A DNA stretch of 50,980 nt from Planctomycetota bacterium (GTDB lineage Bacteria > Planctomycetota > Phycisphaerae > WQYP01): positions 1-50,980 of the forward strand of contig JAJZGD010000003.1 in assembly GCA_021804985.1 (NCBI GenBank), in the 5' to 3' direction. Within the stretch, counting starts at the first letter, position 1. The number at the start of each line of letters is the position of its first letter. This document shows positions 1-50,980 of this stretch, piece after piece. The position numbers and the translations under genes were made by a program. The notes under the pieces were generated by a model. The model had not been told where the DNA came from, did not search any database, and saw only the letters and a list, made by a program, of their open reading frames with translations.

Positions 1-451
1 CGGACGGATCGTAGCGGTAAATGCCGCTCCCTTCGGTGGCGAGCCACAGATTGCCCTGTTTATCGCGGCACATGGCCATGATGAAGTTGTAATCGGGATC
101 GACCCATTGCTTCGTCTTTTCCGGCCGATACGGCATATACAATGGCACCACATGGCAATTGGCCCATGGCAGCGTGGCCAACGGCACGAATTCCGGAACG
201 GGATGGCGGGAACTCCGCTTCCACGGCACCTGGGCAAGAACCACATTCAGAGGAAGTTTGGGCGGAAGTTTGGTGGCAGCCGCCACGGCGGTCGGATTGG
301 TTGGAAAAGCTGCGGCAGCCTGGGCGCTGGCGAATGGTAAATTCGCCATGGCAGTTAAAGCGGCAGATAACCCGAGCAGAAGCGCAGCAACGCCAACCCC
401 ACGCTGCGAAAATCTGGCGTACCTGAAATAATTTCGGGGCCGCTGGTCCAT
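1..451 (-). CDS. secreted beta-propeller-repeat protein, N-terminal part (gene runs off the left edge of the window)
   Basis: Absent from the supplied ORF track because it has no stop inside the window. A reverse-strand ATG at 451, preceded by an in-frame TGA, opens a frame that stays open to position 1. It begins MDQRPRNYFRYARFSQRGVGVAALLLGLSAALTAMANLPFASAQAAAA, which looks like a signal peptide. It ends ...RDKQGNLWLATEGSGIYRYDPS, which resembles a two-component-regulator-propeller blade. The listed ORF 60..476(-) is a different frame with no recognisable content. Confidence 0.5.
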   Translation of the reverse strand, partial: MDQRPRNYFRYARFSQRGVGVAALLLGLSAALTAMANLPFASAQAAAAFPTNPTAVAAATKLPPKLPLNVVLAQVPWKRSSRHPVPEFVPLATLPWANCHVVPLYMPYRPEKTKQWVDPDYNFIMAMCRDKQGNLWLATEGSGIYRYDPS

Positions 452-790
452 GACCACTCCGACAATGCGCCCTCATAGCGCAGCAAATTGTGAACGACAG
501 GACGGATCATAACACGACGCGGATAGGCGTGTAAACCATTATTGGCGCAGAAAGTTTTCTTATTGGCGCAAAGTATTTTTGGCAGATCGAAGCGTGTAAA
601 CCCCTGGCGCACAGCAAGATGTGCGGCGCGAACGCCTGCAAACGCTAAAATCGCAGAGATGCGGATGCGCGCCTTTAAAGACGTTTTTACACCAGCGACC
701 CACGGCGGCCGCGGTTTTCCGCCGGGGCCGCCGGGTAGATGGCGCGAATGCGCGGGGTGGCGCTCACACGCCCGTATAATCCCCGGCGTC

Positions 791-872
791 GTTCTCTGCG
801 TCTTCCCTGCTCTGCGTCTCCCCTGCTCTGCGTGAGATATTAATTAATTACATCATGCGGGAGCATGATTCC
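791..872. repeat. interspersed repeat family A, copy 1 (one arm plus internal hairpin)
   Basis: CTCTGCGTCT(T/C)CCCTG repeated about 3 times, then GTGAGATATTAATTAATTACATCATGC-ggga-GCATGATTCC. Nearly identical strings occur at 8103-8167 and, inverted, at 50221-50283. Confidence 0.7.
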
Positions 873-896
873 TGCGAAATATTTTCTGCATTCATT

Positions 897-917
897 CCGA
901 GCGGATAAACCGCTCGG
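897..917. repeat. conserved hairpin CCGAGCGG-ATAAA-CCGCTCGG, copy 1
   Basis: Perfect 8-bp stem with a 5-nt loop. An identical 21-mer recurs at 8440-8460. Both lie just downstream of family A repeat copies. Confidence 0.7.
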
Positions 918-965
918 CTCGTGGCATGCAGGGCTGCCGTTGCTGCCGGCGGCTCGGAGGTTCAT

Positions 966-2978
966 TCAGGAACGAACCACTGGCGTCCAGTTTAGTTCAT
1001 CGGAAAGGGTATCACCCGATTGGTGAGATTGTTGGGTGAACATCGCATGGTACATACCATTTTGCGCCAGCAGCGTCCGATGATTGCCATATTCAACGAT
1101 GCGGCCGTCAACCAAAACGGCGATGGCGTCGGCCCCGACGACGGTGCTGAGTCGATGGGCGATGACGACGGTGGTGCGATGCTTCATGAGTTGATCGAGC
1201 GCGCTTTGAATGGCTCGTTCACTGGCCGAATCCAGGGAACTTGTGGCCTCGTCCATGATCAGGATGGGGGGATCGGCGAGAATGGCGCGGGCAATCGAAA
1301 TGCGCTGCTTTTGGCCGCCGGAAAGCTTATTTCCGCGCTCGCCAATCTGCGATTCATAGCCAGCATCCATGGCGAGGATAAATTCCTCGGCATTGGCAAG
1401 CCTGGCGGCTTGAACGATTTGATCATGGGTGGCGCCGCGGCGTCCAAAGGCGATATTTTCGCCGATGGTGCCGTCGAATAGAAATACATCCTGCATAACC
1501 ATGGCGAAGGCCTTGCGAAACTCAGCGAGGCGTATGTCGCGAATATCGCGCCCATCAAGCAAAATGGCGCCAGCGCGAACGTCATAAAAGCGGGCGATAA
1601 GATTAACCAGCGTGGTTTTACCGCTTCCGGACGGGCCAACAATTGCCAGGGTACTGCCTGCCGGAATTTCAAGATTCAGATCGTCAAGAACTTTTTGATC
1701 GTCGCGATAGCCGAAGGTGACATGCGAAAGATCGAAGCGGCCGCGAACCGTCGCCACGCCGACGGCGCCGGGTTTGTCGGGCATGTCGGGCGGCTGACTG
1801 AGCACATCGCATACGCGATCGAGGGAGCCAAGGTTCTGCTGCATGGCCTGCATGGAGTCAATCATTTGCGTGATGGGCCCAAGCAACATGATGCTGTAGG
1901 TTTCAAACATGACCAGATCGCCAACTTTCAATTGATGGCTGAGAACGAGCAGTCCGCCGTACCACAGGATCACAATGCCGATAGCCGGAACAAAAACGGC
2001 CCAGCCTGTGGCCAGCAGTCTTCCCAGGATGGAGGTGTAATATTGCTTGCGGACCATGGTGTGCTGGCGGGCGCCAAATTCCGCCAATTCGGTGGCGGAG
2101 CGTCGAAAGCTGCGCACCACGCGGATGCCGGCGTACATGTCGCTGACGCGCGATGAAAGCATGCTTCGATCATCCTGAATGTTACGCCACAGGGGGCGCA
2201 GGCGCCGGAATATTAAAAGATGCACCAGAATCAGCGGAGGGATAAGAACTGCGGCGACCGCAAAAAGCTTCCAGTTGGTGCTGATTAAAATGATCAGTAT
2301 CAGAACCATTCGCACCACGGCACCCGCGGGCGTAACAATGGAATTCTGAATACCGCCGATGATCTGATCGGTATCGGACATAATCCGGCTGATGATGCCA
2401 CCGGTGCGGTAATCGGCAAGTTGGGCCAACGAGAGCTTTGAAAGATGGGCGTGAAGGCGTTGTCGCAGATTGGCGGCGAGTTTGTAATTGAGCTTCTGCA
2501 CCGCCAGAACCCGAAGCCACGAAAGGGCAACACCCATTATTTCTGCAGCGACCAGAATCAGCACGAGGGCGAGCAGGCCATGTTTGGGCGATGCGACAAT
2601 CCAGCTTTGCAGGCTGCCGACGGGCAACAGGCGCGCCAGGGAAAGGGGTTTGCCGACGAATATGTCGTCAATACAGACTTTGAGAATAAACGGTGGCAGC
2701 AGCGTGATCAGCGAACTGCCCAATACTACCAGAAGTAAAATACCGACGGCCCAGTAATAGCCGTGAAGCAGCAGGGCATATTCGTTAAAGAGGTATTTGC
2801 GCGAATATTTGAATTCATGGGGCGGACCGGAAGCGCCGCGGCCGTGTCGTGGGCCACCGGCAAAGGGGCGTTGAAATTCGCGCTGCACGGCATCGGGGTC
2901 CACCAGCCGATCTCCCCGGAGATGGCCCTGGCGAACGCGGGCGAGAAATTCTTTAAATCGCAATCGGCTCGGTTTCAT
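966..2978 (-). CDS. ABC transporter, fused permease/ATP-binding protein (MsbA-like exporter family)
   Basis: 670-aa ORF with an N-terminal six-TM-type region. Motifs present are Walker A GPSGSGKTT, ABC signature LSGGQKQRISIARA and Walker B ILIMDEATSSLD. Confidence 0.9.
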   Translation of the reverse strand: MKPSRLRFKEFLARVRQGHLRGDRLVDPDAVQREFQRPFAGGPRHGRGASGPPHEFKYSRKYLFNEYALLLHGYYWAVGILLLVVLGSSLITLLPPFILKVCIDDIFVGKPLSLARLLPVGSLQSWIVASPKHGLLALVLILVAAEIMGVALSWLRVLAVQKLNYKLAANLRQRLHAHLSKLSLAQLADYRTGGIISRIMSDTDQIIGGIQNSIVTPAGAVVRMVLILIILISTNWKLFAVAAVLIPPLILVHLLIFRRLRPLWRNIQDDRSMLSSRVSDMYAGIRVVRSFRRSATELAEFGARQHTMVRKQYYTSILGRLLATGWAVFVPAIGIVILWYGGLLVLSHQLKVGDLVMFETYSIMLLGPITQMIDSMQAMQQNLGSLDRVCDVLSQPPDMPDKPGAVGVATVRGRFDLSHVTFGYRDDQKVLDDLNLEIPAGSTLAIVGPSGSGKTTLVNLIARFYDVRAGAILLDGRDIRDIRLAEFRKAFAMVMQDVFLFDGTIGENIAFGRRGATHDQIVQAARLANAEEFILAMDAGYESQIGERGNKLSGGQKQRISIARAILADPPILIMDEATSSLDSASERAIQSALDQLMKHRTTVVIAHRLSTVVGADAIAVLVDGRIVEYGNHRTLLAQNGMYHAMFTQQSHQSGDTLSDELNWTPVVRS

Positions 2979-3288
2979 CGGCTAATCACCATTGGGGTTT
3001 GGGAAACATAGATACTCCGATCGTCTCTCAATGGGACAAACCGGCGTTCGAACCCGTGGTACCGCAGGCATCTTGCCTGCATCGGAAAGATGATGAGGGG
3101 AGGCGAGACGCCTGCGTTACATTTAATGTTTCCGTCCTGGCAACCGGGCATCATCAATGGCCGAGCGGGGTATGGCACGGGGCGGATGAAACGCACTGCT
3201 GCGTTAAGAAGCGGCGCGGCGGGTGGCCGACCATTCATCGGGGGAGGGCAATTCGTGGGCCATAGGCATATCAGGGGCCACGGGCACA

Positions 3289-3792
3289 TCAATAGTTGCT
3301 CCCATCATGCCGAATATGCACCACGGGCTGGCTATGGGGCGTATCGTTTAGGCCGCCATCCTCCGCCACGCCCAGAAATAAATCGTGATCGGCGCCGAAA
3401 TCCACCCGCTGGCGAAAGCGGCAGGTGATCCAGGCGCAGGCGTCGAGAAGAATATATAAGCCGTTGTCGAGCCGGCGAACCTGAATGTCGTCGGTGGCGG
3501 CGGGGCCGCACAGTGCGTGTCGAGCGTATTTTTTAAGCAGGGCTTTGTCGCCGGCTCCCACAATATTGATGACGTAATGCCCGCTGCGTTCAATGGCCTG
3601 GGCCATGGGGCGCTCACGGTGAATGGCGGTTGCGATCATCAGCGGATCGCGGGCAACCTGCTGCACGAAAGAGACCAGCATGGCGGAGAGGTCGGCCCCG
3701 TTTCCAGCGGTAAGCACAAAAAGCCCGCTGGGAATTTTTCCAATAGCGCGGAACATGGGTAATACGGGGTCGACGGTGCTGTCGATGATCAT
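3289..3792 (-). CDS. flavin reductase-like (FMN-binding split-barrel) domain protein
   Basis: The segment IPSGLFVLTAGNG...MLVSFVQQVARDPLMIATAI...HYVINIV is typical of the flavin reductase-like domain. I place the start at the ATG at 3792 (MIIDSTV) because it forms an ATGA overlap with the stop of the upstream queD-like gene. The ORF itself extends to 3837. Confidence 0.65.
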   Translation of the reverse strand: MIIDSTVDPVLPMFRAIGKIPSGLFVLTAGNGADLSAMLVSFVQQVARDPLMIATAIHRERPMAQAIERSGHYVINIVGAGDKALLKKYARHALCGPAATDDIQVRRLDNGLYILLDACAWITCRFRQRVDFGADHDLFLGVAEDGGLNDTPHSQPVVHIRHDGSNY

Positions 3793-4601
3793 TGGTTTTC
3801 TCCATTTGAGCCGGCAGCGGCGGCTTCGATCTGGCAACTGGTTTTGGGCGTTTCCCAGAGGCGCACGCGTTTGAGCCGTACCGGCGGTGCAAAGGCGCTG
3901 GACAGGGTTTGAAAAATATTGGCTGCGATATTTTCGACCGTCGGATTAAGCGCACGGAATTCTGCCAGTTGAACGTTCAAATTTTTATGATCCATGCGGT
4001 TGATCACCAACCGATTAATAATCTCATGGAAAGTAGCGGGAGGAATAATCGTGCCATCGGCGCCGATCGGGCCGCACACGGTTACCTCCAGTTCATAATT
4101 ATGGCCGTGGCCATGGGGATTGTTGCATTTTCCAAAGAGATCGGCATTTTCCTGATCAGTCAGCTGCGGACTATGCAGGCGATGCGCCGCTGAAAATTCA
4201 AACCGCTCCGTCAATTCAATCATGGCACGGTCTCCATAAACAATCCGGTGTTGCAGCCAGGGGCTTGCGGCAATTTCCAAACTTTGGAGTTTGGCTGGCA
4301 TAAATCCGGGCGCGGCAATCGGCCAGAGATGTTGAAGTATGGCAGCGGCGGTCAGGTCGCCGGCGTACTGGCGAATAGCCGGCAGCAGATTGCCGCGGAC
4401 GTTTTGGTCCACTTGCCGGATGTTCATGAGCATCCCGGTGCCGGCATCCATACGACCCAAAAGGCCCACGCGCAGGATTAAAACGGGCGAAAAGTGGTGC
4501 GAGATGGGGTTGCCCGCAAATGAATTGCCGCTCGCGCCTGCGGACGCGCCGCCTTCGGTGGTAAATCTAATCTCACGACACAGGGTAATCTCTTGAGCCA
4601 T
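3789..4601 (-). CDS. queD: 6-carboxytetrahydropterin synthase / 6-pyruvoyl-tetrahydropterin synthase family, tandem-domain form
   Basis: The C-terminal half reads ERFEFSAAHRLH...CNNPHGHGHNYELEV...MDHKNLN, the PTPS/QueD zinc and catalytic motifs. The N-terminal ~130 aa look like a degenerate second PTPS half. Confidence 0.8.
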   Translation of the reverse strand: MAQEITLCREIRFTTEGGASAGASGNSFAGNPISHHFSPVLILRVGLLGRMDAGTGMLMNIRQVDQNVRGNLLPAIRQYAGDLTAAAILQHLWPIAAPGFMPAKLQSLEIAASPWLQHRIVYGDRAMIELTERFEFSAAHRLHSPQLTDQENADLFGKCNNPHGHGHNYELEVTVCGPIGADGTIIPPATFHEIINRLVINRMDHKNLNVQLAEFRALNPTVENIAANIFQTLSSAFAPPVRLKRVRLWETPKTSCQIEAAAAGSNGENQ

Positions 4602-4835
4602 TGAGGAATTGTATCCCAGAAAACCGGCTGGGTTTACCCGTGTCGGCGGGATTTGCCTGAAGGGGGCTTTCCAGGCAATCGCCGTCGCAACGCGGCCATG
4701 ACTCGGACAGGATATAGGCTCCGCTGCATTCGCTGGCCGATTTGGGCTAAACTAATGCGGGTAATGCCGAAGCTGCGATGGGGCGAACTGTTCCGCATGG
4801 CTGAGGTGTTGAGGCTATTTGGATAACAGGAAAAA

Positions 4836-6824
4836 ATGGCAGTTGGATTGGAGCCATCTCTGGGCCGGCGCGATTTTGATCTGGTGATTGTGGGGGGCGG
4901 CCACGCGGGGGCCGAGGCGGCATGGGCGGCATCCACCATGCTCGCCGGCGCTGGGCGCGTGGCACTGATCACGATGGATCCGCAGGCGATCGGCCGCATG
5001 AGTTGCAATCCGGCCATCGGCGGATTGGCCAAAGGGCAAATGGTGCGCGAGATTGATGCGCTGGGCGGCCTGATGGCGCATGCCATCGACGCCACCGGCA
5101 TTCAGTTCCGCATGCTTAATGAATCCAAGGGGCCGGCGGTTCGCAGTCCTCGTGCTCAAGCCGATAAATATCGTTACGCGCGGGCCGTTCAGGCATTGCT
5201 CGCGATGGGCTGCCCGAACCTGACAATCATAACCGGCAGCGTTGAGTGGATCGGCACCGAAAAAGCGGCCGCCGGCGACGTGCGCCCCGCGACCGTCCGA
5301 TATGTGCGGCTGGCCGATGGTATGGAAATAGAATGCGGAACGCTGATTTTGACCACCGGTACCTTCCTGCGCGGGCTGATGCACACCGGTGAAACACAAA
5401 CAGTGGGTGGCCGCGTCGGCGAGCAGGCGGCGGTCGGGCTTTCAGCATCCCTGCGTGATCTCGGCTTTGAGCTTGGACGGTTGAAAACGGGCACGCCTCC
5501 GCGGCTCGCGCGGGAAAGCATCGATTTTGGCAAGGTTTCACCGCAGCCTGGCGATACGGTTCCGCAGCCGTTTAGTTACCTCAGCGGCACGCCGGATTCG
5601 CCGCTGGCCAGCCGTTTTCCGGTTTTGCCGCAGGTTCCCTGTTACATCACTTACACCAATGCCGCCGTCCATGATCTGATTCGCAGCAATCTGCATCGCG
5701 CGCCGATGTACAGCGGGCAGATTGCCGGTCGCGGCCCCCGTTATTGCCCCAGCATCGAAGACAAAGTGGTGCGCTTTGCGGACAAAAGCCAGCACCAGAT
5801 ATTTCTCGAGCCGGAAAGCCTCGACACCAACGAAATATACTGCAATGGCATTTCAACCTCGCTGCCGGCAGACGTGCAAGAGCAGATCGTGCATCAGATA
5901 GTGGGGCTGGAAAAGGCTGCGATCCTGCGGTTCGGTTACGCGGTTGAATATGATTTTTCGCCCACGCACCAAATCGACGCATCGTTGGAGACGCGTTTGG
6001 TCGGCGGCCTGTTTTTTGCCGGGCAAATTAATGGAACCAGCGGTTATGAAGAGGCGGCGGGCCAAGGCCTTATGGCCGGCATCAATGCGGCGCAAAAAAC
6101 CCGCGGGCAATCACCATTGATACTTCGGCGTGATCAGGCGTATATCGGCGTGATGATCGATGATCTGGTAACCAAAACTCCCACCGAGCCTTATCGTATG
6201 TTTACCAGTCGTGCCGAATATCGTCTGCAGCTGCGTGCGGACAACGCGGATCAGCGGCTTACGCCGATTGCCGAACCGCTGGGTTTGATTTCCGGAGCGC
6301 GGGCTGCGGCGCTCGCGGCTTTTCAGCGGGATGTCGCACATTTACGCGGCATTGTGGAAAAATCACACCTCAATAACGGCCAGCGGGCTCAGGATTATTT
6401 GCGGCGGCCTGATTTTGCCTGGCGAGACCTGCCGACGATGGCGTGGAACAATCCGCAGTTGGACGCAGCGGTGGCCAAGGCTGAGTTAGCCCCTGCATGG
6501 GAGCAGCTCCAGACGCAGCTGCGGTATCACGGCTATATTCAGCGCGATCAGCAGACGGCCGCGCGCATGCATGAGCTTGAGGATCGCGTGATTGATCCCC
6601 AGTTGGATTTTTCGCATGTATCTGACCTGCGCAAAGAAGCGCGCGAAGCGCTTGGCAAATTTCGTCCGCTGACATTGGGGCAGGCCTCGCGCTTGGAAGG
6701 GGTAACGCCGGCCGATTTGTTAACCCTCAGCCTGGTGCTTACCGGGAAAACGCGCCGCGTCGCAGCCCAATCGCACGATTCCGGTGTTCCCGCTGCGATG
6801 GAAAAATCGGCCGAGCCGCTTTGA
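4836..6824 (+). CDS. mnmG: tRNA uridine 5-carboxymethylaminomethyl modification enzyme MnmG (GidA)
   Basis: FDLVIVGGGHAGAEAA FAD-binding fold, plus the SCNPAIGGLAKG, GPRYCPSIEDK and FFAGQINGTSGYEEAAGQG hallmark blocks. Confidence 0.95.
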   Translation: MAVGLEPSLGRRDFDLVIVGGGHAGAEAAWAASTMLAGAGRVALITMDPQAIGRMSCNPAIGGLAKGQMVREIDALGGLMAHAIDATGIQFRMLNESKGPAVRSPRAQADKYRYARAVQALLAMGCPNLTIITGSVEWIGTEKAAAGDVRPATVRYVRLADGMEIECGTLILTTGTFLRGLMHTGETQTVGGRVGEQAAVGLSASLRDLGFELGRLKTGTPPRLARESIDFGKVSPQPGDTVPQPFSYLSGTPDSPLASRFPVLPQVPCYITYTNAAVHDLIRSNLHRAPMYSGQIAGRGPRYCPSIEDKVVRFADKSQHQIFLEPESLDTNEIYCNGISTSLPADVQEQIVHQIVGLEKAAILRFGYAVEYDFSPTHQIDASLETRLVGGLFFAGQINGTSGYEEAAGQGLMAGINAAQKTRGQSPLILRRDQAYIGVMIDDLVTKTPTEPYRMFTSRAEYRLQLRADNADQRLTPIAEPLGLISGARAAALAAFQRDVAHLRGIVEKSHLNNGQRAQDYLRRPDFAWRDLPTMAWNNPQLDAAVAKAELAPAWEQLQTQLRYHGYIQRDQQTAARMHELEDRVIDPQLDFSHVSDLRKEAREALGKFRPLTLGQASRLEGVTPADLLTLSLVLTGKTRRVAAQSHDSGVPAAMEKSAEPL

Positions 6825-6907
6825 CGCATCCAAAAGGTGGCATCAAACGTAAAATTGGCTGTCGGCGGCTGCTGCCCAACCTATAATGACAGCGTGAGCA
6901 GCCGCTG

Positions 6908-7531
6908 GTGCTTCTCAAAGGTTGGGCCTCAGGAGGGCGAACCGTGCCGGAAAAAGAAACATTCCCTGATCCGCTGGAAGATTTGCCGCCGAAAGCGGGC
7001 ACGCAAAGCATTGTGCTCGCCGGTGGCTGCTTCTGGTGTGTTGAGGCCGTCTACCAGCCGCTCGGGGGGGTGCTCTCCGTGATGCCGGGTTATGCCGGTG
7101 GCACCGCAGCAACGGCGAATTATAAGGCCGTTTGCACGGGCCGCACCGGCCATGCCGAAGCGGTGAAGATCGATTACGACGCGAGCCGAATATCCCTCGG
7201 CCAGCTTTTGAAAATTTTCTTTTCAGTCGCCCACGACCCGACACAACCCGACGGGCAGGGAAATGACATCGGCCCGCAATACCGCTCCGCCATTTTTTAT
7301 TCTGGCGACGAACAAAAGCGTATTGCCGCGGCGTACATCGCCCTGCTGAATCAAGCGGGCGTTCTGGATGGCTCGATCGCCACCACGCTTGAACCGCTGG
7401 CGGAATTTTTCCCCGCCGAAACTTACCATCACAATTACGCCAGCGACAATCCGGATCAACCGTATATCGCCTGCGTGGCGCAACCCAAGGTTGATAAGTT
7501 GCGGCGGCTTTATCCGGCCATGCTTAAATAA
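6908..7531 (+). CDS. msrA: peptide-methionine (S)-S-oxide reductase MsrA
   Basis: GGCFWCVEAVY catalytic motif, plus GHAEAVKIDYD and YHHNY blocks. The track start at 6908 is GTG, so the exact start is uncertain. Confidence 0.9.
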   Translation: MLLKGWASGGRTVPEKETFPDPLEDLPPKAGTQSIVLAGGCFWCVEAVYQPLGGVLSVMPGYAGGTAATANYKAVCTGRTGHAEAVKIDYDASRISLGQLLKIFFSVAHDPTQPDGQGNDIGPQYRSAIFYSGDEQKRIAAAYIALLNQAGVLDGSIATTLEPLAEFFPAETYHHNYASDNPDQPYIACVAQPKVDKLRRLYPAMLK

Positions 7532-7574
7532 ATCGCGGCGATCGGGGCGGGCAAAACTTTATGGAGAAATATCT

Positions 7575-8036
7575 ATGTCTAATAGTAAAAAGGGCGGCCC
7601 GTGGGATATTACGCCGCTGACGGCGGCGCAAAAGCAAAAATTGGCCGAGAAACTTTCTCCTGCCGAACGCGAGGTGATTCTTTTTCAAGGCACGGAGAGG
7701 CCGTTTTGTGGTGGCCTGCTTGAGCACAAGGCGGCGGGCGTTTACGTCTGCCGGTTATGCGGTCTGCCGCTGTTTTTGTCCGAGGCAAAATTTGAGTCGG
7801 GCACCGGCTGGCCGAGTTTTTATGCGCCCTTTAATGCCACCCATATGCGTGAAATCATCGACGACAGCCACGGCATGACCCGCACGGAGATCCGATGCGT
7901 GCGCTGCGACGGCCACCTTGGCCATGTGTTTGCCGACGGGCCCGCCCCCACCGGGAAGCGCTATTGTCTGAACTCGGCGGCATTGGAATTCCAAACGGAT
8001 GACCAGCTTGCCAAGCGCGGCGCGGGCGCCGCGTAA
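7575..8036 (+). CDS. msrB: peptide-methionine (R)-S-oxide reductase MsrB
   Basis: Motifs GTERPF, YVCRLCGLPLF, GWPSF, and CVRCDGHLGHVF...RYCLNS (SelR zinc and catalytic Cys). The true start is taken as the ATG at 7575 (MSNSKKG). The track ORF from 7368 overlaps the msrA 3' end in another frame. Confidence 0.9.
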   Translation: MSNSKKGGPWDITPLTAAQKQKLAEKLSPAEREVILFQGTERPFCGGLLEHKAAGVYVCRLCGLPLFLSEAKFESGTGWPSFYAPFNATHMREIIDDSHGMTRTEIRCVRCDGHLGHVFADGPAPTGKRYCLNSAALEFQTDDQLAKRGAGAA

Positions 8037-8070
8037 CCACCGATCTGCCAACGCGGCGACTGCGTCATTT

Positions 8071-8293
8071 AGCCGGCCACCCTGGTGGCCGCGCCGCAGC
8101 GTCGTCTCTGCGTCTCCCCTTCTCTGCGTGAGATATTAAATAATTGCATCATGCCGCAGCATGATTCCATATTTTTGCCTTTGGCAAAAATCGCTCTCCC
8201 GCTCACCCGAAACGACCGATGTCTCACACGGAGGCGCAGAGGCACAGAGGCTGGCCGGCGTAACACGCGGCGACACCACGACGCGGGCTAAGC
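8071..8293. repeat. interspersed repeat family A, copy 2 (complete imperfect palindrome)
   Basis: The left arm CTCTGCGTCTCCCCTTCTCTGCGTGAGA (8105-8132) is mirrored by the right arm TCTCACACGGAGGCGCAGAGGCACAGAG (8222-8249). There is an internal hairpin ATCATGC-cgca-GCATGAT. The outer modules are AGCCGGCCACCCTGGTGGCC and GGCGTAACACGCGGCGAC. Confidence 0.75.
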
Positions 8294-8439
8294 AGCGTGA
8301 GGGGGCATCGCGGGCGATGTTCCACAAGTTGGCGCGCTTTATTCATCGAAAATCATTCCTTGAACAAATAATTACGAGCCGCCGCCGGCCGGCAAAAGCC
8401 CACCGCTTTATTCCAGCGGACGGTTTTTCTGCAAACATG

Positions 8440-8460
8440 CCGAGCGGATAAACCGCTCGG
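8440..8460. repeat. conserved hairpin CCGAGCGG-ATAAA-CCGCTCGG, copy 2
   Basis: Identical 21-mer to 897-917. Confidence 0.7.
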
Positions 8461-8496
8461 GCCATATGTGCGCATGACGCCGCGCGGGTGGTGACG

Positions 8497-8553
<57 letters not shown>

Positions 8554-8559
8554 TTAGCG

Positions 8560-9591
8560 TCACCGAGGGCCCAATTTTAATTTTCCAATGAGTTGGTCGA
8601 GGCTGGCGACTTTGTTCGCTGCCATGTAACCGGCCATCCCTTGGCAAATATCAACATGAATGGATGGGTTGACAAAAAGGGCGGTGCCCACCGCCACGGC
8701 CGACGCACCGGCCAGAATAAATTCCGCCGCATCCTGCCAGCTCTGTATTCCCCCCATGGCGATGATGGGGATGCCGTGTTTCGCCGCCACCTCGCTGTAA
8801 ACGCGATGCACCATAAAGACGGCAATAGGCTTGATGGCCGGCCCGCTTAAACCGCCGGTTTCGTTGGCCAGCACCGGTCGCTGCGTGTGAATATCAATGG
8901 CCATCGCGGTAAAGGTGTTGATGAGTGAAAGGCAGTCGGCGCCGGCCTCAAGGGCGGCCCGGGCGGTGAGGGCAATATCCGCCACATTGGGCGAAAGTTT
9001 TACGATAAGTTCCGTCCGGTGTACGCGTTTTCGTACCGCGGTCACCAGTTCCCCCAAACGCACAGGGTCGGTACCGAAACTGAGGCCGTTTTTTACATTG
9101 GGGCAGCTGACATTAAGTTCAATGCCGCGTACGACGGGCACATGCTCATCGAGATAGCCTGCCACATCCACGTAATCATCAATCGACCACCCCGGCACGT
9201 TAACAATGACGGGAAGTTTCATCGCCAGCAGGCGCGGCACTTTTTCCGCGACAAACCGATCGAGGCCAATGTTGGCTAAGCCGATGGCGTTAAGCATGCC
9301 AGCACGGGTTTCAACCACTCGGTAACTTTCATTGCCTTTGCGGGGATGGCGGCTGATGGATTTGGTGACAAACGCGCCGAGTTTGGAGAGGGGCGCAAAA
9401 TCGGCATATTCATCTGCATAACCGCAGGTGCCCGATGCGGTCATGACGGGATTGGCCAGTTCCAGCCTGCCAAGGCGGGTTTTCAAGCTTGGTTGCTCAG
9501 TGCACGGCGTATCTTTTTCGGTCTGATTCATACGGCTTACGAGTTTCGCCGCCGGGGGGCGGGATGTAAAGCCCATGGGAAGCTGCCGCAT
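8560..9591 (-). CDS. pyrD: dihydroorotate dehydrogenase, class 1 catalytic subunit
   Basis: LELANPVMTASGTCGY, IVNVPG, ELNVSCPNV, LSLINT and GGLSGPAIKPIA blocks. The start may instead be the internal ATG at 9531 (MNQTEKD). Confidence 0.9.
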   Translation of the reverse strand: MRQLPMGFTSRPPAAKLVSRMNQTEKDTPCTEQPSLKTRLGRLELANPVMTASGTCGYADEYADFAPLSKLGAFVTKSISRHPRKGNESYRVVETRAGMLNAIGLANIGLDRFVAEKVPRLLAMKLPVIVNVPGWSIDDYVDVAGYLDEHVPVVRGIELNVSCPNVKNGLSFGTDPVRLGELVTAVRKRVHRTELIVKLSPNVADIALTARAALEAGADCLSLINTFTAMAIDIHTQRPVLANETGGLSGPAIKPIAVFMVHRVYSEVAAKHGIPIIAMGGIQSWQDAAEFILAGASAVAVGTALFVNPSIHVDICQGMAGYMAANKVASLDQLIGKLKLGPR

Positions 9592-9630
9592 TGGCCGGGC
9601 GTGGCAGTTGGGGCGGCGTTTTTCGCGCCG

Positions 9631-11118
9631 TTATTCCATGGATGGATCGGTCGCGGTGTAATAATTCGGGCTTTCGCGCGTGATGGTGATATCGTGCGGA
9701 TGGCTTTCAATCATGCTGGCTGCGGTTACGCGCACAAACCTGGCGCGATGTTGCAGTTCGGCGATGGTTTGCGCTCCGACATACCCCATTCCGGCCCGCA
9801 GACCGCCGAGCATCTGATAGACAAAATCTCCCAATGGGCCGCGATAATGCACCAGCCCTTCCACCCCTTCGGGCACCAATTTGCTGCTGGTTTTCACGCC
9901 GCCCTGGCTGTATCGGTCCGCGCTTCCCTGCACCATCGCCCCCATCGAGCCCATGCCCCGGTAACTTTTAAACCGGCGCCCGCGGCGAATCACCAAATCA
10001 CCCGGGCTTTCATCCAAGCCGGCAAACAGCGAGCCCATCATCACCACCGACGCGCCGATCGCCAGCGCCTTGGTTATATCACCGCTATGGCGGATGCCCC
10101 CGTCGGCAATCACGGGTATCCCGGCCCCCTTGCACGCCGAGACCGCATTCATAATGGCCGTGATCTGCGGCACACCAACCCCCGTAACAATGCGTGTGGT
10201 GCAGATGCTGCCCGGGCCGATACCCACTTTTACCGCATCAGCACCGGCCGCAATCAGATCGCGTGCCGCGTCGGCCGTGGCAATATTGCCTGCAATCACT
10301 TCAATCGCAAATCGCTTTTTCACCTCGCGCACGGTTTCAATTACATTGCCTGAATGGCCGTGCGCGGTATCCACCACCACCACATCCACACCTTTTTCAA
10401 TCAGTGCGGCGACGCGCTCATATTGATGCACGCCCACGGCGGCCCCCACGCGCAGGCGCCCCCGGCTGTCTTTACACGCGCGCGGAAACTGATACGTCTT
10501 CTCGATATCACGCATCGTAATCATGCCGACAAGGCGGTGTCGATCATCGACCAGCAAAAGCTTTTCGACGCGCGCCTCGTTGAGTGCCAGCTCGGCCTTT
10601 TCCAGTGATGTTTCCGGCGGCGCGGTAACCAGCCCACTTTTTGTCATCAGATCGCGGACGGGCTTGGTGTCATCGCCATCGATAAATTTCAGATCCCGAC
10701 GGGTCAAAATGCCGACGAGTTCGCGTTCATCCCCCTGCACAATCGGAATTCCGCTGATGTGCTGTTCTTTCATGATCTGCCGCGCCTGCCCAACGGTGGC
10801 CTGTGGCCGCAGCGTTACCGGATCGTTGATGATGCCATTGGCGGATCGCTTCACTTTTTCAACTTCGCGGCATTGCAATTCGATGGAGAGGTTTTTATGA
10901 ATACACCCAAGGCCCCCTTCCTGCGCCAGCGCAATGGCCAGCGATGCTTCGGTAACGGTATCCATCGGGGCGGAAAGCAGGGGCACATTGAGTTCGATCT
11001 GGCGCGTCAGGCGGCTGCGCAAATCCACATCGCCGGGCACGACATCGCTGCGCTGCGGCACCAGCAGCAGGTCATCGAAGGTAAAGCCGTCGGGGATGGT
11101 TTTATCGTGTATTTCCAT
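9631..11118 (-). CDS. guaB: IMP dehydrogenase
   Basis: [11 protein letters not shown], a tandem CBS pair, the catalytic loop [11 protein letters not shown], and [14 protein letters not shown]. The start is taken at the ATG at 11118 (MEIHDK); the ORF extends to 11139. Confidence 0.95.
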
Positions 11119-11290
11119 ATAGCAATGATGGCAGGGCACTCTTGGAAAGTCAATGACGGGGAAAGGCGCGACCTGCGCGGCTCGGCATCGCCGCCGAACG
11201 CCCTATGGATCGGCTCAAGATTTAGGGGCCATAATTGGGGTGTGGGCAGATCAGGCGACCGATTGCAGGGGCGGTGTCAGCTCGCCGGAG

Positions 11291-13276
11291 TTACATTTCA
11301 TCCAGCACGGCAATGCCGAGCAGATCACGCAGGCCAACCTGCAGAACCGCCGCGGTTACACGGCAAAGAATCAGCCGACTGCTGACGGTGGCGGGTTGGG
11401 GCGCCTTAAGCACCGGGCATTGCTCATAAAAGGCTGAAAAAAAGCCTGACAGCTCATAGATATAAGTGCAAATATGGTGGGGCTTTAAATCGCGGGCCGC
11501 GGCATCGACGGCATCGGCGAATTTGAGCAAATGCCGGGCGAGATTGATTTCCGCCGGCTCGATTAAATCCAGCCGGGCGGGCGCGGCATCCATCGCACCG
11601 GCCTTGCGAAAAATGCTGCAGATTCGCGTGTAAGCATATTGCAAATACGGGCCGGTGTTGCCATCCAGGGCCAATATCCGCTCCCACACAAATTCATAAT
11701 CGCCCGTGCGATCCTGTTTAAGATCGGCATATTTGATCGCCCCGATCCCGACGGCCGCCGCGATGTGATGGCGCTGCGCTTCCGGCAGCGATGGATTTTT
11801 TTCCGTCACCACGCGGCCCGCCAATGCCTCGGCATGATCCAGCAATTCCCGCAGCTTGACGCTTTCGCCGGAACGCGTTTTAAATGGCTTGCCATCGGCG
11901 CCGAGCATAGATCCAAACGGCGCATAAATCATATCTACCAGATGGCCCGTTTCGGGATGAACATGCCAGCGCATGGCGCGGGCGGTATCAAAAACCATGG
12001 AAAAATGCTGCGCCTGCCGGGCGTCGGTGGTGTATATCAGTCGATCCGCATGCCACGACGCATGCAACGGCAATTGGTCTTCCGGCCGCTGTTTGTCTTC
12101 CATGATCCGAAAATGCAGGGCCGCTAAATCAGTGGTGGCATAGAGGAAGGCGCCGTCCCCCTTCTGGATAATCAATGGAAACGGCTTTTTATCTTTGTCT
12201 TCATACCCCGGCAGAAATACGCAAAGGGCGCCTTGTGAAATAGCTGCAAAAGGCTTAACCACCGGCGACGGAAGTTGTGCATCGGCCACGCGCTCGGTGG
12301 CCTGCGGGCTTTGCAGCGCTCCGGCGGCTTCAAGCTGATCGATGGCCGGAAGATGGCTGAAATCTGCGGGCGCCCCGTCGCGCCCCAGCGGCTCGCGCAG
12401 CGCGGTTTGGCTGCCCACGCCGCCGACCTCAAGGGTATTTTTAATTTGCTCGACAAGATTCGGCAGCCGGCCAGCGTAAAAGCTTTCCCCACGGTCGTCG
12501 GCTTCGGTCAGTTTCAAACCCAAGCGCTGAAATATTTCCTGCGCATGGCGCCGACTTTCCCGGCGAATCTGCTGCCAAAGTTCCACGGCCTGCGATTGAC
12601 CATTTTGCAGGTCCACAACGGCGCGCCGGGCTTCGAGCGCAAATTGCGGGTCGGTTTTATCCCGTTGCGAAGCTTGCTTGTAATAGGCGTCGAGGTCCTC
12701 AATGGGGGCAAGCGCTCCGTCGGCAAGTTTCATATCCTGAGCGTGGCGAATCAGCATTCCGAATTGCGTGCCGAAATCTCCCACATGATTTTGACGCACC
12801 ACCGTATGGCCGAGGAACTCAAGAATGCGGCTGATGGCATCGCCGATGATGCTGCTGCGCAGGTGTCCCACGTGCATTTCCTTGGCGATGTTGGGGCCCG
12901 CATAATCAACCACTACGGTTTGCCGATGGGCCGATTTTGCGACGCCGGCTCGGGCGAGCGCCTGCGGTTCGGCCGCGATGGCCTCAAGCGTGCGGCCGAT
13001 ATGGGCGGTCGTCAGGCGAAAATTAATAAATCCCGGCCCGGCGATGGTCGGAGGTTCGCAAATATCAGAAACGGAAAGATGTTCGACAATTTGAGCGGCC
13101 ACCTGCCGGGGCGCCAGCCCCAGCGATTTGCCCAGCGCCATGGCCGAGTTGCACTGGTAATCCGCAAACTTCGGATCGCCGGCCTTGACGATGACCCCGG
13201 CGGCATGCTGCGCGCCAAATGCACGGCCGATCGCCAGTGCACAGCGCTGTCGTAAGTCGGCCTCGATGGATATCAC
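11291..13276 (-). CDS. argS: arginine--tRNA ligase
   Basis: HIGH-type motif MHVGHLRSSIIGD and a DALR anticodon-binding C-terminus (YLQYAYTRICSIFRKA). It carries a ~55-aa low-complexity insertion before the conserved GALCVFL...IIQKGDGAFLYATTDLAA block. Confidence 0.95.
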   Translation of the reverse strand: MISIEADLRQRCALAIGRAFGAQHAAGVIVKAGDPKFADYQCNSAMALGKSLGLAPRQVAAQIVEHLSVSDICEPPTIAGPGFINFRLTTAHIGRTLEAIAAEPQALARAGVAKSAHRQTVVVDYAGPNIAKEMHVGHLRSSIIGDAISRILEFLGHTVVRQNHVGDFGTQFGMLIRHAQDMKLADGALAPIEDLDAYYKQASQRDKTDPQFALEARRAVVDLQNGQSQAVELWQQIRRESRRHAQEIFQRLGLKLTEADDRGESFYAGRLPNLVEQIKNTLEVGGVGSQTALREPLGRDGAPADFSHLPAIDQLEAAGALQSPQATERVADAQLPSPVVKPFAAISQGALCVFLPGYEDKDKKPFPLIIQKGDGAFLYATTDLAALHFRIMEDKQRPEDQLPLHASWHADRLIYTTDARQAQHFSMVFDTARAMRWHVHPETGHLVDMIYAPFGSMLGADGKPFKTRSGESVKLRELLDHAEALAGRVVTEKNPSLPEAQRHHIAAAVGIGAIKYADLKQDRTGDYEFVWERILALDGNTGPYLQYAYTRICSIFRKAGAMDAAPARLDLIEPAEINLARHLLKFADAVDAAARDLKPHHICTYIYELSGFFSAFYEQCPVLKAPQPATVSSRLILCRVTAAVLQVGLRDLLGIAVLDEM

Positions 13277-14380
13277 TTATTTCCTTTTTTTGCCGGGGGC
13301 GGCCTTCGCCTTGCGGGGCGCGGCAGCAGCTTTCTTTGCAGGCCCCTTTTTCCCGGCAGCTTTGCGTTTCAGCGTTTTTGTGGCTGCAGAAGTCTTTGCG
13401 CGAATTTTTCCACCCGCCAACTTTTTGGCTGCGACCGTGGGTTTCGGCCGCGCTTTACCGGTGGCCGCCGCTTTGCCTGCCGTGGCGCTTTTTTTTGATG
13501 ATGGCTTGCGGGCCGCAGGCTTTTTTGCCGGCTTGCCGGCCGTTTTAGATTTAACTTTCGGCTTGGCCTTGGCCGCCACCTTTTTGGCTACCTTAGTCCG
13601 TGCCTTGGCCACCTTTGCCGCCGCTTTCGGCGCCATTTTCGCCGCCGCCTTGGCCTTTTTGGCTGCGGGCTTGGCGGCTGATTTTGACTTCGCGCTTTTG
13701 GCCACAGCGGCCGGCTTCCGCGCCGGCTTCGGCGGAGCCGCAGGCGCGGGGATGCCTGGGGCATGCGGCGGCTGCGTTATATCGATGGTTATTGATTCGT
13801 AAATGATTGCATCATCGGTCGGTGGTGCCGGAATGCCGAGGAATGTGGCCGAATCGTCCGGTGTGCCGCCGGCTGGCACGCCCTCGGTGGAGAGCGGTTC
13901 TTCGAGCAGCAGCTCATCATCCATTTCAGTTGCGACTTCAATCGCTTCTTCAATGGCCTCAAGCGCGGATTGCGTTTTCTCGGTTTGCGGCCGCGTTGTT
14001 GCCGATTCGGGCAGGCCCATATCGATACGCGGGCAATCGCCCCAGAGAATTTCAAGATCGTAAAACGCGCGGCTCGCGGCATCAAACAAATGTACCACGA
14101 CATCGATGCAATCAATTAGTATCCACTTGGCCGTCTCGGTGCCGCTGATCCGCCATGGCTTAAAGCCCATTTTTTCGCCGAGGTCACCAATTTGGTCGGC
14201 CACGGTGCGCATCTGCCGCGCAGAGGTGCCGGTGGCAATCAGGAAGTAACGCGTCACGTGCGAGCGCTCGCTGACATTCAGCAGCACAATATCATGGCAG
14301 CGGGTGTGCGCCGCCAACTGCCCGGCCGCAATGGCGAAGGCTACATCCCCTTGGGCATTGGGTGTTTCCGGCATGATCAT
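13277..14380 (-). CDS. rsfS: ribosome silencing factor RsfS fused to a long acidic linker and a Lys/Ala-rich histone-H1-like tail
   Basis: The N-terminal ~115 aa (DIVLLNVSERSHVTRYFLIATGTSARQMRTVADQI...WILIDCIDVVVHLF...FYDLEILW) form an RsfS/iojap domain. The C-terminal ~170 aa are AAKKPA/KAKxK repeats. The stop directly abuts the argS start at 13276. Confidence 0.8.
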   Translation of the reverse strand: MIMPETPNAQGDVAFAIAAGQLAAHTRCHDIVLLNVSERSHVTRYFLIATGTSARQMRTVADQIGDLGEKMGFKPWRISGTETAKWILIDCIDVVVHLFDAASRAFYDLEILWGDCPRIDMGLPESATTRPQTEKTQSALEAIEEAIEVATEMDDELLLEEPLSTEGVPAGGTPDDSATFLGIPAPPTDDAIIYESITIDITQPPHAPGIPAPAAPPKPARKPAAVAKSAKSKSAAKPAAKKAKAAAKMAPKAAAKVAKARTKVAKKVAAKAKPKVKSKTAGKPAKKPAARKPSSKKSATAGKAAATGKARPKPTVAAKKLAGGKIRAKTSAATKTLKRKAAGKKGPAKKAAAAPRKAKAAPGKKRK

Positions 14381-14696
14381 CCTCCAGCGATGGGTTTCGC
14401 CCGGCGGGGCGATTTTCTACACGCGGGCGGCGCCCTGCATGAGTTTCGCCGAAAACCCGAACTTAATCCAGTACCCGCGGCCGACCGGCAATTTTGCAAC
14501 TGCCCAGCGCCCATTTGGCGGCGGATGGGGGGCACGCATTCCGCTGGCGCGGCAGATTCGCTATCCCGGCCTGCGGGCATTCGCGCGCCGCCGCCACTCA
14601 GCCGGTTTTCTTGCCTCCGCGCCACTAAAAACGGCGCACCTTGCAAGGCCGGTTCCCATTTGTGACGAATCGGATTGATCCCTATAGTATGCAGCC

Positions 14697-16661
14697 GTGA
14701 AAAGAATTCGTTATAGCCCAATGCGCCGCGGATGGCTGATGGCGGCGGCAATCGCATGCGTGCTGCTGTCGGCATCGGTGGTGATGGCCCGTGCCGGCGG
14801 GGGAGAGGGGTTCGGCGGCGGGGGCGGAGGTGTTGGTGGTGGGGGGGGCGGCGGGGGCGGCGCCATCCTGCAACTGCTCATTTTCCTCGTGATCGAGCAG
14901 CCCGAAATCGGCATTCCCCTGATTATTATTTTCGGCATCGGCTACTGGTTTACGCATCGGAAGGTGGCGGGGGCCATCACGAACAATCGGATCGATCGGG
15001 GTATGCAGGCGGAGGGCGAAAATCTCGGCGCCGCGGCGCTGGCAAGCCTGCAAAGTGCCGATCCCGCATTTGATCCGCAGGTTTTTTATGGGCGTGTGAC
15101 GCAGGCCTTTCTCAAAATGCAGGATGCGTGGTGCCAGCAAAATCTGACCACGGTCCAAGCCTTTATTTCCGATGGCGTGCGCGAGCGCTTCAGCCTGGAA
15201 TTTATGCAGGCGAAGCTCCTGTGCGAGCAGGACCGCATGTCGGCAATTCAGGTGCTATCGGCAGCGCTCGCCCACGCCACGCATGATCATCTGTACGATA
15301 CCGCCATTGTGGAAATACAAGCCAGTGCGATTGATCAGACGATTTCCACGAAAAACGGCTCGGTGCTTTCCGGCTCCGCCGAGGCGCAGCCATTTTGTGA
15401 ATACTGGACGTTTCTTCGGCGTCGGGGGGCAAAATCTACGGACAAGCCCGGCCTGATGGAGGGGAATTGCCCCAATTGCGGCGCGCAACTTTCCATCAAC
15501 CAAAGCACGCAATGCCCGAACTGCCACGCGATGATTTTCAGCGGCGAGTTTGACTGGGTGCTAACCGAAATCACGCAGGCTTCGCGCTGGCGCCCGGAAT
15601 CAGAGGCGGATGTGCCGGGGGTGGAAGATCTCATCCACCGCGATGGCGATTTTTCCCTCGCAGAGCTTGAGGATACCGCATCGGTAATGTTCTGGCGGAA
15701 ATCGCAGGCCGACCTGACCGGGAAAATAAACCCGCTGAAAAAAATCTGCACGCCGGAGTTCGCATCACTTTACGAAGGCCTGCTGAAACCCGCCCCAGAC
15801 GGCAGTCGAACGGTCTGGGGGCATTGTGCCGTCGGTTCCGTGAGCACGTTGGGAATTATTCCCGGGGCCAGTGTGGATCGTGCCCTGATTGAAATCGTCT
15901 GGTCGGCCCAGCGGTTTACAATCCATCCAGATGGCTCGATTTCGCACACGCCCAGCGCCGAATTATCAACATCCATGCTGGTGCTGCAGCGCAACCACGA
16001 CTGTAAAACCAATATCCAATCGGGCATTTCGTCCGCGCATTGTCCCAATTGTGGTGCGCCTTTAACGGATGACACCTCGGATGCATGCCCATTCTGCGGC
16101 ACCGTTCTAACCGATGGCGCACAGGGGTGGGTGCTCGCCAAAATGCTGCCCCTCGCAGAGCCGGAGGCGCAAGATTTACTGCGCAGCGTCGCGGCAACCG
16201 GCGTAACGGCCGCGGCCAGTGCCGCCTCGGGTGCGGCGCCAGCGGTGGCGGCGCTTCAGCCGCCGAGTGCCCCCAAGTTGATGGCGTGGGCGACGGGATG
16301 CGTGCTCGCGGGCGATGTTGCGGACGATCAATACGATGGCCTGCTGATGCGCATCGGGCAGGATCAGGGTTTGCCAGATCAAATGGTAAGACAGATTATT
16401 TTGGCGGGCCATACCCATGGCCTGTCGGTGCCGCAGCCCACATCGCCGGCGGTGGCGATGGAATGGTTTGGCGAAATCATCAAGGCGTCGATGGAACTTG
16501 GGCCCATTACACCGGCCATGCAGCAGCTATTTACGCGCATTGGCGGCACACTGAATATGGGCCCGTACGATCTGAAGCTGCTGATCGCCCGGCAGCGCGA
16601 TGCACTCAGCGGGCGCGCGGGTGCAGCCATCAAACTGCAACGCAGTCAGGCCGCGGCCTAA
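14697..16661 (+). CDS. membrane-anchored protein with two Tim44-like domain / zinc-ribbon modules
   Basis: GTG start, then a signal/TM segment, a poly-Gly tract (GGGEGFGGGGGGVGGGGGGGGG) and a second TM. A Tim44-like segment follows (FDPQVFYGRVTQAFLKMQDAWCQQNL). There are two CPNCGA...CPxC ribbons, at about aa 258-277 and 448-467. Confidence 0.65.
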   Translation: MKRIRYSPMRRGWLMAAAIACVLLSASVVMARAGGGEGFGGGGGGVGGGGGGGGGAILQLLIFLVIEQPEIGIPLIIIFGIGYWFTHRKVAGAITNNRIDRGMQAEGENLGAAALASLQSADPAFDPQVFYGRVTQAFLKMQDAWCQQNLTTVQAFISDGVRERFSLEFMQAKLLCEQDRMSAIQVLSAALAHATHDHLYDTAIVEIQASAIDQTISTKNGSVLSGSAEAQPFCEYWTFLRRRGAKSTDKPGLMEGNCPNCGAQLSINQSTQCPNCHAMIFSGEFDWVLTEITQASRWRPESEADVPGVEDLIHRDGDFSLAELEDTASVMFWRKSQADLTGKINPLKKICTPEFASLYEGLLKPAPDGSRTVWGHCAVGSVSTLGIIPGASVDRALIEIVWSAQRFTIHPDGSISHTPSAELSTSMLVLQRNHDCKTNIQSGISSAHCPNCGAPLTDDTSDACPFCGTVLTDGAQGWVLAKMLPLAEPEAQDLLRSVAATGVTAAASAASGAAPAVAALQPPSAPKLMAWATGCVLAGDVADDQYDGLLMRIGQDQGLPDQMVRQIILAGHTHGLSVPQPTSPAVAMEWFGEIIKASMELGPITPAMQQLFTRIGGTLNMGPYDLKLLIARQRDALSGRAGAAIKLQRSQAAA

Positions 16662-16830
16662 TATTGGGGGCATAGACGTTAACTTAAGCCTGCCCTTTGC
16701 GGCTTTTTCGGCGTGTCAGCCAATGCGATGGTGATAGCGCCGTCGCCAACGCCCTCGCACCGCATGCATCTTGGCCGCCTCTCGGCGCCGCCGGGACCGC
16801 AGGCGTCCCGCCTGCTTGTCGGCGTCATAT

Positions 16831-17002
16831 AGCCAGCCACCCTGGTGGCCGCGCGTCGCCGGATAGGTGTCTTGCGTTATGTGCGCGAGAAATAAATGAA
16901 TTGCACCATGCGACCGACAGCACCCCCGGCACCGCCCGAAACGCCGATTGCCTCACGCAGAGGCGAAGAGGCTGCCTGCGGGCAGCACGCCGACCCGCGG
17001 CC
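16831..17002. repeat. interspersed repeat family A, copy 3 (diverged)
   Basis: Contains AGCCAGCCACCCTGGTGGCC and CCCGAAACGCCGATTGCCTCACGCAGAGGCGAAGAGGCTGCCTGCGGGCAGCACGCC. These match 8071-8090 and 8207-8255, and the reverse complement of 50147-50199. Confidence 0.6.
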
Positions 17003-17007
17003 ACGAG

Positions 17008-17110
17008 GAGCCTGTCCGAGTAATGGCCGGGATTGGGATGGGTCTGAAATGCCCTGAATGCGCGGCGGAGGATCGAGCCGACTCTGAATAACGAGTCATC
17101 GAGATCCGAC
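17008..17110. repeat. interspersed repeat family B, copy 1
   Basis: GAGCCTGTCCGAGTAATGGCCGGGATTGGGATGGGTCTGAAATGCCC...GCGCGGCGGAGGATCGAGCCGACTCTGAA aligns at roughly 80% identity (by eye) with 25490-25592. Confidence 0.7.
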
Positions 17111-17261
17111 AACAAAGCAGGCGGGGCATTTCAGGCCCACCCCGCGGGGCGACGTGCTTTTTGTCCCCCCTCTGCGGCGCGGCGCCTCGATGTACCGTCT
17201 GCGTCAGGTACGCCATCGTCGCCGCTGCTTGATGGGTGCCAAAAATCACGCCGTCGCAACC

Positions 17262-17316
17262 CGGCGATTACTTGGACAGGCTCCTATGCTGGCTGGCTTA
17301 ACACGCGGCGACGTGC
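17262..17316. repeat. inverted fragment of family B joined to a family A outer module
   Basis: CGGCGATTACTTGGACAGGCTCC is the reverse complement of the family B 5' end. The following GGCTGGCTTAACACGCGGCGAC matches 8250-8273. Confidence 0.55.
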
Positions 17317-17335
17317 AGTTGGTTCGGGCGACGTT

Positions 17336-17995
17336 CTATCGCGTATTGGGTTCCACAATCGACTGTGTGCGAACCATCACGCGGGCATCACCAATCAGAT
17401 GGAAGCCTTCGATATGCACCGCACGGCGATGCAGCGTGGCCACCAGCACCGAGAGATAATCGGTCTGTCCGAGTTCGGTCTTCTGGTGGGTTATGAGGCC
17501 GTTTTGCTCCTCCGCAATGCGCTGAAGCTCAACAACCGCATTATCAAATTGCGTATCGGTGACGTGCTCTTCATTGAGCGTCAGGTAGTAGTGGTGATCC
17601 GGCCCGGCGGCCACATCAAACTGCTTATCCCCTTTGCAGGGAAGCCGCTCGACGAGCCCGCGATCCGGAAGCGACTTCTGCGGAAAGCAGGCGAGTTCGC
17701 AAATGGTCTTCCGGTGGGTAACGCCGGCCATATGGCCGCCCCCATCGAGCAACCACATGGTTACATCAAATTCGCCCATCGTACGGATGCGCCGCACGGT
17801 GGTGGTGACCAGCTCGGGATGCAGGGGGTGGTCATAAACCAGCACCGTCAACCCCGCGCTCCGCGGCTTTTTATTATTGTGGGCACTCAGCGGTAAACTT
17901 TTCAAACCTTTACCATCCATAGTCTTGATAACCTCCAAAGCAAAAGGGCAGATACGATCCATCGCATCAGTAAATTTTAAGCACCGCCGCGTCAC
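17336..17995 (-). CDS. hypothetical protein (possibly DUF2617-like; recollection only)
   Basis: 219-aa ORF with non-repetitive composition (LVYDHPLHPELVTTTVRRI...) and no better competing ORF. No motif I can assign. The start is uncertain, with internal Met codons at MDRICP and MDGKG. Confidence 0.5.
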   Translation of the reverse strand: MTRRCLKFTDAMDRICPFALEVIKTMDGKGLKSLPLSAHNNKKPRSAGLTVLVYDHPLHPELVTTTVRRIRTMGEFDVTMWLLDGGGHMAGVTHRKTICELACFPQKSLPDRGLVERLPCKGDKQFDVAAGPDHHYYLTLNEEHVTDTQFDNAVVELQRIAEEQNGLITHQKTELGQTDYLSVLVATLHRRAVHIEGFHLIGDARVMVRTQSIVEPNTR

Positions 17996-18229
17996 ACGGC
18001 GGCATGAAACTTAAAGCAAATCGGCAGCCAAAGCGCGGCCATTTTTCTTGTTACGCGGCCGCCACGGCAGGGGGGCATCCTGACTTTTCACCCGGGCTGC
18101 CCCCGAATCACACCCATGCGAATATCTGGCGTAAGTACATTTAAAACAATGTCTTACAGCAGATGGTGGAAGCTCCGATCCAGCCCCGAACAGGGGCCAT
18201 TTGGCCATCCGCAACCGCAGCCACGGGCA

Positions 18230-18258
18230 ATTATAAAACCTTGGAACCGAAAAGTGAA
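18230..18258 (-). promoter_or_regulatory. sigma70-like promoter candidate (TTCACT-17 nt-TATAAT) facing the hypothetical gene
   Basis: On the reverse strand there is a perfect TATAAT (18230-18235) and TTCACT (18253-18258) with a 17-nt spacer. This would give a ~225-nt leader before the ATG at 17995. Confidence 0.3.
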
Positions 18259-18433
18259 GAAAATTCTGCCCATTTTTTAGGATTGCCGCCCCAGGTCGCG
18301 CCCGGCCCCGGAAGTCCGCAGCTGCCGGGCCTGCCCACCCCGCTGCTGCCGCCCGGCTGCCAATCCCCGCCCCACCAAGCCCACCCCCTGTAAATTCGGC
18401 CGACCCGCCGCCGCTCCCAAAGGCTATTTCGCT

Positions 18434-18462
18434 TTGCATCGGGCCATGGGGGGCACTATAAC
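18434..18462 (+). promoter_or_regulatory. sigma70-like promoter candidate (TTGCAT-17 nt-TATAAC), predicted leaderless transcript
   Basis: TTGCAT at 18434-18439, a 17-nt spacer, and TATAAC at 18457-18462. The ATG of the next gene is only 6 nt after the -10 hexamer, and there is no SD-like sequence. Confidence 0.3.
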
Positions 18463-18468
18463 GTCAGC

Positions 18469-19065
18469 ATGGTCGAGATGAAGCAATGGCAAATCCGGCG
18501 ACAAGGCTGGTTTTGGCTCGCGGAAAATGCCAGCCTCAGCGGGCAGGTCGTCATCGGTGACGATTGCAGCATTTGGTTTGCCGCCACCATTCGTGGTGAT
18601 GTCGCCCGCATATCGCTGGGGCAAAGGGTTAACGTGCAGGATGGGGCAATCATCCACTGCGATTCCGGCGTCGATCAAATCATTGGTGATCAGGTAACGG
18701 TCGGCCACGGCGCGGTTTTGCACGGAGCACGCATCGGCAATCGCGTCCTCATCGGCATGAAGGCTGTGCTGCTCGGCCAAAGCGTGGTGGAAGATGATGC
18801 CATGGTGGCGGCCGGGGCGGTGGTGTCGCCCGGAATGCGAATTCCCGCCGGCATGGTGGCGATGGGTGTGCCCGCAAGAGTGGTCCGGCCGATTCGCGCG
18901 GGCGAACGCGCCGCCAACTTAGCCAACAACGATCATTACGTGGAATTGGCGGCCGACCATTGCCGGCACCCGGACAAATATTATTTTGGCGCCCCGACGC
19001 GTTTGGAACCGCACCCCGCCGCAAGGCCCGAATGCGGGGCCAACCCGCCGGGCCAAAATTTTTAA
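18469..19065 (+). CDS. gamma-class carbonic anhydrase family / left-handed beta-helix (hexapeptide repeat) protein
   Basis: IWFAATIRGDVARISLGQRVNVQDGAIIHCD...VGHGAVLHGARIGNRVLIGMKAVLL is the YrdA/PaaY-type hexapeptide pattern with the His ligand positions. Confidence 0.85.
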   Translation: MVEMKQWQIRRQGWFWLAENASLSGQVVIGDDCSIWFAATIRGDVARISLGQRVNVQDGAIIHCDSGVDQIIGDQVTVGHGAVLHGARIGNRVLIGMKAVLLGQSVVEDDAMVAAGAVVSPGMRIPAGMVAMGVPARVVRPIRAGERAANLANNDHYVELAADHCRHPDKYYFGAPTRLEPHPAARPECGANPPGQNF

Positions 19066-19094
19066 CGGCAAACATTTAACTTCGGAGTATTGCG

Positions 19095-19604
19095 ATGCAT
19101 CTGTTTTATCTCACGCTGGTCATGCGATGGGCGCACATTATTGGCGCCGCATTATTGGTGGGCGCCCCATTTATTATGTGGCTTGGGGTATACCCCGCGC
19201 TGGAAAAATTGCCCCCGGATCAAAAGTCGAGCCTGCTCGAGGCTATCAATAAGCCCTGGCGAAAATTTCTGGGCATTCTGATACTGACGCAGATTATCTC
19301 CGGTGTGTATTGGCTGCTGGTGGTTGAAAACATGGCCAAAGAACCGCCGCTGTATCAGGCGCTTTTGGGCATCAAATTGCTGGCGGCTCTGGCCCTGTTT
19401 TTTGTGCTTGCGGTTTTGGCCGGTCGGGCCGCTGCCTTTGAAAGATTTCGCCTGCAGGGCAGAAAATGGCTCAAGGTGGCCGTGGCGCTGGGGTTGCTGG
19501 CCATTTTGTGTGCGGGCTACATGCGGCTGATTAACATGCAGCAGAGCCGCGCCGGAATCCTTCACGTGCAGATCGGTCATGCGCAAATGAACATCTCCAA
19601 ATAG
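19095..19604 (+). CDS. hypothetical integral membrane protein (about 4 TM helices)
   Basis: 169-aa ORF with four long hydrophobic segments. No diagnostic motif recognised. Confidence 0.55.
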   Translation: MHLFYLTLVMRWAHIIGAALLVGAPFIMWLGVYPALEKLPPDQKSSLLEAINKPWRKFLGILILTQIISGVYWLLVVENMAKEPPLYQALLGIKLLAALALFFVLAVLAGRAAAFERFRLQGRKWLKVAVALGLLAILCAGYMRLINMQQSRAGILHVQIGHAQMNISK

Positions 19605-19682
19605 CCGACCGGTGCCATCGGCGCTATCGCGGGACGCCGGTTTTCCGCTAAAATGGCATGATGGCAGCGTAGATGATGACAG

Positions 19683-20780
19683 ATGCCTCAATGGGAGTTG
19701 GCCGCGATGGCTAAGCAATCGGGGGGACGCCAAAAGCGGCCTCCATCCGCCTCAGAGCAAACCGCCGCGATTGAAAAATCGGCCGGGCAGCCCGCATCGC
19801 CCGCCCCCGCGGCCGGGCCGTCCATGGGCCTTCCCTTTGAGCAGCCAATCATCAAGCTTGAGCGGCAGGTGCAGGAACTTGTCGCGCTGCAGGAACAAAA
19901 GGGCATTGATTACAGCCAGGAAATCACCAAACTTAGAGAAAATCTCGTCGCCGTGCTGAAGAAAACTTATGAAAATCTCACGGCCTGGGAAACGGTGCAG
20001 GTGGCCCGACATCCCGGCCGTCCGCAGACCCGCGATTACATCGACATGATCATCAAAGATTTTGAAGAGCTTCACGGCGATCGCCGCTACGGCGATGACA
20101 AAGCGATTATCACCGGCACCGGCCGCGTTGGCTCGCAAAAAATACTTCTGGTCGGCCACCAAAAGGGGCGGGATACGCGTGAAAAAATCACGTGCAATTT
20201 TGGTTGCGCCCATCCCGAAGGGTACCGCAAGGCCCTGCTGAAGATGCAATTCGCCGCGAAATTCGGCCTGCCAGTGGTAACCTTCATCGATACGCCCGGC
20301 GCCTATCCAGGCCTCGGATCTGAGGAACGGGGCGTGGCAGAGGCGATCGCGGTGAATCTGCGGGAAATGTCTTGCCTGCCAACCCCGATTATCTGCATCG
20401 TGATCGGCGAAGGGGCCTCGGGCGGCGCACTCGGCATCGGCGTGGGTGATCGCCTCGCGATGATGCAATACGCCTGGTACAGCGTTATTTCGCCGGAAGG
20501 GTGCAGCGGCATTTTATGGAAGGATTCGGCCAATGCCCCGCAGGCCGCCGAAGCGCTCAAACTCACCAGTGCACACCTGCGGCAGCTGGGCATTATTGAC
20601 GATGTGATTCGCGAGCCGCTTGGTGGTGCGCATCGAAACCCGCGCGCCGCGGCCGATGCGCTCGAACGCTTTATTGAGCGCACGCTCCGCGAACTCAAGG
20701 GACTTTCCGTGACGCAGTTGCTCGATCAGCGTTACAACAAAATCCGCCAATATGGCGTCAGTGCCTTAGCGGCGGGCTAA
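19683..20780 (+). CDS. accA: acetyl-CoA carboxylase carboxyltransferase subunit alpha
   Basis: LPFEQPIIKLERQVQEL, RHPGRPQTRDYI, FIDTPGAYPG and ICIVIGEGASGGALGIGVGD blocks. Homology starts at MGLPFEQP, so the real start is probably the ATG at 19824 (or 19707). The track ORF start at 19683 is an upper bound. Confidence 0.9.
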   Translation: MPQWELAAMAKQSGGRQKRPPSASEQTAAIEKSAGQPASPAPAAGPSMGLPFEQPIIKLERQVQELVALQEQKGIDYSQEITKLRENLVAVLKKTYENLTAWETVQVARHPGRPQTRDYIDMIIKDFEELHGDRRYGDDKAIITGTGRVGSQKILLVGHQKGRDTREKITCNFGCAHPEGYRKALLKMQFAAKFGLPVVTFIDTPGAYPGLGSEERGVAEAIAVNLREMSCLPTPIICIVIGEGASGGALGIGVGDRLAMMQYAWYSVISPEGCSGILWKDSANAPQAAEALKLTSAHLRQLGIIDDVIREPLGGAHRNPRAAADALERFIERTLRELKGLSVTQLLDQRYNKIRQYGVSALAAG

Positions 20781-20903
20781 GGCGGTCGCGGCACGGAAAG
20801 CGGGCCGCCGGCCAACGCCGTTACTTTGGCAAGCGTGTGCGGTTAGGAGCCTGTCCCCTAAACCCAGAGAAAAGAATGCCGCAACATTTAAGGAGATTTG
20901 CCT

Positions 20904-21425
20904 ATGCTCAGCAAGGAAGATCTGGCATCGCGTATTAAAGCGGTGGCATATCTTGAAGGCGACTTTACCCTGCGATCGGGGCGAAAGTCGAAATATTATT
21001 TGGACAAATATCTGTTCGAAACCCAGCCCGATATTCTTGAGGCCCTCGGCGCGTTGATGGCGCAGCGGCGGTCCGCCGGTGTCACGCGCATTGCCGGCGC
21101 CGAACTCGGCGGCGTCGCTCTCGCCGCAGCCGCAGCGCTGGCCGCGAAGCTGCCATTTTTTATCGTGCGCAATCAGAAAAAGGATTACGGCACCAGCAAG
21201 CTTATTGAGGGGGCAATCGTGCCCGGCGATCGCGTGCTGCTCGTGGAAGATATTGCAACCACTGGTGGGCAGGTGCTCGAGGCCGCCAGGGTAATCACGG
21301 CCGCCGGCGCCCACATTGATCGTATTGTGGCTGTGATTGATCGGCAGGAAGGGGCACGGGAAAATATTGAAGGGGCCGGCTTCGTATTTGAGTCGATCCT
21401 TACGCGGCAGGAGATGGGAATTTAA
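20904..21425 (+). CDS. pyrE: orotate phosphoribosyltransferase
   Basis: FTLRSGRKSKYYLDKY and the PRPP-binding loop VLLVEDIATTGGQ. AAGGAG at 20890-20895 lies 8 nt upstream of the ATG at 20904. The track start at 20898 is TTG. Confidence 0.9.
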   Translation: MLSKEDLASRIKAVAYLEGDFTLRSGRKSKYYLDKYLFETQPDILEALGALMAQRRSAGVTRIAGAELGGVALAAAAALAAKLPFFIVRNQKKDYGTSKLIEGAIVPGDRVLLVEDIATTGGQVLEAARVITAAGAHIDRIVAVIDRQEGARENIEGAGFVFESILTRQEMGI

Positions 21426-22751
21426 ATGCCGCAGCCGCCCGGCGCCCATTCGGCGCACAAACATCCGCTGAGAAGAATCATTCTCTCAGCCATTAAATGG
21501 GTAATCGCGATCGTGGGACTGTGGTATGTGATTTCCCATATCGCCTGGCATGATCGCGTGACCATTCGATCCGGCGTTGAGATACGTCGGGTCACGTTCA
21601 CCGCCAATACGCCGGTCGAATTAATCAGCCGGAAAAATCATGTCTACCTGCTGAAATTCCGCGGCAAAAGCATCACGGTTCGCCGGCCATCGGGCCCGCT
21701 GGTCACGGGTATCGCCACGCGAGCCCCGATTGACTTTCCCGGCACGCTCGGCGTTCCCGGCAGCTATCTGGTGCAAAGCCATGGCAAGCCCGAGGTAAAG
21801 CTGGGTTTTTTAAATTTGCTGGCGCATAGCAAGCCATTGCCTCTGATCCTCGCTTTTCTGGTGCTGGGTTTGCCGTTCTTTATTACGGCGTGGCGCTGGC
21901 AACAGCTGCTGCGGGTATGCGAGCTCAATCTGACTTATGGCCGATGCGTCACACTGACCTTTCTGGGGCAGTTTTATTCCACCTTTTTACCGGGCACCAC
22001 CAGTGGCGATATTGTCAAGATCGTCTATACCGGAAGACTTACCGGGCAAAAAACCAAGAGCGCCATAACCGTCATCCTTGATCGCATCATCGGCCTGGTG
22101 GGCCTGATTATTGTGGGCTTTACCGCGGGCGCGACGGAGCTTTTGCTCTCTCGGAATAAACCCGGGACGCCCGCCGATCCGGTTTTACTCCATGTGGTGC
22201 TTCTCACCGGCGCGATGCTTTTCGCCGTGGCCGTCGGTGCAGTGGTTTATTTTTCACGGCGATTGCGCAAGGCGCTGGGTCTGGACTGGCTGCTGGAAAA
22301 GCTGCCGCTGCCCGATTTTATCAAGCATGCGGATCGGACGCTGGCGGCGTACCGCGGGCACCTGGGGGTCGTTGCGGCGGCGCTTGGGGCGAGTGTGGTA
22401 TCGCAGGCCATATTGCCCTTTGCCGGCTTTCTGGCGGGGCAGGCGTTCGGTATGCATGATCCGCTGGGATATTACATGGCTTATATTCCGCTGGCGGTTC
22501 TGGCGGCGAGCATTCCCATCTTGCCGCCGCAGGGCATCGGCGTGATGGATTGGATCATCCTGCACTTTTTTGTCACGCGCGGAACCAATACGGTCAGTCA
22601 GGCGTTTGCGCTCACGCAGGCCATTCGCTTTTTACCGATTCTGTGGAATCTCGTCGGCGCGTGGTGGGTGGTGCGGGGCAATTATTCGCGGCCGCATGTT
22701 GAAGATTTAGGCGAATTGACCGAGGGCGAAGCCGAACCCGCGCCGGTGTAG
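21426..22751 (+). CDS. flippase-like / lysylphosphatidylglycerol-synthase TM-region family (UPF0104) membrane protein
   Basis: Multi-TM protein with WRWQQLLRVCELNL...FLGQFYSTFLPGTTSGDIVKI, typical of UPF0104. The ATG follows the pyrE stop directly (TAAATG). Confidence 0.65.
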   Translation: MPQPPGAHSAHKHPLRRIILSAIKWVIAIVGLWYVISHIAWHDRVTIRSGVEIRRVTFTANTPVELISRKNHVYLLKFRGKSITVRRPSGPLVTGIATRAPIDFPGTLGVPGSYLVQSHGKPEVKLGFLNLLAHSKPLPLILAFLVLGLPFFITAWRWQQLLRVCELNLTYGRCVTLTFLGQFYSTFLPGTTSGDIVKIVYTGRLTGQKTKSAITVILDRIIGLVGLIIVGFTAGATELLLSRNKPGTPADPVLLHVVLLTGAMLFAVAVGAVVYFSRRLRKALGLDWLLEKLPLPDFIKHADRTLAAYRGHLGVVAAALGASVVSQAILPFAGFLAGQAFGMHDPLGYYMAYIPLAVLAASIPILPPQGIGVMDWIILHFFVTRGTNTVSQAFALTQAIRFLPILWNLVGAWWVVRGNYSRPHVEDLGELTEGEAEPAPV

Positions 22752-23111
22752 GCCGGTCGCTCGGTATCACGGTTGCGAAGTTCCTCGGCCGCGCGGTGGC
22801 GAGGCAAGATTGCACGGCCGCACGGGGGCTGCGCGATGGCGCCGCTGCGCGGTGGACATTGGGGCGCGAGAAGTGTGGGTCGCAGGCCCGCGTGATTACG
22901 GGGCGGCGCCGACGCCCGGCGCAGGTCTCGGCAGGTATTTCCACGTGCGGCCGGCGATAAAATTTTTACAAAACTTTTACATCTTTTGGTTGGCTTCATC
23001 TGTTGCGTTGGGTAAACTCGCTTTGCATCGATCGTGGCCGACACTGGCGGCGATCAGACCGTGCTGCCGGGGCAAAATCCCTGGCGTGGCCAAAGCGACC
23101 TGAGGCAAACT

Positions 23112-25298
23112 ATGCACGACCCGATTTTACAACTGCTGATACAGATCGCGGTCATTCTTTTGGCGGCCCGCGTGGTAGGAAAAATCATGCGCTGGATTGG
23201 CCAGCCGCGTGTGGTGGGTGAAATGCTCGGCGGCATCATTTTGGGGCCGTCGGTGTTGGGCCTGCTTTACCATGGCGCAGCGCTGGCCATGCTGTTCCCC
23301 GTGCATAAAGGTGGCGATCCATATCCATTTCTTAATATCTTAAGCCAGATCGGCGTGGTCTTGTTCATGTTCCTTGTAGGCCTGGAACTCGACATGAAAC
23401 TGCTGCGCAATCAGGGCAAAGCCCTGATCATCACCGGCGGTATGAGCGTCGCCGGGCCGCTGGTATGCGGCATCCTTCTGGGGCTTTACCTCTTCAAAGA
23501 ATTTCACGGTCCGGGCGGCAACGAGCTGGTCTTTACCCTATTCATCGGCACCGCCATGTGCATCACCGCGTTTCCGGTACTCGCCCGCATGATCACGGAG
23601 CGCAACCTGCAACGGTCGCGCGTGGGCACATTCAGCATGGCCTGCGGAGCGCTCAATGATGTGGTGGGATGGTGCCTGCTGGCGCTGGTCATTGCGATAT
23701 GCACGTCCGATGGATTGGGTACACATAAAAGCGGAGATCCGCTTTTTTCGGCCGTGATGACGCTGATCTGGACGGTCGTATTCAGTGCCTTCATGCTTCT
23801 GGTGATGCCCAAAGTTCTCCGTTTGTTGCAGGGGCTTTATGAACGGCGCGGATATTTATCGCAAGATACCCTCGCGGTGATTCTGCTGCTGGTGCTCGCC
23901 TCCAGCGCCATGACCGATTGGATCGGAATTCAGCCCATATTCGGGGCATTTCTTCTGGGCATGGCCATGCCCGCAGAAAGTAAATTTGTCCGCCACCTTA
24001 CCGAAAAGCTTGAGGATTTTATCCTGCTCTTCCTGTTGCCGATCTTTTTCGCCTACACCGGTTTGCGCACCCGCATCGGGCTTTTAGATAATGCCCATCT
24101 TTGGAAAATCTGTCTGCTGGTGGTCGTAATTGCCACCGTCGCTAAAGTGCTGTTTTCTTTTTGTGGCGCCCGCATCGCCGGCCTATCCTGGCGGCAATCC
24201 GGTGTGCTCGGTTCGTTAATGAATGCCCGCGGCCTCGTGGAACTTATCGTGCTGAACATCGGATTGACGCTGCATGTGCTTTCTCCGCAGATGTTCGCCA
24301 TAATGGTCATTATGGCCTTGGCCACCACGTTTATCACCACACCATTGTTGTATCTGGCCTATTCGCCGGCCCGTCAGAGGCGCGATCAGGCCGCCGAAGA
24401 TCACCGGCCGATTCCGGGGGAATCCCGCACCCTGGTAACCGTTTCTTCCCCTCAAACCGCGTCCGGGCTCGTTCGCATAGGTACCGCGTTACTCGGTGCG
24501 GGCACCGGCAAGCTCTGCGTGCTGAACCTGAACAACCCGGATGAGCAGGAACGTCGCAGCAAGGCATTTTATACCGCGACCGATCCCGTCGAATTGGCCC
24601 TGCGCCAGGCCGCCACCATAGATGTCCCCGTCAGTGCGGTGGGGCTTGTCAGCACCGATTTCGCCTCGGATATTATCCTCACCGCGGATCGCTTTGACGT
24701 GCGCTGGATTGTTCTCGGCGGCCATCAGGGGCTGTTCGCCCCTTCCACATTGGGCCATATTGCCGATGAAATAATCCTGCATTCCAATCGCCACGTGGCG
24801 ATTTTTGTGGAGAAGAATCTGCGCTCCGTGCAACGCATTATGGTGCCGTATATTGGAGAAAATCAAGATGTAGGGGCGTTGCAGGCGGCCGACCTGATAT
24901 CACAACGGCATGATGCACGCGTAACGATTCTGCATGTGGTTAAGCCGGGCAGTCACGCGGATAGCAGTGGACGGCTCGGTGTGCAGTCGTTGGTGGATCG
25001 GCAGTTCGATATTTCCGGCAGCACGCGGCAGGTACGTTTTCAGGTGGTGGAAAGTGATTCCCCGGTCGATGTGGTGGTCAGAGAATCCGCCAATTACGAC
25101 CTGATAATTCTCGGCATTTCGGCGCAGTGGCAACTCAAGCAGACTTTTCTGAGTCGCTCACAGGCATCGGTTGCCGAGGCGTGCGCCTGTTCAGTTCTCG
25201 CGGTTCATGCCAGTGTTTCGGCCACCGTGCCACGTGCCGCCCCGCCCCAATCCGATGACATGGCACCTCAAAGCGCCCGCCTCGCCGGCCAATCGTAA
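23112..25298 (+). CDS. cation:proton antiporter (CPA2/Kef-type) with C-terminal tandem universal-stress-protein-like domains
   Basis: About 12 TM helices (GQPRVVGEMLGGIILGPSVLG, LFMFLVGLELD, NARGLVELIVLNIGL). About 300 aa of USP-like alpha/beta domains follow. The start is taken at MHDPILQLL (23112); the ORF opens at 23034. Confidence 0.85.
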   Translation: MHDPILQLLIQIAVILLAARVVGKIMRWIGQPRVVGEMLGGIILGPSVLGLLYHGAALAMLFPVHKGGDPYPFLNILSQIGVVLFMFLVGLELDMKLLRNQGKALIITGGMSVAGPLVCGILLGLYLFKEFHGPGGNELVFTLFIGTAMCITAFPVLARMITERNLQRSRVGTFSMACGALNDVVGWCLLALVIAICTSDGLGTHKSGDPLFSAVMTLIWTVVFSAFMLLVMPKVLRLLQGLYERRGYLSQDTLAVILLLVLASSAMTDWIGIQPIFGAFLLGMAMPAESKFVRHLTEKLEDFILLFLLPIFFAYTGLRTRIGLLDNAHLWKICLLVVVIATVAKVLFSFCGARIAGLSWRQSGVLGSLMNARGLVELIVLNIGLTLHVLSPQMFAIMVIMALATTFITTPLLYLAYSPARQRRDQAAEDHRPIPGESRTLVTVSSPQTASGLVRIGTALLGAGTGKLCVLNLNNPDEQERRSKAFYTATDPVELALRQAATIDVPVSAVGLVSTDFASDIILTADRFDVRWIVLGGHQGLFAPSTLGHIADEIILHSNRHVAIFVEKNLRSVQRIMVPYIGENQDVGALQAADLISQRHDARVTILHVVKPGSHADSSGRLGVQSLVDRQFDISGSTRQVRFQVVESDSPVDVVVRESANYDLIILGISAQWQLKQTFLSRSQASVAEACACSVLAVHASVSATVPRAAPPQSDDMAPQSARLAGQS

Positions 25299-25489
25299 TG
25301 AACCGCCATCACGAGGTGCATCCGCGATGGAAGTCCCTTTTTGGCGCAGGCGATCGGCGCCGGCGCTGCCGGAACTGCCCGCCAACCGCATGCATCACCA
25401 CCGGCGACGGGAAAACGGACGCCAAATGTCGGCAGCCGACAACGCGCATTCGCAGTCGCGAGAAACTTGATTAAACTCAGCGTGCCAAT

Positions 25490-25592
25490 GAGCCTGTCCG
25501 AGTAATCGCCGAGATTGCGATGGGCCTGCGATGGCCCGTACGCGCGGCGGAAGATCGAGCCGACTTTGAACAATGAGTCTGCGAGATGCGAT
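25490..25592. repeat. interspersed repeat family B, copy 2 (left border of the defence island)
   Basis: GAGCCTGTCCGAGTAATCGCCGAGATTGCGATGGGCCTGCGATGGCCC...GCGCGGCGGAAGATCGAGCCGACTTTGAA, homologous to 17008-17110. Confidence 0.7.
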
Positions 25593-25633
25593 CGGGTTCA
25601 TCGCGGCGGGCAACTGAGGCAGTGGAGATACCC

Positions 25634-28600
25634 ATGGCGCAGTCGGATATGACGTTTATCAGCAATGAGGCCGGCAGGACCTTGCGCGAACGCCTTGCCA
25701 CCTTGTTGGCGGCCGATACGCGCTTATTTGACTGCCTCGTGGGGTATTTCTACATCAGCGGCTTTCATAACCTTTACCCCAGCCTCGAAAACGTCGAGAA
25801 AATCCGCATCCTCGTCGGCCTCAGCACCGACGACACTGTCCGGAACCTGCTGCATGACGCCGCGCGGCCGTCGGATGAACCGTCCACCCTACGGTTCCAG
25901 TCCCATGCGGTGGTTGAGGAAAACATCCCTCACGCCATGCTCTGTGAACTTGAGAGGGCCGAATACACCGCTGAGGTCGAAACCGGCGTAACCAAATTTG
26001 TCCAGTGGATTCAATCCGGAAAGCTGGAAATCAGAGCGCATCCGTCCGAGAATTTGCACGCCAAAGTTTACATTATGACCTTCCACGATGGCGACAGGGA
26101 CGTCGGCCGTGTGATCACCGGCTCCAGCAATCTCACCCAATCCGGCCTGCAGGACAATCTGGAATTCAACGTCGAGCTTAAAAACCGCTCGGATTACGAC
26201 TTTGCCGCCGCTAAATTCAATGAACTTTGGGCGACCGCCGTGGAGGTGTCCAAACCCTGCGAAGCCGCCATCCTCCAGCAATCACCGTATGCGCAATTTA
26301 CCCCGTACGAACTTTACCTGAAATTCCTATACGAATATTTCCGCAGTGAACTTAACCGCCCCAAAGAGCTTGACGATCTTTATGTCCCCAACGGATTTAA
26401 AAAGCTGAAATATCAGGAAGAGGCCGTCCTGACCGCAAAAAAAATTCTGGAAGAATATGGCGGCGTATTTCTTTCCGACGTCGTCGGGCTTGGTAAAACC
26501 TACATGGCGGCCATGCTGGCCCAACAGCTCGACGGGCGCTCGCTGGTACTCGCGCCGCCGCACCTGATTGATGCCAACAACCCCGGCTCATGGCGCAACG
26601 TTTTTGGAGAGTTCCGCGTGCCCCATACCGATTTCGAATCGATTGGAACGCTGGATTCCCTTCTGCAGCGCGACACCGCCCGCTACAAAAACGTTTTTAT
26701 TGACGAATCGCATCGCTTCCGTAATGATGACAATCAAACCTACGCCAACCTCGCGCAAATCTGCCGGGGCAAGCGTATTATTCTGGTCTCGGCCACGCCG
26801 CTGAACAATACCCCCAATGACATACTCAGCCAGATCAAGCTGTTTCAGAATGGCGCCAACAGCACCATTCCCAACGTCCGCGACTTGGGGGCCTTTTTCA
26901 GCAAGCTTCAGGAAAATCTGCGCGGCCTCGACCGCCGCGAGCACCGTGACAAATATTTAAACGCCGTCCAGGAGAACGCCAGGACTACGCGCGAAAAAGT
27001 CCTTAAATACCTCATGATCCGCCGCACACGGGGAGAGATCCTGAAATACTACGGCGACGACCTTGCGTCGCAAGGCCTGAAGTTTCCCGCAGTCGCCGAT
27101 CCGCAGCCCCTTTTCTACAAACTCAACAAAGCCGAAAGCGGCGTTCTCGATTCCACCATCCGCCTGCTCACGCAGGATTTTAAATACGCCCGCTATAAGC
27201 AGCTGCTCTACTACCGCGGGCAGCGCGACCAAAAACAATCTCAGGGCCAGCAGAATCTTGCCAAGTTTATGAAAATTCTGATGGTCAAGCGGCTCGAAAG
27301 CAGCTTTCACGCCTTCCGCTCGACGTTAGGCCGCTTCATAGACACTTACAAGCGCGTTATCGCTGAATTCCACAAGGGTAACGTCTACATAAGCAAAGAA
27401 TACACCGATAAAATCTTCGACCTGTTGGAAAGCAACGATCACGACGCCATTCAACAACTGCTGGATGATGAAAAGGCTGAAAGGCTCAACGCCCGTGATT
27501 TCCTGGCGAATTTCATTACCGATCTTGAGAGCGATCTCGCCATCCTTGAAACCATCCATTCGGCTTGGAAAGATATTAAACGCGACCCCAAATGGGAAAC
27601 CTTCCGCGAAATCCTCCTGGCCGACAAACGGCTCAAAAATGCCAAGCTCATCATTTTCACTGAATCCAAAGAGACGGCCGAATACCTCGGCGCAAAAATC
27701 GCTGCCGAGGTTGATAAAAAAGTAATTGTTTCCAGCGGCGAATCCGATGAGGCCACCTACCGGCAGGTCACCGATAATTTTGACGACCGGGCCCTCCATC
27801 GCAAGGATGATTACCGCATCCTCGTTGCTACGGAAGTGCTTTCTGAGGGCGTCAACCTCCACCGCTCCAATATTGTGATTAACTACGACATTCCGTGGAA
27901 CCCCACCCGCCTGGTCCAGCGCGTGGGCCGGGTGAACCGCGTGGGCACCAAATTTGAAATCATTCACACCTATAACTTTTTCCCGACGGATGAAGGCAAC
28001 GACCTGATCAAACTCAAGGAAGCCGCCGAGGCCAAAATTCACGCCTTTATCGAGATGCTCGGTACCGATGCCCGCCTGCTTACCGATGGGGAAGAAATTA
28101 AATCACATGATTTGTTTTCCCAGCTGAATTCCAAAGCCGCCATCACGGGCGAAGATGAACAGCAGGAAACAGAACTTAAATATCTCACCGAAATCCGCGA
28201 AGTCCGCGATAAACAGCCCGACCTTTTCTCCCGCATCAAGCGGCTGCCGAAAAAAGCCCGCTCCACACGAGCCTGGCCCGCGCAAAAGGAAATCAGGCGC
28301 GAATTCGCATGCCCATCACTGGTGACTTACTTCCGCCAGGGGCGGCTGGATAAATTTTTCATTGCCGCTCCCCATGGCGGCCCCCAGGAGTTGGACTTCA
28401 TGGTCGCGGTCAAGCTCCTCCAGCCCGCGGATCCGGCGGAAAAACCGCTGCCGATTGCAGAAGGGTTTTACCATCTGCTGGATTTAAACCGCTCCGCTTT
28501 CCTGGCCGCCACAAGTGAGTCTGCCGCCGCCACCGGAAGGCCCGGCGGCGGTTCCCACGCCGTCTATATTCTCCGGCGGCTGGCCGCCCGGGAATTTCGC

Positions 28601-28861
28601 GGTTATCACGGCTTCACCGAGGAAGATGAGGCGTTCACCCAACAGGTCGCCCAATCATTCGCGGATGGCGCAATCCCAAAAATCACCGCGAAGAAAATTG
28701 CCCAATTACTGAAAAAAGAATCCGACCCGCTCAAAGTACTCAGCATTCTGCGCCGCGAAATTCCTACCTCGCTGCTTTCACCCACCCAATCCGCCCAGGC
28801 CGCCCGCGCCGCAAGCCCGCGTGAGGTGATTCTCTCTTCCATGCTGCTGGAGGCACCATGA
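25634..28861 (+). CDS. PLD-family (HKD) nuclease domain fused to an SNF2-family helicase
   Basis: The N-terminus has a single HKD motif, HAKVYIM...[10 protein letters not shown]. The SNF2 core shows GLGKT (motif I), DESHRFRN (II) and VSATPLNN (III). The C-lobe reads [14 protein letters not shown]...[23 protein letters not shown]. The start is taken at the ATG at 25634 ([12 protein letters not shown]); the ORF opens at 25586. Confidence 0.9.
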   Translation: [1075 protein letters not shown]

Positions 28862-28864
28862 ATC
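28814..28864 (+). repeat. 51-bp direct repeat, left copy (helicase 3' end / ATGA junction)
   Basis: AGCCCGCGTGAGGTGATTCTCTCTTCCATGCTGC[T]GGAGGCACCATGAATC. The same 51-mer with one mismatch is at 30266-30316, an offset of 1452 bp. Confidence 0.9.
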
Positions 28865-29049
28865 ACGATCAGTCCGGGCCAATCGCAAAGAAAACCCTCA
28901 CGCGAAAATTCGACGCGGGCCGATTTCTGGAATTTGTCGGCAAGCGGCTCAACACGGTGGGGCAAGCCAAGGCATACGCTCGCAATAGCCAATACGTCAA
29001 AAGCATACTTAGTGTTGCCGATAAAGGTCGTGGAAGGGGGGCGGCATGA
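28858..29049 (+). pseudogene. 63-codon remnant of a diverged methyltransferase N-terminus
   Basis: MNHDQSGPIAKKTLTRKFDAGRFLEFVGKRLN...NSQYVKSIL aligns with the MTase N-terminus MNRDQARNLVRETLTQKFDKGRFTALVGNLLN...NNQYVKDAF. Homology stops near 29010. There are ATGA overlaps at both ends, with the helicase stop and with the yhcG-like start. Confidence 0.65.
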
Positions 29050-30209
29050 TCAGAAGGCGTGACTCGCTGGCCGGGCCTAAGCCCAAAATCGCCGGCTACG
29101 AGGCGTTTCTGGCCGGCGTTACCGGCCTGCTCGAATCAGCCCGGCGCGGTGCCGCCCGGGCTGTTAATTCCCTCATCACCGCAACTTACTGGGAAATCGG
29201 CCGCCGCATGGTGCAATTGGAACAAGGTGGAGAATCGCGGGCCGATTATGGCGAATACCTCATGGACCGCTTATCCGCCGATCTTTCTGTGCGCTACGGT
29301 CGAGGCTTCTCCCGCCGGGCGGTCTATCAGATGCGGGCGTTCTATCTGGCATATCCGGCAATTGTGCAGACACCCTCTGCACAATTCGTCGCAACTGCCC
29401 AACTGCCTCCGGAGGTCAATCCGCTGATTGTGCAATCACCGATTGCACAATTGCCATCGCCGCGGTTCCCGCTGACCTGGACCCACTATGTGCGGATGCT
29501 GGCGGTCAAAAATGAATCCGCTCGAAACTTCTATGAAACCGAGGCCCTCCGATGCGGATGGTCCATCCGCCAGCTGGATCGCCAGATTGATTCGCTCTAT
29601 TACGAACGCACGGCCTTGTCAAAAAATAAGGCCGCCATGCTTGCCAAAGGCCGAAAAAAAAGTCCCGGCGACGCCGTTACCCCCGAAGAAGAAATCAAAG
29701 ACCCCTTCGTTCTGGAATTTCTACAACTCAAAGATGAATACTCCGAAACCCAATTGGAAGAGGCGCTCATCCGCCATTTGGAATCGTTCCTTCTGGAACC
29801 TGGCGATGATTTCGCCTTCCTTGGCCGGCAAAAGCGATTGCGGATCGACGACCAATGGTTCCGCGTCGATCTGTTATTTTTCCACCGCCGGCTTAAATTC
29901 CTGATCGTCATCGATCTCAAGACGGGAAAATTTACTCATGCCGATGCCGGCCAAATGCACCTGTATCTCAATTATGCCTCTGAACATTGGGTCCGGCCGG
30001 GAGAAAATCCGCCTGTGGGCCTGATTCTCTGCGCTCAGAAAGACGCGGCCATTGTTCATTATGCGCTGGAGAATTTGCCCAACAAAGTTCTTGCGGCGGA
30101 GTATAAAATGAAATTGCCCGATGAAGCCACCCTCGCCAATGAAATGGATCGCACGCGCAGGGCGCTGGAAATCAGATCAGTGCCCAGGCGCGGGGGCACG
30201 AAGAAATGA
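29046..30209 (+). CDS. YhcG-like PD-(D/E)xK nuclease domain protein (DUF1016 family)
   Basis: YWEIGRRMV, WTHYVRML, FYETEALRCGWSIRQLDRQI, DPFVLEFL and FLGRQKRLRIDDQWFRVDLLFFHRRLKFLIVIDLKTGKFTHADAGQMHLYLNY form the characteristic DUF1016 N-domain plus restriction-endonuclease-like core (D...DLK). Confidence 0.85.
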   Translation: MIRRRDSLAGPKPKIAGYEAFLAGVTGLLESARRGAARAVNSLITATYWEIGRRMVQLEQGGESRADYGEYLMDRLSADLSVRYGRGFSRRAVYQMRAFYLAYPAIVQTPSAQFVATAQLPPEVNPLIVQSPIAQLPSPRFPLTWTHYVRMLAVKNESARNFYETEALRCGWSIRQLDRQIDSLYYERTALSKNKAAMLAKGRKKSPGDAVTPEEEIKDPFVLEFLQLKDEYSETQLEEALIRHLESFLLEPGDDFAFLGRQKRLRIDDQWFRVDLLFFHRRLKFLIVIDLKTGKFTHADAGQMHLYLNYASEHWVRPGENPPVGLILCAQKDAAIVHYALENLPNKVLAAEYKMKLPDEATLANEMDRTRRALEIRSVPRRGGTKK

Positions 30210-30250
30210 GTACACCCCAAAGCATTATGCTCTATGCTGCAATCATGCGT

Positions 30251-30313
30251 GCCGCCCGTACAACCAGCCCGCGTGAGGTGATTCTCTCTTCCATGCTGCC
30301 GGAGGCACCATGA
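30251..30313 (+). pseudogene. 20-codon remnant of a helicase C-terminus
   Basis: [20 protein letters not shown] compares with the real helicase end [20 protein letters not shown]. Its TGA overlaps the MTase ATG exactly as at the left junction. Confidence 0.6.
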
Positions 30314-30316
30314 ATC
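30266..30316 (+). repeat. 51-bp direct repeat, right copy
   Basis: See 28814-28864. Confidence 0.9.
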
Positions 30317-33300
30317 GCGATCAGGCCCGCAACCTCGTCAGGGAAACCCTTACGCAGAAATTCGACAAGGGCAGGTTCACCGCCTTGGTGGGAAACCTGC
30401 TCAACCGCATCGATACGCAAAAAACGTTTTCCTGCAACAACCAATACGTCAAGGACGCCTTCAAGCCGCACGTGAACCGCTACGAGCGCATCGCAAAATA
30501 CACTGCGCCCGACCAACGCAAAATCGACATTCTGGTGGTGCACCTCACCGAAAACGCCAATCTCGGGCGCACCCGCACCGCATTGCGTAATTTCGTGGCG
30601 GATTATCTAAAAAACCGGGATCGCAAAGATGCGGCCCTGGTGGCATTTGTTTCTCCATCCGACTCGGCCTGGCGCTTCTCCTACGTCAAAATGGAATACG
30701 CCACCGTTGAAACATCATCGGGCGACGTTGCCACAGAAGCCCGCCTCACGCCCGCCCGCAGATTTTCCTACCTCGTTGGCCCCGGAGAAAGTTGCCATAC
30801 GGCGCAGACTCGCTTCGTATCGCTTCTGCAGGACACCACCAACAACCCAACGCTGACGGATATAGAAGCAGCCTTCAGCGTTGAGGCCGTCACCAGGGAA
30901 TTCTTCGCGCGCTACAAGGAACTTTTCCTTGCGGTAAAAGATGAACTCGACAGAATCGCCGCGGCCGAGAAGGCCATCCAGGGCGAATTCAGCCAACGCA
31001 AACTGAGCACCGCCGATTTTGCCAAAAAGCTCCTGGGCCAGATCGTGTTCCTATATTTCCTTCAAAAAAAAGGCTGGCTCGGCGTGGCAAAAGACGGTGC
31101 CTGGGGCAACGGCCCGCATAATTTTCTCCGTAAACTCGCCAACCGCGAATTCGTTAAATATGGCAATCTTTTCAACGATATCCTCGAACCACTCTTTTAC
31201 GATACCCTCGCCACCGACCGTGGCCATGAGGCGCTGTGTAAAAAGTTTAACTGCCGCATTCCCTTCCTCAACGGCGGCCTGTTCGAACCGCTGGGTGGCT
31301 ACGATTGGCGTAACACCGAAATCCTGCTGCCCAATGAATTGTTCACGAATACTCAACCGGTGGAAGAAGGCATCATCGGCACCGGTATTCTGGATGTATT
31401 CGACCGCTACAACTTCACCGTTAATGAAGCCGAGCCGCTGGAAAAGGAAGTCGCGATCGACCCCGAAATGCTGGGCAAGGTTTTTGAAAACCTGCTGGAA
31501 GTAAAGGAACGCAAATCCAAAGGTTCATTCTATACCCCGCGTGAAATTGTGCATTACATGTGCCAGGAAAGCCTGATTAACTATCTCGACACAGCAATCA
31601 ACGGCAATGGTAATGGTGACACAGGCATTCCTGCCTGTAAATTATCCCAGTGTGACACAGGCATTCCTGTCTGTGCCGGCAGTGATGCTGGTGCCCCAGG
31701 CATTCCTGTCTGTGCCCCACCAAAGGTACAGTGTGACACAGACATTCCTGTCTGTGCCGGCAGTGATGCTGGTGCCCCAGGCATTCCTGTCTGTGCCCCA
31801 CCAAAGGTACAGTGTGACACAGACATTCCTGTCTGTGCTGACGTTGATGTTGGCGTCCCAGGCATTCCTGCCTGTGCCTCGTCAAAAGCACAAGGTGACA
31901 CAGGCATTCCTGCCTGTGCCGGCAGTGGGAAAATTCACAAAACCACCCGCAATCTTCCCCATTGGACCAGAGAAGGCTCAGTCTATTGGACCACCTTCCG
32001 ACTCGCCGATTCCCTACCACAGGAAAAGCTCGATGCCTGGCGGGCGGAGCGGGAAATCTGGCTCAACCAACACCCTAAACCCTGGAGTGATGAGGATTGC
32101 AAAGAATACGACGCGATTTTCGACGAACGCCTGCAATCCTGGCTTGACGCCGGCTACGGTTCATGCGCCCTTATGCGGCCTGATGTCCGGCAAGTTGTGC
32201 AAGAGTGCCTGCTTCGCTTCGATGGCCAGCGGCTGCGGCTGCACGCCGCGGTCATCATGCCCAATCATATCCATTTGCTTCTCGAACCCCTTGTCGGCAA
32301 CGAATTGTCTGAACTCCTGAAGGGTATTAAAGGTGCAAGCGCCCGCAAAGCCAACCAAGCCTTGGGTAATACCGGGACCGCCTTTTGGATGGACGAATCT
32401 TACGACCACATTGTTCGCAGTGAGCGGCAGCGGCAACACCTTGTCCGCTACATGATGGAAAATCCCATCAAAGCAAATCTGCCAGCCGACCAATTTTGGC
32501 TTTACCAGTGTGACGGTGACACAGGCATTCCTGTCTGTGCCCCACCACAAACACAGACAAGAATGTCTGTGCCACGCTGTGATATCGAAACCCTTGTTCA
32601 CTCCGGCGACCAGGCGGCCCATTACGAAACCGCCCGCGTTGGAGGCACTACAAGTTACAGGGCTGAACTGCCGCCAGGCATCGAAAACAACGCGCGATCT
32701 CTGGATGAAGCGCTTGCCTCCATCACCGTTTGCGACCCCGCCATCGGTTCCGGCGCCTTTCCCGTCGGGATGATGCACGAAATTGTCCGTGCCCGCTCCG
32801 CCCTGACACCCTATTTCAACGATGTGGCCGAGCGCACCGCCTACCATTTCAAACGCCACGCCATTCAAAACTGCCTCTACGGCGTGGACATCGACCCCGG
32901 CGCGGTGGAGATCGCCAAGTTGCGGCTCTGGCTTTCGCTGGTGGTGGATGAAGAGGATGTCCAGCAGATCAAGCCGCTGCCGAACCTGGATTACAAAGTG
33001 GTGGTGGGCAATTCGCTGCTGGGCGTGGAAAAGACGCTGTTCAACCAAGAATTGTTCACCCGTCTGGAGGAGATCAAGCCAAAATATTTCGATGAAACAA
33101 ACAGCGATAAAAAGCACGAATACAGGAAGGAGATCAACCAACTTATCCAAGATCTCACCGACGGCCAAACGGCCTTCGATTTTGAGATTTATTTCTCGGA
33201 AGTGTTTCACCGTAACGGCGGGTTTGACGTGGTGATCGGCAACCCACCGTATTTGTTCGCAAGAAACAGTAAGGAAAAGGGGATTACCGCAGCGGACAAA

Positions 33301-34431
33301 AAAATCTACAACGGCACCTACATGCTCGCCGAATACCAGATAAACCTTTACCCGCTCTTCATAGAAAGAGGCACCGGGATACTAAGGGAAAGCGGCAGTT
33401 TCGCCTTCATCACGCCCAACAACTGGCTCACGATCAACACAAATGGCCTGCTGAGAAACTTTGTCCTGAACCGGTCGGAAATCACAATCGTCAATTTCTA
33501 CGCCCGCATGTTCGCCGGCGCGGATGTCGACAACTCAATAATCATCTATAAAAAATCCGCGGGGAAACGACGCATAAAACTCTTCGAGTACAGGAGCGGC
33601 CTGGAGCTCGTCAAGGAGGCTGATTGCGACTTCTTCCTGCAGCAACGCGACTCGATCATCAATATCGACGCACAGAAGGGTGGCCACGTTGCCGCATTAA
33701 TGCAAAAAATTGAATCCCGCGCCGACAGGCTCAGGGACGTTGCGGATGCCAGGGTCGGGCTTAAGGCATACCAGACCGGAAAGGGAAGACCACCACAGGA
33801 GAAGAAGGCCAAGGACGGGCGAATTTTCCACTCGGGCGACCAAATCGACGAAACCTACATCAAATACTTGGATGGCAGGGACGTGAGCCGGTACAGGCTG
33901 GGATGGGGAGGCGAATACCTCAAGTACGGCCGTCACCTTGCGGAACCGCGCACACAATTCAGGCTATTTTCCTCGAAGCGTATCCTCGTGCGCCAGATTC
34001 CGGCAAATCCGCCGTATTGTATCCACGCCTGCATCGCCGAGGAAACACTCCTCAATGACCTCAACTCAATGAACATCATCAATTCCCGCGAACCGGCAGA
34101 GCTTGTTCTGGGCATTTTGAACGCGCGGCTCACCTCGTTCTGGTTCGTCCACAGATTCGGCAAAATGCAGCGGCGAACGTTCCCGCAATTCAAAGTGAAC
34201 GAGCTCGCAGAATTTCCACTCCCCCGGGGGAGGGAGCGGCGGCAGGCCGAAATAATCCGCCTGGTTGGCGAGGCCATGTCGGCCAGGCGCAGCGACCCAG
34301 GGGCGGACATCTGTGCCATTGACCGGGAGATCGACCGAATCGTTTATAGCCTTTACGGCCTGACTCCCGAGGAGATCGCCATCGTCGAAGGGACAACCGA
34401 GGCGTCTGGCCGCGAGAAAAAAAAGAGCTAG
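30310..34431 (+). CDS. Eco57I-type (gamma-class) N6-adenine DNA methyltransferase with a TaqI_C-like target-recognition domain, carrying an in-frame REP/RAYT insertion
   Basis: Motif X GSFYTPREIVHYM (FYTP at 31528-31539), motif I CDPAIGSGAFP (from 32734), YGVDIDPGAVEIAKLRLWLSL, and motif IV GNPPY (33241-33252). The C-terminal TRD ends in the typical SLYGLTPEEIAIVE. FYTP and motif I are separated by ~398 aa, of which ~322 aa is the REP/RAYT segment. It is a single uninterrupted 1373-codon ORF. Confidence 0.9.
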   Translation: MNRDQARNLVRETLTQKFDKGRFTALVGNLLNRIDTQKTFSCNNQYVKDAFKPHVNRYERIAKYTAPDQRKIDILVVHLTENANLGRTRTALRNFVADYLKNRDRKDAALVAFVSPSDSAWRFSYVKMEYATVETSSGDVATEARLTPARRFSYLVGPGESCHTAQTRFVSLLQDTTNNPTLTDIEAAFSVEAVTREFFARYKELFLAVKDELDRIAAAEKAIQGEFSQRKLSTADFAKKLLGQIVFLYFLQKKGWLGVAKDGAWGNGPHNFLRKLANREFVKYGNLFNDILEPLFYDTLATDRGHEALCKKFNCRIPFLNGGLFEPLGGYDWRNTEILLPNELFTNTQPVEEGIIGTGILDVFDRYNFTVNEAEPLEKEVAIDPEMLGKVFENLLEVKERKSKGSFYTPREIVHYMCQESLINYLDTAINGNGNGDTGIPACKLSQCDTGIPVCAGSDAGAPGIPVCAPPKVQCDTDIPVCAGSDAGAPGIPVCAPPKVQCDTDIPVCADVDVGVPGIPACASSKAQGDTGIPACAGSGKIHKTTRNLPHWTREGSVYWTTFRLADSLPQEKLDAWRAEREIWLNQHPKPWSDEDCKEYDAIFDERLQSWLDAGYGSCALMRPDVRQVVQECLLRFDGQRLRLHAAVIMPNHIHLLLEPLVGNELSELLKGIKGASARKANQALGNTGTAFWMDESYDHIVRSERQRQHLVRYMMENPIKANLPADQFWLYQCDGDTGIPVCAPPQTQTRMSVPRCDIETLVHSGDQAAHYETARVGGTTSYRAELPPGIENNARSLDEALASITVCDPAIGSGAFPVGMMHEIVRARSALTPYFNDVAERTAYHFKRHAIQNCLYGVDIDPGAVEIAKLRLWLSLVVDEEDVQQIKPLPNLDYKVVVGNSLLGVEKTLFNQELFTRLEEIKPKYFDETNSDKKHEYRKEINQLIQDLTDGQTAFDFEIYFSEVFHRNGGFDVVIGNPPYLFARNSKEKGITAADKKIYNGTYMLAEYQINLYPLFIERGTGILRESGSFAFITPNNWLTINTNGLLRNFVLNRSEITIVNFYARMFAGADVDNSIIIYKKSAGKRRIKLFEYRSGLELVKEADCDFFLQQRDSIINIDAQKGGHVAALMQKIESRADRLRDVADARVGLKAYQTGKGRPPQEKKAKDGRIFHSGDQIDETYIKYLDGRDVSRYRLGWGGEYLKYGRHLAEPRTQFRLFSSKRILVRQIPANPPYCIHACIAEETLLNDLNSMNIINSREPAELVLGILNARLTSFWFVHRFGKMQRRTFPQFKVNELAEFPLPRGRERRQAEIIRLVGEAMSARRSDPGADICAIDREIDRIVYSLYGLTPEEIAIVEGTTEASGREKKKS
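31621..31918 (+). repeat. array of 8 REP hairpins (consensus CACAGGCA-TTCC-TGCCTGTG) including an 81-bp tandem repeat
   Basis: Hairpins at 31621-38, 31656-75, 31697-712, 31737-56, 31778-93, 31818-37, 31859-74 and 31899-918. The stem variants CACAGACA/TGTCTGTG keep pairing. Units starting at 31650, 31731 and 31812 have an exact 81-bp (27-codon) period. Confidence 0.85.
32529..32580 (+). repeat. REP doublet downstream of the RAYT core (one direct, one inverted)
   Basis: 32529-48 is CACAGGCA-TTCC-TGTCTGTG. 32561-80 is CACAGACA-AGAA-TGTCTGTG, whose loop is the reverse-orientation version (complement TTCT). Confidence 0.8.
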
Positions 34432-34441
34432 GAATTGACCA

Positions 34442-34654
34442 ATGAAAATCAGCCGTGTGCAGATTAAAAACTTCCGTAACTTCGCCAGCCTTGATGTGGC
34501 CCTTGGCGAACACGCCGTTATCGTCGGCGAAAACAAGGTCGGAAAATCGAATTTCCTATTCGCACTGCGATTGATTCTCGACCCGTCGCTGCCAGATACG
34601 GCAAGAAAACTTCGTGACGAAGACTTCCGGCCTTGGGAAAGGGGCGACCGGTGA
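34442..34654 (+). pseudogene. N-terminal stub (70 codons) of an OLD-family / AAA_15 ATPase (GajA/OLD-like)
   Basis: MKISRVQIKNFRNFASLDVALGEHAVIVGENKVGKSNFLFALRLILDPSL is the canonical OLD/AAA_15 start with Walker A GxNxxGKS. The frame stops at codon 70, and no Walker B or TOPRIM region follows in any frame. Confidence 0.7.
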
Positions 34655-34707
34655 GCAGGTACACACGGCGTCTAACGCGCCCCGGCGCGCCACGCTCCAT
34701 CCTTACC

Positions 34708-36174
34708 ATGACCGCAGCGCAGGCACGCACGTTTTTCCTAAAGACAGAGAGCTACTGCAATTTTGACCTACCAGGGTACATCCAGTTCGGTTCCCTGTTG
34801 GAGGCCGTCGCCGAGCAGATGCGCGGTAAGGAGCTTCGCGCTATGTCCCTGAACCCTCGCGAGCACGAGGGCGTGAATTACACGGTGCAGTCGAACAAGG
34901 ACGGCCGATACGCGTGGCGGCCGCTACAGCTGATTCACCCCGCCCTCTACGTCTCGCTGGTGGACAAGATCACCACCCCAGAAAATTGGGGGGCGATAAC
35001 ACGCCGATTCATTGATTTCCAAAAATCATGCAAACTCAGATGCCTGGGCATCCCGCTGCAGTCCCGGGCGGGGGGCAAGGACAAGGCCGCCCTGATCGGC
35101 AGCTGGTGGCAAGAAATAGAGCAGAGATCGATCGAGCTCGCCATCGAATACGGCCATCTATTTCACGCAGACATCAAGGGTTGCTACGCCGCGATCTACA
35201 CGCATTCGATCGCATGGGCGCTACACGGCAAGAACGAGGCAAAAAGCGCCCGGCGCAATAAAGAACTCATCGGGAACGCCATCGATGCGCAAATCCAAGG
35301 CATGCGTCAGGGCCAGACCAACGGAATCCCCCAGGGGTCAGTATTGATGGATTTCATCGCTGAAATGGTTCTCGGCCACGCCGACCTCGATCTAACCACC
35401 CGCATTGGGGCCGCCGGAATTAGTGACTACCACATCCTGCGCTACCGCGACGACTACCGGGTGTTTACAAACAACCCCCGGGATGGCGAACAAATCCTTA
35501 AGCTGCTGACGGAAGTTCTCATCGGCCTGGGCATGCAGCTGAACACGGCCAAGACAGGGGGATCGTCGCAGGTCGTGAAAAGCTCCGTAAAGGCCGACAA
35601 GCGGTCATGGATCCGGGGGAAACAGTGGGACCGGAACCTTCAAAAGCACCTGCTCATAATCCACGCGCACGCTGAGGATTTCCCAAACTCCGGCAGCGTT
35701 GTTGTCGCCCTTGGGCGCTTCCACAAGAGAGTGTATGAGGAAAAGGCTTTCCAAAACGTCCGTGCCCTGATCAGCATCGTTGTTGACATCGCGTACGGCA
35801 GTCCGAGGGCATTTCCGGTGTGCGCGGCAATCATCAGCAAGCTACTAACCGCGATCAAGGAGAAGGCAGAACGGGAAGAGATCGTGGGGAATGCCCACAC
35901 CAAGATGTCACAGATGCCCAACACCGGCCACATTGAGTTGTGGCTCCAGCGAATCAGCTACGCGAGCGGTTTGGGCGTCGCCTACGGTGAACCGATATGC
36001 AAGCTCGTTGAGGGCGAGGCCACTGGCCTTTGGAACAGCGACTGGATCAAGGACGAGAACCTGAAGGCGGCACTCAACCCGTCCGGGATTGTTAGCAGGC
36101 CAAGGCTTCGCGCGGCCAAGCCTGTCATCGCACCGGAGGAGATAGCGGTCTTCCCGGAGGAACGGTACGAGTGA
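34708..36174 (+). CDS. stand-alone reverse transcriptase, Abi/UG (defence-associated) type with a helical C-terminal domain
   Basis: RT motifs: 1/2 KDGRYAWRPLQLIHPALYV; A FHADIKGCYAAIYTHSI; B NGIPQGSVLMDFIAEMVL; C ILRYRDDYRVF (YxDD); D/E GMQLNTAKT. About 200 aa of predicted helical C-terminus follow. The start is taken at the ATG at 34708 (MTAAQARTFF); the track ORF opens at a TTG at 34633. Confidence 0.85.
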   Translation: MTAAQARTFFLKTESYCNFDLPGYIQFGSLLEAVAEQMRGKELRAMSLNPREHEGVNYTVQSNKDGRYAWRPLQLIHPALYVSLVDKITTPENWGAITRRFIDFQKSCKLRCLGIPLQSRAGGKDKAALIGSWWQEIEQRSIELAIEYGHLFHADIKGCYAAIYTHSIAWALHGKNEAKSARRNKELIGNAIDAQIQGMRQGQTNGIPQGSVLMDFIAEMVLGHADLDLTTRIGAAGISDYHILRYRDDYRVFTNNPRDGEQILKLLTEVLIGLGMQLNTAKTGGSSQVVKSSVKADKRSWIRGKQWDRNLQKHLLIIHAHAEDFPNSGSVVVALGRFHKRVYEEKAFQNVRALISIVVDIAYGSPRAFPVCAAIISKLLTAIKEKAEREEIVGNAHTKMSQMPNTGHIELWLQRISYASGLGVAYGEPICKLVEGEATGLWNSDWIKDENLKAALNPSGIVSRPRLRAAKPVIAPEEIAVFPEERYE

Positions 36175-36445
36175 GCGGCCGGTGGCAAGCCCATACCGGT
36201 ACGCTAGGCCGAGGCGTCCCGCAGCCCCGCCGGGCCGGGTCGGTATGCGCAAGCCAAGGCCCCAGCAGCGCGGTGATCCAGGCCTTCGACGCCGTGCGTG
36301 AATTTCGCGATCCAGGCGTGGCCCCAACCGATGGCCTCCCTTCGCCGATGGGACGCGAACGCTTGCGCACCCTGCTACCTGAGTGGTAACTCGCAATAAT
36401 TTACGCCACCGGGCCAGTGGCCGATGCAGAGCCGCTTGGCTTGCC

Positions 36446-37159
36446 TCATTCGGCGTTCAGTTCATGCAGATTGATGCCAAGCGTTTCCAGTGCGCATTTG
36501 GCCGCCAATTGCTCCGCCAGCTTTTTGCTGTTTCCCCAGCGCGACTCAAACTGCCGCTCTCCAATGGCGACGTAAATTTGAAATGATTTATCATGATCCA
36601 ACCCGGTTTCCGCCTGCACGTGATAAACGGGTGTCGTACCAAATTCGCGTTGGGCATGCTGCTGCAGTATCGATTTGTAATTCTGATCATGCTGATTATT
36701 AATAATTTCCCGCAGGTGTTCATTCATCGCCGGCATGAGGAACTTGCGGATGGTTTTTAAATCGCCGCCGCTGTCGAGATACATCGCTCCCAAAATCGCT
36801 TCCAGCAATCCGGCCGCCACACTCACCGGCAAGCCGCCGGTCCGGTTCATGCCGGGGCCCACACGCACCAATGCCGTCAGGCCGATTTTATCGCTGATGC
36901 GGGCGCACGTTTTACGGCTGACGGCCGCGGCCTTCAGTATGGTCAGATCCCCCTCACGCCGATCGGGGAACAGGTTAAAAACATGCTCGCAGATCAACAG
37001 GCCAAGCACCGCATCGCCCAGAAATTCCAGCCGTTCATAATTATGCAGGCGATGGGCCGCGGCCGAGGAATGGGTCAGCGCGGCATCAAGAATGGTCGCA
37101 TCTTTAAAGCTATATCCAATGATGGCCTGGCAGTTCTTTAAACTTTCCACGTCAACCAT
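36446..37159 (-). CDS. rnc: ribonuclease III
   Basis: The signature NYERLEFLGDAVLGL and a C-terminal dsRBD (SKKLAEQLAAKCALETL). Confidence 0.95.
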   Translation of the reverse strand: MVDVESLKNCQAIIGYSFKDATILDAALTHSSAAAHRLHNYERLEFLGDAVLGLLICEHVFNLFPDRREGDLTILKAAAVSRKTCARISDKIGLTALVRVGPGMNRTGGLPVSVAAGLLEAILGAMYLDSGGDLKTIRKFLMPAMNEHLREIINNQHDQNYKSILQQHAQREFGTTPVYHVQAETGLDHDKSFQIYVAIGERQFESRWGNSKKLAEQLAAKCALETLGINLHELNAE

Positions 37160-37411
37160 GCGAATAGTTCCCCGGGTAAATAAAACATTTTGAACTCAGG
37201 TGCGTTGCAGCATTGATTTGACGCAGACCGCCCAGAGTGCCCGCAGGCAAGCAGGGCGATTGGCGTCATGAAGTCCCAATCAGCGTTTCATCCGTGCGGC
37301 AATCCTCTATGCCGATAAACCAATTCCGCCGGGTGATTAAATCCACAGCGAGAAACAACCGTTTGGGCTGCGCATCCGATTTGTTGCGAGCCAGCAATCC
37401 CGGCTGCATCA

Positions 37412-38860
37412 TCATCGGCGAAGCCCCCGCAGCAACCTGAGAAAATTGCTCATATCTTCGGGCATCGCGGCTTCCAGCAACATCCGTTTGTAATGTGTGG
37501 GGTGCACAAACTGCAATCGCAGGGCGTGCAGGGCCTGGCGCTCCATGATCAGCGCCTGCGGGTCCGGCGATTTTGCACCGAGGTCCGCATAGGTAACGGT
37601 TCGGCCGGCGTAATCAGCATCCCCCACGATCGGATGGCCGATAAAAGCCATGTGAACGCGAAGCTGATGCGTGCGGCCGGTTTTAGGGCTTAGTTCAACG
37701 AGTGAAAAATTTTCGAAGCGCTCGATGACGGTGTAAACGCTTTGGGCGGGGCGGCCGATGTCACGGCGTACCGCCATCTTCTCGCGATTGTCTTTATGCA
37801 GGCCAATGGGGGCATCGATTAAATCCTGATCGAGAACGGGCTGGCCGTGAATAATGGCGAGGTACGTTTTTTTAATGGTGCGCCGTTCGAATTGGCCGGC
37901 GAGTCGCCAATGGGCCTCATCGGTTTTAGCGACCAGAATGATGCCGGTGGTATCGCGGTCGAGGCGATGAATGATGCCGGGTCGCCAGGGATCGCTGCCG
38001 GTGGAAAGCGTACCGGCGGTTTGTGCCGCATGATGCAGCAATGCGTTGATCATAGTGCCGGTCCAGTGCCCGCGGGCGGGATGCACGAGCAGGCCGGCCT
38101 GTTTATTGATGGCGATAAAATGCTCATCTTCGTAAACGATGGCCAGCGGGATCGGCTCGGGGAGTGCTTTATGCTCTGCGGGAGGTGGTATTTTAATGCG
38201 GACGGTGTCGCCGGCGCGCAGCAATGTGCTGGCACGTGCGGTGCGCCCATTCACTTGAGCGAGGCCGGCCTTGATAACTTTTTGAATGGCCGCCCGGCTG
38301 TGGTGGGCCAGGCGGTCTTTCAGATAGAGGTCCAATCGTTTTTGCAGATCATGGCGAATATGAAAAGTGGTTTCCGTCAGACTCGCCATCGGGGCGTCAG
38401 CATTCTGCATATCGATAGCTGGCGCATCGCCATCCTGTGCCTCAACATCATGTGCGTCGAGATCCGGCGCATCGAGATCCGGCGTTTCATTCTGCGCAGC
38501 GGGGGCGGCTGATGGCGCGGGGGGTGCGGGTGGTGCCGATGACACAGGCGGTGGCGGCGGTGCAGGCGCTGCTACGGGCGCGAACGGCGCGGGTGATTTC
38601 GATTTTTGTCCGGCACCGGATGGCGCAGCTGGCGCGAGCGTTTTGGGCGGCATAGCTATTTTGCGGGCCCTGGCGGCCGCGGACAATGCGGCTTTTTTGC
38701 TGGTCTTCGGCGCCGCAGCCGATTTAGCTTTTTTGCGCGGCTTGGGTTCCGCCGGCTTTTTGAGCGGTTTGGCTTTCTTGCGGTGCATGGGCTTTTTGGG
38801 GCCCTTGGCGGCCTTGGGTGATCTCGGCGTTTTGGTGGCAGGTAATGGATCGCGACGCAT
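37412..38860 (-). CDS. rluD: RluA-family 23S rRNA pseudouridine synthase (RluD-like) with a ~150-aa Lys/Ala/Pro-rich N-terminal extension
   Basis: S4 domain (RLDLYLKDRL...GLAQVNGRTARAS), the catalytic motif HRLDRDTTGIILVAKT, and a TGRTHQLRVHMAFIGHPIVGD block. The N-terminus is KKPxKPK/AAPAPPPP low complexity. Confidence 0.85.
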   Translation of the reverse strand: MRRDPLPATKTPRSPKAAKGPKKPMHRKKAKPLKKPAEPKPRKKAKSAAAPKTSKKAALSAAARARKIAMPPKTLAPAAPSGAGQKSKSPAPFAPVAAPAPPPPPVSSAPPAPPAPSAAPAAQNETPDLDAPDLDAHDVEAQDGDAPAIDMQNADAPMASLTETTFHIRHDLQKRLDLYLKDRLAHHSRAAIQKVIKAGLAQVNGRTARASTLLRAGDTVRIKIPPPAEHKALPEPIPLAIVYEDEHFIAINKQAGLLVHPARGHWTGTMINALLHHAAQTAGTLSTGSDPWRPGIIHRLDRDTTGIILVAKTDEAHWRLAGQFERRTIKKTYLAIIHGQPVLDQDLIDAPIGLHKDNREKMAVRRDIGRPAQSVYTVIERFENFSLVELSPKTGRTHQLRVHMAFIGHPIVGDADYAGRTVTYADLGAKSPDPQALIMERQALHALRLQFVHPTHYKRMLLEAAMPEDMSNFLRLLRGLRR

Positions 38861-38891
38861 GGGCGCAGTTTAACCGAAAGCGCGCGCCGGC

Positions 38892-40835
38892 TCAGCGCGT
38901 GGGCATGCGGCCGGCGGCTTCGAGCTTTTTAATATGCCGGCGAACCAGCCACATATCCAGCAGGCCACCGAGTGTGCTGGCGCTGATGTACAAATTCAAG
39001 CCGGACGGCGCGTTGTACAAAACGATGGGCAAAATCAGGATCATGTATTGCGATATGGCCTGCGCCTGCTTTTGCTGCGGATCGGTGGGTGTGGGGGCGA
39101 GGCGCATTTGGAACTTCATCTGAAAGAAAAACACGACGCCCAGAAGTATGGGCAAAAGGTTTAGTGCCATAAAACTCTGGCCGTGGAACATATAGCCGAG
39201 AATCGGGACATGAAACGGCGTGTGAAATACGGCGATGGAGTCCGGGTTGGAAAGGTCGTTGATCCAACCGGGAATAAAGGTGGCCTGGCGCAGATCAATA
39301 TCGACGGCAAGCCCGGAATAAAGGGCCACCCAGATGGGCATTTGCAAAAGCATGGGAAGGCAGCCAAATACGGTGGCCGCCGGGTTAACGCCGTGCTTGG
39401 CGTATAGCGCCATCATTTCCTGATTCAGTTTGGTGCGGTCTTTTCCATATTTTTCCTTGAGGTATTGCATATCCGGCGCCAGCGCCGCCATTTTGCGTTG
39501 TGAGCGCGCCATGCTTACCTGGCTCAGGCGGGTAAGGGGGTGCAGCATCAGGCGAACCACAATCACCAGCACCATGATCGCTAAGCCGTAGTTGTGTACC
39601 ACGCGGTAAATCCAGGTCAGCAGTTTCATGATTCCCAGCGCCAGCCAGGAGAAGGTAAGAAAGGCGCACGGGCTGCCCTGATTGAACTGAATAATGTCGA
39701 GATATTGATATAAGTGGAATTCGGCTGCACTGGTGCCGGGTTTGGCCGCGGCCGAGCCAGCCAGAATGGATCGCTTCTTGGGGCCAAAATAAACGCTCAC
39801 GGGAAGGCTGCTGGTTTGGTTGCCTGAAAGCAGCAGGCTTCGCGAGTGCAGCACCACGGCAGATAAGCCACGCGGGTCTGCGGCATCGGCCTGCGGCCCC
39901 ACACGGCGCACCACGGCCGTGCCCCAGGCATTGATCTGCGGCAGTTGCGAGCCATCGTCCATCAAATAGAAATGGGGTTTGCCGGAAGCGACGGGGCGCA
40001 TAATGGCGGTAAAAAAGCGATTGCTCGATGCGATCCAGAGCAGGGGATTGGTGCCGTAAAAAGATCCGAGCGGATGGGACGGGGCGGCGGCATTAAGCAG
40101 CGGCGCCTGATAAATCTCGGGAAAGCCGCTGGTGGTGATGTACCGCCCCTTGGTGTTGTAGCCGGCGCACTGAAAAACGCGTTGATCGGCCTGCATATCC
40201 TGCAGGGGCAAATTGGTGGGGCCGTATTGCACCACTTTTACCGCCAAAGCGGCGGCTGAAAGATTTTCAAGTTGCTGGTTAATCCGTACGTTGTAGCTAT
40301 TCGGCTTAAGCCGGTAGGTTCGCACGATGCGTAACATCGGGGCGCTGGTGCCGGGTTTATCCAGGGTGAGGGAAAATTGCGCTGTGGTGTTGCGCAGGGC
40401 GGCAGGCTGCGGGTCGGTATCCCAGTTCACGTTGTTGAGGTAATAGCTTTGCCCGTTGATGATCAATCGGCGGATTGAAAAGGCCAGCGGATTATGGGCG
40501 AGGTGCTCAAGCAGCAGCAGCGGCTTCGGGGAGCCTACATTTTCGCGGTAGTTTTTCGCATTCAGTTTCACATCCACCACGCCGGCGGTGTGGTTTGATA
40601 CCGTCATCGCCAGCAGGTAAGGCATGCCCGGTTGGTCTGAGCCGATGGTAAGGGTTTGGCGTTTAACCGGCAGGCCCTTGTGGCTGTTGCTGACGATAAA
40701 GCCGCTGGTGGGCCGGTGCATATGGGCGATGGGGGCGTGGTGGTGATGGCCAAAAAATTTGGAGAACAACAGGTTGAATACCAGCGCCAGCACCGCAGCG
40801 AGCAAAACAACCGTGAAAAACTTTTTCCAATCCAT
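38892..40835 (-). CDS. yidC: membrane protein insertase YidC
   Basis: N-terminal TM, a large periplasmic domain, and a C-terminal 60-kDa-IMP core (NYGLAIMVLVIVVRLMLHPLT, LKEKYGKDRTKLNQEMMALYAKHGVNP, GCLPMLLQMPIWVALY). Confidence 0.9.
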   Translation of the reverse strand: MDWKKFFTVVLLAAVLALVFNLLFSKFFGHHHHAPIAHMHRPTSGFIVSNSHKGLPVKRQTLTIGSDQPGMPYLLAMTVSNHTAGVVDVKLNAKNYRENVGSPKPLLLLEHLAHNPLAFSIRRLIINGQSYYLNNVNWDTDPQPAALRNTTAQFSLTLDKPGTSAPMLRIVRTYRLKPNSYNVRINQQLENLSAAALAVKVVQYGPTNLPLQDMQADQRVFQCAGYNTKGRYITTSGFPEIYQAPLLNAAAPSHPLGSFYGTNPLLWIASSNRFFTAIMRPVASGKPHFYLMDDGSQLPQINAWGTAVVRRVGPQADAADPRGLSAVVLHSRSLLLSGNQTSSLPVSVYFGPKKRSILAGSAAAKPGTSAAEFHLYQYLDIIQFNQGSPCAFLTFSWLALGIMKLLTWIYRVVHNYGLAIMVLVIVVRLMLHPLTRLSQVSMARSQRKMAALAPDMQYLKEKYGKDRTKLNQEMMALYAKHGVNPAATVFGCLPMLLQMPIWVALYSGLAVDIDLRQATFIPGWINDLSNPDSIAVFHTPFHVPILGYMFHGQSFMALNLLPILLGVVFFFQMKFQMRLAPTPTDPQQKQAQAISQYMILILPIVLYNAPSGLNLYISASTLGGLLDMWLVRRHIKKLEAAGRMPTR

Positions 40836-40922
40836 ATACCGTACTCAATAAGCCGAAACCGGCAACGGCGCTTGTTGTCCGTGCCAGGGTCGATCGAAAG
40901 ACTTAATCGCCGGCTGAAACCT

Positions 40923-42017
40923 TCAAGTTCCCTCAACCAGCCGTTGACCGAGGAAGTTGTCCAACGCGTCGATGGCTCGAACCTTTTCGACGGTTGTCGC
41001 CACATCATAGGGTAGCCGGATAAATTCCACATGATCCGGATGCAGGATGGCAAAGCTGGATCGCGGATCGTGATCGCGCGGCTGGCCGACACTGCCTACG
41101 TTGATAATCGCCTTTTCATCGCTGATCACATATTTGTTGCCAAGATCTTCGGGCGAGTAAAAATCAGGGTGTTGCACAAAGACGCCCGGCACATGCGTGT
41201 GGCCCACAAAGCACAAATGCGTGATGCGGTCGAAAATCAGCGAGATTTTCTGTTGGGCGGAAAAGATATCATCGGGAAAGATATATTCGTTGATCGGGCG
41301 GCGCGGCGAGCCATGTACCGCAAGAAATCGCGATGTGTTAAGCCGCGTCTGCATGCTGCCCAAATAGCGCCAGCGGCGATTGCGGCGTTCGCGATCGGTA
41401 TCGGTTTCAAACTGGCCGCGGGTCCAGAAGGCGGCGTTCTCGGCCGCGGTGTTGAAGTTGTAGGGTTCGTAAAAAATGGCGAAATCATGGTTGCCCATGA
41501 TTGTAAATTCGCAGGCGTTGATGACGATATCCATGCATTCGAGTGGATTGGGGCCGTAGCCAATGACATCGCCGAGGCAGCAGATGCGCCGGATGCCGCG
41601 TTTATTGATCTCCTCCATCACCACGGTAAGGCCTTCAAGATTGCCGTGGATATCGGAAATAATAGCCATGGGTTCTTGATCGATGGCGGGATCCGCGGGG
41701 GCGGCTGCAGGGTTTGCGTTGGCAGCGTCTTCCGGGGGCGATTCGGGTGGCGCCGCATCGGGCTTGTGAGCATTTTTCATGCTCGAAAGTCTGGCAAGGG
41801 GTTCGGCTTCATCGCTGGGATTTTGTGGCATCTCCGCGGGCATAAAAGTGTCTGTTCCACCTGCAAAGTAAAAACCATGCCGCCGTGGCGCGCTTTGGGC
41901 CGGCGCCCCCGCTAACCTGTCGCGCATCGTATAAGCCGCGCAAGTCCGCCGAGCCTTGCCATTGTATTGGTCCAGCGGGTCGCCACGCAATGTAGTTGAC
42001 ATCCCGCCGATTGACAA
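40923..42017 (-). CDS. metallophosphoesterase (calcineurin-like, YfcE/MJ0936-type)
   Basis: MAIISDIHGN, CLGDVIGYGP, GNHD and GHTHVPG metal-ligand motifs. The catalytic domain begins about aa 117, so the real start is probably an internal Met such as MPAEMPQ at 41843. Confidence 0.75.
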   Translation of the reverse strand: MSIGGMSTTLRGDPLDQYNGKARRTCAAYTMRDRLAGAPAQSAPRRHGFYFAGGTDTFMPAEMPQNPSDEAEPLARLSSMKNAHKPDAAPPESPPEDAANANPAAAPADPAIDQEPMAIISDIHGNLEGLTVVMEEINKRGIRRICCLGDVIGYGPNPLECMDIVINACEFTIMGNHDFAIFYEPYNFNTAAENAAFWTRGQFETDTDRERRNRRWRYLGSMQTRLNTSRFLAVHGSPRRPINEYIFPDDIFSAQQKISLIFDRITHLCFVGHTHVPGVFVQHPDFYSPEDLGNKYVISDEKAIINVGSVGQPRDHDPRSSFAILHPDHVEFIRLPYDVATTVEKVRAIDALDNFLGQRLVEGT

Positions 42018-42073
42018 GGCTGAGGGGTGAGGTGCGCGGCCACCAACCCGATTTTCAGGCGAATTATCGGGGA

Positions 42074-43408
42074 TTACCCATTTTTGACCCAGCGGAGTAG
42101 CAGTTTTGATAGTTCCGCCATTGAAAGCGGCCTGGGCAATATAAATCCATCGGAAAGCAGGGCGGGAAAGGTATTGGGGTCTGCACTGACCAAGCCATGC
42201 GAACCGCGCACCATGGCCGGATCTTGTGCGATGGCTCGGCCCGGTTTGGCCGGATCAAAAAACAATTCGCGCGGGTCGTACCCCGGCTTGCGATGGATAT
42301 CGACCGAAAACTGCCAGTTCGGCTTCTCACCGTCCGCCTGCCACCAATCATGGATAAACCATGCGTCGGGCGCGGAAAGCAGCACGCCATCGCCGGCGCG
42401 GGTGTTGGCAATCCCCAGGGCGGCGAAATCTGTTTGCTCCAGAATGCGATCCACACCGGCAGCCGGGCGCAGTACTTCAAACGCCTGCATCTTTTTATCC
42501 GGGCGGCAGTAAAGAAATGCCACCTGATGGTCAACCATGACAAAGGCGCCGCTCGCGGCGTAATCCACCAGCAATTTTCCATTTTCATCGGGTGTGGTTT
42601 TAAGCAGGCCCGCCTGTCGCAGCAAAAGATTGGGCGCTACCGCCCGGCTGACCGTGTTCATGGCGTAGTCGCCGACAATCATTAATTTGCCTTCGCTTTT
42701 CCAGACTGCGGCAATGAGCGGCTCAAGGATTTGATCCAATGCTTTGACGTCGCGTGCGATCGCGGGGTCGGCGGGGCCAAGCCGTTGGAGGTTGTAATCC
42801 AGATGGGGGATATACACCATCTGCAAATCCGGCTGATGCTTCTGCCACACATGAGCTGCCGCTTTGCCGATCCACTCTGAGGCGGCGATTCCTGCCACAG
42901 GCCCCCAGTAATGATGCAGCGGGAAGGGGCCGAGTTCGGCGGCCAATTGTTCGTAAAGATCACCGGGGCGTGCCCAGCATGAGCTTACCGTGCGGCCATC
43001 CGGCGTGTGCACCGGCTTGGGGGTAAGAATGATGTCGGCCGAAGTTCCGATGGATTGCTGGAAGAAAAGCAGCGCCGTTTTTATGCCGGCATTCTGCCAG
43101 AACCGAGGTGCCTGCAGCAGCGCATCGGATTGTTCCCAGAAGCTCACATTTTTTCGGAATTCCGGATGGCTGTCGCCATCAAGCACCGGGTGCAGATCGG
43201 GCAGGGCGCGGGTAAAAAGCCCGTTGCAAATAATGCCATGTTGCGCAGGGGATTTTCCTGTGGTCAGGCTGGCCTGAAAGGTGGATGTCAACGCGGGGAA
43301 TACCGGTTCCAGCGACGCCTGATACTGAAGCGCACCAAGTCGCGGGCCGATCATTGCCAGCATTTTGCGGTCCAATCCCGCGATCACGACGAGGCACACT
43401 CGGGGCAT
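42074..43408 (-). CDS. alkaline-phosphatase-superfamily nucleotide pyrophosphatase/phosphodiesterase-like protein
   Basis: VCLVVIAGLD...FPALTSTFQASLTTGKSPAQHGI (Thr nucleophile context) and YIPHLDYNLQRLGP are typical of type I phosphodiesterase/NPP family proteins. Confidence 0.7.
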   Translation of the reverse strand: MPRVCLVVIAGLDRKMLAMIGPRLGALQYQASLEPVFPALTSTFQASLTTGKSPAQHGIICNGLFTRALPDLHPVLDGDSHPEFRKNVSFWEQSDALLQAPRFWQNAGIKTALLFFQQSIGTSADIILTPKPVHTPDGRTVSSCWARPGDLYEQLAAELGPFPLHHYWGPVAGIAASEWIGKAAAHVWQKHQPDLQMVYIPHLDYNLQRLGPADPAIARDVKALDQILEPLIAAVWKSEGKLMIVGDYAMNTVSRAVAPNLLLRQAGLLKTTPDENGKLLVDYAASGAFVMVDHQVAFLYCRPDKKMQAFEVLRPAAGVDRILEQTDFAALGIANTRAGDGVLLSAPDAWFIHDWWQADGEKPNWQFSVDIHRKPGYDPRELFFDPAKPGRAIAQDPAMVRGSHGLVSADPNTFPALLSDGFILPRPLSMAELSKLLLRWVKNG

Positions 43409-43560
43409 CTTGTGGCAACTCCTGTTATTTACTGTTGTTCCATTTCATCCGGTGGCCATTCACCCGCGTGACGCCACGCCGCACTGCGCACCAGCCGACC
43501 CGCGGGCCGCTCGCGGGTAGCGCGGCCCGCGCCCTGCATTTAACGGAATATAGCCGTGGA

Positions 43561-46113
43561 TCATCCCCAGCGGATCAGTTGCGGTTCGAGTCGCAATTTC
43601 ACGCTGGGGTGCTCGGGCAAAACCCGTACCGTGTAGCCTTGCTGTCCGCAGCTGCCGGGACGGATGGCGCCGACGTATTGGTAGACCCCGGTTTCCACCG
43701 CTGCGCCCATGGCCATGCCCTGGATGGTCGCCCCCTGGATGTTGCCGGCGGCATCCAGCGGCCCGAAATACAATTCGACGCGCACATGATCCGGCGGAAT
43801 CTCACCGAGCGCCACGGTGGCATAAACCTTGACACTTTCCCCGGCTTTAACCACGCCGTCGATATGCTCATCGGTGCCGCGCACCTGAACTTTGGCCCAT
43901 CCCTGGTGCATCTTGCGGCGCCAATCTGCCAGGGCCGAGGCGCCCGCCCCATGGCCCTGACCGAGCTGCCAATAAGATTTGTCCGCGGGGATGTAGAATT
44001 TGTCCGCATATTCCTGCACCATCCGGTTGGTATTGAAGACCGGGCAAATGGTACGAATGGAATTTTTCATGCGCTTGATCCAGCCGCGTGGCAGGCCGTC
44101 GAGGCTGCGATCGTAGTAGAGGGGCACCGCGGATTTTTCGATGATATCAAAAAGTCTTCGCGATTCGATGTCATCCTGATATTCATCATTGCCATAGTCT
44201 TCGCCGCTGCCGATGGCCCAGCCGTTTTCACCGTCGAAGGCTTCACACCACCAGCCATCGAGAATACTGAGATTCAGCACACCGTTGATGGCCGCCTTCA
44301 TGCCGCTGGTGCCAGAGGCTTCCATGGGTCGGCGCGGGGTGTTCATCCAAATATCGACGCCCTGTGTCATGTGGCGGGCAATATTAATGTTGTAATCTTC
44401 GAGAAACACAATTCGTCCGCGCACATCATGCCGCTGGGCAAAGCGGTGGATGTCCTGAATAAAATGTTTGCCGCCGTCGTCGCGGGGATGGGCCTTGCCT
44501 GCAAAGAGGAAGTTAACGGGGCGTTCGGAATCCTTGAGCAGCTTAAGCAGGCGATCCATATTGCGCAGCAGCAGGGTGGCTCGTTTGTAGGTGGCAAAGC
44601 GCCGGGCGAAACCGATGAGCAGTGTGCGCGAATTAAGCACTTCATCAATGCGGCCGAGATCTGCGGCCGTGGCGCCGGTGCGCAGCATCTGATCGGAGAG
44701 TCGCTGGCGGACAAAACCGATGAGCCGCTCTTTGCGTCGCTCATGCACGCGCCACAGTTCGGAATCGGGAATTTTGTCGGTTCTTGCCCACACGCTGTGA
44801 TCAGCCGGGCGTTCAGACCAGTTGGCCCCGAGATATTCCTGATACAGGCGCGCCGAGCCTTCGGCCAGCCATGATTGCGTATGAACGCCATTGGTAATGT
44901 GCGTAATCGGAATTTCCGGCAGTGGAACTTCGGGCCAGATGCGCTGCCACATTCCACGTGACACGTCGCCATGAAGTTTGCTCACGCCGTTGCATTGCCA
45001 CGCCATGCGTAAGGCCAGGATGGTCATGCCGAAATTTTCGTTACGATCTTCAGGATTGACGCGCCCGAGGGCCACAAATTCGTCCATCGATATGCCGAGC
45101 TTCGAATAGTAGCCGCCGAAATAGCGCTCAATCATCTCGCGGGCAAAGTGGTCGTTGCCCGCCGGTACCGGGGTGTGGGTGGTAAAAGCGTTGCTGGCGG
45201 CGACAATTTCGCGGGCCTCGGCAAATGAGAGCTTCGCCTCATCCATCAGCACGCGGCATCTTTCCAAAGCCAGAAATGCTGAATGCCCTTCATTCATGTG
45301 GCACACCGTGGGCGTAATGCCGAGTGCCGCGAGCATCCGAATGCCGCCGATGCCCAGCACAATTTCCTGGCGGATGCGCATTTCCTGATCGCCCCCGTAC
45401 AGCCGGGCGGTGATCTCGCGATCTTCCGGTCGATTGTCGGGCAGGTTGGTATCGAGGGCGTAAATGGTGACGCGGCCGACGGCTATTTTCCACGCCTGAA
45501 TATTGACGCGCGAGCCGGGCATATCCACAAAGGTTCGCACCGGTTGCTGGTCGGCGCCGAGGACGGGCTTGATCGGCATGGAGAAAAAGTTGTTTTCGGG
45601 GTTAAGTTCCTGCTGCCAGCCATCGGGATTGAGCCGCTGGTGAAAATATCCGTCGCGGTACAAAAGGCCGACACCCACCAGCGGTAGCCCGAGTTCGCTG
45701 GCGCTTTTCATATGGTCGCCGGAGAGAACGCCGAGGCCGCCGGAATAGATGGGCAGGCATTCATGCAGACCATATTCAGCGGAGAAATAGGCGATCCGCG
45801 CCTTGCTGCCCGGTTGATTGAGGCTGAACCATGTGGGCTGCTGCATGTAGTAGCGAAAATCAGCCACCACTCGGTTGTAATGCGCCAGAAAACCTTCATC
45901 GAGCGTTGCAGCCTGAAGTTTTTCCTGACTGATGAGATTAAGCAGGGCGACGGGGTTATGGTCGGTCTGCTCCCAAAGGTCCGGATCAAGCCGATTGAAA
46001 AGGCTTACCGCATCATATTTCCAGAGGGACCAAATATTGTACGCAAGATCATTAAGGGCAGAGAGTTTTTCGGGTACGGCCGGTACGACGACAAAACGAT
46101 GCACAGTGGCCAT
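43561..46113 (-). CDS. glgP: alpha-glucan phosphorylase (GT35, maltodextrin/glycogen phosphorylase)
   Basis: AYFSAEYGLHECLPIYSGGLGVLSGDH, NEGHSAF, and the PLP-lysine block PRRPMEASGTSGMKAAINGVLNLSILDGWW. Confidence 0.9.
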   Translation of the reverse strand: MATVHRFVVVPAVPEKLSALNDLAYNIWSLWKYDAVSLFNRLDPDLWEQTDHNPVALLNLISQEKLQAATLDEGFLAHYNRVVADFRYYMQQPTWFSLNQPGSKARIAYFSAEYGLHECLPIYSGGLGVLSGDHMKSASELGLPLVGVGLLYRDGYFHQRLNPDGWQQELNPENNFFSMPIKPVLGADQQPVRTFVDMPGSRVNIQAWKIAVGRVTIYALDTNLPDNRPEDREITARLYGGDQEMRIRQEIVLGIGGIRMLAALGITPTVCHMNEGHSAFLALERCRVLMDEAKLSFAEAREIVAASNAFTTHTPVPAGNDHFAREMIERYFGGYYSKLGISMDEFVALGRVNPEDRNENFGMTILALRMAWQCNGVSKLHGDVSRGMWQRIWPEVPLPEIPITHITNGVHTQSWLAEGSARLYQEYLGANWSERPADHSVWARTDKIPDSELWRVHERRKERLIGFVRQRLSDQMLRTGATAADLGRIDEVLNSRTLLIGFARRFATYKRATLLLRNMDRLLKLLKDSERPVNFLFAGKAHPRDDGGKHFIQDIHRFAQRHDVRGRIVFLEDYNINIARHMTQGVDIWMNTPRRPMEASGTSGMKAAINGVLNLSILDGWWCEAFDGENGWAIGSGEDYGNDEYQDDIESRRLFDIIEKSAVPLYYDRSLDGLPRGWIKRMKNSIRTICPVFNTNRMVQEYADKFYIPADKSYWQLGQGHGAGASALADWRRKMHQGWAKVQVRGTDEHIDGVVKAGESVKVYATVALGEIPPDHVRVELYFGPLDAAGNIQGATIQGMAMGAAVETGVYQYVGAIRPGSCGQQGYTVRVLPEHPSVKLRLEPQLIRWG

Positions 46114-46251
46114 CGCGACTCCTTATAGCGCAAAAGTCCAACCTCATTTACCACACTCCTCCGGCCTTACGTATCGGCAGTATATGAGGAATTCTTTGCC
46201 GCGTCTAAACGGGAATCCGGATTTAACGTGCGAAGGTCAGACGGCGAGGTT

Positions 46252-47382
46252 TCAGCGGGCCAGCGCCCGCCACAGTGGTGAGGCAAATTCATCCGGGCGC
46301 TGAGCATGCCACACATAAAGAAAACAACAGGCCGTGGGCACATGATTTGGCGCGATCACGCTGACCGTGCGCGTGGCGAGGTTCCGCCAACATTGAATCA
46401 CCACATTTTCTCCGGCGACACGCAAGTGAACAACGCCCGCGAGATTTTTGATCCGAAAAAGCTTGCGGATGGGCAAAGGATGCCAACGCTTCTTGAGATA
46501 CAGCGCCAAAATGCGCGACTTGGCGGCAGGGTGCGCATGGTTCCAGCGCGGCCAAACGGGGTAGTGAAAATCGGTCGGGTCATGATCATACGAATTGTAA
46601 ATATCTTTCCGGTACGCGGGGAACAGGCGCGGAATGCCTTCAATCATGGTCGTCTGTGGAAACATCGATTTCCATTGGTGCCACGTCACCAGCGAGAAAG
46701 GCAGCGGGCGCAGCTTGCGATGCCTGCCGGCTGCCGGCCCGGTGATGGCGCGGCACTGGATCGGTGACCAGAGGCTTTCCTGCGCGTTGGTTGCCGCCAC
46801 GTTGTAAATCACGCTGTTGCCATTGCAAATCAGGCCGCTGTATCCGAACCGGCGTATCCGGCCGCCGATGGTCCGGCTGAATACCATGGCACACGAAGCG
46901 AAGGGATCCCACGTGACAACAATCGGTTGGCCGCCGAGCCGATCATTGATCACCTGATGCCAATTCATAATAGGCACAGGATACGCGCGGGCCTGCCCGT
47001 CAATGACCACGCCAATCACACGATCCGGCCCCTGAATATAGCCGCCCGAATCGGCCAGGCCGGCGTTGATCGACGCCACCCGCGCGGGGGTTATCGTATA
47101 CGGATTGTTCAATGCGGCGAGGGCATTTTTGCAGTTGCCGCCCGCGATGATATCTTTTCGCGGCACCAGGCAAGGCGAAAGCGGGAACTGATAGCTCTTT
47201 ACGTGCACACCATCGCCGACGATCGGGTGAACCTGACCATGCGCCAGCGGCAGAACGATCTTTTTAATGACCAGCCCGATGGTAATCGCTGCCACCAGCG
47301 CCATGATCCACCAGCCGGATGAAAAGAAGCGTTTAATCACATGCGGCCCATCGGTTTGCGGAGTCTGGTGCAAACATCGCAC
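46252..47382 (-). CDS. DUF3179 domain-containing protein
   Basis: N-terminal TM, then VIGVVIDGQARAYPVPIMNWHQVINDRLGGQPIVVTWDPF...GYSGLICNGNSVIYN...SLWSPI, the pattern I associate with DUF3179. The start is uncertain. Confidence 0.65.
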   Translation of the reverse strand: MRCLHQTPQTDGPHVIKRFFSSGWWIMALVAAITIGLVIKKIVLPLAHGQVHPIVGDGVHVKSYQFPLSPCLVPRKDIIAGGNCKNALAALNNPYTITPARVASINAGLADSGGYIQGPDRVIGVVIDGQARAYPVPIMNWHQVINDRLGGQPIVVTWDPFASCAMVFSRTIGGRIRRFGYSGLICNGNSVIYNVAATNAQESLWSPIQCRAITGPAAGRHRKLRPLPFSLVTWHQWKSMFPQTTMIEGIPRLFPAYRKDIYNSYDHDPTDFHYPVWPRWNHAHPAAKSRILALYLKKRWHPLPIRKLFRIKNLAGVVHLRVAGENVVIQCWRNLATRTVSVIAPNHVPTACCFLYVWHAQRPDEFASPLWRALAR

Positions 47383-47414
47383 CGGCCCCTGAGGGAAACA
47401 AGAAATTCACAGCA

Positions 47415-48401
47415 TCAATAATAATGAGTGACATGCAGCACCAGTGGGTGCCGGGCGCCGGTGGCGTGCGATTCATGCGGCACCCGATCAATGACCAGAG
47501 CGCCAAGCAGCAAAGGCAGATAAATGACGCTGGCGAGAAAAAGCCGCCGGGCGGTGGTCCGCGTGCGCTGCATACGAAAACCGATGGCCAACAGCACCAG
47601 GGCGGTGCCCAATGCAGCGGCGATGGCGGCAAACGCGGCGCCCGCCGAGCCAAGCAGCGTCAGCGCCACCGAAATAGGGAGCAGAAGCAAACTATAGAGC
47701 ACGGCCATATTCGCCGTGAGAACCCCGCGCGGGTCGCGCATGGGCAGCATGCGAAACCCCGCACGCGCATAATCATCTTTATACATCCATGAAAGCGCCA
47801 AAAAATGCGGTATCTGCCAGATAAAGAGAATGCCGGCCAGCAGCCAGGCGGCTAAAGCCAGATGCCCTGTGGCCGCGGCATAGCCCATCAACGGCGGAAT
47901 ACCGCCGCAAACGGCGCCCACCAGTGTGTTCAACGTAGTGATGCGCTTGAGCGGCGTATAGATAAAGGCATAGATCACCAAGTTCGCAAGCCCCATACCG
48001 CACACCAACGCATTGGTGCCGACGAGCAGCAGCACGGCACCAAATGTGCCGGTGAAAATCGCCAAGAGCAGCGCCGTGGATCGCGTGAGCCGGCCGGTCG
48101 GCAGCGGCCGCATGCGCGTGCGTAACATCAGAGAATCCGGGCCGGTTTCCCACCATTGGTTTAGGGCCGATGCGCTGCCGGCGAGAAGCCATGTTCCCAA
48201 GCCGACCGCAAGCAAAACCAGCCAGTGCACCGAGCGGCCCGAGCCCAGGAAAAAGCCTACCAATGTGGTGATTACCACCATTCCCGTGAGGCGCAGCTTC
48301 ACCAGCGTAGCCATGTCCGAAAGCATGCTCGTCGGGCGTGCCGCATCGGCCAGCGCATCATCGGGCTTAAGTTCTGCGGGACTGTGGGCTGCTACACTCA
48401 T
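47415..48401 (-). CDS. ctaB: protoheme IX farnesyltransferase (heme O synthase)
   Basis: UbiA-family polytopic protein with NQWWETGPDSLMLRTRMRPLPTGRL and YKDDYARAGFRMLP motifs. Confidence 0.9.
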   Translation of the reverse strand: MSVAAHSPAELKPDDALADAARPTSMLSDMATLVKLRLTGMVVITTLVGFFLGSGRSVHWLVLLAVGLGTWLLAGSASALNQWWETGPDSLMLRTRMRPLPTGRLTRSTALLLAIFTGTFGAVLLLVGTNALVCGMGLANLVIYAFIYTPLKRITTLNTLVGAVCGGIPPLMGYAAATGHLALAAWLLAGILFIWQIPHFLALSWMYKDDYARAGFRMLPMRDPRGVLTANMAVLYSLLLLPISVALTLLGSAGAAFAAIAAALGTALVLLAIGFRMQRTRTTARRLFLASVIYLPLLLGALVIDRVPHESHATGARHPLVLHVTHYY

Positions 48402-48519
48402 CGAGGTTTACTCACAAATCGGCTACCGCCAGCCGGCATTATACATTCTAGCCTTGGGAGCCGCGCCGCAGAGGGGGGGTAAAAAGCACCATCGCCCGCA
48501 ATAAACCGTACGGGGAAGA

Positions 48520-49830
<1,311 letters not shown>

Positions 49831-50100
49831 TCAAATATTAATTTCACCGGCGCGGCGGCGTACAGGCATTTCCGCTTTCAAGCGGTGCATCACGGGGTGT
49901 CAAGGTAGCAGAAAATCCGCGGTTTTTCCATGGCCAATCACTTCGGGCTATGCGGGTGGGAAGCGGGTGGATGCGGCGGTGGCGTTCTGGCCGCCATGCC
50001 GGCGCCAAAATGGTGGCGTAACCGCCAGCGCCCCTTACACACCGCGCCCGCGCTGCCGCGCCTCGCACGCAGCAGGCCATCCCCGCGCGCGCCCAATCAT

Positions 50101-50340
50101 GTTAAGCCGGCTGAGCCTGCTGGCCGCGGGTCGTGTTGTCGCGGCGTGCTGCCCGCAGGCAGCCTCTGTGCCTCTGCGCCTCTGCGTGAGACAACCGTCG
50201 TTTCAGTTAATTTAATGAATCATGCCTCCGGCATGATGTAATTATTTAATATCTCACGCAGAGAAGGGGAGACGCAGAGAACGACGACGGCGCGCCACCC
50301 CCGCGCCATTAAGCCGGCCAGCCTGCTTTACCGCGCCTCG
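50101..50340. repeat. interspersed repeat family A, copy 4 (complete ~130-nt imperfect palindrome plus outer modules)
   Basis: CCTCTGTGCCTCTGCGCCTCTGCGTGAGA...AATCATGCC-tcc-GGCATGAT...TCTCACGCAGAGAAGGGGAGACGCAGAGA, centred near 50231. It is the reverse-complement counterpart of 8098-8255, minus a ~45-nt internal segment. Confidence 0.75.
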
Positions 50341-50379
50341 TCGCCCCTGCGTAAAAAATATGAAATTTCAATTTTCCCC

Positions 50380-50407
50380 TTGACACCGCCAATTGGGATG
50401 ATATTCT
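50380..50407 (+). promoter_or_regulatory. sigma70-like promoter candidate (TTGACA-16 nt-TATTCT) with an A/T-rich upstream tract
   Basis: Consensus -35 TTGACA at 50380-50385 and TATTCT at 50402-50407, preceded by GTAAAAAATATGAAATTTCAATTTT. It points toward the hairpin and microsatellite downstream. Confidence 0.35.
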
Positions 50408-50500
50408 TTCCGCGTCGAATTTGTCGGGCAGTTTGTTTTCGCCTACGCAGCCTTGGGGATTGGTAATGTGCGGTGCCGAAAAAGACTCAGCTTCCTCTCT

Positions 50501-50523
50501 CACAATGGCCTCGGGCCATTGTG
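50501..50523 (+). other. perfect 10-bp hairpin CACAATGGCC-tcg-GGCCATTGTG
   Basis: Read directly from the sequence. It lies 16 nt upstream of the octamer repeat. Confidence 0.8.
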
Positions 50524-50538
50524 GCGGCGCACGCAGCG

Positions 50539-50700
50539 CAGCCCGACAGCCCGACAGCCCGACAGCCCGACAGCCCGACAGCCCGACAGCCCGACAGCCC
50601 GACAGCCCAACAGCCCAACAGCCCAACAGCCCAACAGCCCAACAGCCCAACAGCCCAACAGCCCAACAGCCCAACAGCCCAACAGCCCAACAGCCCAATA
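50539..50700 (+). repeat. octanucleotide microsatellite: 8 x CAGCCCGA then about 12 x CAGCCCAA
   Basis: Counted from the sequence. GCCCGACA units run 50541-50604, GCCCAACA units 50605-50692, and the last unit is degenerate (GCCCAATA). The unit length is not a multiple of 3. Confidence 0.9.
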
Positions 50701-50737
50701 TTATAGCGCGGTAACCGCAGCGCATTCCTCGCGCCCT

Positions 50738-50772
50738 AAGCCGGCCAGCCTGCTGGCCGCGCCTCGTCATCG
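50738..50772. repeat. partial family A outer module (direct repeat of 50309-50343)
   Basis: CTAAGCCGGCCAGCCTGCTGGCCGCGCCTCGTC compared with TTAAGCCGGCCAGCCTGCTTTACCGCGCCTCGTC. The two copies bracket the promoter-hairpin-microsatellite segment. Confidence 0.6.
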
Positions 50773-50791
50773 CTCGACAGCCCGCCGCCTC

Positions 50792-50980
50792 GTGCCATGC
50801 GTCCGCCTGGCCGCCTTCGCCGCCGCCATTTTGGTTTTTTTCCTCGCATGGCCTTTCGCCAGCCCTGCGTTCGCGGCCCCCGCATTTGCCGCCGCGGCAC
50901 CGGTCGCCGCGGCGCCCCACGCCGCTGCTCCGCCCGCACGGCTTCCACCAACTCCCCTCAGCGAATTTTCCCTCCATTGC
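50792..50980 (+). CDS. possible secreted protein, N-terminal fragment (runs off the right edge)
   Basis: A GTG at 50792 opens a frame with no stop up to the window end: (M)PCVRLAAFAAAILVFFLAWPFASPAFAAPAFAAAAP..., which is signal-peptide-like with an AFA-AP site. The composition is Ala-rich in GC-rich DNA, so this is weak. Confidence 0.3.
   Translation, partial: MPCVRLAAFAAAILVFFLAWPFASPAFAAPAFAAAAPVAAAPHAAAPPARLPPTPLSEFSLHC

Follow-up and report, generated by a model that had tools for sequence, protein, structure and literature searches.

A helicase-nuclease and N6-adenine methylase gene pair as the predicted core of a layered anti-phage island in a Planctomycetota bacterium

We analyzed a window of 50,980 nucleotides (the whole stretch of DNA under study) that contains an anti-phage island of approximately 11 kb. 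As the original prediction had stated, the island genes all lie on the + strand between an antiporter gene and rnc. The features, with the profile or comparison that identified them, were as follows.

23034-25298, Na+/H+ exchanger-Usp gene, left neighbour of the island
25478..25600, left border, incomplete copy of an element of ~280 nt, one terminal inverted repeat kept (repeat comparison)
25634..28861, + strand, PLD(HxK)-Snf2 helicase-nuclease, 1075 aa (Pfam PLDc_2, SNF2-rel_dom, Helicase_C)
28858..29049, + strand, 63-aa relic ORF matching the start (~49 codons) of a methylase paralogue (sequence comparison)
29046..30209, + strand, YhcG/DUF1016 PD-(D/E)XK nuclease (DUF1016_N and YhcG_C; PADLOC candidate PDC-S02, 436 bits)
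30251..30309, + strand, relic of the helicase 3' end, 59 nt (repeat comparison)
30310..34431, + strand, Eco57I-type (gamma-class) N6-adenine methylase, a single 1373-aa ORF (Pfam Eco57I, N6_Mtase, TaqI_C, with Y1_Tnp inside)
31609..31929, + strand, 5' REP array of eight hairpin units with an 8-bp stem and 4-nt loop (repeat analysis)
31930..32514, + strand, RAYT, a REP-associated tyrosine transposase, Y1_Tnp (NF047646)
32515..32580, + strand, 3' REP pair, a direct hairpin and an inverted one (repeat analysis)
34442..34654, + strand, N-terminal stub of GajA, the Gabija OLD-family ATPase, 70 aa, AAA_15 (best PADLOC match GajA, 107 bits)
34633..36174, + strand, AbiP2-type defence reverse transcriptase (RT) with a YRDD motif (PADLOC PDLC03744, 639 bits)
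36175..36445, strand not assigned, GC-rich spacer forming the right border, up to the convergent rnc
36446-37159, - strand, rnc, right neighbour of the island

The left border had been predicted to coincide with a family B repeat, and the partial copy found there is real; the full element, with terminal inverted repeats, lies at 17006-17285, and its 17-mer GAGCCTGTCCGAGTAAT occurs 4 times versus 0.02 expected. No recognizable relic was found in the right-border spacer. The RT gene is indeed more GC-rich (0.584, GC3 0.74) than the helicase (0.543) and methylase (0.53-0.55) genes, but the difference is modest; values for yhcG and the window were 0.552 and 0.576.

The true start of the helicase was placed 48 nt inside the longest ORF because homologues begin at MAQSDMTF. 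The protein carries H142-x-K144, GSSN163, Walker A GLGKT285, DESH357 and motif VI QRVGR, and retains 357 of 359 near-invariant columns (at least 97% conserved in 53 homologues). Its AF2 model was poor in the PLD part (pLDDT < 50), and the core matched Swi2/Snf2 translocases at E 1e-13. The methylase contains motif X (GSFYTPREIV), motif I (DPAIGSGAF) and motif IV (NPPY), and 77/77 conserved columns are retained in its C-terminal half, which comprises the catalytic domain and the beginning of the recognition domain. All catalytic motifs are present in both proteins. The methylase combines a TaqI_C recognition domain with a family-specific N-terminal domain.

We compared the neighbours of helicase homologues (57-81% identity) in 80 genome loci from Planctomycetota, Verrucomicrobiota, Acidobacteriota, Nitrospirota, Chloroflexota, Bacteroidota and other phyla. 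The methylase was next to the helicase in nearly every locus with enough downstream DNA, and in 43 of the 64 loci that covered the end of the helicase as well as the start of the methylase, the two were directly adjacent. Neighbour clustering of the 80 loci yielded two families conserved together (79 and 63 loci), the next family occurring in 6, and no third conserved gene beside the pair. With the methylase as the starting point, the helicase was found in 3/3 cases. Start and stop codons of the two genes overlap across phyla, and the genes are probably translationally coupled. On these comparisons the core appears to be a widespread, unnamed two-gene module of helicase-nuclease and N6-adenine methylase and not Hma; the three-gene core of the original prediction was not borne out.

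We consider it reasonably probable, at roughly 0.6, that four defence modules at different life stages are stacked in the island, the core being an autonomous, ATP-dependent system of two genes that resembles restriction-modification. Through its variable TaqI_C domain the methylase would read a short DNA motif, and it would mark host DNA at N6-adenine; the helicase, as a Snf2-type dsDNA translocase, would be recruited to unmethylated sites, where its N-terminal PLD nuclease would cut foreign DNA. Two protomers would probably each contribute a single HxK motif to a shared active site, and the conserved N-terminal domain of the methylase is most likely a docking module for the helicase.

Several features of this pair are shared with MANTIS (Gao_RL, 'BREX-related type 2', MtsA-D), in which an N-terminal HKD/PLD nuclease is likewise fused to an SF2 helicase-like motor (MtsD), sequence recognition comes from a partner N6-adenine methylase, and methylated DNA is treated as self while unmethylated sites are restricted. 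MtsD acts downstream of the methylase, as a PLD-SF2 dimer that has a single active site (bioRxiv 10.64898/2026.09.23.753747). Unlike its MANTIS counterpart, the present methylase carries an additional conserved N-terminal domain along with a TaqI_C recognition domain, and the helicase best matches another PADLOC model, C3a139 HKD+Snf2 (171 bits). MANTIS also needs the DUF499 AAA+ ATPase MtsA and the small MtsB (named DUF3780 in PMC12839542 and DUF3870 in the MANTIS preprint, bioRxiv 10.64898/2026.09.23.753747) for both methylation and restriction. We found no counterpart of MtsA or MtsB in the window and none conserved near the pair in the 80 loci, and since the MANTIS methylase needs both, the analogy may not carry over.

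DISARM class 1 similarly has a Snf2 helicase (DrmD), an N6-adenine methylase (DrmMI) and a PLD protein (DrmC), and the window proteins matched the DrmD and DrmMI profiles at 120 and 111 bits and DrmC weakly. However, DrmA and DrmB (DUF1998) are absent from this locus, PLD and Snf2 are fused, and there are two genes rather than five; the earlier exclusion of DISARM was confirmed, as was that of BREX and type I. Type ISP (LlaGI, LlaBIII) and type III restriction-modification enzymes also comprise a nuclease, an SF2 motor, a gamma-class methylase and a target recognition domain (TRD), with ATP-dependent communication between sites. Type ISP enzymes hold all of these in one polypeptide with an Mrr-type nuclease, and type III Res has a PD-(D/E)XK nuclease, whereas here there are two proteins and the nuclease is of PLD type.

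The large ORF might instead be a self-sufficient type IIG enzyme with its nuclease at the N-terminus, the PLD-Snf2 protein being an accessory motor or an independent SauUSI-like co-traveller. Like type IIG enzymes of the Eco57I/Cj0031 type, it is one long polypeptide with a gamma-class N6-adenine methylase and a C-terminal TaqI_C-type recognition domain, and recognition domains are swapped between alleles (the TRDs of the window and locus L002 are 23% identical, the catalytic parts 64%). In PADLOC the top model is REase_MTase_IIG PDLC03596 (801 bits), whose match takes in the N-terminal 433 aa as well. Cj0031, to which the methylase is likened here by description, is a type IIG enzyme that restricts phage (PMC4889913), and its homologues are found either alone or together with PLD-SNF partners (PMC9881135). 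Because of this PADLOC filing and the solitary Cj0031 homologue, the methylase could carry its own nuclease, with the helicase as an accessory. Classic type IIG enzymes, however, are single-gene with their own nuclease, whereas the PLD-Snf2 protein is an almost invariable partner whose gene overlaps that of the methylase across phyla. No PD-(D/E)XK-like conserved motif was found in the alignment of the N-terminal domain, which had no Pfam match even at E <= 10 and, from an AF2 model (pLDDT 78), no PDB fold match. We regard a self-sufficient type IIG enzyme as rather unlikely.

A gap between helicase and methylase was present in 21/64 loci, about a third, and nearly all gaps contain same-strand ORFs, among them YhcG, PemK, DUF4062/HATPase_c_4, SLFN-AlbA_2, ORF6N, Zn-ribbon and Gp49. 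In the window, yhcG is flanked by a 155-nt direct repeat (77% identity) made up of the methylase N-terminus relic and the helicase 3' relic. The 63-aa relic ORF has 47% aa identity to methylase residues 1-49 (E 4e-15) and overlaps, through an ATGA at each end, the stop of the helicase gene and the start of yhcG, while the helicase relic keeps a GGAGG Shine-Dalgarno and ATG context for the methylase. YhcG orthologues are found at the same position in L073 (76%) and L169/L170 (77%); the relic is open in L073 too, and L169/L170 have a called gene of 63 residues there. By its sequence, yhcG appears to be an embedded cassette flanked by a duplicated junction that preserves translational coupling, with ribosome hand-over from helicase to relic ORF to yhcG and a Shine-Dalgarno left for the methylase. 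YhcG may act as an embedded second-line module, in a junction where such cassettes land repeatedly. Defence systems with embedded genes have been described before (bioRxiv 10.1101/2024.01.29.577857), and DUF1016 genes are reported beside type IIG genes of the Cj0031 kind and within type I loci (PMC9881135).

The ATPase stub downstream of the methylase, previously taken for a core gene, is a Gabija relic. In L002 gajA-gajB stand complete at that position, and the stub shares 81% identity with the N-terminus of this intact GajA. Homology to intact gajA ends near 34630, up to which nucleotide identity to L002 gajA is about 87% (counted from the alignment); no GajB relic was found. A Gabija system probably once lay downstream of the methylase and was cut after gajA codon ~63, with an intact AbiP2 RT now standing 3' of the breakpoint. 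The RT spans its profile end to end (5-487/489), matched PDB 7R08 at E 3.8e-85 and has a probable start at M26 (34708); no Rfam RNA was found near it. AbiP2 is a protein-primed, template-independent DNA polymerase that acts in abortive infection.

Whether such a locus works as a new combination or is decaying had been left as a question. One module, Gabija, is clearly dead, an insertion of 0.94 kb sits in the methylase, the catalytic half of that enzyme is gone in the close relatives L169/L170, and other loci are IS-disrupted or frameshifted, all of which would fit a non-functional remnant kept by chance. We nevertheless consider this improbable: the four long ORFs are all open, conserved columns and motifs are kept, AbiP2 covers its full profile, and strong purifying selection acts on the methylase sequence to either side of the insertion (dN/dS 0.05-0.12 in the N-terminal part and 0.09-0.24 downstream of the RAYT, dS > 1). 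The helicase, methylase, YhcG and RT all look functional, and Gabija alone decayed. Cassette turnover in a defence island was correctly anticipated. The predicted arrangement is also present, with yhcG in the junction, REP/RAYT in the methylase and the ATPase truncated beside the RT, but the claim of a scar in every core gene was not supported: neither helicase nor methylase is broken.

The insertion in the methylase, 314 residues long, is in frame and leaves the 1373-aa ORF intact. All 10 copies of the REP repeat lie inside this gene, versus 0.01 expected, and six start-to-start spacings in the array region (36, 39, 42 and 81 nt) are all multiples of 3. The 5' array is translated as DTGIPVCA-type peptides; the 3' pair encodes ...TGIPVCAPPQTQTRMSV and joins native VPRCDIE. 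The RAYT is read in frame, has intact catalytic motifs, HUH (NHIHLL) and Y-x3-NP, and lacks its own stop codon; no in-frame ATG, GTG or TTG was found upstream, so it has no start codon of its own either. The ORF is open through the RAYT in the window, L001, L002, L054, L050 and L042. The RAYT would be expressed through the methylase fusion. The unit is probably a selfish passenger in a variable loop between motifs X and I, translated as part of the methylase and tolerated by it, although an insertion of this size inside the fold could impair the enzyme despite the open frame.

Domestication of the RAYT, its HUH/Tyr nuclease being a working part of the restriction enzyme that nicks, for example, single-stranded or hairpin DNA, would accord with the in-frame position, the intact motifs, omega of about 0.2 and the recurrence of insertions in this methylase family. 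We judge it very unlikely, since most family members lack a RAYT, the RAYT-less L004 is nested among RAYT-bearing alleles, insertion sites vary between alleles, and the unit keeps REP hairpin arrays on its flanks, as is typical for a mobile REPtron. Moreover, the same RAYT family is in frame within many unrelated host proteins, including the housekeeping proteins LeuRS, RecG, XseA and HypF. In-frame RAYTs inside host proteins seem common in public data, and we found no description of them in the literature searched. Rickettsia palindromic elements and intragenic REPs are also in-frame repeat insertions, translated within apparently functional proteins (PMC3733652), but those are short repeats alone of 20-80 codons, whereas the repeats here carry a complete RAYT of about 190 codons.

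Least credible is the Hma skeleton originally proposed, with three core genes each damaged by later insertions: Hma ('BREX-related type 1') also pairs a Snf2-family helicase-nuclease with a methylase, often has other defence genes embedded between its core genes, has a superficially matching gene order and a partial HmaA match to the helicase (100 bits, profile positions 371-635 of 1176), but it is defined by an m5C methyltransferase, HmaB, and an ATPase, HmaC (PMC8565338), later annotated DUF499 (PMC12839542), and these, like the C-terminal PD-(D/E)XK nuclease of its helicase, are absent here, where the methylase is of N6-adenine type, the stub is GajA and no ATPase is conserved beside the pair in the 80 loci.

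Decay does occur among related loci. In L169/L170 the loss from the methylase coincides exactly with the 3' REP, and IS elements interrupt L084 and L086.

The island between about 25.5 and 36.4 kb is bordered upstream by a Na+/H+ exchanger-Usp gene and downstream by a convergent rnc. As the original prediction had it, the island is there with its genes all on one strand.

Genes of the island (coordinates, strand, product).
25634-28861, + strand, PLD-Snf2 helicase, 1075 aa
28858-29049, + strand, small relic ORF, 63 aa
29046-30209, + strand, YhcG/DUF1016 nuclease
30310-34431, + strand, Eco57I/N6_Mtase/TaqI_C protein, a single 1373-aa ORF with an internal Y1_Tnp domain (the REP-associated tyrosine transposase, RAYT)
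34442-34654, + strand, AAA_15 stub, 70 aa
34633-36174, + strand, reverse transcriptase

We infer the functions of these genes throughout from their sequences. The island is best described as an apparently intact two-gene PLD-Snf2/methylase system with an embedded yhcG and an in-frame RAYT, probably a passenger; after it come a Gabija stump and what looks like an intact AbiP2 gene. As such it is ordinary among defence islands; what is noteworthy is the nameless two-gene system and, above all, the in-frame transposase.

The transposase element lies within the methylase ORF. The RAYT is flanked by a hairpin repeat (8-bp stem, 4-nt loop) in ten copies, all of them inside the methylase gene, and there are no further copies elsewhere in the 51-kb window, which is atypical for a REPtron (REP plus RAYT). 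The RAYT itself matches NF047646 and PF01797 and has intact HUH and Tyr motifs, and together with the ten hairpins it makes up a REPtron. The unit, about 0.94 kb long, sits in a variable-length loop that separates methylase motif X from motif I, and its reading frame is that of the methylase. Every spacing reported for the repeat family in the 5' array (36, 39, 42 and 81 nt) is divisible by three. The RAYT lacks a stop codon, and between host sequence and its first conserved motif no in-frame ATG, GTG or TTG was found in the window or in two related loci, L001 and L002. Three related loci likewise have an ORF that stays open across the RAYT: that of L002 is 1428 aa long, that of L054 1314 aa, and that of L001 reaches the contig end. 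The same is true of L050 and L042, which carry a RAYT/REP of another family with 46-47% identity. Pairwise dN/dS was 0.05-0.12 in the methylase upstream of the RAYT, about 0.2 in the RAYT itself and 0.09-0.24 downstream of it, with dS above 1. Since the downstream half can be produced only by reading through the insert, a methylase-RAYT fusion protein is very probably made and functional. The original prediction was thus right that the methylase carries a REP/RAYT element; its description of that element as a scar was not supported, because the insertion is in frame, the ORF is open and the flanking parts are under purifying selection.

We compared the element with its counterparts in other genomes. 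The same methylase loop in the L073 locus holds REP-derived peptides and no RAYT, the RAYT-less L004 allele nests among RAYT-bearing ones, and synonymous divergence is lower in the RAYT (0.3-0.9) than in the surrounding methylase (0.9-2.7). Together these observations suggest movement or loss of the element, and not simple inheritance. There are relatives in which it did mark a truncation: in L169 (9001-11163) and L170 (5039-7201), whose module of helicase, relic ORF, yhcG and RAYT-bearing methylase is the closest to that of the window, the methylase has lost its catalytic half, its ORF stopping precisely at the 3' REP hairpin, with pgk next. NCBI labels the truncated methylase protein of these two loci "transposase", an annotation issue by which relatives of the window methylase go under that name in public records. 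A RAYT is also in frame in the Snf2 helicase partner of another locus (L064, 10001-13864) and in a public protein that by appearance is a helicase-like fragment (P0412), so the methylase is not the sole RAYT target in such systems.

To place the insertion in a wider setting, we searched the RAYT segment against 1.8 billion cluster representatives and examined the best 150 matches. Members of this family (public proteins P0362-P0507) were often internal to large ORFs: in 30 of the best 150 the RAYT was flanked on each side by 150 or more residues of other protein, in 17 on the N-terminal side only and in 12 on the C-terminal side only, proportions that are rough, as cluster representatives may favour long members. 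Pfam host domains lay on both sides of the RAYT in LeuRS, XseA, a DinG-like helicase, RecG, HypF, CCA-adding enzyme and AroE, and likewise in several Eco57I-type methylases, and many defence methylases are among the hosts; the flanks of the RAYT in host proteins are REP-derived peptides. At least four separate in-frame events were counted in the helicase/methylase family. Intragenic REPs and the RPEs of Rickettsia are already known (PMC3733652), and in a survey of Y1 transposases (PMC6006769) "unexpectedly long proteins" were left out, being taken for fusions or errors. We found no description of whole RAYTs in frame in host genes, in a literature whose coverage was incomplete, so that this is not proof of absence.

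We therefore put forward tentatively, at a probability of roughly 0.45, that the REP/RAYT represents an overlooked mobile-element lifestyle and not a scar: a REPtron that would live in frame in host genes without start or stop codons of its own, be expressed solely as an internal domain of the host protein, and be tolerated in surface loops. Such an element may be likened to an intein that never splices. If this is general, RAYTs and REPs would not be only extragenic and would be expressed via host proteins, and thousands of "fusion proteins or annotation errors" would be real biology.

The second and more modest novelty concerns the genes on which the element rides. We scanned one genome per species and obtained 80 loci, from many phyla, with helicases 57-81% identical to that of the window. 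The methylase was the next gene after the helicase in nearly every locus with sufficient downstream sequence; the helicase end and methylase start were both present in 64 loci, and in 43 of these the two genes abutted or overlapped. When neighbouring ORFs of the 80 loci were clustered, the helicase family was represented in 79, the methylase in 63 and the next commonest family in 6, leaving helicase and methylase as the only two families conserved across the neighbourhoods. In the reverse direction, from methylase matches on long contigs, the helicase lay upstream in 3 of 3. The co-occurrence of helicase and methylase, on which the original prediction had let the novelty of the island depend, was thus borne out, and its three-gene helicase-methylase-ATPase core shrank to two genes.

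Both proteins are well preserved. Of 359 columns conserved at 97% or more, the window helicase has retained 357, among them HxK (H142, K144), GSSN, the Walker A GLGKT and DESH. The C-terminal half of the methylase, which spans the catalytic domain and the beginning of the recognition domain, has retained 77 of its 77 conserved columns, DPAIGSG and NPPY among them. AF2 modelled the helicase with low confidence (pLDDT 61, PLD part below 50), and the model was usable only in its Snf2 core, which matched Swi2/Snf2 dsDNA translocases (Mot1, CSB, RapA, Rad54 and ZorD) with E values of about 1e-13. The first ~430 methylase residues are 50-81% identical across phyla; residues ~230-433 are part of the methylase fold, with motif X (GSFYTPREIV) at 405-414, and residues 1 to ~170 form a separate alpha/beta domain. 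Searches with this domain gave no Pfam match at E <= 10, no PDB sequence or profile match and no fold match (AF2 and Foldseek), and alignments of 57 and 51 sequences showed no conserved D...(D/E)xK pattern; a nuclease assignment found no support in these searches. Although the catalytic parts of the window methylase and that of L002 (3659-7945) are 64% identical, their recognition (TaqI_C) domains are only 23% identical, which points to swapping of the specificity domain.

Homologues of the pair number in the thousands across many phyla, and it appears to be a very common two-gene, ATP-dependent restriction-modification-like system, in which the methylase/recognition-domain protein would read and mark the site and the PLD-Snf2 protein would serve as motor-nuclease. 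No paper was found that names, defines or tests the pair (again with incomplete coverage, which is not proof of absence), and this widespread, putative two-gene defence system is nameless in the literature found. Milman et al. (PMC9881135) mention in passing that Cj0031-like type II restriction-modification genes adjoin a PLD+SNF gene or a DUF1016 gene, or stand alone. A plasmid collection held only distant helicase relatives, below 36% identity and with generic names. Current tools report the pair at most as a lone "type IIG" gene.

MANTIS (Gao_RL, "BR type 2") is the closest characterised system, the window too having a PLD-SF2 helicase-nuclease and an N6A methylase, a likeness of domain architecture only. 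In MANTIS the PLD-SF2 protein MtsD forms a dimer with a single composite active site and acts after the N6A methylase (bioRxiv 10.64898/2026.09.23.753747). MANTIS also requires a DUF499 ATPase (MtsA) and the small MtsB, given as DUF3780 in PMC12839542 and as DUF3870 in the MANTIS preprint; both are absent here, every long ORF of the island being accounted for and the neighbourhoods of the 80 loci having no third conserved family. The methylase resembles type IIG enzymes in joining methylase and recognition domain in one polypeptide, and PADLOC model PDLC03596 (type IIG) scored 801 bits over the full protein and 318 bits over the methylase part downstream of the RAYT. Hma consists of a helicase, an m5C methyltransferase and an ATPase (PMC8565338), the last a DUF499 protein (PMC12839542). 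Our helicase matched HmaA only in part (100 bits, profile positions 371-635 of 1176), with C3a139 (171 bits) and DrmD (120 bits) scoring higher; HmaB was absent among the 25 best PADLOC matches listed; and no ATPase is conserved beside the pair in the 80 loci. The Hma reading of the original prediction accordingly fails, as the methylase is of the N6A, Eco57I/N6_Mtase type with NPPY and not m5C, and the only ATPase of the island, the 70-aa stub, is GajA and not the DUF499 protein of HmaC. Its exclusion of DISARM and BREX stood: no ORF for the DrmA helicase or DrmB (DUF1998) occurs in the island and none is conserved in related loci, PglZ and BrxC are absent from the island, and the methylase matches PglX only weakly, with no more than 62 bits versus cut-offs of 400-900. 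We rejected membership of all four, MANTIS, Hma, DISARM and BREX, since their defining genes are missing. The pair would be a stripped-down relative of MANTIS and DISARM without their extra ATPases, and testing it would show the minimal needs of a motor-nuclease/methylase machine.

The helicase/methylase system is often caught decaying. IS transposases split the pair in L084 (3610-9974, rve) and L086 (419-8946, DDE_Tnp_1), and in L085 (4756-9710) it is broken into many small ORFs.

In the window the helicase/methylase junction is split by yhcG, as proposed, and the junction itself proved to be duplicated around it as a 155-nt direct repeat with 77% identity. The copy after the helicase runs into the 63-aa relic ORF, which is 47% identical to methylase residues 1-49, and the other, ahead of the methylase, consists of the final 59 nt of a helicase gene. 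The two copies are near-identical over a central stretch of ~56 nt, which has GGAGG and then an ATG overlapping the helicase stop. The relic ORF has an ATGA overlap with the helicase at its start and another with yhcG at its end, while the methylase retains its own copy of the ribosome-binding junction. We propose that yhcG was embedded as a cassette and that a coupling relay from helicase through relic ORF to yhcG has been preserved; the duplicated junction would show how a cassette can slot in without breaking the translation of an operon. In L073 (helicase 76% identical) the same arrangement recurs over 1452 nt, its relic being open for 62 codons and the overlap reading TTGA, and L169/L170 (76% nucleotide identity over 6 kb) have the same duplicated junction and a 63-residue gene called between helicase and yhcG. 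The relic-yhcG layout is therefore inherited or moves as a unit.

A gap between helicase and methylase was present in 21 of the 64 loci, almost all with same-strand ORFs encoding YhcG, PemK/MazF, DUF4062-HATPase_c_4, Schlafen-AlbA_2, ORF6N, a Zn-ribbon protein, or Gp49/RelE with a partner. We checked 20 gapped loci for the junction duplication and found it only in the yhcG-bearing lineage and not in other cassette-bearing loci; it was thus rejected as a general feature. The junction is a probable landing site, or hotspot, for embedded defence genes, which agrees with the embedding published for Hma, BREX, DISARM and type I systems (bioRxiv 10.1101/2024.01.29.577857); the main text of that preprint makes no mention of PDC-S02, YhcG or DUF1016. 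The window YhcG comprises DUF1016_N and a YhcG_C PD-(D/E)XK nuclease (Pfam 133 and 187 bits) and matches PADLOC PDC-S02 (PDLC04807, 436 bits), a candidate for which we found no report of a defence-activity test.

Downstream of the methylase, the 70-aa stub had GajA as its best model (PDLC00070, 107 bits, profile positions 1-62). The Planctomycetota locus L002, whose methylase also carries a RAYT, has after the methylase a 606-aa GajA (732 bits) and a 634-aa GajB (777 bits). The window is about 87% identical to the L002 gajA at the nucleotide level (hand count on the alignment) from the start codon to ~34630, where the similarity ends. GajA is thus cut after about 63 codons, GajB is absent from the window, with no relic remaining, and the window has no complete Gabija system. 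The reverse transcriptase matches AbiP2 over nearly the whole profile (PDLC03744, 639 bits, positions 5-487 of 489) and PDB 7R08 (E 3.8e-85), and YRDD is present. Abi polymerases of the AbiP2 kind are protein-primed and template-independent, and that no Rfam RNA was found near the gene fits this. Gabija was thus truncated, with an apparently intact AbiP2 gene after the breakpoint. A truncated ATPase beside an Abi RT had been predicted correctly; its place as a core gene had not, the stub being a Gabija relic.

The left border (25478-25600) is a partial copy of a ~280-nt element with terminal inverted repeats, in agreement with the repeat predicted there. A full, MITE-like copy of ~280 nt lies at 17006-17285, with 26-nt terminal inverted repeats 92% complementary, and a weaker match at 4698-4714. 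The RT had also been judged richer in GC than the helicase and methylase, which computation upheld with a small difference (0.584 versus 0.53-0.55 for helicase, methylase and YhcG; window 0.576). Orthologues of the flanking genes came from Phycisphaerae/Planctomycetota MAGs. The closest Kef/Usp orthologues (L081-L083, 84-86% amino acid identity) have only that gene in common with the window, with phosphoglucomutase and not rnc next, and beyond the closest RluD-rnc pair (L087; 68% and 51%) the genes are unrelated; an empty site for the island was not definable from either. Relatives of the module occur in other contexts, the L169 copy lying between isochorismatase and pgk. Nucleotide homology between that copy and the window begins at window 25644 (L169 4335), ~10 nt past the helicase start codon at 25634; the upstream promoter region is not common to the two, so the module may depend on local promoters. 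A scan for promoters and terminators gave nothing above shuffled controls, and searches for tRNAs across the window and for Rfam families in the island found none.

The window has other repeats. Dispersed intergenic repeats (CTCTGCGTCTCCCC...GAGATATTAA...) lie at 783-917, 8062-8274, 16822-16992 and 50114-50290; their 55-nt arms are up to 96% complementary, with direct and inverted copies at four or more sites. Near the window end, at 50499-50738, are ~25-30 tandem copies of an 8-nt unit, CAGCCCGA shifting to CAGCCCAA, and a run of ~21 G residues is found at 8500-8521.

Follow-up and report, generated by a model that had tools for sequence, protein, structure and literature searches.

An ancient illegitimate insertion with target duplication as the probable origin of a yhcG nuclease gene embedded in a predicted helicase–methylase defence system

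The yhcG gene described here was probably embedded by an ancient illegitimate insertion at the point where the helicase and methylase genes of a predicted defence system overlap, with duplication of the target sequence, rather than by Campbell-type integration or by homing to the junction. The host is a predicted two-gene defence system, pairing a PLD-SNF2 helicase with a type IIG-like Eco57I-family methylase, within the window (the whole stretch of DNA analysed, 50,980 nt). The original prediction had read yhcG as a later arrival bracketed by a duplicated helicase/methylase junction, and a secondary insertion exactly at the overlap of these two genes is indeed the arrangement recovered. The features on which the argument rests are the following.

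25586-28861, + strand: PLD (HKD)-SNF2 helicase, upstream core gene of the host defence system (Pfam PLDc_2, SNF2-rel_dom, ResIII, Helicase_C)
28799-29000, + strand: left copy of the 202-nt target, running from the final 20 codons of the helicase through the ATGA overlap to MTase codon 48 (remnant)
28814-28864, + strand: left 51-nt core, with a GGAGG Shine-Dalgarno and ATGA; 50/51 identical to 30266-30316
28858-29049, + strand: 63-codon chimeric relay ORF, an MTase N-terminal remnant (codons 1-48) followed by an hsdM-like C-terminal tail (codons 49-63)
29001-30250, + strand: putative inserted cassette, 1250 nt, its leader and 3' flank homologous to the type I context at locus L171
29046-30209, + strand: yhcG, DUF1016-family PD-(D/E)XK nuclease (Pfam DUF1016_N 1e-38, YhcG_C 3e-55)
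30206-30313, + strand: 35-codon chimeric relay ORF, the N-terminus of a former downstream gene (MSTPQSIMLYAAIMRA) followed by a helicase C-terminal remnant
30251-30452, + strand: right copy of the 202-nt target, with a helicase 3' remnant ahead of the ATGA overlap and the genuine MTase 5' end after it
30251-30256, + strand: GCCGCC microhomology at the right, putatively illegitimate joint (three-way alignment)
30266-30316, + strand: right 51-nt core, from which the functional MTase takes its Shine-Dalgarno and coupling site
30310-34431, + strand: type IIG-like Eco57I-family N6-adenine MTase, downstream core gene (Pfam Eco57I 2e-39, TaqI_C, Y1_Tnp)

The fusion of an HKD/PLD nuclease domain to a SNF2-type helicase is recovered by both Pfam and PADLOC ('HKD+Snf2', 7e-51), and the adjoining MTase, which matches PADLOC REase_MTase_IIG at 4e-241, carries in TaqI_C a target-recognition/specificity domain. 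The pairing of a PLD-SNF2 helicase with a Cj0031-type IIG methylase has already been described, as has the occurrence of DUF1016 beside or inside type I and Cj0031-type IIG systems (PMC9881135). Neighbouring ORFs encode a Na/H exchanger, a GajA fragment, an AbiP2 reverse transcriptase and an RNase III. The MTase gene also carries an in-frame REP/RAYT-like insert, with a Pfam Y1_Tnp match at 1e-6, an HUH motif (NHIHLL) and hairpin repeats (eight upstream, one downstream); its NCBIfam REP_Tyr_transpos score, 64 bits, is under the 80-bit cut-off.

The identity of yhcG is supported by DUF1016_N and YhcG_C matches that both exceed the Pfam gathering scores, and by a match to PADLOC candidate PDC-S02 at 3e-131. 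The predicted catalytic D...(D/E)xK motif appears intact (RVDLLFF...VIDLK) and can be read from the DNA, where positions 29860-29925 encode FRVDLLFFHRRLKFLIVIDLKTG; YhcG relatives carry the same motif. A literature search found no biochemical or phenotypic assay of nuclease or anti-phage activity for YhcG/DUF1016. The gene lies between the helicase and the MTase on the same strand as both, as an embedded gene would, and homologous systems exist without it, as would be expected of an accessory component. Helicase, 63-codon relay ORF, yhcG, 35-codon relay ORF and methylase form, in that order, a chain of five ORFs joined by ATGA overlaps at all four gene boundaries (28858, 29046, 30206 and 30310), with both relay ORFs coupled in this way at either end. 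A simple scan found neither promoter-like nor + strand terminator-like sites inside the cassette, which is probably a promoterless cargo expressed with the host operon without polar damage. We infer translational coupling along the ATGA chain, and likewise any function of YhcG.

The 51-nt block that had been reported twice in direct orientation, 1452 nt apart and with a single mismatch, is present as described, and belongs to a considerably longer repeat. A repeat search recovers 28799-28953 and 30251-30405 as direct copies (155 nt, 77%, spacing 1452), and these extend in register to 29000 and 30452, giving a 202-nt direct duplication of one contiguous target segment that brackets yhcG. The geometry adds up, with 1250 nt of insert and 202 nt of duplication equalling the repeat spacing of 1452. 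The duplicated structure is not an assembly artefact, because a second, independent assembly of the strain (L001) contains it, as do loci L162-L167 and L170 from other samples. Outside the core, the left remnant is 61% identical in nucleotides to the resident MTase, with differences by codon position of 15/15/24, which would fit either a distant allele or drift.

The ends of the insert resemble a type I restriction–modification (R-M) operon. The cassette comprises an hsdM-like 3' leader of about 45 nt that includes the yhcG Shine-Dalgarno, yhcG itself, and about 16 codons of a former downstream gene. The leader can be aligned to the native 3' end of hsdM at L171, where the gene order is hsdM-yhcG-164aa-hsdS, and it conforms to the C-terminal HsdM pattern that precedes many YhcG relatives; hsdM lies immediately upstream of yhcG in at least 14 of 80 such relatives. 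The 3' flank of yhcG matches the N-terminal part of the 164-aa protein encoded at L171, in which it forms part of one continuous hydrophobic stretch. The insert thus appears to have come from an operon of this type. L171 is related to the donor context without being the donor itself, the founding event being old. In the YhcG tree, L171 nests inside the helicase–MTase clade, so the direction of transfer rests on the 'nativeness' of the flanks and not on the tree. L171 and L163 are 93.3% identical in nucleotides over yhcG and the 21 nt ahead of its start, an identity that does not continue past these limits; in this pattern at least one exchange of the yhcG ORF with a type I-embedded copy is apparent.

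These alignments also revise the composition of the two small ORFs. The 63-codon ORF had been read as an MTase remnant; its codons 1-48 are MTase-derived (21/46 amino acids identical to the resident MTase), but its last 15 codons are the hsdM-like cassette leader, homologous to the tails at L163 and L170 and to the C-terminus of the L171 hsdM product. A helicase C-terminal remnant does precede the right core, but extends over only about 15 nt (from 30251) and not over the roughly 60 nt first supposed. The remainder of that 35-codon ORF, its first ~16 codons, appears to come from the former downstream neighbour of the cassette: the ORF can be aligned first to the N-terminal part of the 164-aa L171 protein and then to the helicase 3' end. 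The GCCGCC hexamer at the right joint is also found at helicase positions 28799-28804 and in the L171 type I context, while the left joint can be placed only to within ~10-15 nt and the microhomology there is weak. The original prediction had also allowed that purifying selection on the remnant ORFs would weaken its model. Their dN/dS of ~0.5-1.5, against 0.15-0.47 for functional MTase N-termini, and the frameshift in the L162 copy show them, as judged from substitution patterns, to be decaying remnants drifting about neutrally and not conserved genes.

Comparison of homologous loci, suggested earlier as a check, finds yhcG present or absent at precisely the helicase/MTase overlap. Homologues of the helicase were recovered from 80 genomes at 52-81% identity. 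Helicase and MTase are directly coupled in 53 of 74 related loci (with an ATGA overlap in 34), including the closest relatives L002-L005 and L061, and the same slot holds various other cargo in 21/74. Helicase C-terminal remnants stand upstream of the MTase with other cargo genes at L025, L070 and L075, and such remnants accompany Fic and ORF6N cargo. The loci occupied by yhcG (the window and L001, L162, L163/164, L165-167 and L170) have remnants, tail and junction positions in common, while their helicases are only 72-78% identical to one another. The same architecture and junctions in at least five diverged Planctomycetota loci point to one ancient event, not repeated homing; the joints are identical in all occupied loci, which therefore argues for a single origin. 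The suggestion that the cassette homes to this junction finds no support in these identical joints, in the position of yhcG directly after hsdM at 14 or more of 80 metagenome YhcG relatives (57-68% identity), or in the count of those relatives that lie within the helicase–MTase family (0/80).

The founding event may be reconstructed as follows. A fragment of ~1.25 kb, made up of ~15 codons from the hsdM 3' end, yhcG and ~16 codons from the start of the gene that followed, would have entered the overlap in the ancestor of one Planctomycetota sub-clade; both joints would be illegitimate, the right one lying in GCCGCC, and 202 nt of target would have been duplicated on either side. Template switching, capture at a staggered or sister-chromatid break, or a small tandem duplication followed by insertion could each have produced the duplication. 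The helicase 3' end would double as the ribosome-binding and coupling site of the methylase, so that duplicating it would be the sole way to spare both genes. The 202-nt target duplication would in this manner have saved both overlapping host genes, with the relay ORFs keeping the stop–start chain unbroken.

The later history of the locus accounts for the 51-nt near-identity that had been taken as a relic of crossover. The two cores are 50/51 identical within the window and 49/51 within L165, while between the window and L165 they match at 41-42/51; they have diverged within L163 (41/51) and L162 (31/51), and in orthologues without any duplication the block is already 42-48/51 identical to the window's copies. 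Over 15.6 kb, L001 and the window differ only at five clustered left-copy SNPs, two in the left core (28832, 28837) and three just upstream of it (28792, 28799, 28813), and in a tandem-repeat region; at four of the five, the window equals its own right copy. As a sequence pattern, this indicates that a conserved 51-nt core has been repeatedly homogenised between copies by gene conversion, and the cores are near-identical because of this later concerted evolution.

The expectation that the repeats recombine is supported by this conversion signature and by the nesting of empty loci among occupied ones. The window, L165, L002 and L003 form a clade with 96% bootstrap and a common RAYT-like insert, and the cassette-bearing L162 and L163 fall outside it. 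Phylogeny is in this respect consistent with precise loss of the cassette in some lineages, which could proceed through deletion between the repeats or through allelic replacement. The trees were built by simple neighbour joining from genes that demonstrably recombine; if the whole architecture passed horizontally between related loci, through double crossovers in helicase and MTase, the same pattern would result. The terminal repeat of contig L139, considered as a possible sign of a circle, was rejected, being explained by flanking duplication.

Several other origins merit consideration. The original prediction proposed that a circle carrying helicase-C', junction, MTase-N' and yhcG crosses over once at the junction and homes to this system family. 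The layout matches a single-crossover insertion-duplication exactly, and the core, as the most conserved block, would be the likeliest crossover site. Homology-guided import with duplication does happen in the YhcG family: at the unrelated loci L146 and L153 the flanking duplicates are clearly two diverged functional alleles, donor and recipient, with differences by codon position of 3/2/21 and 17/8/43. A duplicated structure, once formed, could also loop out as a circle and re-enter empty relatives. The insert in the window, however, carries no target copy of its own; both of its ends, an hsdM-like 3' end and the 5' end of a type I neighbour, are non-homologous to the junction and meet the target at short microhomologies, with no continuing donor junction allele. 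The shared joints indicate one origin, high core identity is locus-specific and confined to some loci, as concerted evolution would predict, and the closest YhcG relatives outside the family lie in type I operons and other targets. No circular form of the cassette is on record, no deletion variant of this strain occurs in the protein collection (where the helicase cluster has only two member sequences), and neither excised forms nor repeated integrations emerged from that collection or from the occupied loci compared. We consider this origin unlikely. It is rather improbable, too, that one-sided homologous (homology-facilitated illegitimate) recombination assembled the locus, with homology in a helicase or MTase gene anchoring one end while the other joins illegitimately in the recipient copy, through two sequential linear-DNA steps leaving one remnant each. 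This mechanism has been put forward to explain orphan modules of T6SS and Rhs loci (PMC5361080), and it would suit L095, where a NOV_C gene, yhcG and 12 codons of the usual downstream gene are followed by a recipient NOV_C 3' remnant (L110 and L113-116 keep this order without the remnant), as well as the allelic duplicates at L146 and L153 and the helicase remnants with other cargo at L025, L070 and L075. For the window, however, it calls for two successive rare events in different lineages and for an intermediate with a disrupted MTase or with a helicase remnant, and the type I-derived ends would give no homologous anchor for the first capture.

A more active role for the nuclease is a long shot: YhcG, as a PD-(D/E)XK enzyme, might cut its target and so promote its break-induced insertion, leaving long duplications of the target. 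Six independent targets (hsdM 5', enoyl-CoA hydratase 3', a ParB_N gene 5', a NOV_C gene 3', CstA 3' and the helicase–MTase junction) do carry direct duplications of 45-350 nt flanking yhcG, seen at 6-7 of 74 YhcG loci versus 5 of 626 control genes on the same contigs (~10x), and yhcG ORFs that are closely related occupy different targets and have almost no flank in common. Yet there is no recombinase, terminal repeat or conserved target sequence, more than 90% of YhcG loci are without duplication, the helicase remnants beside Fic and ORF6N cargo mean that the footprint is not YhcG-specific, and the allelic duplicates and type I flanks fit ordinary recombination with selection for non-disruptive insertions. 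That yhcG and the two small ORFs are instead integral, conserved parts of a five-gene system, with no insertion at all, is scarcely credible. The same ATGA-overlapped chain is kept in several diverged loci, but all three genes are absent from 53/74 family members, including the nearest relatives, and the small ORFs are about neutral (one is broken in L162) and are recognisable pieces of MTase, helicase, hsdM and a neighbouring gene; within the reach of sequence analysis, this possibility is refuted.

Ancient illegitimate insertion with target duplication remains the probable reading for the window, and a wider extrapolation, itself doubtful, is that YhcG/DUF1016 genes are widespread recombinase-less 'plug-in' cassettes. 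Such a module may be a bare ORF whose short leader ends the upstream frame on its own start and whose stop overlaps the following start; it may spread by microhomology or one-sided homology between type I R-M, helicase–MTase and even housekeeping operons, with long target duplications keeping host genes intact, and its own nuclease might stimulate the process. If true, this would explain in general terms how defence genes end up inside other defence systems. Flanking target duplications are seen again at further YhcG loci, so a systematic search should be able to find such footprints, which could serve to date and trace the traffic of embedded genes. The duplicated junction moreover lends itself to gene conversion and probably to clean loss, which would make the gain and loss of accessory defence genes reversible and scar-free.

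Among known systems, the locus resembles integron cassettes in its promoterless single-ORF cargo, its presumed expression with the host operon and its occurrence in many contexts. It differs in that a 202-nt target duplication at microhomologies takes the place of site-specific recombination; a repeat search found no attC-like inverted repeat at the cassette ends, and there is no integrase among the neighbouring ORFs. As in Campbell insertion-duplication, a direct target duplication flanks the insert and would be reversible by repeat-by-repeat recombination; in contrast to it, the ends of the insert do not run on into a homologue of the junction, the origin appears single and ancient, and no circle has been observed. 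A combination of homologous and illegitimate recombination gives rise to displacement and orphan modules in Rhs, CDI and T6SS effector–immunity loci (Kirchberger et al. 2017, PMC5361080), and there too a new module stands beside a conserved gene end, with short duplicated remnants and repeats that later recombine. In those loci, however, a homologous anchor is used and the old module is displaced downstream, whereas here both ends are non-homologous, nothing is displaced, and the duplicated junction spans two genes.

The closest comparison is with defence genes embedded within other defence systems, such as PrrC in EcoprrI. TgvAB is similarly embedded in a V. cholerae type I R-M system (PMC11411939), and the phenomenon has been described as 'guilt by embedding' (Payne et al. 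2024, bioRxiv 10.1101/2024.01.29.577857). Like such genes, yhcG sits between core genes in their orientation and is missing from most homologous systems. Embedding has been used to discover immune systems, while the literature has left open the route by which embedded genes arrive (the 'genomic sink'). Unlike in those studies, the joints, the duplication, the donor-type context and the later history can all be read here, making this locus a readable fossil and a clear worked example of one embedding event.

The duplicated gene junction that the original prediction placed around yhcG was recovered by a repeat search of the window. The locus is a chain of five ORFs in which every one of the four gene boundaries is an ATGA overlap:

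25586-28861, + strand: PLD-SNF2 helicase gene (PADLOC label HKD+Snf2)
28858-29049, + strand: 63-codon ORF
29046-30209, + strand: yhcG, with DUF1016_N and YhcG_C domains (PADLOC candidate PDC-S02)
30206-30313, + strand: 35-codon ORF
30310-34431, + strand: Eco57I/TaqI_C methylase gene, 1373 aa (PADLOC label type IIG-like)
28799-28953 and 30251-30405: direct repeat, 77%, spacing 1452

The repeat extends in register as far as 29000 and 30452, and its 51-nt core (28814-28864 and 30266-30316) is identical at 50/51 positions. The same structure is present in a second, independent assembly of this strain (GCA_027349885.1, here L001; other L numbers likewise denote genomic loci fetched for comparison), and the duplication is therefore real. 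A promoter and terminator scan gave counts at shuffle level, with no plus-strand terminator within the cassette. The two small ORFs may form a translational relay, and the putative YhcG nuclease could have some role.

The helicase family is very large; our sample comprised 80 genomic loci, 74 of them holding both helicase and methylase. The two genes are directly coupled in 53 of the 74 (with an exact ATGA overlap in 34 of those 53), including the window's closest relatives (L002, at 81%, then L003, L004, L005 and L061). Comparison of occupied and empty relatives thus bears out the reading of yhcG as an inserted cassette, present or absent at precisely this point. In 21/74 loci (within L006-L081), varied and unrelated cargo sits exactly between helicase stop and methylase start, mostly joined by 4-nt stop-start overlaps at both ends: MazF, ORF6N, Fic, RhuM, HigBA-like Gp49/HTH pairs, a distant YhcG, NYN, PIN with PDDEXK_3, DUF4062 or Schlafen with HATPase_c_4, and a 23S-IVP-like four-helix protein with a zinc ribbon. 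The helicase-methylase junction is therefore a general cargo slot. Decayed helicase C-terminal remnants also lie directly before the methylase start alongside other cargo (L025, L070, L075), so the remnant footprint is not specific to YhcG. At L044 the space between the two genes (13231-13419) is taken up by ~66-nt units in tandem, 97-98% identical.

The ends of the insert resemble a type I operon, hsdM-yhcG-164aa-hsdS, at L171, whose YhcG is 76% identical. The ~40 nt upstream of yhcG in the helicase-methylase loci align with the native 3' end of hsdM in L171; the encoded ending before the stop is ...EVKALLARGVEGEAP in L171 and ...LALPVKGVEGEAS in L163 and L170, and that of L171 matches the HsdM C-terminal pattern found upstream of many YhcG relatives. 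The ~48 nt 3' of the yhcG stop can be aligned to the N-terminal part of the 164-aa protein (translated MSTSQNMTLAVAIVGAA... in L171 and MSTPQSIMLYAAIMRAA in the window), and in L171 the matching stretch continues as a single hydrophobic segment. By alignment, the switch from this neighbour gene to helicase at the right joint falls within a GCCGCC hexamer common to all three sequences, and the switch at the left joint comes directly after ...CCAATACGTCAA. The joints so mapped define an insert of 1250 nt (29001-30250) and a duplication of 202 nt, which sum to the 1452-nt spacing. In at least 14 of 80 YhcG relatives yhcG lies directly 3' of hsdM, several of these leading into hsdS through ATGA overlaps, and DUF1016 has been reported in association with type I and Cj0031-type systems (PMC9881135). 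A derivation of the whole 35-codon ORF, including its 'STPQS', from the helicase tail 'SPTQS' was also considered; the L171 alignment assigns these codons to the cassette's former neighbour gene.

A Campbell-type crossover with a circle that itself carried the junction had been proposed for this arrangement. The type I-like ends of the insert and the switch within a shared hexamer argue instead that the founding event was an illegitimate, microhomology-type insertion with target duplication, and not such a homologous crossover. The duplication itself may have arisen in situ. The MTase-N' remnant, within the 63-codon ORF, stands at a similar distance (20-23/48 aa) from all family members, the resident methylase among them, so that a search for a donor allele of the remnants named none, and codon-position counts in the window do not tell drift from a foreign allele.

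Homing of the cassette to the junction, a further element of the original prediction, fares no better. The closest YhcG proteins (76-86% identity; L162, L163/164, L165-167 and L170) lie in the same five-ORF architecture, and their helicases are only 72-78% identical among themselves. The remnants are homologous across the occupied loci, even in the part of the 63-codon ORF that is not MTase-derived, its tail, and at the beginning of the 35-codon ORF, and the joints are therefore the same; among metagenomic YhcG relatives at 57-68% identity, 0/80 lie in this helicase-methylase family. The occupied loci would accordingly trace to one origin, with no homing. That the small ORFs are remnants does hold: they evolve about neutrally, with a dN/dS of 0.5-1.5 where functional methylase N-termini have 0.15-0.47, and the copy in L162 carries a frameshift. 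The closest YhcG relative (86%; L168 391-1768, and L169) is a 5'-truncated copy still linked to the neighbour-gene fragment, helicase remnant and ATGA junction, followed by an N-terminal fragment of another DUF1016 gene; this unit lies upstream of a distant (26% identity) helicase/HipA_C/HIRAN/MTase system.

The cassette also appears to have a history of loss and exchange. A neighbour-joining tree of helicase and methylase N-terminus groups the window, L165, L002 and L003 with 96% bootstrap, leaves the cassette-bearing L163 and L162 outside this clade, and places L005 basally. The clade has in common a rare in-frame RAYT-like methylase insert, and all four presence/absence combinations of cassette and insert occur; at least one precise cassette removal is therefore needed, the alternative being one extra gain. 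Such a removal could have come about through repeat-by-repeat deletion or through allelic replacement. Further, L171 1290-2475 and L163 7980-9165 are 93.3% identical in nucleotides between a point 21 nt upstream of the yhcG start and the yhcG stop, with much more diverged flanks, which indicates a recent exchange of the yhcG ORF alone between a type I R-M operon and a helicase-methylase cassette. Vertical co-divergence of YhcG and host looked congruent by identity quartets, but the YhcG tree and this 93% identical ORF pair undermine that reading.

The methylase insert itself (31600-32560, ~320 aa, in frame within 30310-34431) holds eight hairpin repeats (ACAGGCATTCCTGCCTGT) at intervals of 36, 39 or 42 nt, each divisible by 3, and in translation these read as (C)DTGIPVCA peptide repeats. 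Next come a HUH tyrosine-transposase domain of IS200/RAYT-like type and a further hairpin. The insert resembles a REP/RAYT unit that is read through within a methylase. It is kept at 77-86% aa in L002, L003, L061 and L165, has 43-47% versions in L044 and L055, and is absent in most family members. The L001 methylase has one 81-nt unit fewer (1346 aa versus 1373 aa in the window).

The near-identity of the core had been taken as a sign of the crossover, a meaning that the other occupied loci do not support. The helicase tail (PREVILSS...), GGAGG Shine-Dalgarno and ATGA form the family's most conserved stretch, and clade orthologues match the window's core copies at 42-48/51. Within a locus, the two copies agree at 50/51 (window) and 49/51 (L165), whereas orthologous copies between these loci agree at 41-42/51; the copies have diverged in L163 (41/51) and L162 (31/51). 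Similarity greater within than between loci argues that the near-identical core is a product of concerted evolution. Across 15.6 kb, the only differences between L001 and the window are the copy number of a tandem repeat and five SNPs clustered in the left copy (28792-28837), at four of which the window base is that of its own right copy. An assembly artefact is unlikely here, as with an L001-type left copy the longest exact match between copies is only 18 nt. The repeats thus seem recombinogenic, as had been supposed.

Flanking direct duplications recur at YhcG relatives, at six independent targets if the helicase-methylase junction is counted, two of them housekeeping genes (enoyl-CoA hydratase and CstA):

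L146 53-322 and 1962-2231 (also L139): hsdM 5' end
L153 875-1222 and 2585-2932: enoyl-CoA hydratase 3' end
L155 81-410 and 1701-2132: ParB_N gene 5' end
L095 282-353 and 1655-1726: NOV_C gene 3' end
L087 483-531 and 1797-1845: CstA 3' end

Such duplications flank 6-7 of 74 YhcG loci versus 5 of 626 control genes on the same contigs, and are thus ~10 times commoner; one of the few repeat-flanked controls (L096 10950-12068; repeats of 55 nt, 89%) encodes an Mrr-type restriction endonuclease, and the 0.8% control rate may therefore include similar cargo insertions. Differences between duplicates fall mainly at third codon positions in L146 (3/2/21) and L153 (17/8/43), which points to two functional alleles and hence to homology-guided import, and speaks against in-situ duplication as a general rule for YhcG loci. 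L139, a 1.7-kb contig with 43-nt identical ends, was considered as a circular cassette; it aligns to both hsdM copies of L146, and so reflects an assembly break at the repeat and no circle.

Downstream of the methylase (34442-36174) lies a GajA-type (Gabija/OLD) ATPase gene of which a 70-codon N-terminal fragment is present; the gene immediately after this fragment, which overlaps it, encodes a full AbiP2-type defence reverse transcriptase (PADLOC: GajA fragment, AbiP2). At the same side of the L162 methylase lies an intact pair of OLD-like ATPase and UvrD-like helicase. No flanking repeat was found around the fragment and AbiP2 in the window, and tblastn of the L162 GajA and GajB proteins gave no match there. 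This seems to be a second instance in which a defence gene has been displaced by another.

The general cargo slot agrees with the published 'embedding' of defence genes (Payne et al. 2024, bioRxiv 10.1101/2024.01.29.577857), of which the window locus is a new, well-resolved variant. The mixture of homologous and illegitimate recombination proposed for orphan modules of T6SS and Rhs loci (PMC5361080) is comparable to that at YhcG loci.

Follow-up and report, generated by a model that had tools for sequence, protein, structure and literature searches.

A REP-RAYT-REP cassette in frame within a DNA methylase gene, probably an intragenic REPtron

A DNA methylase gene from a Planctomycetota bacterium contains a complete REP-RAYT-REP cassette, and its reading frame passes through the cassette without interruption. 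The gene lies in a 50,980-nt stretch of contig JAJZGD010000003.1 (hereafter the window), where a 1373-aa open reading frame (ORF) is free of stop codons across the whole cassette: eight REP hairpins in forward orientation, then an intact RAYT core and finally two REPs, one forward and one reverse (Table 1). We think it probable that the cassette is selfish, i.e., an intragenic REPtron which sits in a permissive loop of the methylase and is expressed only as an internal domain of its host protein. As part of the same reading, its carrier is likely a defence-type N6-adenine methylase on a Planctomycetota (Phycisphaerae-like) chromosome. Judging from sequence, what is visibly under selection is the continuity of the host ORF and the transposase itself rather than any joint function, and a benefit of the cassette to the methylase is neither needed nor indicated. 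Cassettes that live and move in host genes as translated domains are apparently widespread and undescribed: our literature search, which extended to papers available without subscription, returned intragenic REPs and no description of an in-frame RAYT inside a gene.

Table 1. Features of the host gene, the cassette and the partner gene (positions in the window).
Feature	Position	Strand	Remarks
PLD (HKD) nuclease + SNF2 helicase, partner gene, 1091 aa	25586..28861	+	PADLOC HKD+Snf2 family, 171 bits
Host ORF, gamma-class N6-adenine DNA methylase (Eco57I/TaqI_C type, PglX/MmeI-like)	30310..34431	+	1373 aa including cassette; from profile searches
Motif X (FYTP, aa 407-410) and next helix ending INYLDTAIN	31528..31602	+	left host flank, insertion site 1
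Upstream REP array, 8 forward hairpins	31615..31927 (hairpins 31620-31918)	+	encodes ~105-aa linker, GDTGIPVCA repeats
RAYT (Y1 HUH) core, aa 541-733	31930..32508	+	no start or stop codon of its own
HUH motif, H653-I654-H655	32266..32274	+	aligned to HUH of ISDra2 TnpA
Catalytic Tyr Y714 (in VRYMMENP)	32449..32451	+	aligned to ISDra2 Y132
Downstream REP pair, REPIN-like long hairpin	32515..32580	+	forward 32520-32539, reverse 32552-32571; right cassette end
Methylase motif I (CDPAIGSG, aa 808-815)	32731..32754	+	
Insertion site 2, loop ALTPYF...YHFKRH	32800..32859	+	empty in window; RAYT or REPs there in other homologs
Methylase motif IV (NPPY, aa 978-981)	33241..33252	+	

The host ORF has the gamma-class motif order X-I-IV and a TaqI-like target-recognition domain. 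An earlier sequence-only reading of the window had called for a profile search for transposase and methylase domains, and this search finds Y1_Tnp (29.4 bits, cut-off 23), Eco57I (136 bits) and TaqI_C (64 bits) in one protein. In the AlphaFold model of an insert-free homolog (P0014), the core resembles CamA/M.TaqI and the overall fold resembles BrxX/PglX and MmeI. Motifs I and IV are intact and dN/dS in the host domains is 0.06-0.23, so the methylase probably still works with the cassette in place.

Insertion site 1 lies between motifs X and I, where the sequence-only reading had located it. That reading also took the region for a variable linker, in agreement with the P0014 model, where a helix (411-430) is followed by an 8-residue coil (431-438) between two helices. 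Insertion site 2 corresponds to coil 515-522 of the same model. As modelled, the cassette thus sits in a permissive surface loop. Its right junction, GTGCCACG, is common to other alleles and is the same in an allele with only a REPIN (L058); the same study also yielded an empty allele (L059). Most members of the methylase family have no insert.

The neighbours of the methylase gene are the PLD-SNF2 helicase gene, a DUF1016 gene, an ATPase fragment and an AbiP2 reverse transcriptase. At another locus (L004), there is direct overlap between the orthologous helicase gene and the start of the methylase, which gives a two-gene system. The host ORF scores 801 bits with the PADLOC profile REase_MTase_IIG (PDLC03596); a type IIG nuclease domain was not identified in methylase aa 1-400, and the PLD nuclease sits on the partner protein. 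We rejected membership of BREX as a PglX, given a score of 62.5 with NCBIfam BREX_1_MTaseX (cut-off 500) and no brx genes nearby.

The RAYT core scores 59.4 bits with NCBIfam REP_Tyr_transpos, below the cut-off of 80. Its AlphaFold model (aa 540-737) has a pLDDT of 87-98, and Foldseek gives E. coli TnpA-REP as the top PDB match (4ER8, E 2e-7), followed by ISDra2 and IS608 TnpA. The predicted RAYT is therefore compact, with a TnpA-REP-like fold, and is joined to the methylase through REP-encoded linkers predicted to be disordered (pLDDT 30-38). Of the hallmarks claimed from the sequence alone, the HUH motif is present, but the catalytic Tyr is Y714 and not the Tyr of ESYDHIVR. Y714 also aligns with what we take to be Y115 of E. 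coli TnpA-REP. The HUH motif and catalytic Tyr are invariant, both among 9 embedded RAYTs (alignment A1, Tyr = Y174) and among 69 embedded and free RAYTs (alignment A3, Tyr = Y295). With a dN/dS of 0.17-0.23, the RAYT is under purifying selection, these residues included. By analogy with other Y1 HUH enzymes, the embedded RAYT may bind and cleave the ssDNA of its own flanking REPs.

The sequence-only reading had also claimed that the RAYT is complete, in frame with both methylase halves and without a start codon of its own, and all of this stands: the host ORF is unbroken, and no in-frame ATG, GTG or TTG occurs at 31585-32172. The first such codon is the ATG at aa 622, already within the RAYT, and the next stop in this frame is the one that ends the methylase ORF at 34431. 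We considered an internal start for a free RAYT, and none is present; the conserved isoleucine of ‘IHKT’ belongs to the RAYT N-terminus in free relatives and does not mark a start. Because it lacks its own start and stop codons, the transposase can be translated only as an internal methylase domain, and we infer that it would be made solely as part of that polypeptide.

The cassette consists of forward REPs, the RAYT, a forward REP and a reverse REP, together ~320 aa in frame. The hairpin CACAGRCA-TTCC-TGYCTGTG (8-bp stem, TTCC loop) has 10 copies in the window compared with 0 expected from shuffles; all 10 are inside the methylase ORF, with none elsewhere in the window, and the count of eight upstream and two downstream made in the sequence-only reading is correct. 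The downstream pair folds at -18.9 kcal/mol (z -3.4). Upstream REP spacings are 36, 39 or 42 nt, every one a multiple of 3, and the same holds across loci: same-orientation REPs are spaced by multiples of 3 in 50/50 cases when embedded and in 1/11 when intergenic. The 5' tags of the copies are GTGA, GTGG or GTAG (GTAG type). Among 362 REP copies, stem pair 6 is A-T in 232, G-C in 111 and mismatched in 16, and REPs are read in differing frames at different loci. These compensatory changes and differing frames indicate that selection keeps the REPs as DNA hairpins, not as peptides. The embedded hairpins look functional, and their copy number varies between loci. Stand-alone relatives of the RAYT (at most 68% identity, in PVC-superphylum bacteria) are flanked by the same REP family. 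Counted in the flanks of the loci rather than in whole genomes, REPs outside ORFs number 3 in ~210 kb around embedded RAYTs and 20 in 337 kb around free ones.

The same arrangement recurs widely. Our DNA-level scans, made without regard to ORF calls, located RAYTs within gamma-class methylase genes at ~40 loci in several phyla (18 of 52 loci in GTDB species genomes, 22 of 80 in metagenomes). The RAYT is in sense orientation in 40/40, and the frame is unbroken in ~35 as far as the contig reaches and broken in ~5; decaying embedded copies are L011, L062, L067, L069 and L096. No stand-alone RAYT locus flanked by methylase fragments turned up in the DNA-level scans. Frame conservation in related methylases, which the sequence-only reading had put forward as its own test, was seen many times in homologs at 40-98% identity. 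Embedded RAYTs use two loops in methylase family A and the equivalent loop in the PglX/MmeI-like family B. They are polyphyletic in a neighbour-joining phylogeny (without support values) and belong to at least three REP/RAYT types, and two of them (L019 and L046) have a stand-alone RAYT as their nearest RAYT relative.

Hosts are not limited to these methylases. In an exhaustive search of 50%-identity cluster representatives, 62 of the best 150 (~40%) carry, next to the RAYT on one or both sides, other protein sequence of at least 150 aa. Other hosts include PriA, RecG, a DinG-like helicase, XseA, a Mur ligase, HypF, the CCA enzyme, shikimate dehydrogenase, a radical SAM enzyme, a CARF-adenosine deaminase, HsdS, HsdR and MmeI. 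The priA insertion is on a 173-kb chromosomal contig and has GTAG REPs on both sides. Intact essential hosts are not universal: both LeuRS examples are broken, one (L061) by an in-frame TAA after KMSKS and the other (P0290) by frame loss. Of the long hosts seen, ~40% are methylases or other restriction-modification genes, a share that the query profile, built from methylase-embedded RAYTs, favours; it could reflect functional affinity rather than mere tolerance.

This range of hosts bears on the alternative of a domesticated chimera, where the methylase/helicase-nuclease defence system recruited the RAYT (e.g., as an ssDNA-hairpin sensor or nicking module) and the frame is kept for joint function. 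Such a chimera would fit the frame conservation across phyla, the retained catalytic residues, the dN/dS of ~0.2, the inability of the window to produce a free RAYT, and the over-representation among long proteins of restriction-modification/defence hosts (Eco57I-type, PglX-like and MmeI methylases, HsdS, HsdR, CARF-adenosine deaminase). We still consider it unlikely, because the same RAYT group occurs in PriA, RecG, XseA, Mur ligase, HypF and shikimate dehydrogenase, where this function would be senseless. The insertions are also polyphyletic, use two loops, are absent from most family members and are younger than the host alleles (see below), and the compensatory changes and variable copy number of the hairpins are needless for a protein-level function. 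The sequence-only reading had favoured a specific, selected combination of methylase and HUH nuclease, for which we find no support given the polyphyly, the two loops, the two methylase families, the functional-looking REP hairpins in varying copy number, the age of the cassette and the unrelated housekeeping hosts. We rejected a single ancient fusion that co-diverged with the methylase on the polyphyly, the two sites, the two host families and the dS contrast.

RAYT dS is 0.14-0.54 compared with 0.63-1.6 in the adjoining host segments, i.e., 3-8 times lower, with sharp edges. Third-position identity is 0.84-0.96 within the cassette and 0.4-0.6 outside, also with sharp edges, and the fraction of identical codons at conserved residues is 0.76-0.91 in the cassette versus 0.51-0.61 in the host (Fisher p 1e-6 to 5e-20). 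We rejected codon bias as the cause of the low RAYT dS, since GC3 is alike in RAYT and host. The lower synonymous divergence and its sharp edges indicate that the methylase alleles are much older than the cassette they carry and that the cassette has spread horizontally between them, and the RAYT tree conflicts with the host tree. Gene transfer followed by plain homologous recombination could also account for the spread, without any RAYT activity; we know of no direct demonstration of transposition by any RAYT.

A second alternative is an excision switch, where the gene is interrupted and RAYT-catalysed precise excision from ssDNA gives a fraction of the population its methylase back, making the cassette an on/off element. 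IS200/IS605 Y1 transposases do excise precisely, the outermost REPs are inverted relative to each other, and a REPIN-only and an empty allele are both known from one study. However, these two alleles (L058 and L059) differ from cassette alleles at dS >1, as much as unrelated alleles do, so they are old diverged alleles rather than near-identical empty sites left by recent excision. A switch would also need neither the frame, the absence of stops nor the multiple-of-3 spacing that ~35/40 loci and 50/50 spacings have, and there is no intron/ribozyme signature and no Hint/intein domain, all of which makes it quite improbable. An intein was rejected, as the Pfam scan shows no Hint or intein family and the insert consists of the REP linker and Y1_Tnp only. 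A self-splicing intron, ribozyme or IStron was likewise rejected, with Rfam (E<=1, 31400-32800) giving only sub-threshold chance hairpin matches.

The least probable alternative, a recent neutral insertion, pseudogene or repeat-driven assembly artefact whose frame agrees by chance, could draw on a REP family that is open in 5/6 frames by direct translation, on the tendency of REP arrays to collapse or mis-join in short-read assemblies and on the minority of broken loci, but it is largely refuted for the class by recurrence (four assemblies of this allele and ~40 loci put together by different assemblers, one of them on a RefSeq Ca. Brocadia sapporoensis contig), by the 40/40 sense orientation and by a dN/dS well under 1 with purifying selection on the host domains at both sides. 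The caveats in the sequence-only reading of a 1-in-9 chance agreement and a recent neutral insertion can likewise be set aside for the class. REP copy number is less secure, as it rests on short-read assemblies and may be wrong: three further public contigs (L001-3) have the same gene with 6 upstream REPs rather than the 8 of the window, i.e., one 81-nt unit fewer.

If the cassette is an intragenic REPtron, its RAYT domain would recognise its own flanking REP hairpins and mediate excision and insertion. Alternatively, it may nick DNA and thereby trigger recombination into an empty allele. Both would draw on Y1 HUH chemistry, of which the ‘peel and paste’ movement of IS200/IS605 and the binding and cleavage of REP hairpins in ssDNA by TnpA-REP are examples. 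Residence in frame would give the cassette use of the host gene's expression signals. Only precise loss would be tolerated, because an inactive methylase would be harmful if the methylase protects against its own helicase-nuclease partner.

A broader reading, on which we are evenly divided, is that a RAYT-REP lineage has an intein-like lifestyle without splicing: in frame in permissive loops of host proteins, made only as an internal domain and ‘homing’ between diverged alleles of one gene. Its hosts, held with the same even confidence, would be especially horizontally mobile restriction-modification methylases, plus PriA, RecG, XseA, Mur ligase and others.

RAYTs are usually seen as tending dispersed REP populations from intergenic sites, and direct evidence of their mobility is scarce. 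In the RAYT group described here, many members are translationally embedded, a large share of the group, and the synonymous-site pattern shows recent movement between alleles. If the intein-like reading is true, not all RAYTs are domesticated single-copy genes, some of them being active mobile elements, and a DNA transposon has a new way to hide in coding sequence. Confirmation of the embedding and the movement would provide a natural system for testing RAYT mobility, add a whole autonomous element to the known cases of ‘REPs inside genes’ and supply a non-splicing counterpart to inteins. It would also map PglX/MmeI-like methylase loops that tolerate inserts of at least 300 aa, which is of use in enzyme engineering, and warn annotators that ‘long Y1_Tnp fusion proteins’ are not errors.

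Among known systems, REPtrons (E. coli YafM, PDB 4ER8, and Pseudomonas RAYTs) are alike in their Y1 core with HUH and Tyr, a TnpA-REP-like fold (here predicted), GTAG-type tagged REPs on both sides (here GTGA/GTGG) and an inverted REP pair. Known RAYTs occupy intergenic settings as separate genes and have start and stop codons of their own, whereas the window RAYT has neither codon and is an internal protein segment, its REPs are coding and in frame, and almost no dispersed REP copies lie near embedded RAYTs. The usual description of RAYTs is of domesticated genes that are present in single copy and inherited vertically (PMC5581495), while the embedded cassette shows signs of recent movement between alleles. 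Palindromic repeats that lie in frame in functional genes and add 20-80 aa were described by Di Nocera et al. 2013 (PMC3733652), most numerous in the verrucomicrobium Opitutus terrae and often in replication/repair genes and tRNA synthetases; Rickettsia palindromic elements, as cited there, are in-frame palindromic inserts too. Those are short repeats only, whereas here a whole unit with its transposase (~320 aa) is in frame. In-frame REPs inside genes were already known, but our literature search gave no description of in-frame RAYTs. ‘Unexpectedly long proteins’ were left out by Quentin et al. 2018 (PMC6006769), who regarded them as fusions or annotation errors.

The methylase itself is like PglX/BrxX, MmeI-type IIL/IIG enzymes and CamA/M.TaqI in its X-I-IV motif order, Eco57I and TaqI_C domains and BrxX/MmeI-like fold. 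Unlike BREX PglX, it has no BREX neighbours and its partner is a PLD-SNF2 helicase. Among solved relatives, we know of none that carries an inserted domain in this loop. IS200/IS605 elements and IStrons share with the cassette the transposase superfamily and sub-terminal hairpins at both ends, but the cassette has no tnpB and, by Rfam, no group I intron/ribozyme. IStrons also lessen harm to the host gene they interrupt, in their case by RNA splicing rather than translational read-through. Inteins differ in that they occupy conserved active-site motifs and not variable loops; protein splicing is not expected of the cassette, which lacks a Hint domain and splice-junction chemistry. Its enzyme is a Y1 HUH ssDNA transposase and not a homing endonuclease. 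The cassette is nonetheless like inteins and homing elements in being an in-frame selfish insert with its own DNA enzyme, expressed only via the host ORF, found in defence and conserved housekeeping hosts and younger than the host alleles, i.e., a homing-like pattern.

The window's methylase gene is a single 1373-aa ORF that carries a RAYT (a Y1 HUH transposase like TnpA-REP) and its REP hairpins in frame, as the sequence-only reading had proposed. Its Pfam domains are Eco57I, TaqI_C and N6_Mtase, along with Y1_Tnp at aa 640-714, and its NCBIfam REP_Tyr_transpos match is sub-threshold. The top PADLOC model is a type IIG restriction-methylase family, which covers aa 1-433 and picks up again past approximately aa 800. 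That reading was also right that the RAYT segment has no start of its own upstream of LPHW (no in-frame ATG, GTG or TTG in 31585-32172), but it named the wrong residue as the catalytic tyrosine, which by alignment to ISDra2 TnpA Y132 is Y714 (VRYMMENP). The same gene is found on three further public contigs, the sole difference being one 81-nt REP unit fewer. Judging by its YidC homologs, the source organism belongs to Planctomycetota, close to Phycisphaerae.

Features of the cassette-bearing methylase gene
Feature	Amino acids	Nucleotides	Strand	Size
Methylase ORF with cassette		30310-34431	+	1373 aa
Motif X (FYTP)	407-410	31528-31539		
REP hairpins, forward		31620-31918		8 copies
RAYT core	541-733	31930-32508		
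HUH motif	653-655	32266-32274		
REP hairpin, forward		32520		1 copy
REP hairpin, reverse		32552		1 copy
Motif I (CDPAIGSG)	808-815	32731-32754		
Motif IV (NPPY)	978-981	33241-33252		

Upstream of this gene, the methylase 5' end and the 18 nt before it recur as a diverged duplicate, a 63-aa ORF (28858-29049) that overlaps the helicase stop in the identical arrangement to the true methylase start in the related locus L004. A DUF1016/YhcG PD-(D/E)XK gene (29046-30209, PADLOC PDC-S02) separates this duplicate from the true start (30310), and 28858-30309 looks like a gene insertion with 5' duplication that splits the helicase-methylase pair. Downstream (34442-36174), an AbiP2-type defence reverse transcriptase (639 bits in PADLOC) comes directly after an AAA_15/OLD-type ATPase fragment of 70 N-terminal aa. 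With the methylase system, these form a small defence island flanked by housekeeping genes.

The in-frame insert recurs in homologous methylases, and insert-free homologs also exist. Among the top 120 methylase homologs, RAYT carriers number 18 and share 40-98% identity with the window protein; motif I lies 80 aa from FYTP in insert-free proteins vs 312-401 aa in fusions. Most fusions use the window's location, directly after INYLDTAxN (site 1); P0074, P0080 and P0088 use the loop after ALTPYF (site 2), and P0004 combines a site-1 RAYT with REPs alone at site 2. At least three REP/RAYT types occur among the fusions. Scanning GTDB species genomes at the DNA level with a RAYT profile gave 52 loci, where the closest RAYTs (15 of 15, 63-86% identity) lie within long methylase ORFs, as do 3 more distant ones, and no methylase fragments adjoin the 34 stand-alone RAYT loci. 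At L016-L020, L027 and L046, the host belongs to a separate PglX/MmeI-like methylase family (family B), with the RAYT in the equivalent loop past motif X. Methylase-embedded RAYTs are carried by Planctomycetota, Ca. Brocadia sapporoensis, Smithella, Acidobacteria, Cloacimonadota, Verrucomicrobiota, Lentisphaeria and Omnitrophota, and a metagenome scan added another 22 (of 80 loci). All of the approximately 40 from both scans are sense-oriented, and in approximately 35 the frame is unbroken to the contig limit; a distant stop or frameshift occurs at L011, L062, L067 and L069, and the right junction of L096 is out of frame.

Some RAYT-less homologs have other repeat-like in-frame peptides (e.g., VIASEAKQS...IASSQ) in the loop at site 1 (P0015, P0073, P0029, P0087, P0094) or site 2 (P0010, P0053, P0067, P0070, P0083), and many have an optional segment of approximately 30 aa at site 1. 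Both sites seem generally prone to insertion of palindromic elements. Among the single-sequence search matches listed, the closest RAYT (68% identity) is the 310-aa protein P0121, with a C-terminus (...GLTPEEIAIVEEKG) that is the conserved end of the window methylase family, which suggests either that a RAYT cassette lies close to the 3' end of a methylase gene or that P0121 derives from a deletion.

The REP is a 20-nt hairpin, CACAGRCA-TTCC-TGYCTGTG, with 10 copies in the window (0 expected from shuffles), all at the tabulated positions and none elsewhere in the 51 kbp. Every copy folds into an 8-bp stem, and the final two jointly form a long hairpin resembling a REPIN (an inverted REP pair). 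Of 362 copies, 232 have A-T at stem pair 6, 111 have G-C and 16 a mismatch, and the 5' tags are GTGA, GTGG or GTAG. The reading frame of REPs differs between lineages, and same-orientation REPs are spaced by multiples of 3 in all 50 embedded pairs vs 1 of 11 intergenic pairs. Nearly all REPs of embedded loci are within the ORF, and free RAYTs are flanked by these REPs on each side, with further copies dispersed. Judged from these sequence patterns, REPs act as DNA/RNA hairpins rather than peptides.

In free RAYTs (P0124, P0135, P0180, P0217 and others) and family-B fusions (L016-L020), a REP in reverse orientation (...CAGGAATGTCTG..., translated QTGMSV) carries in its loop the ATG immediately 5' of RRNLPHW. 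The RAYT start codon would therefore lie within a hairpin bound by the enzyme, which suggests autoregulation. The window's clade lacks a RAYT start because its upstream REPs are forward only.

Compared with other site-1 fusions sharing its RAYT clade, the window gene has a dN/dS of 0.17-0.23 in the RAYT, 0.06-0.13 in the host N-domain and 0.08-0.23 in the host region around motif I. Among the window's allele, L004, L006, L007 and L008, RAYT dS is 0.14-0.54 vs 0.63-1.6 in adjoining host segments (e.g., 0.14 vs 1.09 and 1.13 for L006/L007), and conserved residues use identical codons at a fraction of 0.76-0.91 in the RAYT vs 0.51-0.61 in the host (Fisher p 1e-6 to 5e-20), with GC3 of RAYT and host being approximately equal. 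Third-position identity changes abruptly at the cassette edges, from 0.4-0.6 outside to 0.84-0.96 inside, and pairwise distances are incongruent, the closest pair being L006-L007 by RAYT and L004-L007 by host. Two alleles from the same ENA study as the window's relatives diverge from cassette alleles as much as those do from each other: L058 (P0062), where site 1 holds a forward and reverse REP pair alone with the window's right junction (GTGCCACGT), and L059 (P0084), which is empty (TASPTIPR). The lower RAYT dS, sharp edges, incongruent distances and old empty or REPIN-only alleles indicate that the cassette entered alleles which had already diverged. In deeper pairs (L009, L010, L014), dS is alike inside and outside the cassette.

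Third-position identity between the window and L006 is raised at aa 351-430 too (0.72-0.76, approximately 80 codons upstream of the cassette), and L006 vs L007 has no such upstream rise. This could be a co-conversion tract (recombinational transfer) or codon constraint in a highly conserved segment. The empty-site DNA of L059, CCCACAATTCC, bears a loose likeness to half a REP.

RAYT embedding, going by domain matches, is not methylase-specific. When 1.84 billion cluster representatives were searched exhaustively with a profile, 13,724 relatives came up. Among the best 150 of these, the RAYT is accompanied on at least one side by 150 aa or more of other protein in 62, and on both sides in 33. 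Pfam places the RAYT mid-protein in PriA, RecG, DinG-like helicase, XseA, Mur ligase, HypF, CCA-adding enzyme, shikimate dehydrogenase, radical SAM enzyme, CARF-adenosine deaminase, HsdS, HsdR, MmeI and additional Eco57I-type methylases, and RAYT-flanking REP-type peptides vary between these hosts. For example, in a chromosomal priA (L060, 5001-7898 of the locus, 173-kb contig; found on 4 contigs), the RAYT sits between the 3'-DNA-binding domain and helicase core, with flanking host domains in frame, and is bracketed by classical inverted GTAG REPs (CGTAGACGCGACGCCCTCGTCGCG). Both LeuRS genes with an embedded RAYT are broken, so host integrity is not universal. One (L061, 3640-3799) has an in-frame TAA directly past the KMSKS motif and the other (P0290) loses the LeuRS frame downstream of the RAYT. 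Decay of a second copy, sequencing errors or recoding may explain the damage.

These results fit a selfish REP-RAYT-REP cassette in permissive host loops. It would be kept there because the host gene goes on working only when the copy is in frame and free of stops, its RAYT would be expressed by read-through as an internal domain of the host protein, and spread between alleles could be RAYT-catalysed or recombinational. The methylase-nuclease architecture of the sequence-only reading is real and recurrent, but a functional chimera is disfavoured by insertions at two sites, in two methylase families and of several REP/RAYT types, by mid-protein RAYTs in PriA, RecG, XseA and other non-methylase hosts, and by REPs behaving as hairpins. 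An excision-dependent switch is also disfavoured: the frame is strictly conserved and the empty alleles are old. Artefact or chance frame agreement is excluded for the class.

In-frame intragenic REPs have already been described, most in Opitutus terrae and Rickettsia (PMC3733652), and a TnpA-Y1 family survey set aside 'unexpectedly long proteins' as fusions or annotation errors (PMC6006769). We found no description of an in-frame RAYT in the literature searched. AlphaFold modelling of P0014, a homolog without the insert, gives each insertion site as a short interhelical coil (model pLDDT 81; site 1, 431-438; site 2, 515-522). When window aa 420-800 are modelled, confidence is high for the RAYT (pLDDT 87-98), whose top PDB match is TnpA-REP (4ER8), and pLDDT falls to 30-40 in the REP-encoded linkers, which are disordered. 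The predicted fold of P0014 resembles CamA/M.TaqI in its core and BrxX/PglX and MmeI overall.

Follow-up and report, generated by a model that had tools for sequence, protein, structure and literature searches.

Abi-P2 makes DNA from a priming tyrosine in a template-independent manner and without RNA, and the protein purifies without nucleic acid (PMC9508834). It forms trimers, DNA synthesis is abolished by the substitution Y61F, a Y46F variant is active, and Tyr282 is the counterpart of Tyr245 in AbiK (PMC9508834). In both Abi-P2 and AbiK, a helical lobe stands in for the thumb and the template and makes the trimer contacts (PMC9508834). AbiP2 has been classified as a stand-alone protein (PMC9226505), and as a single gene the coliphage Abi-P2 was reported to provide resistance to T5 (PMC8632793, PMC9226505). 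The reverse transcriptase (RT) motifs of UG/Abi class 1 include an active site of the form Y(R/V)DD (PMC8632793).

AbiK of Lactococcus, DRT4/UG15 and DRT6 are likewise stand-alone RT-like enzymes with a helical repeat domain and carry out protein-primed, template-independent synthesis of single-stranded DNA (ssDNA). For the step from DNA synthesis to phage arrest, the best model so far is that of the related DRT4, in which a phage DNA-binding protein stabilizes the ssDNA and thereby renders it toxic. The helical domain of Abi-P2 has no sequence homology to those of AbiK and the other enzymes, priming is by different residues, and AbiK forms hexamers (PMC9508834).

Here, we analyzed a stretch of 50,980 nucleotides (the window) from contig JAJZGD010000003.1 of an uncultured Planctomycetota bacterium, in which a preliminary description had pointed out an orphan RT of the defense type. 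The features of the locus are listed in Table 1.

Table 1. Features at and around the RT gene; positions refer to the window.
Feature	Position	Strand	Remarks
Upstream co-oriented R-M-like system	25586..34431	+	Context, not a conserved partner
PLD-SNF2 helicase	25586-28861	+
orf63	28858-29049	+
DUF1016/YhcG nuclease	29046-30209	+
Eco57I/TaqI_C type IIG-like methyltransferase	30310-34431	+
gajA (Gabija ATPase) 5' remnant	34442..34654	+	70 codons, 1-62 correspond to GajA, Walker A only
Junction and short RT leader	34631..34650	+	Shine-Dalgarno-like purine-rich run GGGAAAGGGG
Abi-P2 family polymerase gene (RT-like)	34651..36174	+	Matches to PADLOC, 7R08, Foldseek and P2-EC30/EC58; N-termini of homologues
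Putative priming Tyr codon, LPGYIQF	34777..34779	+	Aligned with Tyr61 of the 7R08 construct
RT motif A, HADIKGCY	35164..35187	+	Catalytic Asp180 (513-aa numbering)
IYTHSIAW box	35194-35217	+	After motif A
RT motif B, GQTNGIPQGS	35311..35340	+
RT motif C, YRDDY	35443..35457	+	Catalytic Asp pair; Tyr is the counterpart of Abi-P2 Tyr282
LNTAKT motif	35539-35556	+
C-terminal all-helical domain, ~200 aa	35566..36171	+	Predicted helices, 7R08 alignment
Spacer, RT stop to convergent rnc	36175..36445	.	271 nt; holds orf72; without structured-RNA signal

Results

Family Membership of the RT Gene

The PADLOC AbiP2 model matched the RT with 639.5 bits (E 8.8e-193) over model positions 5-487 of 489, while the next models, UG14 and Drt6, scored 162.7 and 158.2 bits, respectively. 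By phmmer, residues 2-452 of the 488-aa form were aligned with 7R08, 'Abi-P2' (E 3.8e-85), and tblastn against the P2-EC30/P2-EC58 reverse transcriptase yielded 33.6% identity at 99% coverage (E 2e-89). An AF2 model of the RT was of moderate confidence (pLDDT 61). When this model was compared by Foldseek, all six chains of 7R08 ranked top with E 1e-22, TM scores of 0.52-0.55 and an alignment of 517 columns, followed by UG15/DRT4, DRT6, AbiK and AbiA.

Judged by its sequence, the RT belongs, in intact form, to a family already described, Abi-P2 (UG/Abi class 1). The RT and all other sequences of the family alignment share HADI, GIPQG and YRDD, the latter corresponding to the Y(R/V)DD active site, and the full-length profile match is accompanied by homology to the type protein, a helical C-terminal domain and an equivalent of Tyr61. 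Thus, the earlier proposal of a single-gene Abi/UG-type defense RT with a helical C-terminal domain was borne out by the PADLOC AbiP2 model, 7R08 and Foldseek, whereas the RT can no longer be regarded as an unplaced orphan.

With the Abi-P2 proteins of P2-EC30 and P2-EC58 the RT shares the length class, the two-lobe architecture of an RT-like palm with fingers and a helical domain, collinearity over 99% of its length, the YRDD active site, the Tyr61 equivalent and the occurrence as a single gene. It differs in being only ~34% identical and in its location: the coliphage genes occupy the P2 prophage hotspot, flanked by the portal gene and gene A, whereas the RT gene is chromosomal in an uncultured environmental bacterium. 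AbiK, DRT4/UG15 and DRT6 provide the next-best structural matches and PADLOC models, but they resemble the RT in sequence within the RT core only (39-55 bits). More than 5000 homologues were found at E <= 1e-10. The RT belongs to an environmental Abi-P2 clade whose members are 57-70% identical to it and extend over many phyla, with more than 580 species genomes among the matches listed; unlike the coliphage Abi-P2, this clade is large, environmental and often embedded in type I restriction-modification (R-M) operons.

Start Codon, Motifs and Domains

The open reading frame of the RT was unbroken from a TTG at 34633 to the stop codon at 36172-36174 on the + strand and contained an in-frame GTG at 34651 and an ATG at 34708, giving proteins of 513, 507 and 488 aa, respectively. 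The ATG is used as the start in the public annotation and in the preliminary description. The Met encoded at this position is replaced by Leu in many homologues, and their starts are typically located some 19-20 codons further upstream; therefore, the GTG at 34651 is the likelier start, and the protein probably has 507 aa.

All RT motifs that had been claimed were present at confirmed coordinates, and the catalytic residues were kept in the alignment of 27 homologues with 57-68% identity, in which H178, D180, IYTHSI, GQTNGIPQG and LRYRDDYR were invariant. Motif C was aligned to Y282-R-D-D of 7R08. The putative priming tyrosine (Tyr49, Tyr43 or Tyr24 in the 513-, 507- and 488-aa forms) was also invariant among 27 aligned family members, and the residue at the position of Abi-P2 Tyr46 is Phe, consistent with the activity of the Y46F variant. 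As expected from the earlier proposal of a C-terminal helical domain of ~200 aa, helices were predicted for residues 312-505 of the 513-aa form, and this region aligned with the helical lobe of 7R08. Pfam identified RVT_1 alone (E 1.8e-10), and neither Pfam nor other profile searches detected a maturase, X or endonuclease domain in the RT, in agreement with what had been noted before.

Gene Neighborhood of the RT and Its Relatives

The RT gene forms the 3' end of a defense island of 10.8 kb (~25.6-36.4 kb), where it is preceded by an R-M-like system and a dead Gabija gene. For comparison, a set of 79 species-representative RT relatives was used. In 41 of these, one or more type I subunits were encoded in the same orientation within 8 kb, and in 29 all three subunits were. 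The end of hsdS was located at most 160 nt from the RT start in 31 of the 79 relatives, the two genes often overlapping by 1 or 4 nt, and hsdR started at most 60 nt from the RT stop in eight. The order hsdM/S-RT-hsdR occurred at 32 of the 79 loci (25 of the 45 with at least 4 kb on both flanks), and no locus with Hsd subunits had all of them on the 'wrong' flank. Cultured carriers of hsdM-hsdS-RT-hsdR include Geothrix alkalitolerans SG263, Thiohalocapsa marina DSM 19078 and Desulfamplus magnetovallimortis. On Pediococcus plasmids, the RT gene immediately precedes a gene for a TaqI_C type IIG-like enzyme. The link of the RT clade to R-M operons is recurrent and extends over many phyla. No description of Abi-P2 within hsd operons was found in the literature searched, which does not prove that the arrangement is undescribed.

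In many of the loci embedded in type I operons, further cargo such as DUF3037 and unknown ORFs separates the RT from hsdR, and at one of them a SieB-like gene is located upstream of the RT. As the cargo in the hsdS-hsdR gap varies, the gap looks like a general docking site. Its borders show 75-92% DNA identity across phyla, and these conserved borders could drive the exchange of cassettes by recombination. About half of the relatives lack an R-M neighbor, and some of these have housekeeping genes or insertion sequences as neighbors or reside in the P2 hotspot. In the window, no HsdS or HsdR match was detected in the RT flanks, also with filters off, and the RT is not placed between hsdS and hsdR here.

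The helicase and the methylase of the window were adjacent to none of the 79 related RTs. Two relatives of the methylase system were identified, both from one metagenome scan, and neither had an RT or gajA called downstream; in the first, the contig ends at the methylase, and in the second, genes on the opposite strand follow. These two relatives thus gave no example of an ancestral island with an intact Gabija system behind the methylase, and the history of replacement is inferred. The RT had been described as co-oriented with a methylase-based system in a pairing not known before. Because the RT clade often resides in type I R-M operons, the association with methylases is recurrent in the clade and not specific to the window, whereas the particular pairing with this helicase and methylase did not recur.

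The recurrent neighborhood bears on whether the RT, with its Abi-P2 chemistry unchanged, is functionally wired to the neighboring R-M-type system in a way similar to PrrC. PrrC is an anticodon nuclease functionally coupled to the type I R-M system EcoprrI, and prrC is located between hsdS and hsdR in the EcoprrI operon. In about half of the RT relatives an abortive-infection gene is co-oriented at this same position, and the fixed order and orientation of the type I subunits as well as the Pediococcus arrangement would fit such a coupling. So would the position of the RT in the window, which is co-oriented with the Eco57I/TaqI_C methylase with a 10-nt gap, an overlap and no promoter or terminator match in between. 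The RT would then be co-transcribed with the R-M system and either silenced by it or triggered upon its failure, for example by a phage anti-restriction protein, and would form a second, abortive line of defense. However, PrrC is unrelated in protein and chemistry, the window has no type I genes, and the coupling is known for PrrC but for Abi-P2 is a proposal from gene position. Furthermore, roughly half of the relatives do without an R-M neighbor, the methylase system of the window and the RT occur apart from each other in their relatives, and the dead gajA that lies between methylase and RT speaks for accretion rather than design. The varied cargo and the conserved borders of the hsdS-hsdR gap, across which recombination could exchange cassettes, and the stand-alone classification of Abi-P2 (PMC9226505) also argue against it. 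We therefore consider a functional link between the RT and its R-M neighbor rather unlikely.

The gajA Remnant and Transcription of the RT Gene

The ORF upstream of the RT, previously described as an ATPase stub, was confirmed as such and identified as the start of gajA: the PADLOC model GajA (PDLC00070) matched with E 1.9e-31 at model positions 1-62 of 596. The 70-codon ORF begins exactly as GajA and includes the Walker A motif, but gajA lacks some 90% of its length, gajB is absent altogether and no UvrD-like gene follows, and the locus thus holds a remnant and not a Gabija system. The DNA homology to the 5' end of another gajA stops at 34630, and the last eight codons of the stub are an out-of-frame reading of the RT leader. 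The stop codon of the stub (TGA, 34652-34654) overlaps the GTG start of the RT in the sequence GTGA. Only ~20 nt ahead of the RT start are not derived from gajA, leaving no room for a promoter of the RT's own or for a non-coding RNA (ncRNA). In public data, other gajA stubs of 63, 76, 83 and 115 aa were found, which arose by frameshift, insertion of an IS element or other truncation. As these end at different points and no stub was present at other RT loci, a role as recurrent partner of the RT was rejected. The gajA stub is debris of defense-island turnover, not a partner of the RT.

Ten nucleotides separate the methylase gene from the stub, and the stub overlaps the RT. No sigma-70-like promoter was detected between 33900 and 36700, where the consensus may not fit this uncultured bacterium, which is represented solely by metagenome assemblies, and no terminator match was found between the methylase and the RT. 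As a promoter-like site of its own is lacking and the RT start is coupled by the GTGA overlap to the gajA stub in front, its transcription probably results from read-through of the gajA/methylase unit.

The island bears several scars, namely the dead gajA, a duplicated 5' end of the methylase gene and the interruption of the methylase by a REP/RAYT element. Together with the position of the RT behind a pseudogene stub and the absence of a promoter-like site, these could be taken as signs that the RT gene is a stranded, unexpressed passenger bound for decay and the next pseudogene of an eroding island. However, the RT ORF is of full length with every family-invariant residue kept, its match to the AbiP2 model (639.5 bits) spans the entire profile, and it retains a Shine-Dalgarno-like leader and the coupled GTGA start. 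In addition, the RT sequence is identical in independent assemblies. Decay of the RT gene is accordingly regarded as improbable.

Search for Non-coding RNA in the Flanks

Within 33800-37200, no Rfam match was obtained at E <= 1, and at ten homologue loci tRNAs alone were identified at the gathering threshold. Predicted folds were no better than those of shuffled sequences (z-scores of -1.40 for the upstream flank and +0.46 for the downstream spacer), and the flanks contained only short, imperfect inverted repeats. Thus, neither Rfam nor folding nor repeat searches revealed an ncRNA in the RT flanks, tests which an RNA overlapping the coding sequence would escape. In the type I operons of several relatives, coding sequence ends no more than 11 nt before the RT gene and resumes no more than 2 nt after it, so that there is no space for a flanking ncRNA at these loci.

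The previous statements that the RT is not that of a retron or a group II intron and that no retron-like RNA is nearby hold up. The retron RT model scored 15.9 bits, far short of its cut-off of 235, with no Rfam match and no suitable inverted repeats. TIGR04416 for group II introns, with a cut-off of 300 bits, reached only 50, restricted to the RT core, and neither an intron RNA nor a maturase was present. DRT2 (Drt2 model, 15.9 bits; cut-off, 390) and DRT9, whose structures were weak Foldseek matches with TM ~0.22, were also dismissed, the flanks being unstructured and not conserved.

Two further candidates were rejected. In an all-vs-all blastn of the flanks, blocks of 75-92% identity across phyla gave the impression of a conserved non-coding element in the flanks, but alignment and Pfam assigned them to the coding sequences of the HsdS C-terminus and the HsdR N-terminus, and these blocks are absent from the flanks in the window. 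The second, orf72 (36171-36389, 72 codons), overlaps the RT stop and was considered as a conserved partner. It had no Pfam or PADLOC match, no tblastn match in 85 other loci and no similarity to an 81-aa ORF of the closest relative, and is regarded as spurious in GC-rich DNA.

That an adjacent ncRNA is copied by the RT, as in retrons, DRT2 or DRT9, and was missed is extremely improbable: some single-gene DRTs require flanking ncRNA, and the 271-nt spacer is without assigned function, but gajA coding sequence fills the upstream flank until 20 nt ahead of the RT start, in no relative are the RT flanks of the window conserved, the Rfam and fold searches remained empty, the retron, DRT2 and group II models scored 16-50 bits against cut-offs of 235-390, and Abi-P2 works without RNA in vitro (PMC9508834).

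Discussion

The locus very likely encodes an intact Abi-P2-type abortive-infection polymerase which shares the enzymology and the defense role of its family, is transcribed by read-through and follows gajA debris. The RT would be a single polypeptide in which an RT-like palm and fingers are joined to a C-terminal helical lobe, and by analogy with Abi-P2 of E. coli it may assemble as trimers (or hexamers). The first nucleotide would be joined to its own tyrosine (codon 34777-34779), and random-sequence ssDNA would be extended without template or RNA. Phage growth would be halted by an abortive-infection-type response. Both the enzymology and the defense outcome should follow those of the Abi-P2 family, with activity extrapolated at ~34% identity.

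Whether synthesis by the RT is untemplated or templated by an ncRNA had been considered open. As untemplated synthesis is a property of the family (PMC9508834) and the priming tyrosine is conserved, membership in Abi-P2 largely settles this question. Likewise, since Abi-P2 works without template or RNA, a missing partner gene or RNA is nothing unusual for the RT. With this identification, there is no longer reason to postulate a novel type of orphan RT.

A more general role of Abi-P2-type polymerases, built into R-M operons as a guard, appears doubtful. If true, the R-M complex would restrain the polymerase or report its own inhibition, and untemplated DNA synthesis would be a back-up against phages that defeat restriction. 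A functional link of this type would provide a testable handle on the trigger of Abi-P2 and on how untemplated synthesis stops phage. If the hsdS-hsdR gap is a mere recombination hotspot, this would explain the movement of the RT gene between phyla.

Identity and start of the RT gene

The preliminary description had taken the reverse transcriptase (RT) for a single-gene enzyme of the Abi/UG type, with a helical C-terminal domain of about 200 residues and neither a maturase/X nor an endonuclease domain. On the forward strand, the frame is uninterrupted from TTG 34633 to the stop codon at 36172-36174, with GTG 34651 and ATG 34708 in frame, and contains all of the RT motifs then named. RVT_1 was the sole Pfam domain (E 1.8e-10), a Pfam search of the protein found no maturase, HNH or other domain, and the last ~200 residues were predicted to be all helical.

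Coordinates of features in the window
Feature	Position	Strand	Basis or remark
63-codon ORF	28858-29049		in the helicase/DUF1016 gap
Methylase ORF	30310-34431		type IIG-like
Methylase 5' part resembling the 63-codon ORF	30310-30453		first 48 residues
In-frame insertion in the methylase	31615-32580		REP-like units and RAYT domain
RAYT/Y1_Tnp domain	about 32191-32481		aa 628-724 of the methylase
gajA stub	34442-34654	+	ATPase N-terminus, AAA_15 E 1.5e-12 (Pfam)
Tyr of LPGYIQF	34777-34779		pairwise alignment with 7R08
HADIKGCY (motif A)	35164-35187	+	sequence read
GQTNGIPQGS (motif B)	35311-35340	+	sequence read
YRDDY (motif C)	35443-35457	+	sequence read
LNTAKT	35539-35556	+	sequence read

The PADLOC AbiP2 model matched the RT over positions 5-487 of 489 (639.5 bits, E 8.8e-193), with UG14, Drt6, Drt4 and AbiK as runners-up at 95-163 bits; retron, group II intron, Drt2 and Drt5 identities were rejected, as their models scored far below curated cut-offs. 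The best PDB-sequence match was 7R08, the crystal structure of Abi-P2 (E 3.8e-85, residues 2-452), whereas DRT6, Drt3b, UG15/DRT4 and AbiK followed far behind and over the RT core only. Six 7R08 chains were also the top Foldseek matches (E 1e-22, TM 0.52-0.55) to an AlphaFold model of moderate confidence (pLDDT 61, pTM 0.52) built on a 27-sequence alignment, ahead of UG15/DRT4, DRT6, AbiK and AbiA. In tblastn against phage records, the original Abi-P2 genes of P2-EC30 and P2-EC58 matched nearly end to end (99% of the query, E 2e-89), yet were only 33.6% identical. By sequence comparison, the RT belongs to the Abi-P2 family, over its full length but at some distance from the known members; this family is assigned to class 1 of the UG/Abi RTs, with the stand-alone multi-domain proteins (Mestre et al., PMC9226505). 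The family is well populated, with more than 5000 RT homologues found and matches in more than 580 species genomes.

Public gene calls start the RT at ATG 34708 (488 aa). In 86 related loci, the residue aligned to this Met is often Leu (CTG/CTT/CTA); among the relatives, a conserved (R/K)-S-(I/V)-L-x motif just precedes it, and the common start lies ~19-20 codons further 5'. The equivalent of this upstream start is GTG 34651, preceded by GGGAAAGGGG and overlapping the stop codon of the gajA stub as GTGA. The likely start, judged from these alignments, is 34651, with a product of 507 aa.

Catalytic and priming residues

Conservation was judged on the RT and 26 homologues of 57-68% identity. D180 of motif A (numbered from TTG 34633), the IYTHSI box, GQTNGIPQG and LRYRDDYR were invariant, leaving the catalytic residues intact. 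E. coli Abi-P2 synthesizes DNA without a template, and the purified protein is free of nucleic acid and forms trimers; synthesis is lost with Y61F, but not with Y46F (Figiel et al., PMC9508834). Tyr61 of the 7R08 construct aligns with the Tyr in LPGYIQF, also invariant in the family alignment; Tyr46 is replaced by Phe, and Tyr282 corresponds to the Tyr of YRDD. As the catalytic residues and the Tyr61 equivalent are kept, the RT sequence lacks none of the known requirements for untemplated synthesis from a protein primer, and this activity is predicted.

The earlier failure to find a retron-like ncRNA was borne out: there was no Rfam match at E<=1 over 33800-37200, the RT flanks folded no better than shuffles (279 nt upstream, z -1.40; 271 nt downstream, z +0.46), and inverted repeats in the surroundings were short and imperfect only. 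At ten homologue loci, tRNAs alone passed the Rfam thresholds. At several related loci, genes adjoin the RT at either end and leave hardly any intergenic DNA, which also argues against an ncRNA beside the RT in this clade. The RT belongs to an ordinary defence gene family whose mechanism is known in outline from its type member, and the preliminary observation was correct.

Genomic surroundings of the RT

The ATPase stub noted upstream of the RT proved to be specifically GajA, the Gabija ATPase: its residues 1-62 match positions 1-62 of 596 of the PADLOC model (E 1.9e-31). Its DNA is 81% identical to the gajA 5' end of locus L088, and because this homology ends at 34630, the last eight codons are RT leader in another frame. 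No GajA- or GajB-like sequence was found 3' of the stub in the window. The stub was rejected as a partner of the RT and is a pseudogene remnant of gajA, as it covers GajA positions 1-62 only and is absent from every other RT locus compared. Short GajA N-terminal ORFs elsewhere have differing causes and cut points: truncation at 83 residues (L088), an IS insertion (L089) and a frameshift in an otherwise complete gajA-gajB (L090-L092). In the last (8001-12395), adjoining a Dcm-type methylase/Vsr/Mrr-helicase island, gajA consists of two ORFs of 88 and 751 aa that overlap by 4 nt. At least 24 contigs, drawn from several samples, show an identical split, which represents a stable frameshift or else some feature independent of sequencing.

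Further 5' lie a PLD-SNF2 helicase, orf63, a DUF1016/YhcG nuclease and an Eco57I/TaqI_C methylase. This set recurs at no other RT locus compared; DUF1016 alone occurs near five. In two relatives of the methylase system, both from metagenomes, neither gajA nor an RT was found past the methylase, where the first contig stops and opposite-strand genes follow in the second. The suggested pairing of the RT with the methylase system is not conserved. Other family members stand alone among housekeeping genes, adjoin a tRNA, sit on a Paracoccus plasmid with insertion sequences to either side, or occupy the P2 hotspot from portal gene to gene A. On Pediococcus plasmids they lie directly 5' of a TaqI_C type IIG-like enzyme; in P. 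damnosus pL21534-4 (L094, 5968-11214), the Abi-P2 homologue is 39% identical and co-oriented with this 1194-aa enzyme. The window's RT has a neighbour of this kind too, but there the gene order is reversed. In a Planctomycetota MAG (L009, 2690-5325), 26 tRNA genes are clustered in 2.6 kb of DNA, ~2.7 kb 5' of the RT homologue.

We interpret the RT as a mobile, self-sufficient Abi-P2 gene that inserted at the 3' border of an R-M-like island and replaced gajA except for 62 codons. Neither a promoter-like nor a forward-strand terminator-like site was found between methylase and RT; expression of the RT probably depends on read-through together with translational coupling.

The methylase region carries scars of its own. 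Within the in-frame insertion, a palindromic REP-like unit of 23 nt, ACACAGGCATTCCTGTCTGTGCC, occurs ten times, with eight copies 5' and two 3' of a REP-associated tyrosine transposase domain; the repeats translate into CDTGIPVCA-type peptides without a stop codon. The methylase measures 1373 aa, against 1165 aa in a relative and 1346 aa at the same locus in other assemblies, the latter difference being exactly one 81-nt repeat period. The 63-codon ORF is 48% identical to the methylase N-terminus, so the DUF1016/YhcG gene looks like an insertion by which the 5' end of the methylase was duplicated or detached. In a metagenomic relative, this position is taken by another gene, of 197 aa.

Association of the RT clade with type I R-M operons

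All-vs-all blastn of 82 loci revealed flank blocks of 75-92% DNA identity across phyla, one just 5' of the RT and one just past its stop codon. A conserved noncoding element was rejected, as both proved coding: the upstream block, aligned as ...TLAALRDTLLPKLISGELRV, encodes the C-terminus of HsdS, the specificity subunit of type I R-M systems, and the downstream block the N-terminus of HsdR. Pfam identified Methylase_S, HsdM_N/N6_Mtase and HSDR_N/T1RH-like_C in the flank genes.

Hsd subunits were counted with HMMs from aligned seeds at 79 species-representative RT loci. At least one co-oriented subunit lay within 8 kb of the RT at 41 loci, at least two at 35 and all three at 29; none of the loci with any subunit had them all on the 'wrong' side. 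The hsdS end was at most 160 nt from the RT start at 31/79 loci, often with a 1- or 4-nt overlap, and hsdR began at most 60 nt from the RT stop at 8/79. The order hsdM/S-RT-hsdR was found at 25 of the 45 loci with at least 4 kb on both flanks. The RT lies between hsdS and hsdR in about half of the 79 species-level loci, in many phyla; examples among L007-L086 are L019 (1303-7817), L026, L034, L054 and L064. At L011, L022, L046 and L055, an hsdS 3' remnant of about 70-95 codons or less alone precedes the RT, which suggests that the cassette takes along a piece of hsdS on moving or during decay of the operon. The flanks of the window's RT contain no HsdS or HsdR remnants.

We favour the explanation that strong conservation of the adjoining ends of hsdS and hsdR preserves a docking site, as other cargo genes occupy the same gap and many RT copies are free-standing. 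At some loci (L013, 7278-7829 and 11040-11909; L014, 3744-4541), the RT shares its type I operon with genes for a SieB-like protein of superinfection exclusion and for a DUF3037 protein, and with ORFs of 265-275 aa without family match. PrrC/EcoprrI is a guard-type arrangement within an R-M operon; by analogy, the RT might guard its host operon functionally, which we consider unlikely. No description of an Abi-P2/type I R-M association was found in the literature searched, which is not proof of novelty. The clade's strong tendency to reside inside R-M operons is real, and this pattern is of somewhat more interest than the window's own RT.
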